Origin: a virus
Lineage: Duplodnaviria; Caudoviricetes
Direction: 5' to 3' (one strand)
IMG/VR virus record: IMGVR_UViG_3300021408_000005
Location: 1-56,688 of that record
Length of the DNA: 56,688 bases
Shown here: in pieces, positions 1-56,688 of the stretch
Layout of the letters: each line of letters opens with the position of its first letter
Position numbering within the stretch: the first letter of the stretch is position 1
The notes under the pieces: model-generated
What the model was told of the DNA's origin: nothing
The model's input: the letters and a program-made list of their open reading frames with translations, nothing else
The model's database searches: none
Translations under genes and position numbers: made by a program

Positions 1-9
1 GGGCAAGAC

Positions 10-135
10 GGCTCAGTCTCGGGCCGTGCATGGGCGCTGGGGCTACGTAGGGAGAAGGGGTGATGGGTAGGCGCAAGACAGGAGACCCATGGCCCTGTAC
101 AGCTGAGGCCATTATCAAAGAGCGTGACGAACGGC
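10..135. repeat. 126-bp direct terminal repeat, left copy (circular assembly overlap)
   Basis: 10-135 is identical to 56563-56688, implying a ~56,553-bp circle. Confidence 0.95.
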
Positions 136-593
136 GGCTGTCCTGGAAGCAGGTGGCCGTCAACGTGGGGCTCGATAACCCAGGGCAGGCTCGAGCAGCG
201 TACGCCGAGCTCACCGGCCGCAACCATGCGACCAGCGCACCAATCGTGCAGCGTGCCCCTAAGGGCTTGGGTGGTCGCAGGACTGAGACGCCCGTATGGG
301 ACGACGACACAGACCAGGGCGTCATCGAGGCCAGGCTGAACGGACCGTGGGTCGAGGCAGCTGGCGAAGGCAAGAACTACAGGCCGGCGCACTGGGCGGG
401 CTCCGCCATCAAGGTGCAGCGCAGCGTCAAGGGCCGGGAATGGTTCGAGGAGTTCATCGTGTCTAGGGCCGAGTCCTTCACGTACGGACCGGAGGGCGAC
501 CAGCCGCTACAGGTCACGGTTCTCGCTGACAACAGCGACCGAGCTCGGGGGTTCTACACCTTCCGGGTGAAGGACATCCTTGCGGTGGGCTGA
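63..593 (+). CDS. Hypothetical early protein with N-terminal HTH-like motif
   Basis: ORF; 'LSWKQVAVNVGL' HTH-like; ATG overlaps the TGA of the upstream Myb-like ORF in the circular map. Confidence 0.7.
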   Translation: MGRRKTGDPWPCTAEAIIKERDERRLSWKQVAVNVGLDNPGQARAAYAELTGRNHATSAPIVQRAPKGLGGRRTETPVWDDDTDQGVIEARLNGPWVEAAGEGKNYRPAHWAGSAIKVQRSVKGREWFEEFIVSRAESFTYGPEGDQPLQVTVLADNSDRARGFYTFRVKDILAVG

Positions 594-608
594 TCTCTCG
601 AGTATAGT
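580..608 (+). promoter_or_regulatory. Sigma-70/HrdB-type promoter, leaderless
   Basis: TTGCGG-N17-TATAGT, then 6 nt, then ATG at 615. Confidence 0.75.
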
Positions 609-633
609 GAAGTCATGATCCACAGCATCAAGC

Positions 634-676
634 GGGCCGGCTAGCCGCAGGAGGGGTGCGACTCCCCTCCGGCCCA
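634..676 (+). ncRNA. tRNA minihelix-like element (acceptor stem + T arm only)
   Basis: GGGCCGG(634-640)/CCGGCCC(669-675) stem, AGGGG-TGCGACT-CCCCT T-arm, discriminator-like A676, only an 11-nt connector. Confidence 0.55.
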
Positions 677-678
677 CG

Positions 679-748
679 GCCAGGGATGCGGGTTCGAATC
701 CCGTCCAGTCCACTACGAGGGCTGGTAGCTCAACTGGTAGAGTCTGGC
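679..748 (+). ncRNA. Circularly permuted tRNA-like RNA (YrlA/Y-RNA-like topology)
   Basis: T arm GCGGG-TTCGAAT-CCCGT (688-704) precedes acceptor hairpin CCAGTCC-actacga-GGGCTGG (705-725), then TA and D arm GCTC-AACTGGTA-GAGT (728-743); closed by GCCAG/CTGGC. Confidence 0.8.
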
Positions 749-783
749 GCACTTCTTAGACACAAGTAGAAAGCGCAACGAAG

Positions 784-1791
784 ATGGACGATCCCAACGC
801 AACAGAATTGGACAAGATGCTCCGCAAGGTTCAGGCCTTGCTGGCGAAGGCGGACGATCCCGCCGTGACCCCCGAGGAGTCGCAGTCGTTCCGGGCCGGC
901 GCCGAGGCGCTGATGGTCAAGTACCGTATCGAAGAGTCGATGCTGGCAGCGGCCGCTCCGGTCGGCACGGGCCTTGCGCCTGTGTGGAAGACCTGGCATA
1001 TCTGCTACTTCGACAACGAGTTCTCGCAGCAGTACCGCACGATCGCAAGTGCCGTCATCAACCACATCGGCGCACGTGCTGTCTTCACAACCGCCTACGT
1101 CCGCAACGAAGAGGGCACTGCCTCGACTATGTGGTGGGCTGCCGAAGTGGTCGGCTACGAGTCGGATCTGCTTTACGGCGAGATGCTGCTGACGTCAGCC
1201 ATCATGGCCTTCGGCCATCTGCTTGAGCCCAAGTACACGGGCGAGGAGTCTGATCAGGTCAACGCCTACCGCATGCGCAAGGCCGGCATGGAAGGACGAC
1301 GTATCGCCATGGCCCTGTGGGGTCGTGACGACAAGCACCTTCGCCCGAAGGCCCGCAAGCTGTACGAGACCGAGGCCATCGCTAGGGGCGAGAGCCCCAG
1401 GCATCTCATGGGCCAGGACGTCAGCGTGAAGACCTGGCGCAAGTCCTACGCAGACGGCTTCGCAGACGAGCTGTACTGGCGGCTCATGCGCAGCAAGATC
1501 GAGGCCCCGAAGGGCACTGAGCTCGTACTGTCGGGTCGTGTAGAAGCTGTCAGCGAGGCCTTCTACGAGAAGTACCCTCGGTACCGCCCAGCCCCTGACC
1601 CTGCCGGCACCATCGGTACTGGTCACGACACGTGCAAGAAGTGCGCCAAGGCCAAGTCCGGCTACTGCCGTGAGCACGCCTGGATGAAGCCCAGCTACAG
1701 CCAAGGTCCCAAGGTCAACCTCACAGCCCGAGCTCGTGGCGCCGAAGCTGCCAGCACGGTCGACCTGGGTACGCAGGAGCGACTCTCGTGA
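784..1791 (+). CDS. DUF2786-family protein
   Basis: N-terminal 'KMLRKVQALLAKAD...EESQSFRAGAEALMVKY' motif. Confidence 0.75.
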   Translation: MDDPNATELDKMLRKVQALLAKADDPAVTPEESQSFRAGAEALMVKYRIEESMLAAAAPVGTGLAPVWKTWHICYFDNEFSQQYRTIASAVINHIGARAVFTTAYVRNEEGTASTMWWAAEVVGYESDLLYGEMLLTSAIMAFGHLLEPKYTGEESDQVNAYRMRKAGMEGRRIAMALWGRDDKHLRPKARKLYETEAIARGESPRHLMGQDVSVKTWRKSYADGFADELYWRLMRSKIEAPKGTELVLSGRVEAVSEAFYEKYPRYRPAPDPAGTIGTGHDTCKKCAKAKSGYCREHAWMKPSYSQGPKVNLTARARGAEAASTVDLGTQERLS

Positions 1792-1932
1792 ACAGGTCGC
1801 TACGTCGGGGTCAGGTCCGCATCGTTGCTGGCCTGGCCCTGCTGGCGCTTGGCGCCATCCATGTCGGTACGTGGTGGGTCTGCGACAACACTCCTGTAGG
1901 GGATGTGATGATGACTACGGTCTCAAACCATC

Positions 1933-1962
1933 TTGCCGATCAGCCTTCGCATGAGCTAGGGT
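1933..1962 (+). promoter_or_regulatory. Leaderless promoter
   Basis: TTGCCG-N18-TAGGGT-N6-ATG(1969). Confidence 0.55.
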
Positions 1963-1968
1963 GAGGAC

Positions 1969-2316
1969 ATGAGCGCAGCACCCACCACCAAGTTCATGCC
2001 ACGCAAGCCTGACGACCTGCCCAAGATCGCAGAGGAGAGAGAGCACTTGGCCAGAGCCGACAAGTCCATCGCACTGGCGGACATGCTTCAGGGCAAGGGC
2101 ATGACGTCCATAATGGCAGCAGTCCTGAACGACCAGGGATGGCGGGCAGCTGCGATGCTGGCTGGCGTGCGGCTTACCACCACTCGCACCAGGAAGCTGC
2201 CTCATGTCTCCCGCCCCACTCGCTCCGCAGTGGTGGCCATCCTGGCGGACCGTGAGCGTCGTGCTGACCGTCTGGCCGAGCTCCGGACCGTGCCCATGCC
2301 GAAGCGGCCGTTCTGA
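1969..2316 (+). CDS. Hypothetical protein
   Basis: ORF behind a promoter-like motif; phage codon usage. Confidence 0.7.
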   Translation: MSAAPTTKFMPRKPDDLPKIAEEREHLARADKSIALADMLQGKGMTSIMAAVLNDQGWRAAAMLAGVRLTTTRTRKLPHVSRPTRSAVVAILADRERRADRLAELRTVPMPKRPF

Positions 2317-2480
2317 TGGACCACTACCGTAGGCCACTTCTTCTTGAAGTTCTCATCTACCACCAGCCGATGAAAGACAACTCGTGCCTCTGCGGTTGGG
2401 CTGTGTTGGGGGCGTCGCACCCCGAACACGTGCTAGACGTCTACGAGATCGCAATCGGGATGAGGCAGTCCGATGGATAA
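2316..2480 (+). CDS. Small hypothetical protein (H..CxC..H motif)
   Basis: TGATG-coupled ORF translated by hand: MDHYRRPLLLEVLIYHQ..CLCGW..HPEHVLDVYE. Confidence 0.5.
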   Translation: MDHYRRPLLLEVLIYHQPMKDNSCLCGWAVLGASHPEHVLDVYEIAIGMRQSDG

Positions 2481-2608
2481 GTGCAAGTGGTGCGGTTGGG
2501 TAGTCAAGCGACATGCTGTCTTCGGATGGGTGCATGAGGCCACAGCCAACACGAACGGTCGGACCACTTGCTGTGGCGGCAAGCACGTAGCTACTCCGGA
2601 GGTGGCTC

Positions 2609-2800
2609 ATGGATGAACGCAAGGTCCACGACATGCCTGAGGGGCCTGGCTACAAGCTGCGTGCGGTCTGCACGGAGCTCGCCCTGCTGACTGGCTGGAA
2701 CATGACCTTCTGTAGGATGAAGCCCGAGCACGGTGGCAAGTGGTGCCTAGTCCTGAACTGCGAACGTGACGGTAGAGAGTCCATCATCAAGGTGCTGTGA
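2609..2800 (+). CDS. Hypothetical protein
   Basis: ORF with GGAGG SD. Confidence 0.6.
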   Translation: MDERKVHDMPEGPGYKLRAVCTELALLTGWNMTFCRMKPEHGGKWCLVLNCERDGRESIIKVL

Positions 2801-2809
2801 AGGTCATCC

Positions 2810-2838
2810 TTGTGGGATATCCATCGTGGGTGTATGGT
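2810..2838 (+). promoter_or_regulatory. Leaderless promoter
   Basis: TTGTGG-N17-TATGGT-N6-ATG(2845); upstream GTGAAGGWCATCCTTG shared with the 580 promoter. Confidence 0.7.
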
Positions 2839-2844
2839 GGAGTC

Positions 2845-3327
2845 ATGAGCGCAACCACCACCCGAGGCACCCAGTGCGGGAACTGCAAGCAGTACCACTC
2901 CGGTGCCGCAGAAGTGAAGGCCTGCTACATGGGCCAGACTGAGACTGACCAGGTGTTCGACAGCATCGCCGCCACCCTCCCGGCTGCCATGCGCACCCCT
3001 GCCAGCTACCCGCTCCACAAGGAGGCCTACGACCCGGTCAAGGGGGACGTTCACTTCCTGGACGGTCTGTACTACCGGGTTCACTCGGCGCAGGGGACCG
3101 GCAACAAGTACGCCTGTGTGTGGGACGCCACCGAGAAGTTCGTGTACGCCCGAGGTATGATCCGTCGGCTGTCCAAGCGCACCATCGTGACGGCGGAGCA
3201 GGCCAAGGCCTTCGGCGACATGACCGAGCGGTGCTGCTTCTGCTCCACGAAGATCGACACCCCGGAGTCCACAGCAGTCGGCTACGGCCCGATCTGCGCC
3301 GGCAAGCACGGGCTCCCCTGGGGCTGA
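2845..3327 (+). CDS. DUF6011-domain zinc-binding protein
   Basis: C-terminal 'CCFCSTKIDTPESTAVGYGPICA'; N-terminal CxxC..H..C. Confidence 0.7.
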   Translation: MSATTTRGTQCGNCKQYHSGAAEVKACYMGQTETDQVFDSIAATLPAAMRTPASYPLHKEAYDPVKGDVHFLDGLYYRVHSAQGTGNKYACVWDATEKFVYARGMIRRLSKRTIVTAEQAKAFGDMTERCCFCSTKIDTPESTAVGYGPICAGKHGLPWG

Positions 3328-3338
3328 CCCACAACAAG

Positions 3339-3380
3339 CAGAGCAAGGCCCCGGGTACCAAGTGACCCGGGGTCGCTCTG
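3339..3380 (+). terminator. GC-rich hairpin, putative terminator
   Basis: cagagc-ggccccgggt / acccggggtc-gctctg directly after the stop; no U tract. Confidence 0.5.
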
Positions 3381-3424
3381 TGTACAGCCTGACCAAGCAC
3401 ATCGGTTCTGAGAGGACCTGAGAT

Positions 3425-4087
3425 ATGGCCTTTAACGGCAGCAAACCCCATACCGACCATCTGTATCGGGAGATAAGGAACCAACAGCTCAGCGACCCCC
3501 TGCTCGGAGATGTCTACGAAGCCTTGTACGAAGCCGAGAATCGTCTGCGTGACGGCTTCTACGAGGTAGATGCCATCGACATGCCCTTCCCGATCATTCG
3601 CTTCGGAGCTCTGCCACGCAACCGGCTGGCTGAGTACATCATGTTCGATGGCATCTTCTGGACGGTCATCACGATCGACCCAGCCAAGCACCGCACGGCT
3701 GCCGGAGCTGTGGAGTACCTGGCTCACGAGATGACGCACATGTGGATGGACTGGCTGGGCTATCCGATGGCGAACAACTATCACGACAAGACCTTCCACG
3801 AGACCATGGCGAGCTATGGGATCTCCACGTCTGGCCGGTTCGGAGATCACCGGGGCTACATAGGCGACGTTTGGGAGAACTGGCTGAAGAACAACGACGA
3901 CTTGAAGCTCGACCAGTTCCTGCTGTCAGACGAACCCCAGCTCAAGCGCAGACTGAACAAGTGGGCGTGCCCGGTCTGCGGCTTCAGCTTCCAGTCACGT
4001 CGGACCGACGTCATCGTCAGGTGCCAGCACTGCCTAGAAGATGACGAACTTCTAGGTAAGGATGGCGCTCGGATGGAAATGGTGTAG
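3425..4087 (+). CDS. SprT-like zinc metalloprotease
   Basis: HEMTH (HExxH), downstream H-x3-F, C-terminal CxxC..CxxC ribbon. Confidence 0.8.
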   Translation: MAFNGSKPHTDHLYREIRNQQLSDPLLGDVYEALYEAENRLRDGFYEVDAIDMPFPIIRFGALPRNRLAEYIMFDGIFWTVITIDPAKHRTAAGAVEYLAHEMTHMWMDWLGYPMANNYHDKTFHETMASYGISTSGRFGDHRGYIGDVWENWLKNNDDLKLDQFLLSDEPQLKRRLNKWACPVCGFSFQSRRTDVIVRCQHCLEDDELLGKDGARMEMV

Positions 4088-4096
4088 GGTAGAGGC

Positions 4097-6085
4097 ATGG
4101 CAGTTCAAGTTGAGGTGCAGGGCAAGCGCATCCGGGTCGACTGGTCGGCCCCGACAAGTGCGCAGTGGAAGACCATCCTGACGGTCATGAAGACCGTGCC
4201 GGCACGACGCTTCCACCAGGACGAGAAGTACTGGACGGTCCCCCTGGACATGCAGTCGTGCCGTGACCTTCGAACAGCCTTCGACGCATTCGACCTTCAG
4301 ATCGGCCCTGCGCTACGCAGCTGGGCAACCGAGGCCAAGCGGGCGGAACAGCGGCTAGGGAGCCTCAGCGCCAACACAGCGGGGCGTCTGGCCAACCTGC
4401 CGACCGAGCTGCCGTTCCTGTATCGGGCGCTGTACCTGGGTCCTCTCTACAAGAACGCAACGAAGGAGCTGGGCTACTCTGATGGCCAGCTGAACTACGC
4501 CGCCTCCCTCTTCTCCGCAGTGACAGGGGTTGACTTCTGGGATGGCGACCACGGCAGCTACCAGACCGCAGACGTTCGGTTCATGTCTGACAGTCCGGCG
4601 CCCGGCAACTTCAACCATCAGGGGCTAGGCAAGACGCCCGAGACCATCGGGGCTGTCTGGGAGGCCGGGCTTCAGGTTGGGTCGCATCTTGTCTTGACCC
4701 CCAGTGCTGCGGTGGAGAGCGTGTGGGGCGAGGAGCTCCGGTACTGGCAGCTGGACAGCTTCAAGTACAACGTGGATGTGTTCACGTGTACCGGCAACCG
4801 GGCCAAGCGTGAAGAGACCCTGCGGCTGTTCGCTGCCAGCAAGGCTGACGTGAAGTGGTTGGTGGTCAACCCTGCCATGGTCATGTGGAGGAAGGACCCC
4901 ACGCACAAGGCCAAGCACATCGTGCAGGCCACCCCCAAGAACAAGCCGCCGAAGAGTGCCTGCCGTTGTGGGAAATCCAAGTCGGCGCACTGGCACTACG
5001 AGACGTCGTATCCCATCATCGACAAGACGCCTTGGACCACGATCACCAACGACGAAGCGCACAAGGGCGGCAACGTTCGGAACCACCGTTCGATCAGTGG
5101 CCGGGCCATAAACGACCTGGTAGGTGGCAAGAAGCAGGTTCTCACAGGGACGCCGATGAAGACCTTCGGCGCCGACATCTGGGGCATCCTGCACTTCCTG
5201 CGACCGGACGTGTTCACGTCGTTCTGGAAGTTCGCAGAGTCGTACTTCACGGTCGATAAGGAAGAGTTCGGATGGACCGTGGGAGGACTGCGTAAGGGAC
5301 GTGAGGGGGACTTCTTCAAGCTGCTCACTCAATACGCCCTGCGCCGGACCAAGAAGGACGTTCTGAAGTGGCTGCCCGACAAGCAGCACGTAGACGTGTG
5401 GGTTGAGCTCGAGGGCAAGCAGGCCAAGCAGTACCGAGACATGGAGGCCAACGGGTTCGTAAGCATCGATGGCGCCAACGTCAGCAGCACCAGCATCCTG
5501 GCCGAGTTCACAAGGCTCACCCAGTTCGCCCGCACGCTGTGCTCGGTCAAAGACGGCCAGGTGATGCCGCTGGTGGAAGGCGCCAAGGTTGACGCCCTGA
5601 TGCAGAAGCTGGACGAGGCTGGCATCCTGTCTGGCACCAGCTCAGATCAGACCGTGATCTTCTCAGAGTCCCGCAAGGTCATAGACGGACTAGCAGACCA
5701 TCTTGAGTCGCTGGGCGTCAGCGTGGGCCGTGTGACGGGTGCTGCTGGCAACGTGAAGGACCGGCCGCAGATGGTGCGTGACTTCCAGGAGGGCAAGGTA
5801 CAGGTCATGTGCATCGTGACCACTGCCGGAGGTGTTGCGCTCACTTTGGACGCCGCAGACACTGCCCACTTCCTTGAAGATCCGTGGGCGCCGGACGAAG
5901 CTGAGCAGGCAGAAGACCGCATCCACCGTGGGTCTCGGATGCACCAGGTCACTATCTATCACTATCGGGCCAAAGACACCATCGATGAGTACCGCCAGGA
6001 AGTCTCTATTGGTAAGGATAACCAGCAGAAGTACATCTTGGATGTCCGTAGAGTGATGCTTGACCGTATCAAAGACTCCAAATAA
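4097..6085 (+). CDS. SNF2-family DNA helicase
   Basis: GLGKT, DEAH, LTGTP, QAEDRIHR motifs; TAGGGT-N6-ATG leaderless start. Confidence 0.9.
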   Translation: MAVQVEVQGKRIRVDWSAPTSAQWKTILTVMKTVPARRFHQDEKYWTVPLDMQSCRDLRTAFDAFDLQIGPALRSWATEAKRAEQRLGSLSANTAGRLANLPTELPFLYRALYLGPLYKNATKELGYSDGQLNYAASLFSAVTGVDFWDGDHGSYQTADVRFMSDSPAPGNFNHQGLGKTPETIGAVWEAGLQVGSHLVLTPSAAVESVWGEELRYWQLDSFKYNVDVFTCTGNRAKREETLRLFAASKADVKWLVVNPAMVMWRKDPTHKAKHIVQATPKNKPPKSACRCGKSKSAHWHYETSYPIIDKTPWTTITNDEAHKGGNVRNHRSISGRAINDLVGGKKQVLTGTPMKTFGADIWGILHFLRPDVFTSFWKFAESYFTVDKEEFGWTVGGLRKGREGDFFKLLTQYALRRTKKDVLKWLPDKQHVDVWVELEGKQAKQYRDMEANGFVSIDGANVSSTSILAEFTRLTQFARTLCSVKDGQVMPLVEGAKVDALMQKLDEAGILSGTSSDQTVIFSESRKVIDGLADHLESLGVSVGRVTGAAGNVKDRPQMVRDFQEGKVQVMCIVTTAGGVALTLDAADTAHFLEDPWAPDEAEQAEDRIHRGSRMHQVTIYHYRAKDTIDEYRQEVSIGKDNQQKYILDVRRVMLDRIKDSK

Positions 6086-6105
6086 AGTCGCCTCCATTAC
6101 GTGTG

Positions 6106-6270
6106 TGCGCTCACGTACGTACAGGGTGACTACTAAACCACTATAAGGCCAGAAATGATATGGTTAGTTAGTTAGTTATATAGTTAGAAGTTAGAGAGAC
6201 TTACCTAACTAACCATATGAATTTCAAGTAGTAGAGTCCGGCTGGTGGCCCTTGTACGTACGTGAGTGCG
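6106..6270. repeat. AT-rich nested inverted repeat with GTTA tandems (origin-like)
   Basis: Perfect 14-bp arms 6110-6123/6253-6266 and 6158-6171/6205-6218. Confidence 0.8.
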
Positions 6271-6325
6271 AAGGGCAGCTCGAAGGTTAGGTAAATAGCT
6301 CTGCTAGAAATACCTGCAATGCGGG

Positions 6326-6354
6326 TTGCTCATGTGGTTGGTCTTCTGTAAGGT
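6326..6354 (+). promoter_or_regulatory. Sigma-70-type promoter
   Basis: TTGCTC-N17-TAAGGT. Confidence 0.55.
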
Positions 6355-6389
6355 TGCCTCCGTCAGGACTACACGGAAGGAATGGAAAG

Positions 6390-6872
6390 TTGGCAGAGGA
6401 AGTCGAAGAGGTCGAGGAGGACGAGGAGGAAGCGCAGCTTCCCGGCGCCCGGTCTCGTACCTGGATCCACGAAGGCCAGGTTGCCTGGATCAACGAGCAG
6501 TACGGCATCGACCTCGACAACGGCTTCACGGCCGCCGAGATCGTCACAGCCGCCTACGCCACCCGAGTGGACTGGCGCAAGTCGGACGAGTACGACGTCC
6601 TCATGTCAGAGCACGCCGAGGAAGCCGCCGAGGCCAAGGAGGCTGCCAAGGCTGCCGCCGAGGAGAAGCGGGTGGCTCGTGAGGCCGAGGCTGCCGAGAA
6701 GGTTGCCAAGAAGGCAGCTGCCGCCGAGAAGGCCGAGAAGGCCGAGAAGCCTGCGGCCAAGAAGGCGTCCGCCCGCAAGGGTGCTGCTGCCAAGAAGGCC
6801 GCTGCTCCCGCCAAGCGAGCGGGCCGTCGTGGTGCCGCCAAGCCTGCTTCGGAGGATGACCCCTTCGAGTAG
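6390..6872 (+). CDS. Protein with acidic N-terminus and Ala/Lys-rich histone-H1-like tail (putative DNA-binding)
   Basis: TTG start after a purine-rich SD-like run; 'KPAAKKASARKGAAAKKAAAP' tail. Confidence 0.75.
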   Translation: MAEEVEEVEEDEEEAQLPGARSRTWIHEGQVAWINEQYGIDLDNGFTAAEIVTAAYATRVDWRKSDEYDVLMSEHAEEAAEAKEAAKAAAEEKRVAREAEAAEKVAKKAAAAEKAEKAEKPAAKKASARKGAAAKKAAAPAKRAGRRGAAKPASEDDPFE

Positions 6873-6881
6873 GACACAGTT

Positions 6882-7148
6882 TGCGTCAGGTCGGGGCGGT
6901 CCGCCTCCCGTGCCGGCTTGACGCATGTTGCAGCTCAGCTGGTCCCAGTAGCTTGAGCGCAGAGAAGGCCCCGGTTCATGTTGGTGTAGTTGCGCTCGCC
7001 AACGTGGCCCGGGGCCTTCGCAACTCACCATGGTTGCGGGGTCGGTGGGCCGGTGGTACGTTGCCGGCAAGCCCCAGGGCCGGACAGTTGAGCTCCGGGA
7101 ATCGACCGCCCTGGACGCAGCGGTGCGATTGCTCAACTGCCGGCCCTG
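6882..7148 (+). ncRNA. Candidate structured RNA / long leader
   Basis: Three long G-U-containing helices in a ~300-nt gene gap. Confidence 0.45.
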
Positions 7149-7176
7149 CCCCCTTAGGAACCTTAGGAGACATAGC

Positions 7177-8298
7177 TTGTCCACTGCCCAGGAGGCACCG
7201 CAGCAACTGGTGACCATCCGCAACAGTGAGCGGACCACATGGCGTCGTTGCCGCCAGAAGTGGCATTGGTCGTACCGCAAGGGACTCGAGCCCAAGAAGG
7301 TTGGGACGGCTCTCACCTTCGGCAGCATGGCCCATAAGGCTCTCGAGCTGTGGTACCCGCCAGGCACTGAGCGTGGCATCCATCCTGCCGAGACCATGTC
7401 CGCACTGATCGACGAACACCACGAGCTGTTCAGTCAGTGGGACGAGGACGGCAACAAGGTGCCTGCCAGTGAGCTGGGACTGGCCATGATGAATGGCTAC
7501 GTGGACGAGTACGGGCTGGACAAGAAGATTGAGATCATCCACCCCGAAGAGCTGTTCCAGATCGACGTGTACGACCGCAAGGGACGGTACCTCTGCACGA
7601 TGGTTGGGCAGTTCGATGCACTGGGAATCAACCTGCGTACCGGCCGCATGATCATCCTCGAGCACAAGACCGCCAAGACCATTGAGCAGGTCCGCCTCAA
7701 CAGTCAGTACGGAGAGCAGGGGCTGTCGTACTGGTGGTCAGCGACGTTGTGGCTCCGGCACAAGGGCTTCCTGAAAGCCGACCAGTTCATTGACGGCATC
7801 CTGTACAACTTCCTCCGCAAGGGCCTGGCTGACGACCGAGCTAAGGACCCGATGGGCAGAGCGCTGAACAAGCCGGGGAAGGACGCTCTGAAAGCAGCGT
7901 GCGCCACAGCTGGGCTGCCCATAAGCGGCACCATGGAGGCACTGACGGACCGTCTGATGCTGGAAGGCGGCTTCTCCGAGATGGAGATAGCCGAGCTGGG
8001 CGAGGTGTCCAAGGTCCAACCGTCCCCGCTGTTCCATCGTCAAGAGGTGCCGCTCGACCCGGTCCACATGGACATGTTCTACAAGCGGTTGCAGCGGGAG
8101 TGCCGGGAGATCGTGCTGGCCAAGAACGGCCGGCTTGACATCTACAAGAACCCAACTCGTGATTGCGCTTGGGATTGCAGCTTCCGGGACGTGTGCGAGG
8201 TCCATGAGATGGGCCAGGACTTCAGCATGATGTTGGAGTTCGACTTCAAGAAATGGGACCCGTACCAGGATCACTATCTGGAACTGGAGAACGCCTGA
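7177..8298 (+). CDS. Cas4/RecB-like PD-(D/E)XK exonuclease with SAP-like insertion
   Basis: GQFDAL..ILEHKT, QxxxY, one N-terminal and three C-terminal Cys; TTG start after AGGAGA. Confidence 0.85.
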   Translation: MSTAQEAPQQLVTIRNSERTTWRRCRQKWHWSYRKGLEPKKVGTALTFGSMAHKALELWYPPGTERGIHPAETMSALIDEHHELFSQWDEDGNKVPASELGLAMMNGYVDEYGLDKKIEIIHPEELFQIDVYDRKGRYLCTMVGQFDALGINLRTGRMIILEHKTAKTIEQVRLNSQYGEQGLSYWWSATLWLRHKGFLKADQFIDGILYNFLRKGLADDRAKDPMGRALNKPGKDALKAACATAGLPISGTMEALTDRLMLEGGFSEMEIAELGEVSKVQPSPLFHRQEVPLDPVHMDMFYKRLQRECREIVLAKNGRLDIYKNPTRDCAWDCSFRDVCEVHEMGQDFSMMLEFDFKKWDPYQDHYLELENA

Positions 8299-8553
8299 AT
8301 GTCAGTTCATCTCATAGGGCCAGATGGTCGGCCTAAGTGCGAGGCAATGGTGCGTAGGGACGGCATGACGGACAGTGAGTTCTGGGAGGACGTCTTCCAT
8401 CCCGATGGGGTTCCTGACTTTGACATCCCAGAAGACGACCTTCCCGAGACGGCCCTGGGTTCTCCGTGCCCGGAGTGTGGGCAGGTCGGGGCTTGTTCAT
8501 ACGACGCCGAAGGGCGAGCAATGATCCACGTGGTTCAAGAGGATGACGGCTGA
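8299..8553 (+). CDS. Hypothetical protein (CPECG..C..H)
   Basis: ORF filling the gap between coupled genes. Confidence 0.6.
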   Translation: MSVHLIGPDGRPKCEAMVRRDGMTDSEFWEDVFHPDGVPDFDIPEDDLPETALGSPCPECGQVGACSYDAEGRAMIHVVQEDDG

Positions 8554-9341
8554 TGGCCCGCCCCACTTCTCTCCGCAGTCTCTCCGAGGGCGTCAAGACC
8601 AGCATCAACATGATGGTGTACGCCTATCCCGGAGTAGGTAAGACTCCTTTCTGGGGTACGGGCGGCAAAGAACTGGTGCTGATGGATAGCGACCACGGCA
8701 CAGAGTCAGCCATCGCAACGGGCAGTCAGTCGGACTCAGTCTCGGTCTATGACTACGCCGCACTTGACGAGGTCTACGACTACCTACGTCACGACGAACA
8801 CGAATATCGCTGGGTGTCATGGGACAGCCTGACGCTGTTCATGGATCGGTCGTTGATTGACGACATCACAGCCGACGCACATGCTGCCAACCCAAAGACG
8901 CAGTCTCCCTGGGTGCCGTCACGCCGGGAGTACATGATCCAGCAGTCACGGGTCAGCGAGGCCATCCGCAAGTTCTGTGGGCTGCCCATCCACTTCGGGG
9001 TCAGCTGCCACGTCACGACCGACGCTGACAACGAGGGCACGCTGATGTATGTGCCCTTGATACCAGGTCAGAAGGGAGAGCTCAGCACCAAGATCCGGGG
9101 CTACATGAACGTGGTGGGCTATCTGTCCACGACGCCCCGGGGCACGTTGCGGATGCTGACAAGAACCAGCAACAACTACTTCGCACGTGACAGGTTCGGG
9201 GCCTTGCACACCAACACGGCCAAGGGCCTGCGTTACCACATCGACAATCCAACTGTTCCCATGTTGGAGCAGATGATCAAGGAGAAGCTAGTTGGTCAAG
9301 ATCGTACTCAAGGCCGGCAAAGACGCCGTCGAGCAAGCTGA
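8553..9341 (+). CDS. AAA (Sak4/AAA_24-like) recombination ATPase
   Basis: AYPGVGKT Walker A, WDSLT Walker B; lies between the exonuclease and the SSB-like gene. Confidence 0.8.
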   Translation: MARPTSLRSLSEGVKTSINMMVYAYPGVGKTPFWGTGGKELVLMDSDHGTESAIATGSQSDSVSVYDYAALDEVYDYLRHDEHEYRWVSWDSLTLFMDRSLIDDITADAHAANPKTQSPWVPSRREYMIQQSRVSEAIRKFCGLPIHFGVSCHVTTDADNEGTLMYVPLIPGQKGELSTKIRGYMNVVGYLSTTPRGTLRMLTRTSNNYFARDRFGALHTNTAKGLRYHIDNPTVPMLEQMIKEKLVGQDRTQGRQRRRRAS

Positions 9342-10098
9342 GAAGTTCGGCGACTTCGAGAAGATCAAGCCGGGCACGTACCGCATGGTCGTCGCAGAGA
9401 TCAACGCCGGGCACAGCAAGGGTGACGACGGCAAGCCGGACAAGAAGCGTCCCCGCTTGGAGTTCGTACTCAAGCCCTTCTCCGAGGATCGAGAGGGCAA
9501 GGTCAAGTTCAAGGCCAACTACGGCCAGCTCTGGGACTACTGCCGTCTCGATGAAGACGTGCAGGAGGCCAAGCGTGCGCAGTGGGCCATCGCCCTGGGT
9601 GCCACGCCCAACCGCCAGGGCAACGTCAGCCTGAGCATCGAGAACGAGCCCGACAAGCCGGGCACGGACATCGGCAAGCACGTCATCGCCCGTGTCAAGG
9701 CTGGCGAGAACCAGGAAGGCGACTACAAGCCGGAGATCGCCAACGTCTGGCCGGTCAAGGCGGGCGCCGAAGGTGACGAGGCCTTCGATGAGGAAGGCGA
9801 AGACGACGCCGAAGAAGAGGACGAGGGCGAAGAGGAAGACAGCGCCAACCCGTTCGGCGACGAAGACGAGGCCGAAGACGACGAGCTGCTGACTGCCGAC
9901 AGCCTCGAAGCCATGGATCTCAAGGAGCTTGGCGGCATCGCTGGCGAGTTCGACCTGGACCCCAAGGAACACATCGTCCGCAACCGGGCCAAGAAGGTCG
10001 ACTCCGCCAAGACCAAGAAGGCTCTCATCGACGCCATCCTGGAAGCGCAGGGTGCCGAGCCGGACTTCGAAGAGGACAACAGCGAGGACCCCTTCTAG
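9292..10098 (+). CDS. ssDNA-binding-like protein (OB-fold, acidic linker, Rho-N/HeH-like tail)
   Basis: 'DFEKIKPGTY' start, acidic tract, EDPF C-terminus, gene context. Confidence 0.65.
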   Translation: MVKIVLKAGKDAVEQAEKFGDFEKIKPGTYRMVVAEINAGHSKGDDGKPDKKRPRLEFVLKPFSEDREGKVKFKANYGQLWDYCRLDEDVQEAKRAQWAIALGATPNRQGNVSLSIENEPDKPGTDIGKHVIARVKAGENQEGDYKPEIANVWPVKAGAEGDEAFDEEGEDDAEEEDEGEEEDSANPFGDEDEAEDDELLTADSLEAMDLKELGGIAGEFDLDPKEHIVRNRAKKVDSAKTKKALIDAILEAQGAEPDFEEDNSEDPF

Positions 10099-10111
10099 TC
10101 CGTTGGCCGTG

Positions 10112-10149
10112 GTGGGTCGGTAGCCTACGCTCTGGGCTGCCGACCTGCC
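10112..10149 (+). terminator. Hairpin after SSB-like gene
   Basis: ggtgggtcggtagcct / gggctgccgacctgcc stem with G-U pairs. Confidence 0.5.
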
Positions 10150-10167
10150 GCCTACTTAGGAGCCTTT

Positions 10168-10461
10168 ATGGACGATGAAGACACTTACGAAGCGTGGGAT
10201 ACAACCACCACGCACCTAGCCGCATATCTCGTTTACTGCGGCCACCAGCTCGAGGAAGTGGAGTGGGACGAGGACGCCGGTCCTGGCGGCACCGGTAAGT
10301 TCGTGTTCGAGAAGAACCTGAAGCTGCTCGAAGATGTTGCCAGGGAGGCATCCAACCGGGCACGTGTTGATCCAGGCAAGTTCAGCAGGTGCTACGGCCA
10401 GGTTCGTAATGTGATGCTGGATGCAAGGGCCAACGCTAGGCGCTTGAGCCAGACGGCATAG
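10168..10461 (+). CDS. Small DUF5659-like protein
   Basis: 'TTTTHLAAYLVYCGH' motif; AGGAG SD. Confidence 0.6.
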   Translation: MDDEDTYEAWDTTTTHLAAYLVYCGHQLEEVEWDEDAGPGGTGKFVFEKNLKLLEDVAREASNRARVDPGKFSRCYGQVRNVMLDARANARRLSQTA

Positions 10462-10464
10462 GTC

Positions 10465-13299
10465 ATGGCCTATGAGAAACTGAAGGATGCGCTCCGGCCC
10501 TATGTGACGGGTGGAGTAGGCTCCGATGGTGAACAACGTCTTCGATGCCCCAACCCGGACCACCCGGACCGGCAGGCCAGTGCGTCCATCAACTGGGACA
10601 AGAAGGTTTGGCACTGCATGGGGTGCGACAGCTCTGGGACGCTGCGTGCCTTAGCTGGGCTGCTACGGCGGAGCGGTGCGACCACGACCAACGGCAACGG
10701 CCAGCACGCCGAAGTCATCGACATCAAGACCAAGCGCAAGCGGACGACGTCGGGCGTCCCGACTGAGATTATAAGCGAGGACCAGATCTCTCGCTACATC
10801 AGGTTCCTGCGCAACGAACCAGAGTTGCTGCGCTACCTGACAGAAGATCGTGGACTGACACAGGACACCCTTGACACCTGGGAGATCGGCTACGACGCCA
10901 GGCGTCAGCGATACACGATACCGATCCGAGACCGCATGGGGACGCTGGTCAACATACGAAGGTACAGCAGAACCACGCAGCCGAAGATGAAGAACGCTGC
11001 CGGCCATGGGGACCCACCCCGCCTCTTCCCGCAGGACAACCTTCAGTCCGACACGGTCATAGTCTGCGAGGGAGAATGGGATGCCCTGCTGTCAACGCAG
11101 ATGGGGTTCCCGGCTGTCACCGGTACGCATGGAGTCAGCACCTGGCTTGGTTCCTGGAACAAGTTCTTTAGGAGGAAGACCGTCTATGTCTGCTTCGACA
11201 ACGACGACGAAGGGCGGCTCGGGGCGCTCCGTGTGGCCAAGGCGCTCGGGAGTGTGGCGAAGAGTGTTCGACTTGTTCGGCTTCCGGTTGAGCGTGACCA
11301 TGAGGATCTATCCGATTGGTGGATGGCGTATGGTGGTAGCGGCAAGCACTTCCAAGCACTTCTGGATGACAGCTCCACAATGGACGAAGGAGTTCAAGGG
11401 CTTCCGGGGGACCTGCCATCACCTACGCCAGTAGAAGTTCAGGTCATTGGGTCCATGGACTCACGAACCAACGGCAAGCCCTTGGTGATGACAGCCACGA
11501 TCACAGGTCGCAAGAACCCCACCTACAGCGTGCCGCATCAGGCGCATCTCACATGCACGCTGGACGCAGGCCCGAAGTGCAAGCACTGCCCTATGGCAGA
11601 GGAGCACGCCGGGTCCGTGACCATGACGGTACGGCCCGACAACGGCCCGATGATCGCACGCTTGATCGACCAGAACGAGACCCGTGTGCTGAACATACTG
11701 CGGGAGGAAGTGGGGGCGCCGAAGTGCAGTAGGTTTAGCTATGATGAAAAGAAGTCGGTAAGCCAGACGGTCGAGGAGCTCTTCGTAACTGGCAGCGTTG
11801 ACACCAGAAACGACAGCGAGGAAGCCGACTACACCCAGCGTCGTATCTACAACGTCGGGGCCTACGACACCAAGACAAACATGGTGGCCAGTGTTGTTGG
11901 CACCACGGTTCCCAGTCCGAAGGACCGGCGCAACGAGTTCTTCGCTTCGTCACTTGACGAGTCCATCACCAGCATTGACAGCTTCAAGGTGGACTCTGAC
12001 ACGGTCAAGCGGCTAAGAGTCTTCCAGCCCAAGGGCAAGCAGTCTCCACTTGACAAGTGTATGGAGATAGGAAAGGACTTAGGTGATAACGTCACTGGCA
12101 TTACTGGTCGGGACCGGATGCATGTTGCTATGGATCTGGCGTATCACAGTCTTCTTCACTTCCCACTAGATGGAAAGGTCATCACCCGGGGATGGATAGA
12201 GTTCCTTGTCGTTGGGGATACCAGAACTGGGAAGAGCGAGACTGCGCACGGGTTGGCTCAGCACTACGGTCTTGGGCATGTTATCGGTTGCGAGTCAGCC
12301 ACGTTCGCTGGGCTCGTTGGCGCAGTCAAGCAGGTATCGGAAACGTGGGTGATCCAGTGGGGCGAGATCACTATCAACGACCGCAGGTTGGTTATCTTGG
12401 ACGAGGTCTCGGGCCTGTCTCAAGACATCATCGGGCAGCTGAGCGACATCAGGAGCCGGGGCGTCGCACAGCTGACTAAGGCCGAGTCCCAGATGACCCG
12501 AGCTCGGTGCCGCATGATATGGGTAAGTAACGCCCGGCGTTCAAGGTCAAGCGAAGTGAACAAGATAGACGGTATAGACGTCATAGAGGATCTGATAGGC
12601 AATCCCGAGGACATCGCACGCTTCGACATAGCCATGAGCGTGGCCGGGGATGACGTTGACAACAAGACCATCAACACACCACATCGCCAGAAGGTCCCTC
12701 ACGTCTACACAGCCGAGCTGTGCCGTGAGCTGGTGTTGTGGGCGTGGTCACGTACCGCCAATGATGTGAAGTGGGACACAGACGCATACGAGGCCGTCTT
12801 CAGGGCAGCTGAGTGGATGGGCAAGCGCTACGTAGACGTGCCCCCTCTTGTCCAGCGCACCAACGTTCGTGAGAAGATCGCACGTATAGCCGTGGCCTTT
12901 GCTGCCCGGACCTTCAGCACTACTGACGGTAACGACTTGGTGGTGAAGCTTGCACATGTAAGAGACGCAACCAACTTCATGGACAAGCTGTACAGCTATG
13001 AGAACTTTGGGTACTACCGGCTGAGCCAGCGCATCAAGCAGAACCGTAAGGTTGCTAGGAAGAACATCGGCAAAGTTAGGCTCTGGCTCCAAGAGAATCC
13101 TAAGCTGTTGGACTTCTTGCTCAACCGTCGTACCTCCTTCCGTGCGCAGGATATGAAGGAAATGATGGGGGTTGATGACAGCTATGTGCAGTACGTACTT
13201 GCGAGGCTGTCAGACGTCCGCATGATCGACAAGCAGATGGCTCAGATCGTAGTGACGCCTGAGCTCCACAAGTTACTAAGGGAGATGGAGAAGTCATGA
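10465..13299 (+). CDS. DNA primase (Zn-finger + TOPRIM) fused to an MCM-like AAA+ helicase
   Basis: CPNPDH..WHCMGC; CEGEWD, FDNDDEG, EDLSD; VGDTRTGKS, VILDE, RFD arginine finger. Confidence 0.85.
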   Translation: MAYEKLKDALRPYVTGGVGSDGEQRLRCPNPDHPDRQASASINWDKKVWHCMGCDSSGTLRALAGLLRRSGATTTNGNGQHAEVIDIKTKRKRTTSGVPTEIISEDQISRYIRFLRNEPELLRYLTEDRGLTQDTLDTWEIGYDARRQRYTIPIRDRMGTLVNIRRYSRTTQPKMKNAAGHGDPPRLFPQDNLQSDTVIVCEGEWDALLSTQMGFPAVTGTHGVSTWLGSWNKFFRRKTVYVCFDNDDEGRLGALRVAKALGSVAKSVRLVRLPVERDHEDLSDWWMAYGGSGKHFQALLDDSSTMDEGVQGLPGDLPSPTPVEVQVIGSMDSRTNGKPLVMTATITGRKNPTYSVPHQAHLTCTLDAGPKCKHCPMAEEHAGSVTMTVRPDNGPMIARLIDQNETRVLNILREEVGAPKCSRFSYDEKKSVSQTVEELFVTGSVDTRNDSEEADYTQRRIYNVGAYDTKTNMVASVVGTTVPSPKDRRNEFFASSLDESITSIDSFKVDSDTVKRLRVFQPKGKQSPLDKCMEIGKDLGDNVTGITGRDRMHVAMDLAYHSLLHFPLDGKVITRGWIEFLVVGDTRTGKSETAHGLAQHYGLGHVIGCESATFAGLVGAVKQVSETWVIQWGEITINDRRLVILDEVSGLSQDIIGQLSDIRSRGVAQLTKAESQMTRARCRMIWVSNARRSRSSEVNKIDGIDVIEDLIGNPEDIARFDIAMSVAGDDVDNKTINTPHRQKVPHVYTAELCRELVLWAWSRTANDVKWDTDAYEAVFRAAEWMGKRYVDVPPLVQRTNVREKIARIAVAFAARTFSTTDGNDLVVKLAHVRDATNFMDKLYSYENFGYYRLSQRIKQNRKVARKNIGKVRLWLQENPKLLDFLLNRRTSFRAQDMKEMMGVDDSYVQYVLARLSDVRMIDKQMAQIVVTPELHKLLREMEKS

Positions 13300-13460
13300 A
13301 CCCAGAAGACATGAAGGACAAGGTCTGTGATGTGTGCGAGGAGACCAAGCGCTTCGACAAGGTCCGCAAGATCTACAACGGAGAGGGCATCAGCTTGGTC
13401 TGCGAGACCTGCGCCGGTTCCGGTCGCATGAACGAGGTGCTCCATGCCGACAACGGATGA
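13296..13460 (+). CDS. Small zinc-finger protein
   Basis: ATGA-coupled 54-aa ORF with CDVC..CETC, translated by hand. Confidence 0.55.
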   Translation: MNPEDMKDKVCDVCEETKRFDKVRKIYNGEGISLVCETCAGSGRMNEVLHADNG

Positions 13461-14307
13461 GCCGACCGTAGCCATCCTGGGCTGTGGGCCTGCCGGGCTC
13501 ATGGCCGCTCACGCATGCGCCCTGTCCGGCGTCCGGCATGCCGTCTTCAGCAAGCCCCAGCACTCGGTTCTTGGGGGAGCGCAGTTCCTCCACTCGCCCA
13601 TCCCCGGCTTGACCGACCAGCTCCCTGAGGCAGTCGTCAACTACTGCGTCATTGGTGATGCCGCCACCTATCAGGCCAAGGCCTATGGGCAGGGGCATCA
13701 GCCGTCGTTCGTCAGCTTTGACAACGTCTCCAACCGATCGACCCAGCCTGCCTGGAACTTGGTCAGTGCCTACAGCAAGTTGTGGGATGCGTACGAGAAG
13801 ACAATCAACGACTTCACGGTCAAGGCCGAGCACCTGACCGATGGCACATTCGATCAGTTCGACCTGGTCATCAGCAGCATCCCGAGGCCGTTCCTGTGCA
13901 AGCAGCAGTCATCGTCTCCGGCAGATCAGATGCCCAACGGCCACGTGTTCAACTACCAGACCATCAAGATCATGCCGGGGCAGTGCTTCGTGCCCGATAG
14001 CTGGCATGGTGGGCCTTCAAACATGCACATCTTCTACAACGGCAGCCCCGGGCAGTCGTGGTACCGCTCGTGCAACCTGTGGGGCCATCGGTTCACTGAG
14101 TTCGGTGCGCACCTGTCGTTGCCTTACGACGGCATCAAGACTGCACGCAAGCCGCTGACCCATAACTGCGATTGCCATTCGGACAGCGACAAGTTGATGT
14201 TCGTCGGCAGGTACGGCAAGTGGCAGAAGGGCGTGCTGACCCATGGCGCCTTCCTCGATACCGTAGACATCTTGAACACGAGGGGGCTTGCCAAGAATGT
14301 TGTGTAG
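13444..14307 (+). CDS. FAD-dependent oxidoreductase (UDP-galactopyranose-mutase/amine-oxidase-like fold)
   Basis: VAILGCGPAGLMAA, GAQFLH, VISSIP, FVGRYGKW. Confidence 0.8.
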   Translation: MPTTDEPTVAILGCGPAGLMAAHACALSGVRHAVFSKPQHSVLGGAQFLHSPIPGLTDQLPEAVVNYCVIGDAATYQAKAYGQGHQPSFVSFDNVSNRSTQPAWNLVSAYSKLWDAYEKTINDFTVKAEHLTDGTFDQFDLVISSIPRPFLCKQQSSSPADQMPNGHVFNYQTIKIMPGQCFVPDSWHGGPSNMHIFYNGSPGQSWYRSCNLWGHRFTEFGAHLSLPYDGIKTARKPLTHNCDCHSDSDKLMFVGRYGKWQKGVLTHGAFLDTVDILNTRGLAKNVV

Positions 14308-14953
14308 CAATTGCTCACGACCAGTGCGTCCGGTCGTTGCGTTGGACATCGACGGCACGCTGGCCCAGTATCACAAGCAGTTCGTCACCTTCGCCGCCAC
14401 GTATCTCAACAGATACGACGAGCTGGTTCGCTGGCTGACCTACGACGGCGCCAAGGAAATGTCGGACTTCATGGAGTTGCCAAAGGAGACGTATCGGCAG
14501 ATCAAGCTGGCGTACCGGCAGGGGGGCAACAAGAGATGGATGGAGCCGTTCAAGGAGGCCGCTGGCTTCGTCATGCTGGTACGTGAGCTCGACGTGGAGC
14601 TGTGGATCACCACGACCCGGCCATGGCAGCGGCTGGACAACATCGACCCTGACACCCAGGAATGGCTGAGGCGCAACGCCATTCTTCATCACGGCTTGAT
14701 CTACGACGAGGACAAGTACCATAGGCTCGTTGAGATCGTGGGGCCTGACCGGGTCGTAGCCGTGCTGGAAGACGACTACGAGCAGTACCTCATAGCGGAG
14801 CGGCTGGGCCTCCACCCTATTCTCCGCAGGACGTCGTTCAACCGGCGTGTGCCGCTGCCGGGAAGGCCAGTGGAGGCCATGACCTTCGCCGATGCGTACG
14901 CATTGATCGAGCAGGCTGTCAACGCCTGGAAGAAGGAGAAGACAGATGCGTGA
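14297..14953 (+). CDS. HAD-family (5'-nucleotidase-like) phosphatase
   Basis: LDIDGTLA, ITTTRP, K, LEDD motifs. Confidence 0.8.
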   Translation: MLCSNCSRPVRPVVALDIDGTLAQYHKQFVTFAATYLNRYDELVRWLTYDGAKEMSDFMELPKETYRQIKLAYRQGGNKRWMEPFKEAAGFVMLVRELDVELWITTTRPWQRLDNIDPDTQEWLRRNAILHHGLIYDEDKYHRLVEIVGPDRVVAVLEDDYEQYLIAERLGLHPILRRTSFNRRVPLPGRPVEAMTFADAYALIEQAVNAWKKEKTDA

Positions 14954-15464
14954 GTTCGATTGCGAGGATGCCATCAATGGCCTGGGAGGACTGGGGTTCT
15001 CGGGCCGTGTGTCGGACAACCACGACCATCACGAACACATGAAGGTACTGGCCAAGGTGATGGCCGTGTACGTGGAGCGCAACGCCAAGTACCACAACAC
15101 CTGGGAGCAGTACGGAGCTCTGGCCCAGCTGGTCCGTGCTGCCCAGAAGGTCGACCGACTCATGGCCATGTGGTGGTTCGAGGAGTACCCGGGCTCGGAC
15201 CCCGAGGCCAGACCGAACCGTGTTCCCCTGACGGAAGAGGATCTGGACGACGCCGAGGACGCCATCAACCATCTGATCTTCTTCATGCGCTGCGCCAGGG
15301 CCGGCAACCTGTTCGGCAGCAAGCCCGATCGGCCGCACCCTCTCCAGAAGAAGGTTCTCTTTGATGTTGGGGAGGATCCTGGTATGCCGGAGGTCACCAG
15401 GCAGCTTCGTGAAGAGATCCCACGCACATTGTACTTCTGGGAGCCGCCCAGTGAGGGTAGCTAA
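14946..15464 (+). CDS. DUF1599/Nmad1-like all-helical nucleotide-modification-associated protein
   Basis: 'ERNAKYHNTW..G....KVDRL....DDAEDAINH' pattern. Confidence 0.6.
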   Translation: MREFDCEDAINGLGGLGFSGRVSDNHDHHEHMKVLAKVMAVYVERNAKYHNTWEQYGALAQLVRAAQKVDRLMAMWWFEEYPGSDPEARPNRVPLTEEDLDDAEDAINHLIFFMRCARAGNLFGSKPDRPHPLQKKVLFDVGEDPGMPEVTRQLREEIPRTLYFWEPPSEGS

Positions 15465-15690
15465 CCAGTTCTACTGGCAAGAGTTCGCTCGATGTAAAGG
15501 CTTAGGGCCTGACGTGTTCTATCTTGATAAGGGCGGAGACGTCAATAGGGCGAAGGGCATATGCTCAACCTGTCCGGTCCGTCAGGTGTGCTATGACTAT
15601 GCCCTGAACAATGAGAGGTTTGGGATATGGGGAGAGGCAAGTGCCAAGCAGCGCAAGCAGGCACGTAAGGAACTGAGAGAGGCGTCATAG
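15451..15690 (+). CDS. whiB: WhiB-family transcription factor
   Basis: W..ARC..AKGICSTCPVRQVC..GIWG. Confidence 0.9.
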   Translation: MRVANQFYWQEFARCKGLGPDVFYLDKGGDVNRAKGICSTCPVRQVCYDYALNNERFGIWGEASAKQRKQARKELREAS

Positions 15691-18600
15691 TGGGACCCCA
15701 CAACCTCAAGGCTTGGGACACTGGGGAAGTGAAGTCGTCCAGGGGCACGGCTATCTTCTGTTCCCTACATCATCATTCGACCTTCTCCTACTTGGACGGC
15801 TACGGCACCCCCGAGGACCACGTTCGGGCAGCAGCCGAGCTCGACATGTACGCAATGGCTCTGACTGAACACGGCAACGTGACGTCGCACGGCCAGCTCG
15901 AGAGGGCAGCTGACAAGTACAACGTCAAGCCGATCTTCGGATGCGAGTTCTACTGCGGGGACATAGGCGAAGGCGCAACCCAGAAGAAGAACCATCTGAC
16001 CGTGCTAGCCGTGGACCAGGCCGGCTATCGCAACCTGCTGCGCATGATCAGTGAGGCATGGGCCAAGGGTTTCTACTACCAGCCGACCATAGACGGCGCC
16101 ATGCTGAAGGAGTACAACGAAGGGCTCATCGTGATGTCGGGGTGCCAGGGTTCACTACTGGCTACGTCCCTGATCGGAGGCAAGAACATTGAGCCTGAGG
16201 ACGCCAGCTACGACCGAGCTCGTGGTGTAGCCAGACGCTTCAAGGATCTGCTAGGCGACCGGTACTACCTGGAATGCCAGGCCTTCCCCGAGCTCGACAA
16301 GACCAAAGACATCAACGCCGGGTTACGGCAGATAGCTTCTGAGCTCAGCATTCCCTTAGTGGCAACGCTGGACGCTCACTACACGGCGCCGGCTGAAGGC
16401 AGGATGCAAGCCATCCTCCACAACGTACGTGCGGGACACAGGAAGACTCTCGAGCAGCTAGATCAGTCCTGGGGCTACGACGTACCGCTGTGCCCACTGA
16501 GTGATAAGGACGTCTATCAGCGGCTGCGTCATACCGGTCTGTCCAGGGTCGAAGCAGAGGGCGCCGTACGCAACACCAGGGTCATAGCAGAGCGTTGTTC
16601 GGTCCGACTGCCCAAGGTGGCCAATCTGCGCTATCCGTTGCCGCCCGGAGTGCCGGACAGTTTGACGCTGTTCCGCAAGTGGGTGAACGATGGCTGGAAG
16701 TTCCGGGGCTTTCCCACGCTCCCTCCCGCAGAACAGCGGCGCTACATCGACCAGGCCAAGTATGAGATGGCCATGATTGAGGAGAAGGACTTTGTCGACT
16801 ACTTCCTCCATACCGCAGACGCCGCCGTCTATGCTAAGGATATGGGAATCCCTGTCGGCCCAGCCCGGGGGTCTGCGGCCGCTAGCCTCGTGTGCTATCT
16901 ACTTCGTATTACAGAAGTCAATCCCATGCTCTTCCCTACCCTTCTGTTTGAAAGGTTCATCGACAAGAACCGCCACGACCTGCCCGATATTGATCTGGAC
17001 TTCGATGATGAGCTCAGGTATCTCGTACGTGACTATCTCGCCGAGAAGTACGGGCAAGACCGAGTTGGGAACATAGGGACGTTCACTCAGTACAAGGGCA
17101 AGAACAGTCTTGACGATGTCCAGCGTGCCGCTTATCCAGATGACTGGGAGTGCAAGCGTGCGGTGGAGACTGTCAAGTCTCTACTGATAGAGCGCCGACC
17201 TGGCGACCTGCGGACCAACGCCACCATTGAAGACAGCATAGAAATGTTCCCTCAGGTTGCCGAAGTGTTTGAGAGGTATCCAGAGCTATGGCGTGCTACC
17301 GACTTGGAGGGAAACGTACGAGGTTTCAGCGTTCACGCCGCCGGACTTGTCGTTGCAAACGAACCGCTCAGCAACTTCTGCGCCATGTACGTGCGGACAG
17401 ATGCAGACGGCAAGGTCAAGCTAGACGAGTCGGGCGAGCAGATGATGGTGGTAAGCCTTGACAAGATAGATGCCGAGTACATGGGTGCTATGAAAGATGA
17501 CTTTCTAGGGCTGAAGACCATGGCCATGGTCCGCATAGCACTTGAGAACATTGGTATGTCTCTCAACGATCTGTACAACATTCCCCTTGACGACGAGATC
17601 ACCATCGATGGCTTCCGACGGGGCGACGTCATCGGAGTCTTCCAGTACGACGGCAGGGCTACGGCTCAGGTGAACGCCGGCGTCAAGCCCGACAACTTCT
17701 TTGAGATCGCTGACATCAACGCACTGTCCCGACCTGGCCCGCTTCACTCAGGGGCTACCGGGCAGTACATCGACGTCAAGCACGGCCGAGCTGAGCCGAT
17801 GCACTATCACAAGATCATTGACGACATCACGGTACACACTCAGTATCAGGTCGTCTATCAGGAACAGATCCTACAGATCGTGAGGGACCTTGGCGGATTC
17901 TCCTGGGAAGAGGCGGCCCGTATCCGCAAGATCATCAGCAAGAAGCGGGGAGAACAAGAGTTCAACACCATGCGAGCCAAGTTCAAGTCCGGAGCAGCCA
18001 AGCACGGACTCGACTCTGAAGATGCAGATCGTGTGTTTAGTATGTTGGCAACGGCAGGAGCGTACGCCTTCAATGCTGCGCATTGTGTCTCATACGGAAT
18101 GCTTGCGTACTGGACCATGTGGCTCAAGCAGCATCACACAACCGCCTTCTATGTAGCTTGCCTGACCAAGTATAAGGATAAGAAGAACCGATTACTGAAG
18201 CGCTTCGAATCCAAGATCAACTACATCCTTCGTGACGCCAAGGCGCACGACATCGAGATACAACCTCTGACTCCGTACTGCGAGGCGGAGTGGAGTGTGA
18301 CAGGGCCGAAGTCCATCGTGCCGGGCTTCTGTCAAGTACCGGGTATAGGCTCAAAGACAGCAGCCAACATCCTCAACACCCCTGATCTTGAAACCTGGGA
18401 AGACTTCATTCAGGTCAAGGGCATCGGAGCCAAGACGGTTGATCTGCTGTGGGACTTCGCCGAGAACCCGGACCCCTTCAACCTCAATGAGCTGGAAGAA
18501 CGCATCACGCCAGTGCGCAAGCAGCTGACCCTCAAGGGCGGAGTGTGGGCCACGGACTACGAGGGCGTGTTCACAGGCGTGCCGGAGCAGTCCTATCGGC

Positions 18601-19007
18601 TGCCACGCCCCACCCACCGCTCCGCAGACGTGCCGTACGACAAGGGCGCCGATGAGCCTGTTGTCTGGTGCGGGGTCATCCGGGACTTCAACCTGAAGGA
18701 TCTGTTCGAGCTCCACCATTCACGTACTGGTGAAGTACTGGACCCGGCTACCGTGAAGGATCCACATCTGTTCGAGTACATGGTCATGACCGGCGAGGAC
18801 GAGACAGAAGTTGTCATCGTTACGGTTGACCGTTGGGCCTGGCCCAAGTGGAAAGAGGAGGTCTGGTCAATCAACTTGGATTCGGATGTGGTACTAGTAC
18901 GGGGCGTCAAGAAGGGCTATCAGGCCCGACGTGCCATCTACGTAACCCATCTGTGGGTTATGCAAACAGCACAAGAAGAAGCAACGGAGGATGAAGATGT
19001 CGCTTGA
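15690..19007 (+). CDS. dnaE: DNA polymerase III alpha subunit
   Basis: PHP (LHHHSTFSYLDG), ARGSAAAS, PDIDLDF, HAAG, DFLGL, YAFNAAH. Confidence 0.97.
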   Translation: MGPHNLKAWDTGEVKSSRGTAIFCSLHHHSTFSYLDGYGTPEDHVRAAAELDMYAMALTEHGNVTSHGQLERAADKYNVKPIFGCEFYCGDIGEGATQKKNHLTVLAVDQAGYRNLLRMISEAWAKGFYYQPTIDGAMLKEYNEGLIVMSGCQGSLLATSLIGGKNIEPEDASYDRARGVARRFKDLLGDRYYLECQAFPELDKTKDINAGLRQIASELSIPLVATLDAHYTAPAEGRMQAILHNVRAGHRKTLEQLDQSWGYDVPLCPLSDKDVYQRLRHTGLSRVEAEGAVRNTRVIAERCSVRLPKVANLRYPLPPGVPDSLTLFRKWVNDGWKFRGFPTLPPAEQRRYIDQAKYEMAMIEEKDFVDYFLHTADAAVYAKDMGIPVGPARGSAAASLVCYLLRITEVNPMLFPTLLFERFIDKNRHDLPDIDLDFDDELRYLVRDYLAEKYGQDRVGNIGTFTQYKGKNSLDDVQRAAYPDDWECKRAVETVKSLLIERRPGDLRTNATIEDSIEMFPQVAEVFERYPELWRATDLEGNVRGFSVHAAGLVVANEPLSNFCAMYVRTDADGKVKLDESGEQMMVVSLDKIDAEYMGAMKDDFLGLKTMAMVRIALENIGMSLNDLYNIPLDDEITIDGFRRGDVIGVFQYDGRATAQVNAGVKPDNFFEIADINALSRPGPLHSGATGQYIDVKHGRAEPMHYHKIIDDITVHTQYQVVYQEQILQIVRDLGGFSWEEAARIRKIISKKRGEQEFNTMRAKFKSGAAKHGLDSEDADRVFSMLATAGAYAFNAAHCVSYGMLAYWTMWLKQHHTTAFYVACLTKYKDKKNRLLKRFESKINYILRDAKAHDIEIQPLTPYCEAEWSVTGPKSIVPGFCQVPGIGSKTAANILNTPDLETWEDFIQVKGIGAKTVDLLWDFAENPDPFNLNELEERITPVRKQLTLKGGVWATDYEGVFTGVPEQSYRLPRPTHRSADVPYDKGADEPVVWCGVIRDFNLKDLFELHHSRTGEVLDPATVKDPHLFEYMVMTGEDETEVVIVTVDRWAWPKWKEEVWSINLDSDVVLVRGVKKGYQARRAIYVTHLWVMQTAQEEATEDEDVA

Positions 19008-19611
19008 CAATCCCGTACCCATGAAGCCCGAAGGCGTGGCGGGTCGCATCAAGACCTACACGGAGAACCAGGTCAGCTACTCACTGTTGCGTCGGGCTAT
19101 GAGGGTTGGCAACAAGGCCGAGTCTGAACTGGCCTTGACGTGTGGTCTGAGCGTGGACGTGGACGAGGTTGCCATCCTGTTCAACAACGAGAGTCAGCTG
19201 CAACAGTTCTCCAACGACATCCACCGCCAGTACGGCTGGCACATCTTCAACGTGGTGGAGTCCGGGCTGGTCAACGAGGTGGGCCTGAGGGGCAGCCACC
19301 AGCAAGACAGCTACGAGGCCACGTACGTCTTCGTGTCGCACCTGCTGGTTCCCGGCATCCGGTTGGAGCTGATGCTGGTCAGGAGTGGGCAGGCGTCCCT
19401 CCACGACGACGTCAGCGACCCCAGGATCATGCATGCCAGCTGGAAGACTCCCAGCTTGGAGGCCTACGAGTCCCACATGCGGACGCTGGACGACCAGTTG
19501 GTCCCCATCGCCAAGGAGTACGTGAGCGACTACGGCCGGTTCAGCTACTGGGGCCACGAAGCCCCGTACCTCAAGCCCCGAGTCAACCTGCGTGACCAGG
19601 CAAGCGGCTAG
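18991..19611 (+). CDS. Hypothetical protein, possibly VOC/glyoxalase-like
   Basis: 'RLELM' and 'MHASWK..SLEAYE' resemble VOC strands; weak. Confidence 0.55.
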   Translation: MKMSLDNPVPMKPEGVAGRIKTYTENQVSYSLLRRAMRVGNKAESELALTCGLSVDVDEVAILFNNESQLQQFSNDIHRQYGWHIFNVVESGLVNEVGLRGSHQQDSYEATYVFVSHLLVPGIRLELMLVRSGQASLHDDVSDPRIMHASWKTPSLEAYESHMRTLDDQLVPIAKEYVSDYGRFSYWGHEAPYLKPRVNLRDQASG

Positions 19612-19628
19612 AAGTCCTTCATCAACAC

Positions 19629-19657
19629 TTGCTAACTACCTACCCATACGCTACGTT
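19629..19657 (+). promoter_or_regulatory. Sigma-70-type promoter
   Basis: TTGCTA-N17-TACGTT. Confidence 0.55.
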
Positions 19658-19690
19658 GCGTGCCGACACCAAACCTTGAAAGGAAGCGCA

Positions 19691-20089
19691 ATGACTGACA
19701 CCAACGACCGGGTCGGCCCGGAGCCCACCAACTGGGACGCTCCTCCCCGACCTGTTCACGTCCAGGAGTTCAACAAGGAGCCCGCTGGGACCGACTACGC
19801 CAGCTGGGCGTTCCTGACCGGGATGGTCGGGCTGTTCCTGGGCGTGGTCGTGCCGGCCATCAACTGGTACTTCCCGCTCCTGCCGTCCGCTCTCGCTGTC
19901 GGGCTGGCCATCCACGCCATGAAGCACCACACTCCCCGCAAGGGCATGGTCTTCTTCGGCCTGGTCGGCGGCGTGCTGGGGCTGCTGTGCACCCTCGACC
20001 TGTACACGATGTACAACGACGCCATGAACCAGCTCAGCTGCGTCGAAGAGGCTCCTACCCTGGGTGCGATGGCGGAGTGTGATGGCTGA
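19691..20089 (+). CDS. Membrane protein (DUF4190-like)
   Basis: GAAAGGA SD; 2-3 hydrophobic segments. Confidence 0.65.
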   Translation: MTDTNDRVGPEPTNWDAPPRPVHVQEFNKEPAGTDYASWAFLTGMVGLFLGVVVPAINWYFPLLPSALAVGLAIHAMKHHTPRKGMVFFGLVGGVLGLLCTLDLYTMYNDAMNQLSCVEEAPTLGAMAECDG

Positions 20090-20801
20090 CCTTCTCGTCA
20101 TCGGCGCACGCCAGGATAGCATCGGCGAAGCCGTCGTGGAGCAGGCCCAGGCCAGCGGCTGGCGAGTCAACACTGTGGGGATCGAGGAAGAGGAACTCTA
20201 CATCGACCTGAACAGCCAGAACCTGGAACTTGGCATGATCATGCAAGGATTGATGCTTGCTGGCTATCACGCTGTGGTCTGCACTGCCGGCATCAACGAG
20301 GAGTCGTCAATCCTGCGGCCCCTGGATCGGCGCCACATGGGCGTGAACTACCACGGCCACATGCTGGCCCTGACCCACTGGCTGCGGTACTGGGATGCTC
20401 ACCCGGAGCTGCATGGCGTCGTTCCACCTGCTGCCCTGCACTGGGTCAGCGTGTCGAGCAACAGCGCACACATCGCCCGGAGCCAGTCGCTGTCCTACTG
20501 CGCCAGCAAGGCGGCTCTGTCCATGGGCATTCGCTGTGCGGCTCGTGAGATGGCCGACAAGGGACCGTACGCTATCTACGGCTACGAACCCGGCTGGGTG
20601 GACGACACACCCATGAGCGAGGATGTGGAGCGTCGCCTGGATCGTGAGGCAGGGGCGATGATGAGGGGTACCCAGCTCCACCGCATCCCTGGCGGCAACA
20701 CCATGCACCGTGCGGTCCTGGCTTCGATCATCGTCGACAACCTGGCCCGAGGCACTTCTCTCAACGGCTGCATGATCCGGCTGGACGGAGGGGAGCAGTG
20801 A
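20082..20801 (+). CDS. Short-chain dehydrogenase/reductase
   Basis: IGA..DSIG, CTAGIN, VSS, YCASK, LDGG. Confidence 0.9.
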   Translation: MADLLVIGARQDSIGEAVVEQAQASGWRVNTVGIEEEELYIDLNSQNLELGMIMQGLMLAGYHAVVCTAGINEESSILRPLDRRHMGVNYHGHMLALTHWLRYWDAHPELHGVVPPAALHWVSVSSNSAHIARSQSLSYCASKAALSMGIRCAAREMADKGPYAIYGYEPGWVDDTPMSEDVERRLDREAGAMMRGTQLHRIPGGNTMHRAVLASIIVDNLARGTSLNGCMIRLDGGEQ

Positions 20802-20802
20802 C

Positions 20803-20886
20803 ATGACTGTCACCCTGATCTTCATCGGCATCGGTCTCACGATCGGCACTGGCATTGCCCTTATCGCAGGGTGCGTAGCGGGATGA
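20803..20886 (+). CDS. 27-aa hydrophobic peptide
   Basis: MTVTLIFIGIGLTIGTGIALIAGCVAG with an SD; ATGA-coupled to the next ORF. Confidence 0.45.
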   Translation: MTVTLIFIGIGLTIGTGIALIAGCVAG

Positions 20887-21116
20887 ACGACTGGCAGCTC
20901 TGGTACTTGTTGGTGGTCCTAGTCATCACGATGATGATGGTTGGGCACAAGGGTGGCGGCGTGCTCGATATGGCCGTCGTGTACGTGTTGGTGTTCTTCG
21001 GGTTGCCGTTGGTACTAGGGTTTGCCGGGCTGTACTTCCTACTGTGCCTTCTCAGCGGCACCCCTCGTCCTCCTCGCAGTTCCCGCACGTCCGACTACGG
21101 AGAAGCGCAGCAGTAG
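20883..21116 (+). CDS. Small membrane protein
   Basis: Two hydrophobic helices. Confidence 0.55.
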   Translation: MNDWQLWYLLVVLVITMMMVGHKGGGVLDMAVVYVLVFFGLPLVLGFAGLYFLLCLLSGTPRPPRSSRTSDYGEAQQ

Positions 21117-21121
21117 TTCAC

Positions 21122-21190
21122 GGGTCGTCAGAGTAAGCCGTCCACCCCCAGTGCGGCAGGCTGACAACTGGTTCGAGTCCAGACGACCCA
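21122..21190 (+). ncRNA. Atypical tRNA-like element
   Basis: GGGTCGT/ACGACCC-A acceptor and CTGG-TTCGAGT-CCAG T arm; no canonical D or anticodon arm. Confidence 0.55.
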
Positions 21191-21378
21191 CTTAGAATGG
21201 AGAGGGGGTGGCATTAATGAGACAGATCGACACCAACGAGTTCTGATACTGCCTCCGCCGTCGGCGAGGATGGTCACGCTCCGCACTTGGGTGCCGTAGA
21301 TTCATGATCTAGGGCGTGACGCTTATGAAACGCTTAGGTCTCTTAGTACTTCTTATGATTATCGGAGGTCAACTGGCT

Positions 21379-21693
21379 ATGGCCAAGAAGCTTCGTAAGG
21401 TTGAGGTTGATCTTAGCCGCTACAACGAAGGCCCCAAGCTTCCCGAGCGCTACAACGACGGGTCGACTGGATGGCATCTCCCCAACGATGTGCCGGTCTA
21501 TGGCAGGGCGCATCGCCTTCTGGGTCCCACTGCGGATGGGGAGAGTGAGGGCCTGAAAGGGTGGACGGTCGAGCTCGACGCCTGGACCTTCGGGGTGAAG
21601 GTGTTCCTGCGCATCGGCATGGACAGCACCATGAAGCTGTTCATCCAAGAGGGCGACGACAAGCCTATCAAGTTGGAGGAGTGGGACAAGTGA
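21379..21693 (+). CDS. Hypothetical protein
   Basis: GGAGG SD before MAKKLRK. Confidence 0.65.
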   Translation: MAKKLRKVEVDLSRYNEGPKLPERYNDGSTGWHLPNDVPVYGRAHRLLGPTADGESEGLKGWTVELDAWTFGVKVFLRIGMDSTMKLFIQEGDDKPIKLEEWDK

Positions 21694-21784
21694 CCTGGCA
21701 AGACTTGCTGAGCGTAGCCGGTTGGGCTGGTGTAGGCCTGTGTGGCGCCATCTGGGCCTACTCCCACATCCGTTGGGGGAACCG

Positions 21785-21952
21785 ATGAGTCGGGTTGTTC
21801 AGTCACTAGAGGACGAGTACAGCAAGACGTTCCAGCTGTACCTGTACACTCCCAAGTGGAACTTCATCGTTAGGTTCTTCCGTTACCGCAAGTCGATGGC
21901 GTGGCTGAAGGCCATGTCTGAGACCATCAAGTGGGAGATCACTCATGGCTGA
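21785..21952 (+). CDS. Hypothetical protein
   Basis: ATGA-coupled small ORF. Confidence 0.45.
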   Translation: MSRVVQSLEDEYSKTFQLYLYTPKWNFIVRFFRYRKSMAWLKAMSETIKWEITHG

Positions 21953-22142
21953 GCCCGTCAGTACCTGGCCGGTCGGCAAGCGTCCGCTCAACAGCGTACA
22001 TCTCGAGCCGTGCGACGGCTGCGACCACTCGTGGCCCGAAGACAAGCTGCATCGAGTCGAGATCGGCGACAAGAAGCAGAAGCTGTGCGACGTCTGCTGC
22101 CCCAACTGCTTCGGAGGAGAAGGCAATGGCCCTGCAACCTGA
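21945..22142 (+). CDS. Small zinc-finger protein
   Basis: CDGC..CDVC..C. Confidence 0.55.
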   Translation: MAEPVSTWPVGKRPLNSVHLEPCDGCDHSWPEDKLHRVEIGDKKQKLCDVCCPNCFGGEGNGPAT

Positions 22143-22419
22143 ACTTGAGGGCGGCACTGATGCCGAGTTCAACTACGTGCGAACCAAGCACCACATGCAC
22201 TCCTTCAGGGTCCAACCCAGTAAGGAGCCTGGCGGCTACATGGCGGCGATGGTCGGGGCCAACCTGGTGCGCCCGTGGGCTACCGCCATCGTGCTGTTCG
22301 CCGAGGAGATGAACGACGGCTACCTGTATGTGTCGTGGGTGGACGAGGGCTTGCGTTCCCCCGAGCCCCCTCCGCCTGTGGATCTGTACGGGCTGGCTCT
22401 TCCGGTGGTGGACGGATGA
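22126..22419 (+). CDS. Hypothetical protein
   Basis: GGAGGAG SD before MALQPEL. Confidence 0.55.
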   Translation: MALQPELEGGTDAEFNYVRTKHHMHSFRVQPSKEPGGYMAAMVGANLVRPWATAIVLFAEEMNDGYLYVSWVDEGLRSPEPPPPVDLYGLALPVVDG

Positions 22420-22724
22420 GGGTCTCCCACAGTACATACGAGGCCATGGTCAAGGAACTACAGACCTACCGTCTGTTCTGTGCTGAGGCCTTCTGGGAGG
22501 ACGTCGGCTTGGGCCTGTGGAATGACCCCAGGTTCGAGCACATCCGTGAGCAGGCCAAGGCAGACGCAGACCCCGACAACCCTGACTTCCTAGTGTGTCG
22601 TGGAGGACCGATGCAAGAGAAGATCAAGGCCACGTACTACCACACAGTCGAGCCCGGCAAGCAGTGCCAGCATCTCTGGCACTACGACTGCCCGGCAGGC
22701 TGTCACAAGCCCAAGGAGGCATAG
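22416..22724 (+). CDS. Hypothetical protein
   Basis: ATGA-coupled ORF. Confidence 0.55.
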   Translation: MRVSHSTYEAMVKELQTYRLFCAEAFWEDVGLGLWNDPRFEHIREQAKADADPDNPDFLVCRGGPMQEKIKATYYHTVEPGKQCQHLWHYDCPAGCHKPKEA

Positions 22725-22726
22725 CA

Positions 22727-23281
22727 ATGAGCGCATGGGACGATGCAAGCGCAGACCCCAGCGACAAGAAGAACCCGTACATCAAGCCTGACCTCGACCC
22801 CTTCGAGAAGACCAAGGATGGCATTAGGAAGGCTGGGGCGGACTTCTTGTACGAGATGCAGAACTTGGGCAAGCAGGTCAGGGAAGAGGCCACTGCCGGC
22901 GTGCTCAAGTCCATGATGGCCGAGGTCGAGACGGTCCACGCTGACCGGCTTGCTGCTGCCGGCATGGGGCAAGAGCGCCTGCACCGACAGGTTCCGACCG
23001 ATTGCGCTCACCTGCACGCCGAGGTGTCAGAGATCTTCGAAGCTTGGCGCAAGGGACTGACCGGCCCAGACCTGGTTCTGACCGAGGACGGCATCCGGCA
23101 TGTAGCCAGTGTGGATATGGGGCCAGCCAAGCCTGTGGGTACGCACGCTGAGGCAGCTGACGTCCTCATCCGGCTGCTGGACTTCTGTAACCGCAACAAC
23201 ATCGACCTTCACAAGCAGTACCGGCGTGTGATGGACTACAACGCCGGTCGTGACTGGACCAAGGAGGGCAAGCGCTCATGA
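22727..23281 (+). CDS. MazG-like nucleotide pyrophosphohydrolase
   Basis: HAEVSEIFEAWRK..EAADVLIRLLD..MDYNAGR. Confidence 0.8.
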   Translation: MSAWDDASADPSDKKNPYIKPDLDPFEKTKDGIRKAGADFLYEMQNLGKQVREEATAGVLKSMMAEVETVHADRLAAAGMGQERLHRQVPTDCAHLHAEVSEIFEAWRKGLTGPDLVLTEDGIRHVASVDMGPAKPVGTHAEAADVLIRLLDFCNRNNIDLHKQYRRVMDYNAGRDWTKEGKRS

Positions 23282-23793
23282 CTTATCAGTTCCAGACAAC
23301 GATCAACGGGGTCAGCATGGGCTACTCCGAGATTGACAATGAGCACTACGTCATCAAGTACAGCTTGGAGGACTGCACAGTCGGCATGAGTCGTGCTGCG
23401 ATCAAGACTGCTCTCCGCAAGGGGAAGAGGGGAGACCCGAGGAAGTGTCATCTGTCGGTGGCGGTAATGGCCGACAAGACTAACGGGGTGATCGAGACAG
23501 CTTTCCTGACAACGCACACTTACTTGAGGTACGCCAGTGATCCGCAGGTCTGGAAGAAGTTCCGTAACTCAGCTGCCACCCAGCGCTTCATTCAGGGCTT
23601 CGACCGAGGTAACGAACCCCTGGCTTCTGCCGATGGCTTCGTGTATGTGGAGCTACATGCTGTCCCGCCTTCGGAGCAACCGGATAGGACGGGCGACTCC
23701 GGCTCTCAGTCCAAGAAGCGCAAGCCACCCCAGAAGACCACTCGGTTATCTCGTGTTCAGGCCGCAGCAAAGTTCTCGGAGAAGGCAAGATGA
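23278..23793 (+). CDS. Hypothetical protein
   Basis: ATGA-coupled on both sides. Confidence 0.7.
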   Translation: MTYQFQTTINGVSMGYSEIDNEHYVIKYSLEDCTVGMSRAAIKTALRKGKRGDPRKCHLSVAVMADKTNGVIETAFLTTHTYLRYASDPQVWKKFRNSAATQRFIQGFDRGNEPLASADGFVYVELHAVPPSEQPDRTGDSGSQSKKRKPPQKTTRLSRVQAAAKFSEKAR

Positions 23794-24854
23794 CTGACAA
23801 GACCCCCAGCGATCGCTTGCGTGCGTTCGAGGACAAGATGGAACGGGAGGCCGATCCTGAGCTGCATCCCCTACCCATCAAGTGGGGCGATGCCCAGCAG
23901 TTCAACCAAGAGCTGTTCGAGGAGCCCCAGCAAGACGGAGGTGGCGTCGAGCCGAAGGTCACGCTGCTGTCCATGACTCCGGAGCCGCTCCGGGCCATCG
24001 CTGCCATGTGCGCCATGTACGAGGGCCGTGTGGTGCGTGACCTGGCCGACCTGGACGAGGACTACGTCCGGCAGAAGTGGGCCGACGTGCTGGCTACGCA
24101 CCTGGACACTCCGTTGGAGGCCGTGCAACTGCACTTTCTGATCGAAGGGGTTGACCGGGCCTTCACCCACCAGTTGGTGCGGCAGCGTGTCGGGGCTGCC
24201 TACGCCCAGGAGTCGCTTCGCTTCGCTGTAGTGGAAGACCTGAAGTCTGCGACCACCCTCCCGCCCTCCCTCGCAGGCACCAAGCCTCTTGGTTTGCACG
24301 GTCCGGACGAAGGCCCCATCAGCAAAGAGCAGGACTGGCGCAACGTCTGGGAGCGTGTTCTCTCTGAGATCGACTGGGGTTACCGGCGCCTGGTGGATAG
24401 CGGGATGCCTGCGGAGGAGGCGAGGGGGCTGTTACCGCACTGCACGGCCACTCGCATCCACTACGTCACCAACCTACGTGCCCTGAGCGATCACGCCGGC
24501 AACCGGCTATGCACGCAGGCTCAGTTCCACTGGCGCCTAGTGTTCGCACAGATCATCGACGCCATCCGGAACTACATGGGTCCGGGAGCAGGGCCGTCAA
24601 GGTGGCAGTACGAGGCCATCGCCGATAGTGCGTTGTTCCGGCCGGTCTGCTTCAAGCTGGGTCGCTGTCCGTTCAAGGCGTCGTTCGACCGGGCCTGCTC
24701 CATCCGTGAGCGGGTGGATGCCAATGCTGCATTGGGGCGTCCTAGCGTGCAGTGGCACGTTGAGTCCAAGCCTCCCGAGGGCCTAGGCATCAACCCCATC
24801 CCCGCCATCCAGCCTGCCGAGTGGCTGGCCAACCCAGGGGCTGCTCGTGCCTAG
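23790..24854 (+). CDS. thyX: Flavin-dependent thymidylate synthase-like protein (variant)
   Basis: RAFTHQLVRQR..QESLRF, EEARGLLP, NLRAL..RLCTQAQ. Confidence 0.85.
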   Translation: MTDKTPSDRLRAFEDKMEREADPELHPLPIKWGDAQQFNQELFEEPQQDGGGVEPKVTLLSMTPEPLRAIAAMCAMYEGRVVRDLADLDEDYVRQKWADVLATHLDTPLEAVQLHFLIEGVDRAFTHQLVRQRVGAAYAQESLRFAVVEDLKSATTLPPSLAGTKPLGLHGPDEGPISKEQDWRNVWERVLSEIDWGYRRLVDSGMPAEEARGLLPHCTATRIHYVTNLRALSDHAGNRLCTQAQFHWRLVFAQIIDAIRNYMGPGAGPSRWQYEAIADSALFRPVCFKLGRCPFKASFDRACSIRERVDANAALGRPSVQWHVESKPPEGLGINPIPAIQPAEWLANPGAARA

Positions 24855-25023
24855 CAAGTGTATCCACGATCCCGAGGAAGGATGCTGGCGTTGTTGCGTT
24901 CAGTGCGATCTCGGCGGGCACACCTGCCTTGGCTGTGGCCAGCCGATATCTCACGGCCAGTACGCCTGCGCCATCTGCCGGACTGAAGAGCAGCGGGATA
25001 CTACGTACCCGCCAGCCATCTGA
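24847..25023 (+). CDS. Small Cys-rich protein
   Basis: GTG ORF with several CxxC motifs, translated by hand. Confidence 0.4.
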   Translation: MPSKCIHDPEEGCWRCCVQCDLGGHTCLGCGQPISHGQYACAICRTEEQRDTTYPPAI

Positions 25024-25208
25024 TGGGAGACCTGCCAGATATGGACTGGCCTAGCTTCTGGGCTGGGTATGGACTGGCCTTGCTGTTGGTCGTGATCTTC
25101 ATGGCCGTTACAAGTGGAGGAGAGGATTGATGAAGAAGTACCTCGTTGCGTTTGCGGTCGGCTTCGTAGCTGCCGTGATGGTCGACTACGTGAAGGGGGT
25201 GGGTGGCC

Positions 25209-25427
25209 ATGGCAAGTGGTGGGAGTGATGACTGGCCCAAGGTACCGGACCTTGACGAAGACGTTGAGGACCCGGAGGAGGGTGTTTCCGAGTGGGTCAG
25301 CAAGCCTCCGCCCAGTCTGGCTACGGTCTTGGGTGGAGCGGTGGTGTTGCTGATCATCTGTGTGCCAGTGCTCATCCTGTGGTTGAAGCTTGTCCAAGCA
25401 CTATGGAGTTGGAGTCCGTCTATCTAA
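25209..25427 (+). CDS. Small membrane protein
   Basis: Acidic N-terminus followed by a TM helix. Confidence 0.5.
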   Translation: MASGGSDDWPKVPDLDEDVEDPEEGVSEWVSKPPPSLATVLGGAVVLLIICVPVLILWLKLVQALWSWSPSI

Positions 25428-25436
25428 GGAGAACAC

Positions 25437-26273
25437 GTGCTGAACCGTAAGGTGATGTTGGTCGGAGTAGGGGTCGTTGGAACCCTGGCGACGTCGGAAC
25501 GTGCTAGGCGATACTCGAGTCTCAGTTTGCGCTGGGCTGGCCAGAAGGGCCGTTCGGCTGTTGCGCTTGCTTTGGGGCTCAGCGGGCCTGTGGGCGCAGA
25601 TCTGGCGGCTGATGGCGTGCCGTTGGTGGCGGACCTGCCGCAGGGGTTTGCAAATGCTGTCCAGCGTGGCATCGAGGGGTATGTGCCGAAGGTGTTGGTT
25701 CCGGCTGGTGCGATGGCTGTGGAACAGACCAATCCTGATGGCTGGGAGTCGGCGCTGTTCGCTGTCGAGCGGGGAATGGATGGTACGTGGGAGGACCCGA
25801 AGTTCAAGGCGCCGGCGTTCAAGACCGTTGAGGACATTCATCGGCGAGGACAGTGGGCTGAAGTTCGTGGCCCGGTCTCGCCCGCCATGGGGACCGAGGC
25901 TGTGCCCGTGGTGCCGCTCAGTTCCATCGGTGACATCCCGGACCCGTGGCCAGTTGGATCTGATGTGCCGGTCTTGCCCGTGCTGCGTCGGCCACGACGG
26001 TTCGATCGGACCTTGCGTTTCATGGAGCAGCAGACGAAGTCGGATCGGGCTATGGGTCTGCTGCATCGCAAGTGGGCGGATGACGAGGAAGGTCGGGCGG
26101 CTGTCCACATCGCCAACGATCCCGTAGGACTGCACAATGAGCTGACCCGTAGTGGGCGCATCAGGATGAAGGGACTTCCGTGGCAACAGCGAGAGCGTAC
26201 GACAGGTGGGAAGATCAGGACCGCCTTTGGTCGAGCGTGGAGCTTGATCAATGGGACCCGCAACAGTTCGTAG
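25437..26273 (+). CDS. Hypothetical protein
   Basis: AAGGAGA SD, GTG start. Confidence 0.65.
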   Translation: MLNRKVMLVGVGVVGTLATSERARRYSSLSLRWAGQKGRSAVALALGLSGPVGADLAADGVPLVADLPQGFANAVQRGIEGYVPKVLVPAGAMAVEQTNPDGWESALFAVERGMDGTWEDPKFKAPAFKTVEDIHRRGQWAEVRGPVSPAMGTEAVPVVPLSSIGDIPDPWPVGSDVPVLPVLRRPRRFDRTLRFMEQQTKSDRAMGLLHRKWADDEEGRAAVHIANDPVGLHNELTRSGRIRMKGLPWQQRERTTGGKIRTAFGRAWSLINGTRNSS

Positions 26274-26737
26274 AAGACATCCTCATCTCCCTCTGCGTTA
26301 GGAAGAAGTGGCTCGAGAAGCAGTTGGCCGATGGTATCGGTCATGAGCGGAAGGTCATGGCTTCGTGCGTTACGAGGGTCGAGACCGTCATCGCCAACTT
26401 CGAGAGGGTAGCGGATGTAGAGAGACCTGCGGAAGTGGGAGGAGGGGCCAAGTGGTGGAACGCCGGTGAGATGAAGGCGTGGCTCGAAGGCTGGCACAAG
26501 GATGGCCTGAAGCAGCTCAAGCACTTCGTCTCTATCACCCGGGCTCAGGTCGAGGCTGTGGCCCCCAAGTTGGACGATAACGTACTGCTCACTCCAGAGC
26601 AGTTCCAGGCGTCCAAGACAGCCACCAAGAGGAAGCGTATCTCTTGGGCCAACGCTCTCGCTAACTGCTTCTATATGCAGCAGCACTCAGCCCAGCTCAC
26701 TTTGAACAAGTACTATATCCGGAGCCTCTCCGACTAG
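26180..26737 (+). CDS. Hypothetical protein (start uncertain)
   Basis: ORF with phage codon usage. Confidence 0.6.
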   Translation: MATARAYDRWEDQDRLWSSVELDQWDPQQFVEDILISLCVRKKWLEKQLADGIGHERKVMASCVTRVETVIANFERVADVERPAEVGGGAKWWNAGEMKAWLEGWHKDGLKQLKHFVSITRAQVEAVAPKLDDNVLLTPEQFQASKTATKRKRISWANALANCFYMQQHSAQLTLNKYYIRSLSD

Positions 26738-26741
26738 CGTC

Positions 26742-26926
26742 GCACACGGGTACAGGCATATGACGACCCTTATAAACTCTAACTTACTGAGATTGGTGTG
26801 TAGGTTGTTAAGTAGTATATGGTTTAAGACTAGATGAACTTCGAAGTCAATAACACTACAACGCCAAGTAGGAGTTCAGTCAGCTATAGGGCTCGGGGCA
26901 AAGGGCCAGTGCCTATACGTGCGTGC
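26742..26926. repeat. Second AT-rich imperfect nested inverted repeat
   Basis: gcacacgggtacaggca/tgcctatacgtgcgtgc outer arms with further nested arms; shares ATATGGTT..ATGAAYTTC with 6106-6270. Confidence 0.6.
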
Positions 26927-26964
26927 ACACAGTAATGGAAGGCATATCGACTAGGAGGTTGTTT

Positions 26965-27213
26965 GTGGGAAAGTACCCGTGGGAAGACTGGATGGATGGT
27001 GATGTTCACGAAGTTGTGGACGGAGTCGACTATGACTGCGCAAGGTCCTCATTCTGCACAATGTTGAGACACAAGGCAAATGACGCTTATACCAAGGTGT
27101 CTATCGAGAATAGACTGGGTGGCAACATTCGATTCATGTTTGGGGATGACCCTGATTTCGACCGTGAAGAGAGGTCGTACCGTTGGTACAAAGGGGAGAA
27201 AGTCTATGACTGA
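26965..27213 (+). CDS. Small hypothetical protein (KYPW motif, possibly DNA-binding)
   Basis: AGGAGG SD, GTG start. Confidence 0.65.
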   Translation: MGKYPWEDWMDGDVHEVVDGVDYDCARSSFCTMLRHKANDAYTKVSIENRLGGNIRFMFGDDPDFDREERSYRWYKGEKVYD

Positions 27214-27700
27214 TCGGTGGAATGCAGTGCATTTGAACGAGTGCGGGCGGCAAACTGGTGGCAATTCGGCGTGCTTCTTCACTGCCTGTAGGTGCGTTTG
27301 CCATGAGTCAGATCACACTAGGGAGGAGCTCGGGGCTTACGGAGAGGGCAATGACACGGTTCATGTGACGACTGAACGCATCTCCAAGGGGTCTGATGAG
27401 GTGGCTGCCGCAGTGAGGTTTGTCAAGGAGCTCGGTCGGTACAAGGCGGCTGTTCTGCCCCCTTCTATGCCTCCTGTTCTGCTGGACTTGGTGGTTGCGG
27501 CTGACCAGGAGCGGGAGTTCGGAGTCAACTTCGGCTTCAAGACCTATGGGACTATGGAGCAGGTTCGGGAGACGGCAGAGCGGGTACGTCAGTATCTGTC
27601 GGTTGAGCTGCATCAAGAAGTGGTGGTACTCAACGGACCGTACGACCTGAATCCTGGGGCCGTGAATAGCCTTAGATCTCTTAGGTCTAACGAGAAGTGA
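27206..27700 (+). CDS. Hypothetical protein
   Basis: Coupled ORF with an N-terminal Cys cluster. Confidence 0.6.
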   Translation: MTDRWNAVHLNECGRQTGGNSACFFTACRCVCHESDHTREELGAYGEGNDTVHVTTERISKGSDEVAAAVRFVKELGRYKAAVLPPSMPPVLLDLVVAADQEREFGVNFGFKTYGTMEQVRETAERVRQYLSVELHQEVVVLNGPYDLNPGAVNSLRSLRSNEK

Positions 27701-28197
27701 TCTACTCCGTATGGGCCATTGACCCGGGAGCTCGAACGGGATGGGCTTGGGCTGTGTGTTCTTCTCGTGAGTTACGGCGGGCCGACCCCCTCCAACTCCT
27801 TCCGCAGTTAGCAGCTCAAAGGCGCTTCACGGCGGGTGAGCTCACTAGTCCTGTGGGGTACACAGTGAAGAAGTTGGTGAAGTTGTTTGTGAAGGTTGAT
27901 GCGACAGTTCAGTTGAGATGGCCTGGTTGGCAGTACCGTAAGGTGCTTGTTAAGGAAGGATTCCTTGACGGACCTCGAGCGAAAAGTTCGAACAAGCTAC
28001 TTCCGAGTAGGGTCAATGCGGCACTAGATCAGGCTGTTGGTTCGTGGTTCGATGAGACACATGAACAGATGCCTTCCGCCAAGGCTGTAGTCTCGGATGA
28101 TCGTCTCAAGAGGCACGGGCTGTGGCTTCCTGGGAAGCCTCATGCCATGGATGGGGTTCGTCATCTGACGGTTCGCTTGCGTATGCTCTCGCAGTGA
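27697..28197 (+). CDS. RuvC-like Holliday junction resolvase
   Basis: AIDPGARTGWA, VKE, HAMDGVRH. Confidence 0.8.
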   Translation: MIYSVWAIDPGARTGWAWAVCSSRELRRADPLQLLPQLAAQRRFTAGELTSPVGYTVKKLVKLFVKVDATVQLRWPGWQYRKVLVKEGFLDGPRAKSSNKLLPSRVNAALDQAVGSWFDETHEQMPSAKAVVSDDRLKRHGLWLPGKPHAMDGVRHLTVRLRMLSQ

Positions 28198-28205
28198 GGT
28201 AGGGT
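28177..28205 (+). promoter_or_regulatory. Leaderless promoter
   Basis: TTGCGT-N17-TAGGGT-N6-ATG(28212). Confidence 0.65.
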
Positions 28206-28211
28206 GTTCAC

Positions 28212-28415
28212 ATGGCCCATCTCCACCCGCATGATTCAGAAGAGCGTGACTTCTCCCGAGGCCCCGGCCTGTGGGACGGCGGCGAGGGCGTGTGTTGCGC
28301 AGCCTTCCAGCTCGGGGCCTGCTCGCACACAGAGGTTGACGACATGGACGACGAGCCCATTGACTGGAACGATCCGGAGTTTGATCATCTCCGCTTGGAC
28401 GACGAGCTCTTCTAA
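28212..28415 (+). CDS. Small acidic protein
   Basis: ORF starting at the leaderless ATG. Confidence 0.6.
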   Translation: MAHLHPHDSEERDFSRGPGLWDGGEGVCCAAFQLGACSHTEVDDMDDEPIDWNDPEFDHLRLDDELF

Positions 28416-28453
28416 CCTCGCTCCCGTCTCTCACGTCAAGCCGGCGTAAGTCC

Positions 28454-28486
28454 AAGCCCCTGGCTATCTCTCCTGGTCAGGGGCTT
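28454..28486 (+). terminator. Putative terminator hairpin
   Basis: aagcccctggcta / tggtcaggggctt. Confidence 0.55.
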
Positions 28487-28500
28487 CGTCATGTCCGCCA

Positions 28501-28529
28501 TTGCGTTCCTCGGTAGCCACCGGTAGGCT
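28501..28529 (+). promoter_or_regulatory. Promoter upstream of the packaging/structural genes
   Basis: TTGCGT-N17-TAGGCT. Confidence 0.6.
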
Positions 28530-28697
28530 GCCGCACGACCCCGGAGGGTGGGCGAACACATCCACTCTGCGGCGGCTGTGAAGCTGACCTTCCGGGGTCC
28601 CTCGTACGTAGGAGCGCTCGTGCCCGATCCTTATCCCCCGTCAGAATTCGGTGGCAAGTCTGGACCCAACGGGTTCCAGCCTGTACCGCCCGCCGTG

Positions 28698-28874
28698 ATG
28701 TCTGCAAACGACAAGTTGAGGGCGCTGTACACGACCGGTAGTGAGACGGGCACGGAGCCTCTGGACGGCGGGGTTGCCTTCACCGGACTGTTGCCCGAGG
28801 CCGAGCAGCGGGCCATCCGTGAGGCCGAAGGTGTGTTCGAGAAGGGGCAGTACGACCCCTTCAAAGAGGTCTAG
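28698..28874 (+). CDS. Small hypothetical protein
   Basis: Coding-like 3' part of an ORF abutting the next gene; start uncertain. Confidence 0.45.
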   Translation: MSANDKLRALYTTGSETGTEPLDGGVAFTGLLPEAEQRAIREAEGVFEKGQYDPFKEV

Positions 28875-29426
28875 ATGGGCAACAGTAGAGGCAGCACCTT
28901 GAACCCGGCACGTCCTCGGGCAAGGGCCGGCAGCATGCCCAAGTTGAGGAAGGGCAAGGATGGTAGGCCCCGGGCCACCATCACTCTTGGTGTCCATCAG
29001 ACGGCCCTTCTGCTAGGTGAGGAAGACCTGTCCACCTGGGACATGGAAGAGCTGCGTCAGGGCCGACGCAGGGACAGCAAGGGCAACTTCAGTGGGCGTC
29101 CTCCCAAGGTCATAGCCAGGCCGGTCTATCTCGAGCTGGTCCGTAGGATCCTCGATGAAGCGAACCTGGCCATCCTCGACCTGGTCATGCCGGCTATCGT
29201 CCAGCTGGGCGCCATCATTGAGGGCGGGGCCATTGACAAGGAAGACTCAATCCGGCTCAAGGCCATTCAGGAAGTCCTCAACCGTGTGCTGGGTCGGCCT
29301 GAGCAGAAGGTCGCAGTGAGCTCGGAGCAGCGTCCTTACCAGAAGGTCGAACGGTCCATCGTTGATCGTGACCTCGGTGAATACGAAGACGAGAAGATCA
29401 TTGAAGTCGAGTCCTCGGAGGCCTGA
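28875..29426 (+). CDS. Putative terminase small subunit
   Basis: 'DSKGNFSGRPP' and 'RLKAIQEVLNRVLGRPEQKV' helical pattern; first large gene of the structural block. Confidence 0.6.
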   Translation: MGNSRGSTLNPARPRARAGSMPKLRKGKDGRPRATITLGVHQTALLLGEEDLSTWDMEELRQGRRRDSKGNFSGRPPKVIARPVYLELVRRILDEANLAILDLVMPAIVQLGAIIEGGAIDKEDSIRLKAIQEVLNRVLGRPEQKVAVSSEQRPYQKVERSIVDRDLGEYEDEKIIEVESSEA

Positions 29427-29600
29427 TGCTGACTGGCTCTGACCACTTCATCCACTACGTCTTGCCCGGTGATACCAACGACTGGGACGTGATGGACACC
29501 CGGACCAAGACCATCGTGGCCACGTTCGCAACCCAGGCGTTGGCAGCAGCCGATGCGATAGCTCGTAACCGTGTAGCAGCAGGTCTGTAGGAGGACCCAG

Positions 29601-29945
29601 ATGGCCGATCTTGTAGTCACGGACCCTAACAACGTGAACCTTGGTGTCGTGCCGACATCCAACGTTCTGACGGCAGGAGACAGGTTTGCTGCTGAGCATG
29701 GCGCTCGGTACCTCCTGCGCATCAACAACGGCAACGCAGCGCCATCGTTGGTGGTAGTGGATGATCCAGTCTCACAGGCTCCGGCGGGCTCCGGCACGTT
29801 CGTTCCAGACGTGGACATGACTGTTGTGAACGCAACGGTTCGCACCATGATCCTGGACGCCAACCGCTTCCGTGATGCCAACGGCTGGATCAACTTCACA
29901 GCTGTCCCGTTCGCCACCGTGTCGGCGGAGATCTACAAGCTGTGA
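29601..29945 (+). CDS. Beta-rich putative virion protein
   Basis: GGAGGA SD; composition. Confidence 0.65.
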   Translation: MADLVVTDPNNVNLGVVPTSNVLTAGDRFAAEHGARYLLRINNGNAAPSLVVVDDPVSQAPAGSGTFVPDVDMTVVNATVRTMILDANRFRDANGWINFTAVPFATVSAEIYKL

Positions 29946-30253
29946 CTACTGCTTGGAACCACCAAACGCAAATAGCGGATGAGCAGGGCTTAGTGGCCGG
30001 GTTCACGCCAACAGCCTTTGGCAATTCCATGATCCACTTCGGTGGATGGGCCGAGGCTATTCCCAATGGTGACCCGAATGGCATCGGTACCAGCGAGACC
30101 GAAGTTCCGGGTCAGACCGTCTATTCCGTTCTGCTCCCTAGTGCCGGCACTTCAACGGAGCATGATTCAGGGACAGATACCGACTATGGGAGAACCTACT
30201 TCTTGGCAACGCCGGGTAGTCAGGTTCGTATTCATACCTTTGTCGTTTACTGA
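29942..30253 (+). CDS. Hypothetical protein
   Basis: GTGA-coupled ORF. Confidence 0.55.
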   Translation: MTTAWNHQTQIADEQGLVAGFTPTAFGNSMIHFGGWAEAIPNGDPNGIGTSETEVPGQTVYSVLLPSAGTSTEHDSGTDTDYGRTYFLATPGSQVRIHTFVVY

Positions 30254-30317
30254 TCCTGACGACGAACCAGTCGGAGACCGAGAGACAGTTACATTCGGAT
30301 TCTGTAAGGAGATCTAG

Positions 30318-30788
30318 ATGGCCAACGTCATGCCCAACATCGCCAAGGGTCGAGCCGTCGAGCTCTACATGCGGGTGGACCTGAACGATCCCGGCACTGC
30401 ACGGTTCGTGTGGGTCATGTTCAGCGGGGTCGAGACCGATGCTGTGCTGGCCGACGTCGACACGCTGACGGCTGCGATCGCCACGACCCTCAACGAGATC
30501 GCCAACACGGGCTACGCCAGGGTGATCCAGACCGACGCCGACACGGCCACGGCCTCCCCGGACGACACGAACAACCGCTTCGACCTGGACCTGCCCGACC
30601 CCAACTTCGGCCCGATCCAGACCGGCGCCGTGACAGCGTCCACGAGGGTGGGTCTGTTCTACGACCCCAACGCAGGTGGCGGAGACGGTGCGATGGTGCC
30701 GGTCGGCTTCTGGGACTACGCCACGACGTTCGACACGTCCAACGTGATCCCAACCATCGACGCTGCCGGGTTCTTCAGGGCGTCGTAG
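30318..30788 (+). CDS. Putative virion structural protein
   Basis: AAGGAG SD, strong codon bias, 'NIAKGR' and 'TGYAR' motifs. Confidence 0.7.
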   Translation: MANVMPNIAKGRAVELYMRVDLNDPGTARFVWVMFSGVETDAVLADVDTLTAAIATTLNEIANTGYARVIQTDADTATASPDDTNNRFDLDLPDPNFGPIQTGAVTASTRVGLFYDPNAGGGDGAMVPVGFWDYATTFDTSNVIPTIDAAGFFRAS

Positions 30789-30794
30789 TCTCAG

Positions 30795-32051
30795 GTGGCC
30801 GCTATCGTTCAGGCCTCTGTTGAGACAGTCCTCAACACCCCGGCCACGAACCACAACCTCAACACGCCAGCTACGTTGGATGGTGAGCGCCTACTAGCAC
30901 AAGCCGTCACGGGCAAGAACAACTTGTCTCCGGGTACGACCTGGCCAGCTGGATGGATCGAGCTCGTTGATCTGGTGGCGAACATCGCTGTTGAGGGCAC
31001 GGGCGTCACGCAATCTTGGGCGTACCGTGACTTCCCTGTAGGCGCTGCTGCCGGCACTGTCAACGCACAGACGGTGAACAACTGCACGTGCGTAGGTGTC
31101 GTGCTGAGGATAAGCGGCCATGATCCCGCCACGCCACCGGAAGCCTCTATCATATCTGGCCCTGACTCGCCGAACCTTATTACGAGCTGGGGTGCCGAGT
31201 CGACGCTGTTCGGGGCGGGGTACAGCAGCAACGAAGATCCCTTCCCCGGGCCGGTCTATCCGCTGCCGGACAACCAGCATCAGGTTGATGGCAGCCAGCT
31301 GAGGGCGTTCAGCTGTACCCAGGTGGTCAGCGGTGCCAGCTTGGATCCCGCTGCGTGGCAGGGTGGCGGAGCGGAGTTCTCGGGTCGTGTGTCGGTTACA
31401 TGGGCCGTTCGTGGGGCAGCTGCCGGCGTGGACCTTGAGCAGCTGACAGAAGCTGACGCTGTCCAGGCAGTCACGACACGGAAGTCCAAGGTCGCTGCGC
31501 AGCTGTCGGAGCTGGACACGATCACGGCGCTTACGGTCTTCAAGACTCAGCTGGTGGCGCAGTTAGCCGAGGCAGACGAGGTGTTGGCCTTCGCTGGTGG
31601 CGTGAAGACAATGCCGCTAGGAGCTGCGCTTCAAGAACTTGACGCACTAGGCGGGCTGGGAGAGGCTTCCCCTGTCCTCCTGCAGGGGTTGGAGCTCGAC
31701 GAGATACTGCCTCTAGTGGGCGGGGTGAAGTCCAAGCCGCTAGCGCAGCTGACGACTCTCGATGCACTTCAGGCGCTGACTGCCGTCAAGCGCCAAGCAG
31801 TGGCGATGCTGTTCGAGTCGGACACACTGGGCGACATCGGGGTTCAGCAGATCCTCGGTATCCTCATAGAGACCGATGTGCTTCTGCCGTTGCTGGGTGG
31901 CGCCCCTCTCCCGGATGACGCTCATGCAACCTCCGTCAGCGGACTATCGCCAGGCACGGTCATCGGGGCTCCGGGCCTGCGCATGGTGGCATCTGCTTCC
32001 AGCCTGACCGGGTTGCGGACGACAGATACAACTTCGGGATTGGAGCTCTGA
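30795..32051 (+). CDS. Putative fibre protein with ~20-aa repeats
   Basis: Beta-rich N-domain followed by repeated QLxExD..AL...K units. Confidence 0.65.
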   Translation: MAAIVQASVETVLNTPATNHNLNTPATLDGERLLAQAVTGKNNLSPGTTWPAGWIELVDLVANIAVEGTGVTQSWAYRDFPVGAAAGTVNAQTVNNCTCVGVVLRISGHDPATPPEASIISGPDSPNLITSWGAESTLFGAGYSSNEDPFPGPVYPLPDNQHQVDGSQLRAFSCTQVVSGASLDPAAWQGGGAEFSGRVSVTWAVRGAAAGVDLEQLTEADAVQAVTTRKSKVAAQLSELDTITALTVFKTQLVAQLAEADEVLAFAGGVKTMPLGAALQELDALGGLGEASPVLLQGLELDEILPLVGGVKSKPLAQLTTLDALQALTAVKRQAVAMLFESDTLGDIGVQQILGILIETDVLLPLLGGAPLPDDAHATSVSGLSPGTVIGAPGLRMVASASSLTGLRTTDTTSGLEL

Positions 32052-32374
32052 TGCTTACCATATTCGCCGAGTCGGAAGACTCATATCGCCAGTTGGTGCA
32101 GACCAACTTCGACACGACGCCATACGCCATCGAGTACGCCTTCGTGAGGAAGGACGGCTCTCAGGTGCTGGGCTGGCTGGCCGGCATCTGGGAGGGCATC
32201 AGCGACCATACCGAGCTCTCCGTGTGGCAGCGCTACAGCCTTACGCCCAAGATCGGCCCGGACGTGGGGGATACGGCGCTGGCCGTGGGCGACTGGAACT
32301 GCTACGGCCGTATCAACGAGAGGGTGTTCTTCGTTGATGAAATCGAGGTCAAGTCCGCTGGGGTGCCGGCATGA
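32051..32374 (+). CDS. Hypothetical (Ig/BppU-like) protein
   Basis: TGATG-coupled; beta-rich. Confidence 0.55.
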   Translation: MLTIFAESEDSYRQLVQTNFDTTPYAIEYAFVRKDGSQVLGWLAGIWEGISDHTELSVWQRYSLTPKIGPDVGDTALAVGDWNCYGRINERVFFVDEIEVKSAGVPA

Positions 32375-34044
32375 GCACGACCACCTACTTCGAGCCTCAA
32401 GCTGGCATGGCGCTTCGTGATGTCCGGCGTGCCGAGATCTTCCTCGTGGGAACTGACGGGGCCAAGGTGGTGGGCGAACACATCCCTACCGGCGCAACCA
32501 TCCAAGGTAGTCGGTGGAGGGACATCTTCAGCGACGCTCCAGAATGGCGGATGGACCTTGAGCCGAACACGGAGATCAGTCCGGCTGGTACCAAGTGGGC
32601 TCGTGATCTGACGGGGTCGGGTGTCAGCGCAGCGGACCCGCCCATCTACTTCGACGTCATTGCGTCAGCCACGGCTCAGAACGTGAACGCCCACCTGACG
32701 CCGGCCCCCACTGACGTACCGGACTCGCTGCTGAGCGCACACATCGTGCGGACGCATAAGAAGTTCGTCAAGGTGCCGGATGGCTGGGGTGAGAACTGGT
32801 TCCAAGAACGGGCCTTGGCTGGGTCCAAGATCGTGGGCGTGGACTTCTGGGGAGACAGCATCGGGGCTCAGGGACTGGGGACTACGGACCTGCGCCTGAA
32901 CAGCGTCCCGGGGCGCACAGAGGCCGCTCTGCAGGCTGCGTTCGGGGACGGTGGCTCCGGGTACCTGACTTACGAGCACAGCGACGCAGGGACCCGTACG
33001 GGCACCTATGTGGCTGAGGTGGGGTTCGGTGGTGGGGCGAACCGTACATCCGGCGCAGCGTCCATGCGCTGGCTGTTGGTGCGAGGCACGACCATCCGTC
33101 TGTTCTTCAAGAACGCTGGGGTGACGGGTGTCCAACGCTGGCGCATCGACGGAGGTGGATGGCGCAGCGTCACGACCCCGCATGTCTTCGGCATCGACCC
33201 GGCCAGCGATGACGTCACGGGTCTCAGCGACACGGCGCATCTCGTGGAGTGGGAGTGGGTGTCGGGCACGGTAGCCGTGTGCGGCATCTACGCTGAGCGG
33301 GCGACCGGTATCAACGTCAGGCGCTTCGGCGTCAATGGCCGTGCCGCTTGCCAGTACTCTCTCGGGGTCATCGAGAAGCGCAGGATCGGCACGACGAATG
33401 CCAGCCCGACTGTCACGTCGAACCCTGGGTTCTTCCGAGCTGACATGGTGGGCAAGTACATCAGCTGCAACAACCTGCCGGCGTCGTGCCTGATCACTGC
33501 TGTGGGCAGCTCCACGTCCCTCACGGTCAATCAGAACGCCAATGCGACCAGCACGGTTGATGCGGACTTCTGCCAGTACGACACGTTCGGCTCCGTGGTG
33601 CCGATGCGTACCACCAACTTCTTTCCCTTCCTGAACGTTGCAGGCATGGGCATGCCAGCGCTGATCGTGATGTGCATCGGCGCCAACGACGCCATCCATG
33701 CATCTTCCAACCCGGAGTTCATGGAGCACGGGCTGAGCTCGATCCTGAAGCCCTACTACAACGGATCGACCTTCGCAGCGCAACCGTCTGTTGCATTCAT
33801 CGTCGAGCACCAGGGCAACTGGTTCGATGTCACGGGCATCTGGCCCATCATGGCCAGCAACCTGGCTCGCACTGCGGAGGGAATGGGGGCCGTGTTGGTG
33901 GACGCTTGGGGCATCGGCCGTCGCAGTCATGAATGGGCCAGTCTCCAAGGCTGGTTCGCTGACGACATCCATCCGAACGATCTGGGTGTTCAGCAGATGT
34001 ACAGCACGCCGCTGTTGTCTGCGTTGATGCTGGACGCTGCCTGA
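32371..34044 (+). CDS. SGNH/GDSL hydrolase-domain protein, probably virion-associated
   Basis: WGDS, G, GANDA, DDIHP blocks. Confidence 0.8.
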   Translation: MSTTTYFEPQAGMALRDVRRAEIFLVGTDGAKVVGEHIPTGATIQGSRWRDIFSDAPEWRMDLEPNTEISPAGTKWARDLTGSGVSAADPPIYFDVIASATAQNVNAHLTPAPTDVPDSLLSAHIVRTHKKFVKVPDGWGENWFQERALAGSKIVGVDFWGDSIGAQGLGTTDLRLNSVPGRTEAALQAAFGDGGSGYLTYEHSDAGTRTGTYVAEVGFGGGANRTSGAASMRWLLVRGTTIRLFFKNAGVTGVQRWRIDGGGWRSVTTPHVFGIDPASDDVTGLSDTAHLVEWEWVSGTVAVCGIYAERATGINVRRFGVNGRAACQYSLGVIEKRRIGTTNASPTVTSNPGFFRADMVGKYISCNNLPASCLITAVGSSTSLTVNQNANATSTVDADFCQYDTFGSVVPMRTTNFFPFLNVAGMGMPALIVMCIGANDAIHASSNPEFMEHGLSSILKPYYNGSTFAAQPSVAFIVEHQGNWFDVTGIWPIMASNLARTAEGMGAVLVDAWGIGRRSHEWASLQGWFADDIHPNDLGVQQMYSTPLLSALMLDAA

Positions 34045-34045
34045 T

Positions 34046-35455
34046 ATGAACGCCGCTGCCGTCGAGACCAGTATCAGCATGAGGTCGGTCTTCGACCTGT
34101 GCGGATACACGCCCCACATGGGCCAACGTCCGGTCCATCGCAGCGAAGCACGGCATCGCTGGGGCGCAATGGGTCGGCGTATGGGGAAGTCCGTCATCGG
34201 CGGCCACGAGACCACGGTTGAGGCTCTGAGGGCCGAGGACCTGGCCGAGTGGCTTCGTGAACAGGGCAAGCGCAGCGAGATATGGATCGTTGGGCCGGAG
34301 TACACGGACAGCGAGAAGGAGTTCCGGGTACTGTGGAATGATGCCAAGCGTCTCGAGTTGCCACTGGACAAGCCGGGCAGCTACTACACAGAACATGGCG
34401 ATATGATCCTGTCGCTGTGGGATGGGGCCTTCAAGGTCATCGGCAAGTCCGCCAAGTACCCATCCACCTTGGTCGGCGAGGGCCTGATGGGCGTGATCCT
34501 GTCCGAAGGCGCCAAGCTGAAGGAGTCCGTGTGGATCAAGTACCTGCGACCCACTCTTGCGGACTGGCGTGGCTGGTCGCTGGCGCTGTCAACCCCTGAA
34601 GGCAAGAACTGGTTCTATCGCAACTGGCAGAAGGGCCAAGACCCGGCGTTCCCTGACTGGGAGTCCTGGCGGATGCCGTCGTGGTGGAACACCATCGTGT
34701 TCCCAGGTGGCAAGGACGATCCTGAGATCATCGACATGTGCGCCGACATGTCGGAGATGAAGGCGCTTCAGGAGATCCATGCCTCATTCACTGATTACGT
34801 GGGTCTCGTATTCAAGGACTTCGACGAGGAGATCCACGTAGCAGACGTGAAGTACAGGGAAGACCTGCCGATCTACATCTGCTGCGATTTCGGATGGACC
34901 AACCCGTTCGTGTGCCTGGCCATTCAGATCGACGTGTGGGACAACGTCTACGTGCTGGGCGAGTATAGGGTCATGGAACGGGACATCAACGACATCGCCA
35001 GTGACCTTGACAACATCCCGATGATGCGCAACGCAATCACACTGTTCCCGGACCCCGCCGACCCCTCCTCTGCGCAGGTCCTCGGCAAGAAGCTGAAGTG
35101 CAGGGTCAACGGAGATACCGGCGGCGAGAAGAAGTTCAGGCTCGAGTACATCCGCAAGCACCTGAAGTTGCAGCCCGAGCACTTGGATGATAGCCATCCC
35201 GAGAAGCTCCCCAAGCTGTTCATTGACAGGGGGTGCGGTGAGCTCATTCGGGAAATGCTGGACTATCGATATCCCGAGAACAAGAACGAAGAGAAGCCCA
35301 ACAAGGAAGAGCCAATGGACATTGACGACCACGGTCCGGAGGCGATGGGTAGGTTCTTCCGGGGCTACTTCGGTCCGCCAGTCGGGCCAGAAACCAGGGG
35401 TCGAGCTCGTGTTGCCGGTAGCAGTGTGAGCCGACGAAGCAGAAGGGCAGCCTAG
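34046..35455 (+). CDS. terL: Terminase large subunit
   Basis: GRRMGKS, LSTPEGKNWFY, DFGWTNP, DDHGPEA. Confidence 0.92.
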   Translation: MNAAAVETSISMRSVFDLCGYTPHMGQRPVHRSEARHRWGAMGRRMGKSVIGGHETTVEALRAEDLAEWLREQGKRSEIWIVGPEYTDSEKEFRVLWNDAKRLELPLDKPGSYYTEHGDMILSLWDGAFKVIGKSAKYPSTLVGEGLMGVILSEGAKLKESVWIKYLRPTLADWRGWSLALSTPEGKNWFYRNWQKGQDPAFPDWESWRMPSWWNTIVFPGGKDDPEIIDMCADMSEMKALQEIHASFTDYVGLVFKDFDEEIHVADVKYREDLPIYICCDFGWTNPFVCLAIQIDVWDNVYVLGEYRVMERDINDIASDLDNIPMMRNAITLFPDPADPSSAQVLGKKLKCRVNGDTGGEKKFRLEYIRKHLKLQPEHLDDSHPEKLPKLFIDRGCGELIREMLDYRYPENKNEEKPNKEEPMDIDDHGPEAMGRFFRGYFGPPVGPETRGRARVAGSSVSRRSRRAA

Positions 35456-37002
35456 TGCAGTCAGACTTTCATCCATACAGCACTGCCGAGCCGCTGTTCA
35501 CTGGTAGCGCCCCGTCGTGGCTGATGGACAAGCAAGAGCAGATGCGCATCATGTCGTACATGCTGTACGAGCAGATCTACTGGTCTGTGCCAGCTGCGTT
35601 CAAACTGATCGAACGTGTGGATGCCAAGCCGATCTACATCCCTGCTGGCAAGGTCATTGTAGAGACTCTCCATCGCCACATGGGAAACGACATGTCTGTG
35701 ATATGCGACCCTGCCATCGGGACAGCATCTGAGCAGAAGACAGCGCTTGAGCTCATGGCGCTGTTCAGCAAGCGTGAGGCCCTGATCGGCAAGTTCAACT
35801 CCAACCGGCGCTATGGCATCATGCGTGGGGACTGGGCGTTCATGCTGTCTGCGGAGGCGGAGAGGGAGGAAGGCTCACGGGTCAGCATCACGTCTGTTGA
35901 TCCAGGCGCCCTGTTCCCGATCTACAAGATCGACGAAGAGTCCGGCATTGAAGACTTCGACGTTGTGATCGGCTGGCACATCGTTGAGCAGTACCTGGAC
36001 CCAGCGTTGGGGGAGGGCAAGGCGTTCATCAAGCGCACGACCTTCCGCAAGGCGACCGGTACCGGAGGACCCAGCCCGATCACGTACAGCGTCATGGTGT
36101 TCGAGCCTGACGATTGGGGCGGTCCTGCTATGGAAGGCGACGGCAGCCCGCTTGTGACTCTCATCCCTGAGGTGTCTCTTCCCGCCCCCATCGACCAGCT
36201 CCCCATCTACGTGATCCCCAACTTCGACGAGCCCGGCAACCTGTGGGGCAGCTCGGAGATGCGTGGCATTGAGCGCTTGCTGACTGCCATCAATCAGTCA
36301 ATCAGTGACGAAGACATGGAGCTCTTGATGACGGGGCTCGGGGTCTATGCGACCAACGCCGGCGTTCCCGTTGATGATGCAGGCCAGGAGAAGGGTTGGG
36401 ACCTGGGACCCGGCCGAGTGGTGGAGCTGCCGGGTACTGAGGGCGTGGAGTTCAAGCGTGTCACTGGCGTCCAGACCGTGGAACCGATGCAGGGGCACCT
36501 TTCCTATCTCCATGAGCAGCTTGATCTCTCCTCCGTCTCTCCCGCAGTGGCGAAGGGCAATGTGGAAGTTGAGGCTGCTGAGTCGGGGGTGGCCCTAGCC
36601 ATCAAGTACGGCCCACTGATCTCGCACGCCATGGAGCGTGAGCAGGTCGTGAAGGACAGGATGACCCATCTGTTCTACGGGCTTGCTCGGTGGCAGGTGG
36701 CATACGAGGGCAGTTCGTACAGCGCTATGATGAACGTGTCAATGATGCCGCTGTTCGGACCCAAGATCCCGGAGAACAAGCAGCAGTCGTTCGACAACGT
36801 GATGAAGATGCTCGCTGGCAAGGTCATCGACCTGGCTACCGGCTGGGACATGCTTCGCAAGCTGGGCTACGAGCTCCCTGACAACGCAACACTGCTGGGC
36901 GGCATAGAGGATCAGCTCACCATGGAAGCGGACGTTATGGCCAGTCGCATCAACGGTGAGGTAGATCAAGACGTCGAAGACGCCCCTGAGGACGTCGAGT
37001 AA
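35455..37002 (+). CDS. Portal protein
   Basis: Follows terL; 515 aa; 'WGSSE', 'AESGVALAIK'. Confidence 0.85.
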   Translation: MQSDFHPYSTAEPLFTGSAPSWLMDKQEQMRIMSYMLYEQIYWSVPAAFKLIERVDAKPIYIPAGKVIVETLHRHMGNDMSVICDPAIGTASEQKTALELMALFSKREALIGKFNSNRRYGIMRGDWAFMLSAEAEREEGSRVSITSVDPGALFPIYKIDEESGIEDFDVVIGWHIVEQYLDPALGEGKAFIKRTTFRKATGTGGPSPITYSVMVFEPDDWGGPAMEGDGSPLVTLIPEVSLPAPIDQLPIYVIPNFDEPGNLWGSSEMRGIERLLTAINQSISDEDMELLMTGLGVYATNAGVPVDDAGQEKGWDLGPGRVVELPGTEGVEFKRVTGVQTVEPMQGHLSYLHEQLDLSSVSPAVAKGNVEVEAAESGVALAIKYGPLISHAMEREQVVKDRMTHLFYGLARWQVAYEGSSYSAMMNVSMMPLFGPKIPENKQQSFDNVMKMLAGKVIDLATGWDMLRKLGYELPDNATLLGGIEDQLTMEADVMASRINGEVDQDVEDAPEDVE

Positions 37003-37877
37003 TGGCTGTGCCGGCAGAGGAGCTGGCACGCTCACAGGGCCTTGTACAGCCCCTCAGGATCACTGAGGGCATCACCCGGTCAGAACTGGCCGCAACGCTG
37101 CGTGCGGCCGCACAGGAGGCCGGTGAGCGGCTGCTGTTCGCCTTGGCCAACAACCGACTGACGGAAGCCGCACAGCTACAGGCATCGATCGACAGCCTCG
37201 GTTCTCTATCGCAATCCATGTGGGGTCAGATCGGCGGACAGACCCGGGCCGGCATCTACAACGCCAGTGAGCTGGCAGCCAATCACCAGATGGACCGTGA
37301 GTACTTGATGGGCATGCCCTTCAATGCGATAGGGCAGTACGCCGATGATATGTACTTCAGCGCCTTCCAGTCGGCCGAGGACATCATCAGCCGCCGGACC
37401 AACGGGTTCGCTCTGCAGGATCGTATCTACCGCAACGGCCAGGCCACTACGATGCAGGTCGGCAAGATCGTCGAGCAATCGCTGGCGCTACAGCAGTCGG
37501 CCCGGCAGATAGCAGCGAAGGTCAAGCAGTTCTACAGCCCCAACGTGCCAGGCGGAGCCAGCTACGCAGCCATGCGCCTTGGCCGCACTGAGATCAACAA
37601 CGCCCATCACGACACTACCATAAGGCTGACAGAGGATAAGCCGTGGGTGAACGGCTACAAGTGGAACCTGTCCGGCAGCCATCCCCGCCCTGACATCTGC
37701 AACATCTACGCCGAGCGCAACTCCGGCCTGTTCACCAAGAAGACCGTGCCGTCGAAGCCGCACCCTCAGTGCCTGTGCTATCTGACGGTTGAGATGGACG
37801 ACCCGGACGAGTTCCAACGTCGCATGACCAAGGGCGAGTACGACGACACCTTCGATGAGCTCGGCGTGACCTGCTAA
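37002..37877 (+). CDS. MuF-like minor head protein
   Basis: RLGRTEINNA, HPRPDIC, PHPQCLC. Confidence 0.85.
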   Translation: MAVPAEELARSQGLVQPLRITEGITRSELAATLRAAAQEAGERLLFALANNRLTEAAQLQASIDSLGSLSQSMWGQIGGQTRAGIYNASELAANHQMDREYLMGMPFNAIGQYADDMYFSAFQSAEDIISRRTNGFALQDRIYRNGQATTMQVGKIVEQSLALQQSARQIAAKVKQFYSPNVPGGASYAAMRLGRTEINNAHHDTTIRLTEDKPWVNGYKWNLSGSHPRPDICNIYAERNSGLFTKKTVPSKPHPQCLCYLTVEMDDPDEFQRRMTKGEYDDTFDELGVTC

Positions 37878-39184
37878 TGGAGAGCCTCGGTTCGTGCGTA
37901 CTGGCGAACGACAACCCGTTCAGAGGCCAGGCTGGCGACATCTTCCAGCGTCGCATCAATGGAGAGTCTTGGGCCAACATCGCCAAAGCATACGAGTTGG
38001 GGTCTCCTGCTGCCGCTCGTAACCTGTTCAAGAAACTGACGGGGGTCAGTGACTTCAAGATCAAAGGCCCTGAGCTCATCAAGCTAGCCAAGGGCGGCGT
38101 GCCGACGCCACCGAAGGTCATCAAGGCGAAGAAGCTGGGCGACCCCAAACCGGCCGATGAGATCGCAGATCTCGTTACGTTCAGCGACAAGATCTACAAG
38201 CCAGTTATTCCTTCTCCGGGGAGCTACGAGGGGATAGTCGAGCTCTACAAGTCGGGGTACGGCTATCTAGATATCTCCAAGTTCCAAGGCATACCTATCA
38301 ACAAGGTGGATGAAGTAGTTCGTCATCACCTCTTGGCCAAGAACAACGGCAACGTTTGGAAGGCTTGGAAAGAGAAGCCAAATAGTGAGCACTTGACCAA
38401 TGACTTGAGGGCCACTGTTCACAAGGCCCGCAAACAAGGTCTTGAAGTTGACGAGATAGTAAAGCACATGGGTATAGATGAGGGTGTTGTTGATGACATC
38501 CTTAAGGGTAAGTTCAATCCTTTGCCTCCTCAGGTCAAGTTCGTACCTAAGCCCATCAAGCCGGCTGCCCCAAAGGAACCACCCAAGAACATCAATAACC
38601 CGACCACATCCAAGGTCGGAAAGAAGCTTGAGGCCAACTTCGACGAGTTCCCCAAGGCCACCAATGAACTTCTCGACAGGATACACAGTCCCAGTCAACT
38701 TCCTCCAGTAACTAGGGTGGCGGTTGAGCACTACACTGGGAGCACCTATCGTGACATCAACGGCGCTTTGAGGGGAAAGAGCGAGCGCACAACGAGAGTC
38801 AACACCCTCATCAACGGCATGGACAGGGCCATGACGCCTCTCAAGCAGAACATCTCCCTTACAAGAGGGATGAACAAGCAGGGTTTGCAGATGGGGGAGA
38901 TCTCAGGCGATGCAGTGCTTGCTTTGAAGGGTAAAGTGATAAGCGACCCCGGTTACCTTAGTACTTCCACCAAGCCGGTCTTCGGTGGTGGCGGCGTCCG
39001 CATGAACCTTGAGGTGCCTGCGGGAGCGAAGGGAGTGTGGGCCAAGCCCCTCAGTCTTCATGGCGAGACTGAAAGCGAGTTCATTCTGGCCAGGGATACT
39101 CGCATCATGATCACGGCCATTGAACGCACAGACAAGGGTACATTCTCGGAAACCTGGACCGTCGTAGGGAGGGTCATAGTATGA
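37877..39184 (+). CDS. VIP2/Alt-like ADP-ribosyltransferase (R-S-E type)
   Basis: YTGSTYRDINGALR, LTRG, YLSTS, ESEFILAR. Confidence 0.88.
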   Translation: MESLGSCVLANDNPFRGQAGDIFQRRINGESWANIAKAYELGSPAAARNLFKKLTGVSDFKIKGPELIKLAKGGVPTPPKVIKAKKLGDPKPADEIADLVTFSDKIYKPVIPSPGSYEGIVELYKSGYGYLDISKFQGIPINKVDEVVRHHLLAKNNGNVWKAWKEKPNSEHLTNDLRATVHKARKQGLEVDEIVKHMGIDEGVVDDILKGKFNPLPPQVKFVPKPIKPAAPKEPPKNINNPTTSKVGKKLEANFDEFPKATNELLDRIHSPSQLPPVTRVAVEHYTGSTYRDINGALRGKSERTTRVNTLINGMDRAMTPLKQNISLTRGMNKQGLQMGEISGDAVLALKGKVISDPGYLSTSTKPVFGGGGVRMNLEVPAGAKGVWAKPLSLHGETESEFILARDTRIMITAIERTDKGTFSETWTVVGRVIV

Positions 39185-39402
39185 GCAATCCAGAGACGCC
39201 ATCGCCATTGTCAGTCGACCCTCAGTTTGAGGTCGTGGGCATTTGCCATCAGTGCGTGCATCAATACGAGTCGAATCCGTTCAAATGCTCGGCGTTTCCT
39301 GAGGGCATTCCAACTGAGATCCTCGTTGGTGACTTCATCCATACCGTGCCGTATCCTGGGGACGATGGCATTCAATACAAGCGGAAGGACGGCCAGATCT
39401 AG
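39181..39402 (+). CDS. Small Cys/His protein, candidate ART immunity partner
   Basis: CHQCVH..CSAFPEGIP..H..PYPGDDGIQY; ATGA-coupled to the ART gene. Confidence 0.7.
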   Translation: MSNPETPSPLSVDPQFEVVGICHQCVHQYESNPFKCSAFPEGIPTEILVGDFIHTVPYPGDDGIQYKRKDGQI

Positions 39403-39428
39403 CCGAACTACCAGGTAAAGGACCACGG

Positions 39429-39457
39429 TTGCATTCTGCGTACGCAGGGCGTACGCT
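39429..39457 (+). promoter_or_regulatory. Promoter for the capsid genes
   Basis: TTGCAT-N17-TACGCT. Confidence 0.6.
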
Positions 39458-39494
39458 TACCCGCACTCGGGCTAGGCGCCCGGAAAGGAACACC

Positions 39495-40286
39495 ATGTCA
39501 GTTTGGGCCGACAGTCTCCTCCAAGGCGAGGCAGACGATGATGTCCTAGCGGACCTCCGGCGGCTGTTCCCTCTCCTCTTCTCCGCAGTCATGGCTGCGG
39601 ATGACGACGATGACGGCACAGACGAGGACGAGTCCGATGACACGGACGAAGACGACGACGACGACGAAGACGACGCTGATCAGGATGACAGCGACGAGGA
39701 CGACGCCGACGACGATGATGAAGACGAGGACAAGTCCAAGAGCAAGACGAAGAAGAAGGTTGATCCCCTTCTTCGCCAGGCCAGGGACGACGCCGCTCGC
39801 CGCCGGGTACAGCTCAGAGAGTCCCGGGAGATCATCAAGCAGCGAGACGCAACGATCAAGGATCTTCAGGACAAGAGCAAGCCCGCCGACAAGAAGGTGG
39901 CAGCTCGCCTGAAGGAGCTGGAAGAGCTCACGGTCAAGCAGGCTGACGAGCTCAACGGCTACCGTCTCGAGAAGGAAGTGGTCAAGCTGGCTGCCGCCAA
40001 CAAGGTGGATGACGCCGACATGCTGGGCTACTATCTCGACAAGGCCAAGATCGTCCTCGACGAGGATGGTGAATGGCCGGACGACGTCAACGACAAGATC
40101 AAGCGTCTCAAGAAGCAACATCCTGCCTTGGTTGCCAGGGGCAACGGCAAGGAAGACGATACGGATGGCGACGAGGAAGACTCGAAGCCTTCAGTCTCTG
40201 CAACCGGCAAGGGCCGGCGTCGCACCAAGAAGGTGGACAAGCAGGGATTGGCCAAGAAGTACCCGGCTCTGGCCGGGCGCATCTAG
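39495..40286 (+). CDS. Scaffolding protein
   Basis: Acidic tract, coiled coil, KKYPAL end; upstream of the capsid genes. Confidence 0.85.
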   Translation: MSVWADSLLQGEADDDVLADLRRLFPLLFSAVMAADDDDDGTDEDESDDTDEDDDDDEDDADQDDSDEDDADDDDEDEDKSKSKTKKKVDPLLRQARDDAARRRVQLRESREIIKQRDATIKDLQDKSKPADKKVAARLKELEELTVKQADELNGYRLEKEVVKLAAANKVDDADMLGYYLDKAKIVLDEDGEWPDDVNDKIKRLKKQHPALVARGNGKEDDTDGDEEDSKPSVSATGKGRRRTKKVDKQGLAKKYPALAGRI

Positions 40287-40326
40287 CCGTATCCACCGTT
40301 AGCCCTACAACCGAAGGAGAAGTACC

Positions 40327-40746
40327 TTGGCAAGGTACGACAAGTACGATCCCATCAACGGTGGGTTCCGTGCTCCGATCGCAGCTGACCTGACGCTCGC
40401 TGCGTTCACGGCATTGCAGACCGGGAACCCGGTCGGATGCACGCTGAACAGCAGCGGTCTGGTCGTTGTCGGTGGCCCGGCCAGCCCGCTTGGGGATGGA
40501 GACATCTGTGGTCTTCTGGTCATCACCAGGACCATGCGTGCAGGCCAGATCGTCGACCTCATGACAGATGGCGAGATCGTGGAGATGGCCGGTCAGGTCG
40601 CAGGAGATACCGTGTGGATCGCCAACACCACGGGTCTTCTGGACTCAACACCCCCTGTCCTCGGCTCCAACAAAGTCCGAGCTGGTCGGGTGGTCGAGGC
40701 CACTCGCCTGATCGTCCGCCTTCAGACCGTGCAGGGTGGTGCGTGA
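40327..40746 (+). CDS. Capsid decoration/cement protein
   Basis: 'ARYDKYDPINGGFRA'; between scaffold and major capsid. Confidence 0.7.
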   Translation: MARYDKYDPINGGFRAPIAADLTLAAFTALQTGNPVGCTLNSSGLVVVGGPASPLGDGDICGLLVITRTMRAGQIVDLMTDGEIVEMAGQVAGDTVWIANTTGLLDSTPPVLGSNKVRAGRVVEATRLIVRLQTVQGGA

Positions 40747-42002
40747 TGAACCCCGTCACAGTCGACAAGGGTCCCATCTACCTTCCCGACCTGGCCCAGT
40801 TCCACAAGCCCGTGGCCAATGGTCCGGTCTTCGACCTGCGTTCGGCGTTCGCTCAGGTGGTCGCCGATGTCACGATGCAGGCCCGGGGCTACAACACCGA
40901 GGGCGACGTCCTCACACAGACCATCGACGGTCGTGATCTCAACGAGATGTGGCGTGAGTTCTCCGACATGCTCGGGTTCTGGAACGCCGCTCGTTCCACC
41001 ATCGTCGAGGCCCTGACGTTCCCGGTGGTCGAACCCATCGAGGAAGTGCCGCAGGGGTCGGGCGACGACTTCGAGCGGGCGTCGGAGTTCGGCGTTCCGA
41101 AGTCCATCCGTGGCGGGGCCTTCTTCCAGATGGCCTACGACTTCGAGTTCTACGACCTGGCCATTCGCTTCACTTGGAAGTATCTGGCTGAGGCTCGGGG
41201 CTCCCAGGTCGACTCGCTGGCCAACATGGCTCTCGAAGCCGACAACCGGCTGACCTTCAGCGCCACTCTGAGGGCCATCTTCAACAAGGCCACTCGAACG
41301 GCCGACATCCGGAACCAGGCGTACAACGTGTACGCCTTCTACAACGGTGATGCGACGATCCCGCCCAAGTGGAAGAACACCACTCACGCCGGCTCGCACG
41401 ACCACTACCTGACGACGAACCACGCTGCCAGCGGTGCGCCATCCAACCTCCTTGCCTCGACTGACGTCGATGCCATGGAGGAGCACCTGAAGCATCACGG
41501 CTACGGGCGTCAGTCCGGATCCACGCTGGTCCTGATGGTCAACTCGGTCCAGCTGGCCGTCATGCGTCAGTGGCGAGTGGCCACGGGTGCTTCGTACGAC
41601 TTCATCCCTGCCGCTGGCCAGCCGCCATGGCTGCTGCCGTCGAACACGGGTGGCGTCGTCATCCCCCAGGGCGCCGGCATCCCGTCGCAGGTCGGTGGCA
41701 TGCAGGTGGCCGGTCGGTACGGCTCCTGGCTGGTCGTCGAGGAGGACTACATCCCCATCGGCTACCTGTTCGGCTTCGCCACGGGTGGGGCCAACAACGC
41801 CACGAACCCGGTCGGCTTCCGTGAGCATCAGAACAGCGCTCTGCGGGGCCTTCAGCTCGTCAAGGGTCGTGAGCCGGACTACCCGCTCATCGACAGCTAC
41901 TACCGACGAGGGTTCGGCACGGGCGTTCGTCACCGAGGTGCGGGCGTCGTCATGCAGGTGGTCAACAGCGCCACCTACGTCATCCCGACCGACTACGCCT
42001 GA
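40746..42002 (+). CDS. Major capsid protein
   Basis: 'GYNTEGDVLTQTIDGRDLNEMW', 'FERASEFGVP'; strong codon bias. Confidence 0.88.
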   Translation: MNPVTVDKGPIYLPDLAQFHKPVANGPVFDLRSAFAQVVADVTMQARGYNTEGDVLTQTIDGRDLNEMWREFSDMLGFWNAARSTIVEALTFPVVEPIEEVPQGSGDDFERASEFGVPKSIRGGAFFQMAYDFEFYDLAIRFTWKYLAEARGSQVDSLANMALEADNRLTFSATLRAIFNKATRTADIRNQAYNVYAFYNGDATIPPKWKNTTHAGSHDHYLTTNHAASGAPSNLLASTDVDAMEEHLKHHGYGRQSGSTLVLMVNSVQLAVMRQWRVATGASYDFIPAAGQPPWLLPSNTGGVVIPQGAGIPSQVGGMQVAGRYGSWLVVEEDYIPIGYLFGFATGGANNATNPVGFREHQNSALRGLQLVKGREPDYPLIDSYYRRGFGTGVRHRGAGVVMQVVNSATYVIPTDYA

Positions 42003-42015
42003 TCGGAGATCTGAC

Positions 42016-42537
42016 ATGGCAGACCTGGCAGAAGAGCTCGCAGCCAAGCGCTACGAGGACATGACGGAGAAGGAGCTGGTCTATCTCAAGGACCACTGCC
42101 TCCTCCCGCTCGACGAGGAGATGAAGTACTTCAAGTCCGACCCTCAGGGCGGGCGTACGGTCTTCCTCCCCGAGGGCTTCGTCAACACGGGTGACATGGG
42201 CACCAAGAACAGCGGGTTCGCCAGCGGGCTTCAGCCCGAGGGTGTCGACCTGTCCGGCATCGACCGGGCCGAGGAGGCGGAACGCAAGGTCGAGGAGATG
42301 CGCCAGCAGTTGGCGCAGACCGAGGCTGAGCGGGATGCTCTGCTCGCCGCCAACGAGGCCGAAGAGGAGGAGGACGACGACGACCGTCCGTACGACGAGT
42401 ACACGGTCGCCGAGCTCCACGGCTTCATCGACGAACGCAACGCCGCACGTGCGGACGAGGGTCTCGATCCCCTCCCCAAGCCCCGTAGCAAGGGCGAGAC
42501 CATCGAAGTTCTCGAAGAGGACGACGAGACCGAGTAG
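42016..42537 (+). CDS. Acidic protein with C-terminal HeH/LEM-like motif
   Basis: GGAG SD; 'YDEYTVAELH..KGETIEVLEEDD'. Confidence 0.7.
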   Translation: MADLAEELAAKRYEDMTEKELVYLKDHCLLPLDEEMKYFKSDPQGGRTVFLPEGFVNTGDMGTKNSGFASGLQPEGVDLSGIDRAEEAERKVEEMRQQLAQTEAERDALLAANEAEEEEDDDDRPYDEYTVAELHGFIDERNAARADEGLDPLPKPRSKGETIEVLEEDDETE

Positions 42538-42543
42538 TCCACC

Positions 42544-42867
42544 ATGGCGACGGCTGGCGAGATCACGGAAGTCAGGGAGAACACGAACGAGCCGACTTCG
42601 GTCGACTTCACCGATGAGCGTATCGGTGACTTCGTGGACGACTTGGCTTCCGTGAACCTTGCCAGCGCCAAGGTTTGGGAGAAGAAAGCAGCTGCGTACG
42701 CCGACCTGGCCAACGTCACGGAGGCCGGCGCCAGGCGTGAGATGGAAGCCCTGTACGACCACGCCATCAAGCAGGCGGCGTACTGGAAGTCGAAGCACGG
42801 AGACACCCTCCCCGAGGCTGATGTCAAGGGTCGAGCCAAGGTCCATATCATCGCTAGGACCGTTTGA
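42544..42867 (+). CDS. Head-to-tail adaptor
   Basis: Position; 'WEKKAAAYADLANVTEAGARR'. Confidence 0.7.
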   Translation: MATAGEITEVRENTNEPTSVDFTDERIGDFVDDLASVNLASAKVWEKKAAAYADLANVTEAGARREMEALYDHAIKQAAYWKSKHGDTLPEADVKGRAKVHIIARTV

Positions 42868-43235
42868 TGGGTTCGGCTGAGTCGGCAACCCTGAAGTCCA
42901 CTCAGGCCTTCATCGACGAGAACGCATTTGACTTCGTGTTCCGTCGTCCTACCTGGGAGAACACAGAGGCCGGAGGACGTCGCAAGAACGGCCCGCCCAC
43001 CACTCTCCCTCCGCAGACCGGTCGCTTCGTAGAGTCCGGACTGTCTGGCGACAGGTCGGCACGAACTCTGCCTGACGGTCGTGTCGTCAACGTCTACGCA
43101 ACCATTGTTCTGATGCCAGATATGGACGTTGAGATGCTGGACTTGACGACCTACAAGGGCCAGCAATACGAGGTTGTAAGTGTGCGGGGTCGCTGGGCGA
43201 CTGATGCAGAGGTCGCCAAGCATGCCTCGCACTAA
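42867..43235 (+). CDS. Head-to-tail stopper
   Basis: Position; beta-rich. Confidence 0.65.
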   Translation: MGSAESATLKSTQAFIDENAFDFVFRRPTWENTEAGGRRKNGPPTTLPPQTGRFVESGLSGDRSARTLPDGRVVNVYATIVLMPDMDVEMLDLTTYKGQQYEVVSVRGRWATDAEVAKHASH

Positions 43236-43590
43236 GGTCAAGTGGATCAACCCCCTCAGCCGCAACATCATGGTTGGGGAGAAGACCCTTCGCCATGCTG
43301 TCTGGACGTCTATCCAGAAGGGCGCCATTGAGGGTCAGAACCACATGCGTACGAATGCACCGTGGACTGATCGTACCGGCAACGCTCGCCAGGGTCTGTT
43401 CGGCCGTGCCTTCCGGAACGGCAAGAACGGCTACACCATCGTTTACTACGGTACGGTGCCGTATCAGATCTGGCTCGAGGTTGCAAACAGCGGCACCTAC
43501 AAGATCATCGAGCCGACGTTGCAGATCATGGGGCCGAAGGTCATGTCCGATCTTCGCAGCATCATGGGCGGCATGAGGGTGGTCGGCTGA
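43222..43590 (+). CDS. Neck/tail completion (HK97 gp10-like) protein
   Basis: NAPWTDRTGNARQGL..YQIWLE. Confidence 0.75.
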   Translation: MPRTKVKWINPLSRNIMVGEKTLRHAVWTSIQKGAIEGQNHMRTNAPWTDRTGNARQGLFGRAFRNGKNGYTIVYYGTVPYQIWLEVANSGTYKIIEPTLQIMGPKVMSDLRSIMGGMRVVG

Positions 43591-44006
43591 TGTCGGATGC
43601 TGCTTGGGACGTGTTCCTCTACCAGAAGCTGACGAACACTGGTGTTCTGGTCGATCTGGTCGGCGGCATCGACAACATCTACGGTCCGGGCCGGCTGGAA
43701 GGTCCGCCCGACACCAAGCCCTTCATCGTGATACGCCAAGAGGCCGAGGTGCCTGCCAGCATCCCGAGCCGTAGCGTGTCCAACTGGTCCGTGTACGCCC
43801 ACGATGACCCAGGTGACTACATGCGCATTGGGGACGCTCTGCGTGCCGTACGGGCAGCTCTGGCCCCGGATGCGCAAGGGCTGGGGCAGCACCCGGGCGG
43901 CATATGCCGATGGGCGGGCGACTCGGCCAACCTAAGCGACGAAGTAAACCGTACGATCTGCCGTTACGGGTCGTACCAGTTCATCGGAAAGGACGGTCCC
44001 GAGTGA
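43590..44006 (+). CDS. Tail terminator
   Basis: Position; 'KPFIVIR', 'VYAHDDPGDY'. Confidence 0.7.
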   Translation: MSDAAWDVFLYQKLTNTGVLVDLVGGIDNIYGPGRLEGPPDTKPFIVIRQEAEVPASIPSRSVSNWSVYAHDDPGDYMRIGDALRAVRAALAPDAQGLGQHPGGICRWAGDSANLSDEVNRTICRYGSYQFIGKDGPE

Positions 44007-44272
44007 CCGAGTATCGCTATACCGGTCGAGGCCGGCGAACCATCTCCGAAAGCGACTTCGCCAAGCTGGGCGTGGACGTCGAGGGCGGCATCAACGTCTC
44101 CGAGGGCGAGACTGTGGAGCTGCCTGATGAGGTGGCCGATCTTCTGATCGGCATGCGTGAGCCTCTGGAGAAGGTGGAGCCGCCCGCCGACGTCGACAAG
44201 CCGGACGATCCGGAAGGTGCCGTTGACAACCCGGCCGAGCCGCAGACCCGGACCACTCGCAAGAAGAACTGA
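44003..44272 (+). CDS. Hypothetical tail-region protein
   Basis: GTGA-coupled; GAAAGGA SD. Confidence 0.6.
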   Translation: MTEYRYTGRGRRTISESDFAKLGVDVEGGINVSEGETVELPDEVADLLIGMREPLEKVEPPADVDKPDDPEGAVDNPAEPQTRTTRKKN

Positions 44273-44275
44273 TCT

Positions 44276-44503
44276 ATGGACCTACGGTGCCCATACAAGA
44301 AGCACGCAGAGCTCCTTGACGGCATCCTAGAAGTCCGTTGCAAGTCCCGTCTTTGCGGGGCACTTCCGGGTGTCATCGTGTTGCACAGGTTCGATATGGA
44401 CGGCAACTTGGTGGATACCTTGAAGCTGAAAGATCCACCAACCCGAGAGGAGAAAGGCGCCAATGGCTCAGACAGGAGCAGCGTATCCGTTCGGTCTTCG
44501 TGA
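44276..44503 (+). CDS. Small zinc-ribbon protein (Com-like)
   Basis: DLRCPYKKH..LEVRCKSRLCG. Confidence 0.6.
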   Translation: MDLRCPYKKHAELLDGILEVRCKSRLCGALPGVIVLHRFDMDGNLVDTLKLKDPPTREEKGANGSDRSSVSVRSS

Positions 44504-45014
44504 GGTCGTGCTGACGCCCATCCTCGACTCCGTCTTGGAGACGCTGGGCACGCCGAAGAAGCTGTCGGCCAGCCGCACCTTCACGTTCACCGAGGCGGAG
44601 GAGTACGTCGAACTTCGTGGCGATGACCGGCTGATCATCAGCCGTGGCATGGGTCCTGAGGTGGACTGGGAGCTCGAAGGCGGTGGCATCGACCTGGACG
44701 TCTACAACATCATGTTTGGCGGCACCCTCAGCAACACGGGCGTGACCCCGAACCAAGTGCGGACGGTCCGCAAGCTGGTGACCCAGAGTCGGCCCTACTT
44801 CAAGGTCGAAGGTCGTGCCATCAACGATGGTGGCGGCGATCAGCACGCTGTCGTGTTCCGGTGCCGGGCCACCAGCGATGTCGAGTCGACCTTCGCTGAC
44901 GGTCAGTTCTACATGACGCAGGCTGAGGGCAAGGGCTTCGGCAGCTTGGCCGTCGCCAGCCTTGACGCCCTGTACGACTTCATCCAGAACGAGACCCCTG
45001 ACACCATCATCTAG
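44463..45014 (+). CDS. Major tail protein
   Basis: YPFGLRE, ELRGDD, RPYFKVEG; position. Confidence 0.85.
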   Translation: MAQTGAAYPFGLREVVLTPILDSVLETLGTPKKLSASRTFTFTEAEEYVELRGDDRLIISRGMGPEVDWELEGGGIDLDVYNIMFGGTLSNTGVTPNQVRTVRKLVTQSRPYFKVEGRAINDGGGDQHAVVFRCRATSDVESTFADGQFYMTQAEGKGFGSLAVASLDALYDFIQNETPDTII

Positions 45015-45046
45015 TCCATCAACGCCAGGAGTTCCTAGGAGGACCA

Positions 45047-45724
45047 ATGGCAGCACGCAAGCCAGCAGTTCGGCAAGGCAACAAGCAGGCGGCAGCCAAG
45101 CAGACCACGGCACGAGCCAAGGTCGCCAAGGCCACGAAGGATGTTAAGACATCACGAGAAGCCGCCCAGGACATGGAAGTCACAGACGTTGGGGGATGGA
45201 AGGGCAGGGTTGAGCGTGCGGCTGTCAAGCTGCTGCTCCCCAGCGGCAACGTCTGCCTCGCCTTCAACGAAGGCATGATGTCGTTCATCGAGTCCGGCAA
45301 GGTGCCGAATGCGTTGATGCCGATCATCATGGACGCCATCAACGAGGGCAAGGGCATGGCGCCGGACGCCGTCAAGAAGTTAGCCAATGACTCTCGTGTC
45401 ATCCAAGACATGATGGCTATGGTGAATAGCGCTGTGGTCTCGTGTGTTGTCCAGCCCAAGATCTCCCCCGCTCCCCTCGCAGTTCGGACGATCAAGAGCG
45501 AAGACGCTCCGGATGTTGTCGAGGAGTACATCGTCTTGTCCGGCCAGGTGGGCGTGGACGCCGACGGCAACGGCGTTGAGCGTGATCCCAAGAAGATGTA
45601 CGTGGATGAGCTCGACATGAACGACAAGATGTTTCTCTTCAACTGGGTGATGGGAGGGTCGAAGGACATCGAACGATTTCGTACGCAATCGGCCGCTGCT
45701 CTGGAATCTTTATCAGAGGAGTGA
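45047..45724 (+). CDS. Tail assembly chaperone (G)
   Basis: Between the major tail and tape measure genes; 'LPSG', 'DKMFLFNW'. Confidence 0.8.
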   Translation: MAARKPAVRQGNKQAAAKQTTARAKVAKATKDVKTSREAAQDMEVTDVGGWKGRVERAAVKLLLPSGNVCLAFNEGMMSFIESGKVPNALMPIIMDAINEGKGMAPDAVKKLANDSRVIQDMMAMVNSAVVSCVVQPKISPAPLAVRTIKSEDAPDVVEEYIVLSGQVGVDADGNGVERDPKKMYVDELDMNDKMFLFNWVMGGSKDIERFRTQSAAALESLSEE

Positions 45725-45986
45725 GAGGTGGGGTCAGCGCCCGTCTGACCTCATGGACTTTACATCTATCTACGACAGCTACACGTGCTGGTGCTTCGAT
45801 GATGTGGTCGAAGTGTTCGGCCAAGCAATTGAGGCTGCGATGGCGGAGGTTAAGGGCAAGAACGAGAAGGCCAACGCCGGTCGCAGAGAGAATGTCTTGA
45901 GGAAGTTTCTGGGTATGGACCAGAAGTTCCGCTCCCCAGGTGGGCAAAGTGCCGAGAGGGTAGAAGCACCTTTCAACCGGGAGTAG
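45678..45986 (+). CDS. Tail assembly chaperone frameshift extension (T part)
   Basis: The +1 frame is open across TTT-C at 45677-45680 and reads FVRNRPLLWNLY..WGQRPSDL..WCFD..FG. Confidence 0.65.
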   Translation, partial: FVRNRPLLWNLYQRSERWGQRPSDLMDFTSIYDSYTCWCFDDVVEVFGQAIEAAMAEVKGKNEKANAGRRENVLRKFLGMDQKFRSPGGQSAERVEAPFNRE

Positions 45987-45990
45987 TCCG

Positions 45991-48987
45991 ATCGCTGATT
46001 ACGACCTCGGGACAGCTCGGGGCAAGATCGATGTAGACGCCAGCGGAGCCGAAATGGGCTTCGGCAGAGCTGACGCTGCGCAAGACAAGTTCTCCAAAGG
46101 CAATGAGAAGGCCGCAAATCAGTTCATGAAGGTCGGCACAGTCATGGCCGCTGGGGGCCTTGGCATCGCTGCCGGCTTTGGCCTTGCCATCAATGCTGCT
46201 GCTGACTTCGAAGAGCGTATCAGCGGCATCAAGGCTGTCAGCGGTGCGACTGAAGCTGAGCTCGAGAAGATCAGGAAGAAGGCGCTACAGCTAGGCGCCG
46301 ACACCAAGTTCTCCGCCACCGAGTCCGCCTTGGCGATGGAGGAGTTGATCAAGGCTGGGCTAACCGTTGATGATGTCCTCAACGGTGCAGCTGACGCCAC
46401 GGTTAACCTCGCTGCCGCTGGCGAGATCGAGCTGCCACGAGCCGCCGAGATTGCGGCAAATGCGATGTCGGCATTCAGCCTGGCAGCGGAAGATCTGCCG
46501 CACGTTGCCGACCTGATCGCAGGCGCAGCCAACGCCAGCGCTATCAGTGTCGAAGAGTTCGCTATGGCGATGCAGCAGTCGAGCGCTGTTGCGGCATTGG
46601 CGGGATTCTCCTTCGATGACCTAGCAGTTGCCATCGCAGCTATGGGTAACGCCGGCATCAAGGGCAGCGACGCTGGCACCAGTCTCAAGACGTTCCTGAG
46701 CAACCTTCAGCCGGTCACCCAGAAGCAGATAGACCTGTTCAAGGAACTGGGCATCGTTACTGCTGACGGCACCAATCAGTTCTACGACCAAGCTGGAAGC
46801 CTCAAGCCCCTCAATGAGATAGCGCAGATCCTCCAAGACAGCTTGGCCGGCATGACCGACCAGCAGAAGCAGATGGCTCTTGAGACCCTGTTCGGGTCGG
46901 ATGCCATTCGTGCTGCCGCTGTCATAGCCAAGGAGGGTGGCGCCGGCTTCGACGAGCTATCGGCTGCGATGGGCAAGGTCACGGCGGCTGAGGTTGCCGA
47001 GACCAGGATGGACAACCTGAAGGGGTCCATCGAGCAGCTCAAGGGCAGCGTCGAGACCTTGATGGTGATCATCGGCCAGCCCCTGGCCGAGTCCCTGCGC
47101 ACGTGGGTCGACAGGCTCACAGGCCTGATCAACGCCTTCAGCGAGCTCGACGAAGCGCAGCGCACGGACATCGTCACAATCCTACAGATGGCTTCGGCCT
47201 TCCTGACCACGCTAGGGACCTTGCTAGTCCTCCTCAGCGGGTTCCTGAAGATGCGTGCTGCTGTCGTGACCATGTCCGTGGTGTTCGGCAGCGTGGGCAT
47301 AATCGTCTTCGCTGTTATTGCCGTCCTCATCGCTCTTGGTGCGGCACTAGTCGTCCTCTACCAGCGCAACGAGAAGTTCCGTGACATAGTCCAGTCCGTT
47401 TGGGAGTGGATACGTGTCAATGTTCTAGCGATCATAAACGAGGTCAGTGAAGGCGTCTCGGCTATGATCGAGACCTTCAATGGCGAAGGCATGACCAGCG
47501 ATGGTCTAGTCGGATGGTTCGAGCGCATTGGAGTTGCAGCACGGGCCGTCGTCAACTGGATCACAGGCACGCTGATACCGGGCTTCCAGGCCTTCGGTGA
47601 CTTCATTACAGGAACCATCGTGCCGGCCATTCAGTGGTTGGCATCTGAGGTGCAGGAGCGTCTAGACAGCGCATTCGGCTGGGTTCAAGACAACGTCTTC
47701 CCAGTTCTAGACGCTTTCGGTGAGATGGTGATGGCCGTAGTCGAGGTTATCATCGGCGCCTGGAACCGTGCCTGGCCCATTACCCGTGCGACCTTCCAGG
47801 GCATAGCCATTGTCATCCAGACAGCAATGGGGATCATCTGGAAGATCATCAGTTCCGTTGTTGACACCATCCTCATTCTGTGGAACGAGTTCGGCGACAA
47901 CATCTGGGATGTCATCAAGCTCGCCTGGAACTTCATAGTTGAAACGATCTCCGGTGCCCTTCAAGTCATCAAGGGCATCTTCCAAGTCATCACCGGCATC
48001 CTCACGCTTGACTGGACCAAGTTGTGGGAGGGCATTAGGAACATAGTCGGTGGGTTCTGGGATCAGATCATGGCCGTGGTTCGCCTCGCCATAGGTGTCC
48101 TGGGGCAGGTCATCGAGATAGGCATTGGCATTATCAAGGCCGGTTGGCAGATCTTCTGGAACCAAATGGGCCTTGTGATGTCCATCGTTTGGGACCTGAT
48201 CGTTGCCGCCGTCAAGATCGCCATAGTCACAGTCCGGGGCAGCATTGAGGCCGGGCTCAACTTGATCAAGGCCATCTGGAACGCCGCATGGGCCTTCGTC
48301 AAGTCTATCTTCACGAACGCCATTGACGCCATCAAGGGTGCCGCAAGCTTGGGCATCACCATCCTCGTGGGCTTCTTCACGGCTGTGCCAGGTCGTATCC
48401 TCGGTGCGCTGGGCAACTTGATAGGGCTCTTGCTGCAGAAGGGCAAGGATGTTGTTCAGGGAATGCTCAACGGCGCTATAGCGCTTGGCGTAACCCTTGC
48501 TGCTTGGTTCATGGGTCTGGGCGGGAAGGTGTTGGGGTGGATAGGTAACGTCGCAGAGACCCTGTATCAAGCTGGCCGTGATCTCATTGACGGCTTCATT
48601 GACGGTGTGAAGGACAAGATCGGAGACTTGAAGGACGCCATTGGCAGCATTGCCAGCACGGCCAAGAACGTAGTCACCGGTGCGCTTGGCATCTTCTCTC
48701 CGTCGAAGGTCTTCAAGGGCTACGGCAAGGCTGTAGTTGACGGATTCCAAGAGGGCTTGGCGCAGACCCGTGGTCTTGAGGGCCAGGTGGACCACATGGT
48801 GCGGCTGGTCTCCACCCCCTCTTTCTCTCCGCAGACCGATACTGCGGGAGGGAGAGGCGGGGATGTTCACGTACACCTTCACGTAGGCGACATCGTAGGT
48901 ACCCCGGAGGACTTGGAGAAGGTGCTTAAGGACCCGAAGACATTGCGGGAACTGGCCAACGCTGTCAGGGCAGGGAGTCGTCCATGA
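45991..48987 (+). CDS. Tape measure protein (probable ATC start)
   Basis: TP901-type core (TKFSATE, GIKGSDAGTSLK, LFGSDA, FSPSKVF); frame extends upstream to ATC-ADYDLGTARGKI behind GGGAG. Confidence 0.92.
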   Translation: MADYDLGTARGKIDVDASGAEMGFGRADAAQDKFSKGNEKAANQFMKVGTVMAAGGLGIAAGFGLAINAAADFEERISGIKAVSGATEAELEKIRKKALQLGADTKFSATESALAMEELIKAGLTVDDVLNGAADATVNLAAAGEIELPRAAEIAANAMSAFSLAAEDLPHVADLIAGAANASAISVEEFAMAMQQSSAVAALAGFSFDDLAVAIAAMGNAGIKGSDAGTSLKTFLSNLQPVTQKQIDLFKELGIVTADGTNQFYDQAGSLKPLNEIAQILQDSLAGMTDQQKQMALETLFGSDAIRAAAVIAKEGGAGFDELSAAMGKVTAAEVAETRMDNLKGSIEQLKGSVETLMVIIGQPLAESLRTWVDRLTGLINAFSELDEAQRTDIVTILQMASAFLTTLGTLLVLLSGFLKMRAAVVTMSVVFGSVGIIVFAVIAVLIALGAALVVLYQRNEKFRDIVQSVWEWIRVNVLAIINEVSEGVSAMIETFNGEGMTSDGLVGWFERIGVAARAVVNWITGTLIPGFQAFGDFITGTIVPAIQWLASEVQERLDSAFGWVQDNVFPVLDAFGEMVMAVVEVIIGAWNRAWPITRATFQGIAIVIQTAMGIIWKIISSVVDTILILWNEFGDNIWDVIKLAWNFIVETISGALQVIKGIFQVITGILTLDWTKLWEGIRNIVGGFWDQIMAVVRLAIGVLGQVIEIGIGIIKAGWQIFWNQMGLVMSIVWDLIVAAVKIAIVTVRGSIEAGLNLIKAIWNAAWAFVKSIFTNAIDAIKGAASLGITILVGFFTAVPGRILGALGNLIGLLLQKGKDVVQGMLNGAIALGVTLAAWFMGLGGKVLGWIGNVAETLYQAGRDLIDGFIDGVKDKIGDLKDAIGSIASTAKNVVTGALGIFSPSKVFKGYGKAVVDGFQEGLAQTRGLEGQVDHMVRLVSTPSFSPQTDTAGGRGGDVHVHLHVGDIVGTPEDLEKVLKDPKTLRELANAVRAGSRP

Positions 48988-50903
48988 GGGTATTCCTGAA
49001 GCCGAACGGCACGATCAGCAACAACATCGCTGGCGGAGGGTTCGGCGGTGTTGGTACGGCGCACGGAACTGTCAGCGACGGCAAGACGAGGTCCTACATC
49101 AGGTCCGCCCATACGGCCGCTGGGACGCTGACACGGTTCGACTTGTCCAGCTTCAGCCTAAGCCCCACACAGCGCATAGGGGGCCTTCAGATACGGCTGG
49201 CGCACGGGCAGACCATCGCTGCCGGCATCATCCCCAAGCTGAACAACCTGATCGCAATGGGCTACACGGTCTGGACATCAGTTCCGTTTCAGTCGCTTAC
49301 CGCCCCTCCGAACTACAGGGTGTCCTCCTGGTTCTACAAGAACACGGCTACAAACGCTGAATGGACACAGGCGCAACTCGATGCCCTACAGCTCTACGTC
49401 GAATGGCGTGACCCGTCCGGGCTTCATGACGCAAGGCTGTACGAGATCGACGTCCAGGCGTGGATCCTCGAGCAGCCCGTCACCACGAACGTCTCGCCTG
49501 AGTCCGGCGGCATCACGCAGACTAACACCCCTCGGTTCGTGTGGTCGTTCTTCCAGGAGGACAACAGCAGAAGCCCAACTCAGATGGGCATGCAGTTGAA
49601 GGTCTGGACGAAGGCTATTGCTGAGGACGTGGGGTTCGACCCCGACTCCTCTCCATCGGTCATGAACATTGTCCGTGCGAACCAGAAGAACAACTACTTC
49701 GACGTCAAGAACAGCGGCTTCCCCGAGCTCGTTTACGGCGATGAGTACTACTGGTCCGTGAAGGGATACAACCTGTTCAGCACTGGCGCACAGTGGTGGT
49801 CAGAGTGGTCCGAGCTCACGCCATTCACCGTCAACACGCCGCCGGTTACTGACGTCACTTCACCCACTGGTCCGATCACAGACAGCAACGTCCCCTTCGT
49901 GTTCTTCACGTACACGGACCCTGACGGCATTGCCTTGCAAGACAGGTTCATGGCCAAGGTCTGGAAGCGGCCTGGTGGCAGCTGGGTAGGGTTCGACCCG
50001 GACACCACGACGCTGGCGCCGGCTTGGCAGACCGAGCTCGTAACTGCCGATACCAGCTTCCAGATCTTGCAGCGCCTGGACAACTTGGGTGTGTACCGGG
50101 CCTACGTGAAGACGGCACATGCTGTGTCGGACAACCCGGCATTCATTTACGGAGACTGGGACTTCGTCGAGTTCACCATCAACCTGACACAGCCGAACAC
50201 ACCCGCCCTGACGGCCATCGATGGTGGGCCGTATGTCGGCATTCACGTGACGCCGGCTGCGCCCAGTGGGCCGAGCATTGAACACTTCGAGGTTGAGCGC
50301 AGCTTGGATGGCGGCGTCACTTGGGCGCCCTTCCGCTACGGCGCTGGGGGCCTGGCACTGACGGACGCATTCCCTTGGAATAGCGGCCTGCCATTCAGCC
50401 TTCAGGATCACGAGGTGCCGTTCGGCATTGAGGTCAAGTACCGGGCCTTCGGGGTGGACAGCACGCTCAGCACAAAGGTCTACAGCGCTCCGTCGTCCGT
50501 CAAGAGCGTGCGCATCAAGCCTCAGGCCATATGGATCAAGAACCCTGCCGACGTAGCTATGAACACGTCGTTCATGCACGAAGGCAGCTGGGTTCCTGTG
50601 CCCCGGACTGTCGCAAGAGGCACCTACCGCCCCCTCGGCCGCAAGCTGCCAATCGTCGTGCGTGGCCAGGCGGCTGGGCAGGCCCTGGACTTGCAACTGC
50701 TCATCGAGACCGACGAGCATCACGAACGCCTGATCGACCTGGTGGACGCCGACACGACGCTCTACGTCCAGTCTCCATCGTTCAGCGGCTACGTGGACGT
50801 CAGGGGAGATCTCGATCAGGCCAACCGTCTGTGGGACGACCGGGCCGGAGAGCCTCACGTCTGGCGGATAGGCCTGCCACTGATCGAAGTGGATAGCCCC
50901 TGA
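48984..50903 (+). CDS. Minor tail protein (Ig/FN3-like domains, Dit-like C-terminus)
   Basis: Follows the tape measure; 'PLGRKLPIVV'. Confidence 0.75.
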   Translation: MRVFLKPNGTISNNIAGGGFGGVGTAHGTVSDGKTRSYIRSAHTAAGTLTRFDLSSFSLSPTQRIGGLQIRLAHGQTIAAGIIPKLNNLIAMGYTVWTSVPFQSLTAPPNYRVSSWFYKNTATNAEWTQAQLDALQLYVEWRDPSGLHDARLYEIDVQAWILEQPVTTNVSPESGGITQTNTPRFVWSFFQEDNSRSPTQMGMQLKVWTKAIAEDVGFDPDSSPSVMNIVRANQKNNYFDVKNSGFPELVYGDEYYWSVKGYNLFSTGAQWWSEWSELTPFTVNTPPVTDVTSPTGPITDSNVPFVFFTYTDPDGIALQDRFMAKVWKRPGGSWVGFDPDTTTLAPAWQTELVTADTSFQILQRLDNLGVYRAYVKTAHAVSDNPAFIYGDWDFVEFTINLTQPNTPALTAIDGGPYVGIHVTPAAPSGPSIEHFEVERSLDGGVTWAPFRYGAGGLALTDAFPWNSGLPFSLQDHEVPFGIEVKYRAFGVDSTLSTKVYSAPSSVKSVRIKPQAIWIKNPADVAMNTSFMHEGSWVPVPRTVARGTYRPLGRKLPIVVRGQAAGQALDLQLLIETDEHHERLIDLVDADTTLYVQSPSFSGYVDVRGDLDQANRLWDDRAGEPHVWRIGLPLIEVDSP

Positions 50904-52066
50904 TGTATCCTGTCAGTGAGCGGTGGAACCGGACACTACGGAAGTCCCATACGGTCGACTTCAAGGCCCAGCTGTTCCGCAACGGCGAGCTCCTGGACGA
51001 CGGCATTCCCATCTTGACCGGGTCGATACAGGACAACTCCACAGCCAACATCCGTAAGCGCTGCACGCTGGCCTTGGCGCCGTCTGCCGGCGTTCTCGAG
51101 ATGCTGGCAAAGGACGTGCCTCAGAACGGCGGCTTGTGGCCAACCGGCAACGAGATCAAGGTCTTGGGTGGGCTGCTGTACAGCGACGCCACCAGTGAGT
51201 ACGTGCCGATGGGCCTGTTCAGGCTGGCACGTGCCGAACTACAGGCCAGTGAAGGGCAACTACAGGTAGCCATAGAGGGCTGGGACCGAGGCCGTGCGGT
51301 AAGCCGGGCAAGCTTCACAGAGCCATGGGCCATCAAGCAGGGCACGAACTACAACGTAGCTATCAAGGCCCTGGTGAAGGCGAAGCTGCCGCTGCTGATC
51401 GACGATGACTTCATCCTTGCGCCCACCAACTACACGACCCCCAACCTCGTGTTCATGGGTCCGACAGATGATCCGTGGGATAAGGCTCAATTGATGGCCG
51501 AGTCGCTGGGCAATGAGCTCTTGTTCGATGGAAATGGCAAGTGCGTATCCCGGGCCTTTCCGTCCCCCTATGCTCCCTCCGCAGTCTTCGATTACATCGA
51601 GGGGGAGGATTGCACGATGCTGACGGCAACTCGTGATCTCTCAGACGAACAGTCGTACAACGGAGTGATCGCAACGGGGGAATCATCCTCAAACGTTGCG
51701 CCTGTTAGGGCTGAGGCATGGGACACAGATGCCCAGAGCCCTACATACTTCGACCCTGACTTCCCGGAAGCTTCTCTGTACGGGCCGGTCCCCTACTTCA
51801 TGGCAAGTCAGTACATCACCACGAAGCAGCAGGCTCAAGAGGCAGCCATCAACAACTTGGGCAAGGTCAAAGGTATTGTTGAGAGCGTTTCATTTGACGC
51901 AATCAACAACTTCGCTCACGAGTCATATGACGCTATCAACATTCGTCAGGAGAAGACTGGCATTGATGACGCCTACATGATCGAGCAGCTGACGATAGGT
52001 ATAGGCCCGAACACAACCATGGGTAGTGTGGCCCGTAAGAGGCGGGTAGGATTGGTCAATGACTGA
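50903..52066 (+). CDS. Minor tail/baseplate hub protein (DUF5047-like)
   Basis: 'YVPMGLFRL', 'YNGVIATGE', 'YGPVPYF'. Confidence 0.78.
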   Translation: MYPVSERWNRTLRKSHTVDFKAQLFRNGELLDDGIPILTGSIQDNSTANIRKRCTLALAPSAGVLEMLAKDVPQNGGLWPTGNEIKVLGGLLYSDATSEYVPMGLFRLARAELQASEGQLQVAIEGWDRGRAVSRASFTEPWAIKQGTNYNVAIKALVKAKLPLLIDDDFILAPTNYTTPNLVFMGPTDDPWDKAQLMAESLGNELLFDGNGKCVSRAFPSPYAPSAVFDYIEGEDCTMLTATRDLSDEQSYNGVIATGESSSNVAPVRAEAWDTDAQSPTYFDPDFPEASLYGPVPYFMASQYITTKQQAQEAAINNLGKVKGIVESVSFDAINNFAHESYDAINIRQEKTGIDDAYMIEQLTIGIGPNTTMGSVARKRRVGLVND

Positions 52067-53402
52067 CACCTTCGCTGAGGTCTCTGAGCTGGCAAGGCTC
52101 CTGACGAGTAGCGCTAAGGGGCCTGTCACCATCTCGCAGGGCATGATCGCTGGGTTCGGGCCGGGCAGCCTTCAGGTCTTCTTCCAAGGCCAGGCCCCCG
52201 GTGATGTGGTGGCGCTACCCATTGGCGGCATTCGTTTCCTGAAGTCGTACGTTCCTAAGATCGGCGATGCCGTACACGTCTTGGGACTTGAGGGTGATCG
52301 CATCATCATCGGCAAGGTCAATCCTGCGTACGACGTGGTACCCGACGTCTACGAGATAGGCATCGCCGACGCTCCCGCCTACCAGAACAGCTGGCACGCC
52401 TTCGGTGGCGTCTACGGTCCCCCTCGCTACTGGATCGACGTAGACGGTTGGGTTCACTTCGCTGGCCACATAGCTGGCGGCACGGCCTCGGGTGTCATGT
52501 GGACCATGCCGGAAGGCCTACGACCCAACTCTCTGAAGCGCTTCGTAATCAGTAGGTCCGTGACAACTAGTGCTTCGTCGTGGGCCTTGCTCGTAAATCC
52601 CAACGGCAATGTGTCGTTAGAGAACAAGTCTCTACCTGCCGGCATCAACCTGAACGTGGGCCTGAACGACATTCGCTACATGGCGGAAGATGGCCTAGCC
52701 GACTGGGAGAGAAACCACGAATGGACCCCGTTCATCTACACAGATGAGTGGACTTGGGATACCTCGCACGACGGCTACGACTACCCGGCAATCTGGCAGC
52801 GCTGGGATGGCTTGGTCAGGGCCAGAGGCCACATGGCTGGCTTCGGCGGCAACACCATCGGGTATCTTCCGGAGAGAGCTAGCCTGCGTAGATACAGTTC
52901 GCTGTTTCATACGATAGAGGACACTGGGACTGTTCTCCAGAACTTCCGTGTTGACATAGAGCACTTCCGTCGCACGATGTTCGCCAAGACACAGCCCGGA
53001 GCAAACGACATCACGTTTGACGGAATGCAGTGGTTGTCTGACGTTCCTGAGAGCGCACTGTCTCCTCTTCAACTGTCCGGCAGCTGGGTCGCTTACGCAG
53101 TTGATGGCCAATGGGGCAATCCTGCCTACTACATGGATGGATACGGAGTCGTTCATGTTCAAGGGCTGATCAAGTCTGGCTCGGTTGTGAACGGCACATC
53201 TGTGGCATGGCTCCCACCTGGGTTCCGTCCGTTGTACAAGGAAGGTTTCATAGGCCTTCAGGGCCAGGGGACTTCCATGCAGTCATGTCGGCTTGAGGTT
53301 GATCCGTCCGACGGGTTCATCCGCTTGATCACTTCGGGCACTTTCAACAACCATCTGACTCTCGACCACATCTCGTTTGTGGCCAACCCCAACCCAGAAT
53401 AA
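52059..53402 (+). CDS. Tail fibre / receptor-binding protein with internal repeats
   Basis: Repeated P.Y..D..G.VH..G...LP.G.RP modules. Confidence 0.72.
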   Translation: MTDTFAEVSELARLLTSSAKGPVTISQGMIAGFGPGSLQVFFQGQAPGDVVALPIGGIRFLKSYVPKIGDAVHVLGLEGDRIIIGKVNPAYDVVPDVYEIGIADAPAYQNSWHAFGGVYGPPRYWIDVDGWVHFAGHIAGGTASGVMWTMPEGLRPNSLKRFVISRSVTTSASSWALLVNPNGNVSLENKSLPAGINLNVGLNDIRYMAEDGLADWERNHEWTPFIYTDEWTWDTSHDGYDYPAIWQRWDGLVRARGHMAGFGGNTIGYLPERASLRRYSSLFHTIEDTGTVLQNFRVDIEHFRRTMFAKTQPGANDITFDGMQWLSDVPESALSPLQLSGSWVAYAVDGQWGNPAYYMDGYGVVHVQGLIKSGSVVNGTSVAWLPPGFRPLYKEGFIGLQGQGTSMQSCRLEVDPSDGFIRLITSGTFNNHLTLDHISFVANPNPE

Positions 53403-53410
53403 GGAGGAAG

Positions 53411-54097
53411 ATGGACATCATCACCAAGAAGGAATGGGGAGCTCGGGCGCCCACCAGGCCCCTGACGAAGATCGCTACGCCGACTCCCCGCCTGTGGATC
53501 CATCACACAGCCACGGAGCAGCACGGCGCAGCCGGCATGCGGGCGATCCAGCGCTACCACCAGGACACCAAGGGGTGGAAGGACATTGCCTACAGCTTCG
53601 TTGTGGACGACGACGGGTCCATCTTCGAAGGTCGTGGTGCCGGCATCCAGGGTGGTCACACTATGGGCGATGACAGCAGGTCGCACGCCATCTGCTTCAT
53701 GGGCGACTTGCAGCACAGGGCACCCACGGCCAAGGCCATGATCGCAGCGGCCGAGCTCGGTCGTCACGGTCGTGACCGTAGGTGGTGGGTACCGACGTGC
53801 GGAGGGCATCGTGACAACCCGTACGACGATGGCAACACGACAGCCTGCCCGGGCGACTTCCTCTACAAGCGACTTCCCGATCTGCGATCCATGATCGCAG
53901 CCAACCCGACCCAACCCAAGAAAGACGACGACATCATGTTGATCATCGACAGCCCAGGAAACCCAGCACTCCTCGTGGGTGGCGGCAACGTCAAGGCTCT
54001 CACCCCGACGCAGCGGAACGCCCTGCGGGCGATCGGGGTCGAGCCCAAGCAGGTGGACGATGCCACGTCGGACGCCCTGCGCTCGTTGATCGACTGA
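53411..54097 (+). CDS. Endolysin, N-acetylmuramoyl-L-alanine amidase (PGRP-like)
   Basis: IHHTA, GWKDIAYSF, EGRG, GHRD, TACPG. Confidence 0.92.
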   Translation: MDIITKKEWGARAPTRPLTKIATPTPRLWIHHTATEQHGAAGMRAIQRYHQDTKGWKDIAYSFVVDDDGSIFEGRGAGIQGGHTMGDDSRSHAICFMGDLQHRAPTAKAMIAAAELGRHGRDRRWWVPTCGGHRDNPYDDGNTTACPGDFLYKRLPDLRSMIAANPTQPKKDDDIMLIIDSPGNPALLVGGGNVKALTPTQRNALRAIGVEPKQVDDATSDALRSLID

Positions 54098-54098
54098 T

Positions 54099-54515
54099 GT
54101 GCTCTTGGTCCTCCCGCTTCCGTTAGTGCAAGCCGTGGTCGCACCGCTGGCTCCTTTGCTGGCGGTTGACCTGGCTATCGTGCTTGGTGGCGTTGGTGCT
54201 CTCGGCGGGGTTGGTGGTTTGATGGCGGGCGTGGCTGCTTGGCTCAGCCGAGGAGATAACGTCAAGAAGGCGCAGGTTGATTATCAAGGCGTGACCATGG
54301 AGGCTATGCGGGGCCACATGGAGACACTCGCTGCTGATAACAAAGCTCTTCGCCAAGACATGGTCATCGTCCGTAAGGAGATGGCGGGCTTGCACGATCA
54401 ACTTCGTAAATGCCAAGACGACAAGCTCCTGATGCAACGGCAGCTTGACGAGTGGCAACGGAAGTGGGAGGCCAAGATCAATGAAGGCAATGCCGGATCC
54501 GCCAAGAGTTCTTAA
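54099..54515 (+). CDS. Membrane protein with coiled coil (lysis cassette; start uncertain)
   Basis: Hydrophobic N-half and heptad C-half. Confidence 0.6.
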   Translation: MLLVLPLPLVQAVVAPLAPLLAVDLAIVLGGVGALGGVGGLMAGVAAWLSRGDNVKKAQVDYQGVTMEAMRGHMETLAADNKALRQDMVIVRKEMAGLHDQLRKCQDDKLLMQRQLDEWQRKWEAKINEGNAGSAKSS

Positions 54516-54864
54516 GGTGCAAGGCTGGCTCAAGAACGGAGGCACATTCCTCATCGGCGTCGCACTGGTTGGTCTGGTCGTCATCGTTGGCCTTCTTCTC
54601 AGGGAGGTCTCTGATGCCAATGACTTGGCAGATGCCGCTACAGAGGAGACCAACTGCTTCAGGGAGCTAGCCAACGATCTCAGCAAGCTGGAAGGCGAGA
54701 TCGACAACAAGGGTTGGCTTGCCCTGCTGGCCGAGCTCGCTGGGGCCACTGATGAGCAGACTCTGGAGCGGGCTAGCGAGATCGACTTCCTAGTAGGCGA
54801 ATGGGAGGTGGCACAGGCAAGAAGGGACGACGCAGTTAACATCTGCAACGACAAGGAGAAGTGA
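54481..54864 (+). CDS. Membrane-anchored protein (lysis cassette)
   Basis: One TM segment and two Cys. Confidence 0.6.
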   Translation: MKAMPDPPRVLKVQGWLKNGGTFLIGVALVGLVVIVGLLLREVSDANDLADAATEETNCFRELANDLSKLEGEIDNKGWLALLAELAGATDEQTLERASEIDFLVGEWEVAQARRDDAVNICNDKEK

Positions 54865-54865
54865 C

Positions 54866-55060
54866 ATGCAACAGAAGGTCTCATGGGTTCCGTCGATGAA
54901 GACAGCCAAGGCTGTGGTGGCTGCCGCCACCGAGCTCCTGGGCACCATCGGCGTGGCCATCTCTGACGGTGAAGTCACAGCAGTTGAGGCCGGCGTGATC
55001 TTCGCTGCCCTGCTGGCGGCGTACGGTCTGGTGTTCAAGACCAGCAACGAGCCAGTCTGA
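54866..55060 (+). CDS. Putative holin
   Basis: 64 aa, two TM segments, 'KAVVAA..DGEVTAVE'. Confidence 0.65.
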   Translation: MQQKVSWVPSMKTAKAVVAAATELLGTIGVAISDGEVTAVEAGVIFAALLAAYGLVFKTSNEPV

Positions 55061-55134
55061 ACTACGGAGGGGGCGGGCGGCCCACCGCTTCCTCCCGCAG
55101 TTCTGCTGGTCAACAGCGAAGTTCGAGAAGTTCC

Positions 55135-55162
55135 TTGCATCCTCGCTGGGGTGGTGTAATGT
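55135..55162 (+). promoter_or_regulatory. Early promoter
   Basis: TTGCAT-N16-TAATGT, downstream of the hairpin at ~55062-55101. Confidence 0.6.
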
Positions 55163-55239
55163 GAGGGTCACAAGCAAGGCGGTCGCAAGGGCCGCTAAGC
55201 TTCATAGGACGACTTAGAAACCAATAGGAGCGCAACATC

Positions 55240-55482
55240 ATGAGCAAGTCCCCTGCCAACAAGAAGTTCGCCACGAAGACCGGCAAGCGTGACCCCAACG
55301 TGAAGCGTAAGGTCGTGTCGCTGCGCAACAAGCCCATGAGCTGGAAGGCCATCGGCGAAGCGCTCGACATCGCTCCCCGCACGGCTCGTGCCATCTACGA
55401 CGACGCCAAGGGTCCGGGTGCTCACTTCGAGTCCCGCCCGCTGCCGGGTGGTCGCAACCGCAAGGTCAGCGAGGCTGCCTAG
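55240..55482 (+). CDS. Small HTH DNA-binding protein
   Basis: MSWKAIGEALDIAPRTARAIY. Confidence 0.75.
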   Translation: MSKSPANKKFATKTGKRDPNVKRKVVSLRNKPMSWKAIGEALDIAPRTARAIYDDAKGPGAHFESRPLPGGRNRKVSEAA

Positions 55483-55487
55483 TCCGT

Positions 55488-55527
55488 AAATGCCCTGGTA
55501 GGGGGTCACCCTCTTGCCAGGGCATTT
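55488..55527 (+). terminator. Terminator hairpin overlapping the next promoter's -35
   Basis: aaatgccctggtagggg / ctcttgccagggcattt; promoter TTGCCA(55514)-N17-TACTGT(55537). Confidence 0.6.
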
Positions 55528-55548
55528 CTCGTGTAGTACTGTGAGGTC

Positions 55549-55690
55549 TCCACCACGTAGCCCGTCAGCGGGCGCACTAGCTGTCAGTACCTCCCCTCAA
55601 CGGTCCATCGCTCAGGGCGTTATGCTTCGGCTCTCGCAGGGCACAGGGCGTCAGTGTAGGCAGGCGTGAGTACGGGCTAGGCGTGGTGGG
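55549..55690 (+). ncRNA. Candidate ~140-nt structured RNA
   Basis: Ends pair as CCACCACG-TAGCCCGT / ACGGGCTA-gg-CGTGGTGG, starting at the predicted TSS. Confidence 0.45.
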
Positions 55691-55715
55691 AAACAACTGA
55701 GATAAGGAGCGCAAC

Positions 55716-56216
55716 ATGTCAGCACGAGTCAAGCACGTTCAGCGTGCCCAGAAGGAATACACCTGCGGCAAGTGCCGCAACACCATCGCCAAGGGTGACC
55801 CGTACCGCTGGGCGAAGCCGGGCTTCAGGTCGAAGACCAAGCTGGTCCGATGCATGACGCCGGCTTGCACCTTCCGTCCGTCCGAGCTCGACACGTCCAA
55901 GATGTCGGACGCCTACGCAGCTATCGAAGGTGCCGGGGATGACCTGGGTGGTTGCGAGACCATCGAGGACGCCAAGGACGTGTTCGAAGCTTGCGCCGAG
56001 GGTCTACGTGGCGTGGCCGGCGAGTATCAGGAGGCTTCTGACCAGTGGGCAGATGGCCAGGGCCACGAGGAGTGGCAAGAACGGGCCGATATGCTCGAGG
56101 AGGCTGCGCAGACACTCGATGACTGGGCAGGCCAGTGCGACGAAGATGAGCCGCCCCTCCCCGAGGACGTCAGGGCCGAGGCTAACGATTGTCTGATGCA
56201 GCTCGAGCTCCCCTGA
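55716..56216 (+). CDS. Hypothetical protein (N-terminal Zn finger, acidic helical C-half)
   Basis: TAAGGAG SD; CGKC..C....C. Confidence 0.75.
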   Translation: MSARVKHVQRAQKEYTCGKCRNTIAKGDPYRWAKPGFRSKTKLVRCMTPACTFRPSELDTSKMSDAYAAIEGAGDDLGGCETIEDAKDVFEACAEGLRGVAGEYQEASDQWADGQGHEEWQERADMLEEAAQTLDDWAGQCDEDEPPLPEDVRAEANDCLMQLELP

Positions 56217-56265
56217 TGGCTCGGCGGCAGACTAGCCGCTACGCAGAGAAAGAAGCGGTGCGGGC

Positions 56266-56293
56266 TTGCGTCCGCATCGCATCTCTGTATAGT
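56266..56293 (+). promoter_or_regulatory. Leaderless promoter
   Basis: TTGCGT-N16-TATAGT-N6-ATG(56300); GTATAGTGAAGTCATGA identical to 602-618. Confidence 0.75.
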
Positions 56294-56299
56294 GAAGTC

Positions 56300-56455
56300 A
56301 TGACCAAGTGCAACATCAACCAACCCCACTGCGAGAACTGTGGGTCTACCGACCCCGCCGATCTGCAAGGCGAAGATGGGTATACCGACTGTTGTAACGA
56401 ATGTCAGAGTCTCGATAGTCGGGACTGCCGGAACCACCACTGCGAGGAGGAGTGA
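56300..56455 (+). CDS. Small Cys-rich protein
   Basis: Leaderless ATG; CENC..CCNEC. Confidence 0.6.
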   Translation: MTKCNINQPHCENCGSTDPADLQGEDGYTDCCNECQSLDSRDCRNHHCEEE

Positions 56456-56616
56456 TGGGGCGCAAACGGATAAAGTGGACGCCCGAGGAAGACGAGACCC
56501 TCAAGGGCATGTGGCCCACAGAAGAGCTGGACCTCATAGCCATGCATCTCGAGCGCACGCAGGGCTCAGTCTCGGGCCGTGCATGGGCGCTGGGGCTACG
56601 TAGGGAGAAGGGGTGA
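56455..56616 (+). CDS. Myb/SANT-like small HTH protein
   Basis: Translated by hand: KWTPEEDETLK..IAMHLERTQGSVSGRAWALGL; TGATG-coupled on both sides. Confidence 0.7.
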   Translation: MGRKRIKWTPEEDETLKGMWPTEELDLIAMHLERTQGSVSGRAWALGLRREKG

Positions 56617-56688
56617 TGGGTAGGCGCAAGACAGGAGACCCATGGCCCTGTACAGCTGAGGCCATTATCAAAGAGCGTGACGAACGGC
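56563..56688. repeat. 126-bp direct terminal repeat, right copy
   Basis: Identical to 10-135. Confidence 0.95.

Follow-up and report, generated by a model that had tools for sequence, protein, structure and literature searches.

A conserved flavoprotein, HAD phosphatase, Nmad1-like and divergent ThyX cassette around the DnaE polymerase of actinophages: a candidate pyrimidine-tailoring pathway

The 56,688-nucleotide stretch of Caudoviricetes DNA analysed here (IMG/VR record IMGVR_UViG_3300021408_000005, henceforth the window) comes from a soil phage and carries, around the phage's own DnaE, a cassette that is widespread among phages, here in its actinophage form. The conserved core of this cassette, which is linked across hundreds of phages, encodes a flavoprotein, a HAD phosphatase of NT5C type, a divergent ThyX and a DUF1599/Nmad1-like protein. 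Tentatively, with a probability of about 0.45, the cassette may be read as a pre-replicative pyrimidine-tailoring pathway that yields a modified thymidine. All the genes from which an earlier note had proposed a non-canonical pyrimidine pathway are present, on the + strand and with the coordinates given below, among the following features:

13444..14307, + strand: compact FAD flavoprotein, 287 aa (in Pfam only the N-terminal GxGxxG stretch; phrog_8720, 1.8e-57)
14288..14953, + strand: HAD-superfamily phosphatase, NT5C/PNKP-phosphatase-like (phrog_415, 7e-11)
14946..15464, + strand: DUF1599/Nmad1-like protein, 172 aa (family-level PF07659 matches and an Atlas lead)
15361..15690, + strand: WhiB-like regulator (PF02467, 8.6e-16)
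15690..19007, + strand: DnaE-type replicative DNA polymerase with PHP, pol III alpha, finger and HhH regions (Pfam and PHROG)
18991..19611, + strand: accessory protein of 206 aa, possibly of glyoxalase/VOC fold, a lead only (Atlas score 0.90)
20064..20801, + strand: accessory SDR (adh_short, 39.2 bits; phrog_3142)
22595..23281, + strand: accessory MazG-like nucleotide pyrophosphatase (phrog_3301, 7.7e-15)
23278..23793, + strand: protein of 171 aa with no database match, its start and stop overlapping both neighbours
23790..24854, + strand: divergent ThyX-fold flavoenzyme, 354 aa (Pfam Thy1, 100.5 bits)

The gene overlaps noted earlier are confirmed: the flavoprotein and HAD genes overlap by 20 nt, and the HAD gene overlaps that of the 172-aa protein by 8 nt. 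The WhiB gene, which the earlier note did not mention, separates the cassette from dnaE; it was not found in the related loci on locus comparison, and it is no part of the pathway; its true start is probably later than the one called. Several small membrane or unknown ORFs between 19.6 and 22.6 kb, also passed over earlier, are not common to the relatives. The 171-aa protein has no match in Pfam, PHROGs, NCBIfam or the PDB, and is a singleton in the locus clustering, with no relatives across the loci. Family scans of the window ORFs gave zero matches to DNA methyltransferase, glycosyltransferase, PurZ, queuosine and P-loop hmU-kinase families, in agreement with the absences claimed before, and no kinase, transferase or dCMP deaminase was found in the window by Pfam and family scans.

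Co-occurrence of these genes across phages, which had been put forward as a check on the proposed pathway, proved strongly positive in both cultured phages and IMG/VR loci. The flavoprotein recovered 126 phage records in tblastn searches (Gordonia 46, Microbacterium 36, Mycobacterium 32, Streptomyces 9, Arthrobacter 2 and Nocardia 1), and the ThyX-like protein recovered Gordonia 50, Microbacterium 36, Mycobacterium 32 and Streptomyces 9. Among 80 IMG/VR loci seeded with the flavoprotein, a ThyX-like gene lies within the locus in 61, elsewhere in the record in 3 more, and on the same contig, by way of the ThyX-seeded search, in 3 further cases; the remaining 13 loci end less than 10 kb downstream. 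Conversely, the flavoprotein is present in 53 of 80 loci seeded with the ThyX-like protein; 24 of the other 27 have less than 7.5 kb of upstream flank (3 of these sit on contigs where the flavoprotein-seeded search had it), 2 more end at the HAD or Nmad1 gene, and a single locus (L164) truly has no flavoprotein in its flank. On the whole, the core occurs in the 126 cultured actinophage records and in almost all related viral contigs whose flank is long enough. In L164 the usual place of the HAD and the flavoprotein, between the primase and Nmad1 genes, holds a YfbR-like HD 5'-deoxynucleotidase and a nucleoside 2-deoxyribosyltransferase-family gene. Clustering of 86 loci placed the flavoprotein in 83, DnaE in 80, the 172-aa protein family in 77 and the HAD in 72, compared with 31 for the SDR, 8 for the MazG-like family and 7 for the 206-aa protein family; the last three, of which the 206-aa one is the possible VOC gene, vary between loci and count as accessories to the four-gene core.

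The gene order is fixed across the related loci as flavoprotein-HAD-Nmad1-(SDR/MTase/VOC)-DnaE-...-ThyX, and the flavoprotein gene of the Microbacterium phage Krampus lies directly against ThyX. The same replication module keeps an SNF2 helicase, an exonuclease, a RecA-like protein, an SSB and a primase in set order; the core is inherited within this one syntenic module, and hence its co-occurrence alone is no proof of a shared pathway. The primase and helicase of the window gave no tblastn match in the loci compared, which were others than those of Pbunavirus and Wifcevirus. Cluster D mycobacteriophages (Benzema gp60-67, PBI1) and the Gordonia Lambovirus Sadboi (gp70-83) carry orthologues in identical order, with identities to the window of 31-34% for the flavoprotein, 42-43% for the HAD, 41-46% for DnaE and 42-43% for the ThyX-like protein, and share the SDR as well; a separate comparison gave 45-47% identity between the window DnaE and those of Streptomyces phages and cluster D Mycobacterium phages. 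The Benzema and Sadboi blocks are annotated as oxidoreductase, 5' nucleotidase, methyltransferase, hypothetical, FabG-like reductase, DnaE and ThyX-like. Phages of this type add a small SAM methyltransferase (PF08241) that the window does not have, whereas the WhiB gene, the possible VOC protein and the MazG-like gene are found in the window and not in these blocks.

The earlier description of the ThyX as a variant is borne out by mapping its residues onto T. maritima ThyX, which shows that canonical catalytic and folate-site residues are missing. Its model (pLDDT 84) finds T. maritima ThyX as the best Foldseek match (TMt 0.73-0.75), and its score against TIGR02170 is 67.6 bits, below the cut-off of 87.9. 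In this map L105, Q132 and F145 take the places of His53, His79 and Tyr91, whereas the equivalents of R78, R80, S88, R90, R147 and R174 of the canonical enzymes (T. maritima, M. tuberculosis) are present, so that all five nucleotide-binding arginines and the Ser88 equivalent are retained. The His53 to Leu, His79 to Gln and Tyr91 to Phe changes show no or almost no variation within the clade, with L105, R131, R133, S142, R144, F145, R212 and R239 invariant in 46 of 46 members; among 66 aligned flavoprotein-adjacent ThyX-like proteins, the His of the RHR motif occurs in none and the Tyr is missing from 64. The canonical phage ThyX proteins of CoffeeBean and Carmen17 retain all three residues, and the triple loss recurs in PB1 and Wifcevirus ThyX. 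The ThyX-like protein is also longer than canonical ThyX by ~55 N-terminal and ~90 C-terminal residues, with three invariant Cys there. Tyr91 is described in the available text of one study as strictly conserved, its mutation making flavin oxidation 1000-fold slower (PMC11940539). As none of the dUMP-binding arginines is lost, nor Ser88, the protein is most simply read as a functional thymidylate synthase whose active site is compensated.

The flavoprotein has 311 homologues, none of which bears a named function. Its AlphaFold2 model (pLDDT 93.7) displays the two-domain fold of UDP-galactopyranose mutases (UGMs) and protoporphyrinogen oxidases: the best Foldseek matches in the PDB are UGMs (E ~3e-8, TM 0.5), which make up the top 29 among the matches listed, and the best VIA match is the UGM 4dsg_A (Z 15.6 over 266 aligned residues; next Z 13.3). 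Since other two-domain flavoenzymes reach Z 12-13, the modelled fold class is clear and the function is not. The protein shares an N-terminal FAD fold with UGM (Glf), its best structural neighbour, but has 287 residues as against 360-470, is 10-14% identical to it and gives no Pfam GLF match.

The HAD protein is, as judged from its sequence, a probable 5'-deoxynucleotidase. The orthologues of Benzema and Sadboi match PF06941 (NT5C), and the family as a whole retains the DxDGT, Lys and Asp motifs, with D20, D22, G23, K143 and D162 kept in 72 of 72 members and T24 in 71. The 172-aa protein has no Pfam match of its own; DUF1599 (PF07659) is matched by 8 of the 62 scanned members of its family, with scores of 18-24 bits that fall short of the cut-off of 25, and the viral cluster to which it has an Atlas score of 0.91 contains DUF1599 in 11% of its members. 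It is probably an all-alpha NTP-pyrophosphatase-type domain. Of the accessories, the SDR scores above the adh_short cut-off of 26.6 bits and keeps S132, Y145 and K149. The MazG-like protein, which has no Pfam match, probably starts at an internal Met. The label "VOC-like" given earlier to the 206-aa protein stands as an Atlas lead to a Glyoxalase cluster, its score resting on a mere 122 shared features, and found no profile or structural backing in Pfam, NCBIfam, PHROG or the PDB.

A connection to modified DNA is suggested by the Pbunaviruses. LC-MS of F8 and 14-1 DNA (Yee et al. 2025 preprint, PMC12191111) revealed, within a TG motif, derivatives of thymidine (362 and 390 U) that take the place of about one quarter of T; the available portion of that preprint assigns no genes to this hypermodified thymidine. 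The Pbunavirus PB1 has in common with the window the triple loss in ThyX (PB1 motif RTR...SRA; both match phrog_85), a phrog_415 HAD and an Nmad1-like domain. The latter two are separate genes in the window and fused in PB1 ORF57, in which a HAD domain (phrog_415, PF25109) precedes an Nmad1-like C-terminus that is matched by the HMM of the 172-aa family at 5e-7. Wifcevirus AV128 encodes an SDR of the window family (family HMM match at 4e-48) and a member of the VOC-type family of the related loci (2e-28), and in both genera the cassette genes adjoin polymerase genes, as in the window. The candidate PB1 flavoprotein, ORF65, belongs to phrog_4828 as against phrog_8720 and is weakly alike (hhalign probability 67% over 22 columns); the window flavoprotein otherwise gave an hmmsearch E of 0.006, to AV128 only, and a BFVD match to a PA5 protein at TM 0.5. 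A further difference is that these phages have Gram-negative hosts. Closer to the window, some uncultured relatives carry TET-associated (TAGT)-type glycosyltransferase genes, which were counted in 12 of the 113 related loci left after removal of redundancy, with 9 of the 12 scanned exceeding the Pfam cut-off. In four groups they directly adjoin core genes of the cassette: the ThyX-like gene in L119, L152/L155 and L156, and in L008 one lies between the flavoprotein and the HAD.

These likenesses, the co-occurrence of the core and the variant ThyX speak for the pyrimidine pathway first proposed for this region, which is weakened by the lack of a transferase or kinase in the window, by the avoidance of TG sites and by a linkage that may be mere inheritance. 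In such a pathway, the Nmad1-like, MazG-like and HAD proteins would deplete canonical dTTP/dTMP (or dUTP) and supply dUMP. The ThyX-fold enzyme, predicted to keep deoxyuridylate-type nucleotide and FAD binding and to have lost the folate-holding and methylene-transfer residues, would act with the flavoprotein as a reduced-flavin enzyme to place onto C5 of dUMP some group that is not a simple methyl. The SDR and the possible VOC protein might trim this group, and host kinases and the phage DnaE would carry the product into DNA. According to the available parts of Lee et al. (2018, 2021), SPO1, PhiW-14, SP10, ViI, M6 and PaMx11 share this logic in having a thymidylate-synthase-family enzyme, dTMP/dTTP depletion and their own polymerase, and in PaMx11 also a flavoprotein; however, these pathways depend on a dUMP hydroxymethylase of ThyA type, on a P-loop 5-hmdU DNA kinase and on an aGPT-Pplase transferase, for which scans of the window gave no match, and M6 gp58 does not match the window ThyX-like protein. 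A precedent for the change from folate to flavin chemistry is offered, in the accessible text of Lee et al. (2026, PMC13326640), by the 5-hydroxy-dCMP synthases of RB69 and DLP3, which make a new C5-substituted pyrimidine nucleotide that is later glycosylated on DNA; these are ThyA-fold enzymes acting on dCMP, whereas the window enzyme has the ThyX fold and a uracil-type site.

It is quite possible, if not favored here, that the cassette serves ordinary thymidylate supply and pool hygiene, with the ThyX-like protein a true flavin-dependent synthase from a viral lineage that has diverged, the flavoprotein helping to keep its flavin reduced or playing a separate redox role, the HAD, Nmad1-like and MazG-like proteins balancing or cleaning the dNTP pool, and the DNA containing canonical bases only. 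This is consistent with the Thy1 fold and family match, with the invariance of the nucleotide-binding arginines and Ser88, with the gene being the sole thymidylate-synthase-family member of the record in Pfam scans, and with its naming as ThyX-like thymidylate synthase by the annotators of more than 100 actinophages. The frequency of short sites points the same way: TG-containing palindromes are rarer than expected in the window (O/E 0.60 for TGCA, 0.81 for CATG, 0.31 for CTGCAG and 0.23 for GTGCAC) and CGCG is absent against ~205-361 expected, suggesting that this DNA is under restriction pressure, as would fit unprotected DNA. Unlike the TG-context modification of F8 and 14-1, there is no sparing of TG sites, and a TG-specific shield of the Pbunavirus type is not indicated; literature searches turned up no DNA modification for this phage or the 126 cultured actinophages. 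Against ordinary supply stand the joint loss of His53, His79 and Tyr91 in two divergent clades, given the 1000-fold effect ascribed to the Tyr91 mutant, the modified thymidine that the preprint describes for Pbunaviruses with the same ThyX variant, and the insertion of TAGT-type genes next to ThyX-like ones in some relatives. Moreover, a dTMP/dUMP-type nucleotidase, on what is generally known of NT5C, would be wasteful beside a dTMP synthase unless dTMP is to be removed.

Nucleotide or sugar-nucleotide chemistry with a product kept out of DNA, be it the destruction of host signalling or defence nucleotides or the synthesis of a small molecule or cofactor, is unlikely. The nearest solved folds of the flavoprotein do act on UDP-sugars and small molecules, the SDR, VOC, methyltransferase and MazG-type accessories differ between phages as in small-molecule pathways, and the window has no DNA-acting transferase, position beside DnaE then reflecting expression timing only. 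However, nearly all loci tie the core to the polymerase and to a ThyX-fold enzyme whose deoxyuridylate site is intact, the replacement genes of L164 indicate deoxynucleotides, and TAGT members are described by their Pfam name as DNA-base glycosyltransferases. That the genes have no common function and travel independently in a single old replication module, kept together by vertical descent alone, as the ordered helicase, exonuclease, RecA-like, SSB and primase genes would allow, is very unlikely given the relocated flavoprotein of Krampus, the fusion in ORF57, the 8-20 nt overlaps of core genes in the window, and the reappearance of the ThyX-like, HAD, Nmad1-like and SDR families in Pbunavirus and Wifcevirus loci. 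The modified-thymidine pathway, if it operates as envisaged, would concern an uncharacterised gene set for which annotations already exist in more than 100 actinophages.

A pathway that tailors a pyrimidine nucleotide, built on a ThyX that has lost its folate site and on a mutase-like flavoprotein, appears to be the best reading of the genes around the viral polymerase, with a probability of roughly 0.45. The cassette itself is already present in the databases, and the literature searched yielded no published function for it. Scans of the ORFs against Pfam, PHROG and NCBIfam placed every gene named in the earlier note at its coordinates, on the + strand; the list below adds the 171-aa protein to them:

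13444..14307, two-domain FAD flavoprotein
14288..14953, HAD phosphatase
14946..15464, Nmad1-like protein of 172 aa
15690..19007, DnaE polymerase
18991..19611, protein of 206 aa, proposed earlier as VOC-like
20064..20801, short-chain dehydrogenase/reductase (SDR)
22595..23281, MazG-like pyrophosphatase
23278..23793, protein of 171 aa
23790..24854, ThyX-like protein

The earlier note had named co-occurrence of these genes across phages as a check, and they do co-occur both in cultured phages and in viral contigs. The flavoprotein is found in 126 cultured phage records, distributed over phages of Gordonia (46), Microbacterium (36), Mycobacterium (32), Streptomyces (9), Arthrobacter (2) and Nocardia (1), and the ThyX-like protein occurs in the same hosts in nearly equal numbers (Gordonia 50, Microbacterium 36, Mycobacterium 32, Streptomyces 9); relatives of DnaE are found in 1,430 records. 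The maps of the actinophages Benzema, Sadboi, Gibson and Wollypog share the order oxidoreductase, phosphatase, (methyltransferase), hypothetical, (FabG-like), DnaE and then ThyX-like, and in Krampus the oxidoreductase directly abuts the ThyX-like gene. A search of viral contigs with the flavoprotein profile recovered 80 loci, 61 of which contain a ThyX-like gene within the locus, while three have one elsewhere in the record and a further three on the same contig by the reverse search; in each of the other 13 the contig ends less than 10 kb further downstream. When the ThyX-like profile was used as the query instead, 80 loci were again recovered, with the flavoprotein in 53. The remaining 27 comprise 24 with less than 7.5 kb of upstream flank, two that end at the HAD or Nmad1 gene, and a single locus, L164 (L-numbers denote related phage or viral loci, mostly uncultured contigs), that truly lacks the flavoprotein in its flank.

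Among 86 clustered loci the flavoprotein is represented in 83, DnaE in 80, the Nmad1-like protein in 77, the HAD phosphatase in 72 and the ThyX-like protein in 67, followed by the SDR (31), a T4-endonuclease-V-like protein (16), a TAGT-like glycosyltransferase (9), the MazG type of the window (8) and its 206-aa type (7). These counts define a core of flavoprotein, HAD, Nmad1-like and ThyX-like proteins around DnaE, with the rest as accessories. Since a helicase, an exonuclease, a RecA-like protein, an SSB and a primase are kept in order in the same loci, inheritance as one module is a real confounder of this co-occurrence. In its 16 loci the T4-endonuclease-V-like protein, a pyrimidine dimer DNA glycosylase by family (PF03013), is encoded by the gene that directly precedes the flavoprotein gene (for example L068:9220-9786 and L054:5380-6090). 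The window encodes DnaE in one piece, but many relatives (L003, L005 and IMG/VR loci such as L031, L037 and L066) encode it as two separate genes, and an HNH endonuclease gene frequently separates or flanks the two parts. Some relatives also carry a DUF4406 gene (PF14359), from a family of the nucleoside 2-deoxyribosyltransferase-like class, between DnaE and the ThyX-like gene (for example L082:16520-17239 and L032:18557-18991).

The ThyX-like protein, which the earlier note had called a variant ThyX, matches the Thy1 family (PF02511, 100.5 bits against a cut-off of 24.8), and its model (pLDDT 84) finds T. maritima ThyX as its best Foldseek matches (TMt 0.73-0.75); it falls below the equivalog cut-off of TIGR02170 (67.6 versus 87.9 bits). 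A profile of 46 clade members was aligned to solved ThyX sequences, which allowed the active-site residues to be mapped. Six of these are kept and invariant in 46/46 members, namely R131, R133, S142, R144, R212 and R239, which correspond to R78, R80, S88, R90, R147 and R174 of the T. maritima enzyme. At three further positions L105, Q132 and F145 replace His53, His79 and Tyr91, so that the motif reads RQR instead of RHR, with L105 and F145 again invariant in 46/46. The clade profile even scores the chain of a Y91F mutant ThyX above the wild type (35.1 versus 33.2 bits). Among the flavoprotein-linked ThyX-like proteins, the Tyr is absent from 64/66 and the His of RHR is present in 0/66. Two classes can be recognized: class 1 (n=41, RQR...QESxRF) has Phe at the Tyr91 position in 41/41 members, and class 2 (25 aligned, R[ST]R...QQSxRA) has Ala in 22, Phe in one and Tyr in two. 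The canonical phage ThyX proteins of Rhodococcus phage CoffeeBean and Bacillus phage Carmen17 retain all three residues. One study (PMC11940539) describes strict conservation of both Tyr91 and Ser88, reports that flavin oxidation becomes about 1000-fold slower when Tyr91 is mutated, and has His53 stacking on the folate pterin. Four cysteines of class 1 (C241, C287, C293 and C303) are also invariant in 46/46, three of them in a C-terminal extension, and they may form a metal site particular to a subclade. The idea that they hold a metal or Fe-S centre serving as a general electron relay was rejected because Krampus and Wollypog have other residues at all four positions.

For the "compact FAD oxidoreductase" of the earlier note, Pfam recognizes just the dinucleotide-binding stretch at the N-terminus, whereas phrog_8720 is matched at 1.8e-57. 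Its alignment-based model (pLDDT 93.7) retrieves UDP-galactopyranose mutases (UGM) first in Foldseek searches of the PDB (E ~3e-8, TM ~0.5), and an independent search against structural representatives also ranks UGM first (Z 15.6, 266/287 residues aligned), ahead of protoporphyrinogen oxidase (Z 13.3), with numerous flavin monooxygenases and amino-acid oxidases at Z 12-13. The likeness to UGM is one of fold only, with an identity of 10-14%. At 287 aa, against the three-domain architecture of ~360-400 aa of Glf, and with no Pfam GLF match, the protein has neither the length nor the sequence similarity expected of a UGM. Its model shows an FAD enzyme of two domains whose nearest structural class is that of the mutases and oxidases. 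A complex prediction for the ThyX-like protein with the flavoprotein returned a score of 0.00, which gives no verdict and is evidence neither way.

The HAD phosphatase of the window matches phrog_415 (7e-11) and reaches 17.2 bits with PF00702 (cut-off 26.4), and its orthologue in Benzema exceeds the cut-off of PF06941 (30.8 versus 24.8 bits). The catalytic motifs are kept across the family, with D20, D22, G23, K143 and D162 present in 72/72 members and T24 in 71/72, which bears out the earlier assignment. In L164 the usual place of the flavoprotein and HAD genes, both absent there, is taken by a nucleoside 2-deoxyribosyltransferase-family gene and a YfbR-like HD 5'-deoxynucleotidase gene (L164:4912-5999, between primase and Nmad1); this is the sole such related locus, and the YfbR-type gene at the HAD place supports a deoxynucleotidase role for the latter. 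The SDR, another of the earlier assignments that stood, scores 39.2 bits with adh_short (cut-off 26.6), and its family retains S132 in 31/31, Y145 and K149 in 30/31, and the glycine-rich motif (G14, G21) in 32/32 members. The MazG-like protein is recognized through PHROG only (phrog_3301 "pyrophosphatase", 7.7e-15; no Pfam or NCBIfam match). The 172-aa protein, earlier named DUF1599/Nmad1-like, has no Pfam match in the window copy; PF07659 (a 61-residue model, described in Pfam as DUF1599, "nucleotide modification associated domain 1") gives 18.2-24.1 bits, below the cut-off of 25, in 8/62 family members, with matches that span nearly the whole model, and an Atlas lead (score 0.91) points in the same direction. 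The VOC assignment of the 206-aa protein is a weak lead (Atlas 0.90, 122 shared features), as the protein shows no Pfam or PDB match and no HMM link to the VOC24 family of the relatives. No meaningful match to PDB sequences was returned by phmmer for the proteins of 172, 206 and 171 aa, and hhalign comparisons of the Nmad1-like family with three MazG/PRA-PH clusters, and of the VOC26 with the VOC24 family, gave no support (probabilities 0.1-18%).

A gene for a TAGT-like (TET-associated-type) glycosyltransferase is present in 12 of the 113 non-redundant groups into which 160 related loci fall, and PF20691 scores above its cut-off in 9/12 of these proteins scanned. The gene overlaps the start of the ThyX-like gene in L119 (9135-9944) and in L152 (9105-9917)/L155 (2564-3376), follows it in L156 (11118-12050), and lies between flavoprotein and HAD in L008 (10795-11625). 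Within the clusters scanned there is no TET/JBP gene beside the TAGT-type loci, and no TAGT-like gene was found in cultured actinophages by tblastn or in the window. The names Nmad1 and TAGT were reportedly coined in Iyer et al. 2013, and the meaning they imply is taken here from the Pfam descriptions only.

Comparisons with known systems point to the Pbunaviruses and Wifceviruses. The window shares with their type of cassette a ThyX without His53, His79 and Tyr91, together with a HAD phosphatase, an Nmad1-like domain and an SDR beside the polymerase; the ThyX of PB1 (a Pbunavirus) and of Wifcevirus AV128 show the same triple loss, and phrog_85 is matched by the ThyX of both the window and PB1. 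PB1 ORF57 is a PNKP-type HAD (phrog_415, PF25109) whose C-terminal part matches the HMM of the cassette Nmad1 family (5e-7), and AV128 proteins match the cassette SDR family (4e-48) and the VOC24 family of related loci (2e-28). The link of the flavoprotein to PB1 ORF65 (phrog_4828; PF00890 at its N-terminus, 15.8 bits) is weak, with an hhalign probability of 67% over 22-52 columns and an hmmsearch E of 0.006 for AV128 only; in BFVD the flavoprotein retrieves a protein of Pseudomonas phage PA5 at rank 3 (TM 0.5). According to the portion of Yee et al. 2025 (PMC12191111) available, DNA of the Pbunavirus F8 resists restriction enzymes with TG-containing sites, and LC-MS revealed new nucleosides in F8 (362 U) and 14-1 (390 U), described as thymidine derivatives that replace about a quarter of T; that portion names no genes for their synthesis. 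The part of the published literature examined likewise gave no gene assignment for Pbunavirus hypermodification, and Wifceviruses are described as considerably restriction-resistant in the available part of PMC11990801.

Taken to its full extent, the tailoring reading would have the ThyX-like protein, no longer using folate, work with the mutase-like flavoprotein through a reduced-flavin N5 adduct of a sugar-derived aldehyde in place of formaldehyde. This adduct would alkylate C5 of dUMP to give a C5-polyol or C5-glycosyl deoxyuridine nucleotide, the sugar phosphate would be removed by the HAD enzyme, the side chain might be trimmed by the SDR and VOC enzymes, and DnaE would incorporate the final nucleotide. 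By mass arithmetic, a pentose added to dU comes to 362.3 after reduction and dehydration, and a hexose added to dU to 390.3 after dehydration, which fit the preprint masses of 362 U and 390 U. We consider this scheme, from folate-independent ThyX-like protein and flavoprotein through the sugar-derived aldehyde on flavin N5 and C5-alkylated dUMP to DnaE incorporation, unlikely as a whole. Were it true, the cassette would be the missing gene set for Pbunavirus thymidine hypermodification, and hundreds of actinophages, including the window phage, would carry an undescribed thymidine derivative.

The principal alternative is that the cassette serves ordinary dTMP supply, a possibility to which we assign clearly less than even odds. 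If the ThyX-like protein were a normal thymidylate synthase, Tyr91 and His53, called essential, would be dispensable, which would matter for ThyX enzymology and inhibitor design. The window phage itself offers points against modification, namely its restriction-site avoidance and the absence from the window of any kinase, transferase or dCMP deaminase gene. CGCG is found at 0 sites, where a Markov model predicts ~205 and dinucleotide shuffles (both strands) give 361 ± 17, and GGGCCC at 0 against 19-26 expected, which points to strong selection by restriction systems of the host that cut these sites. Palindromes containing TG rank with the most strongly avoided (TGCA z -8.1, CATG z -6.4; CTGCAG O/E 0.31, GTGCAC O/E 0.23) and as a group are not spared (median O/E 0.71 versus 0.94 for 4-mers and 0.74 versus 0.92 for 6-mers; Mann-Whitney p 0.18 and 0.13). 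Hence the DNA of the window seems exposed to restriction enzymes at TG sites too.

The known 5-hmdU route of M6, ViI, SP10 and PhiW-14 (ThyA-type dUMP hydroxymethylase, P-loop 5-hmdU DNA kinase, aGPT-Pplase transferase) had no family matched among the window ORFs scanned, and the absence of DNA methyltransferase, glycosyltransferase, PurZ, queuosine and hmU-kinase genes listed in the earlier note holds for every ORF scanned. That the Pseudomonas matches of the ThyX-like protein are M6-like hypermodifying phages was rejected, as M6 gp58 gives no match and the matches are PB1-like phages.

The record is a linear IMG/VR sequence of 56,688 bases (completeness 89% by CheckV estimate, G+C ~60%) from a soil metagenome, and its DNA or part of it occurs, as assembled contigs only, in six soil-metagenome runs from four studies, two of which runs may be its origin. 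The cassette lies in a replication module at 4-25 kb that also encodes an SNF2 helicase, a PD-(D/E)XK exonuclease, a Toprim/MCM primase-helicase and an AAA_24 RecA-like protein. Among cultured phages its closest relatives infect actinobacteria, and its DnaE shares 45-47% identity with that of Streptomyces and cluster D Mycobacterium phages; megablast against the phage collection gave no nucleotide-level match to the 11.4-kb region. The structural module occupies 34-54 kb and includes, directly after the portal gene in the head module, a 435-aa protein (37877-39184, + strand) with a C-terminal ADP-ribosyltransferase exoenzyme domain (PF03496, 1.2e-17).

If the cassette does make a modified thymidine, it would represent the first base-replacement pathway on a ThyX-fold rather than a ThyA-fold enzyme, and the flavoprotein working with it would be of a new kind. 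The measured hypermodification of Pbunaviruses, a group much used in phage therapy against P. aeruginosa, would also gain its genes. Modified DNA would then be predicted for 126 or more cultured actinophages and for numerous soil phages, with consequences for how phages evade restriction, for which sequencing and cloning methods suit them, and for the discovery of enzymes.
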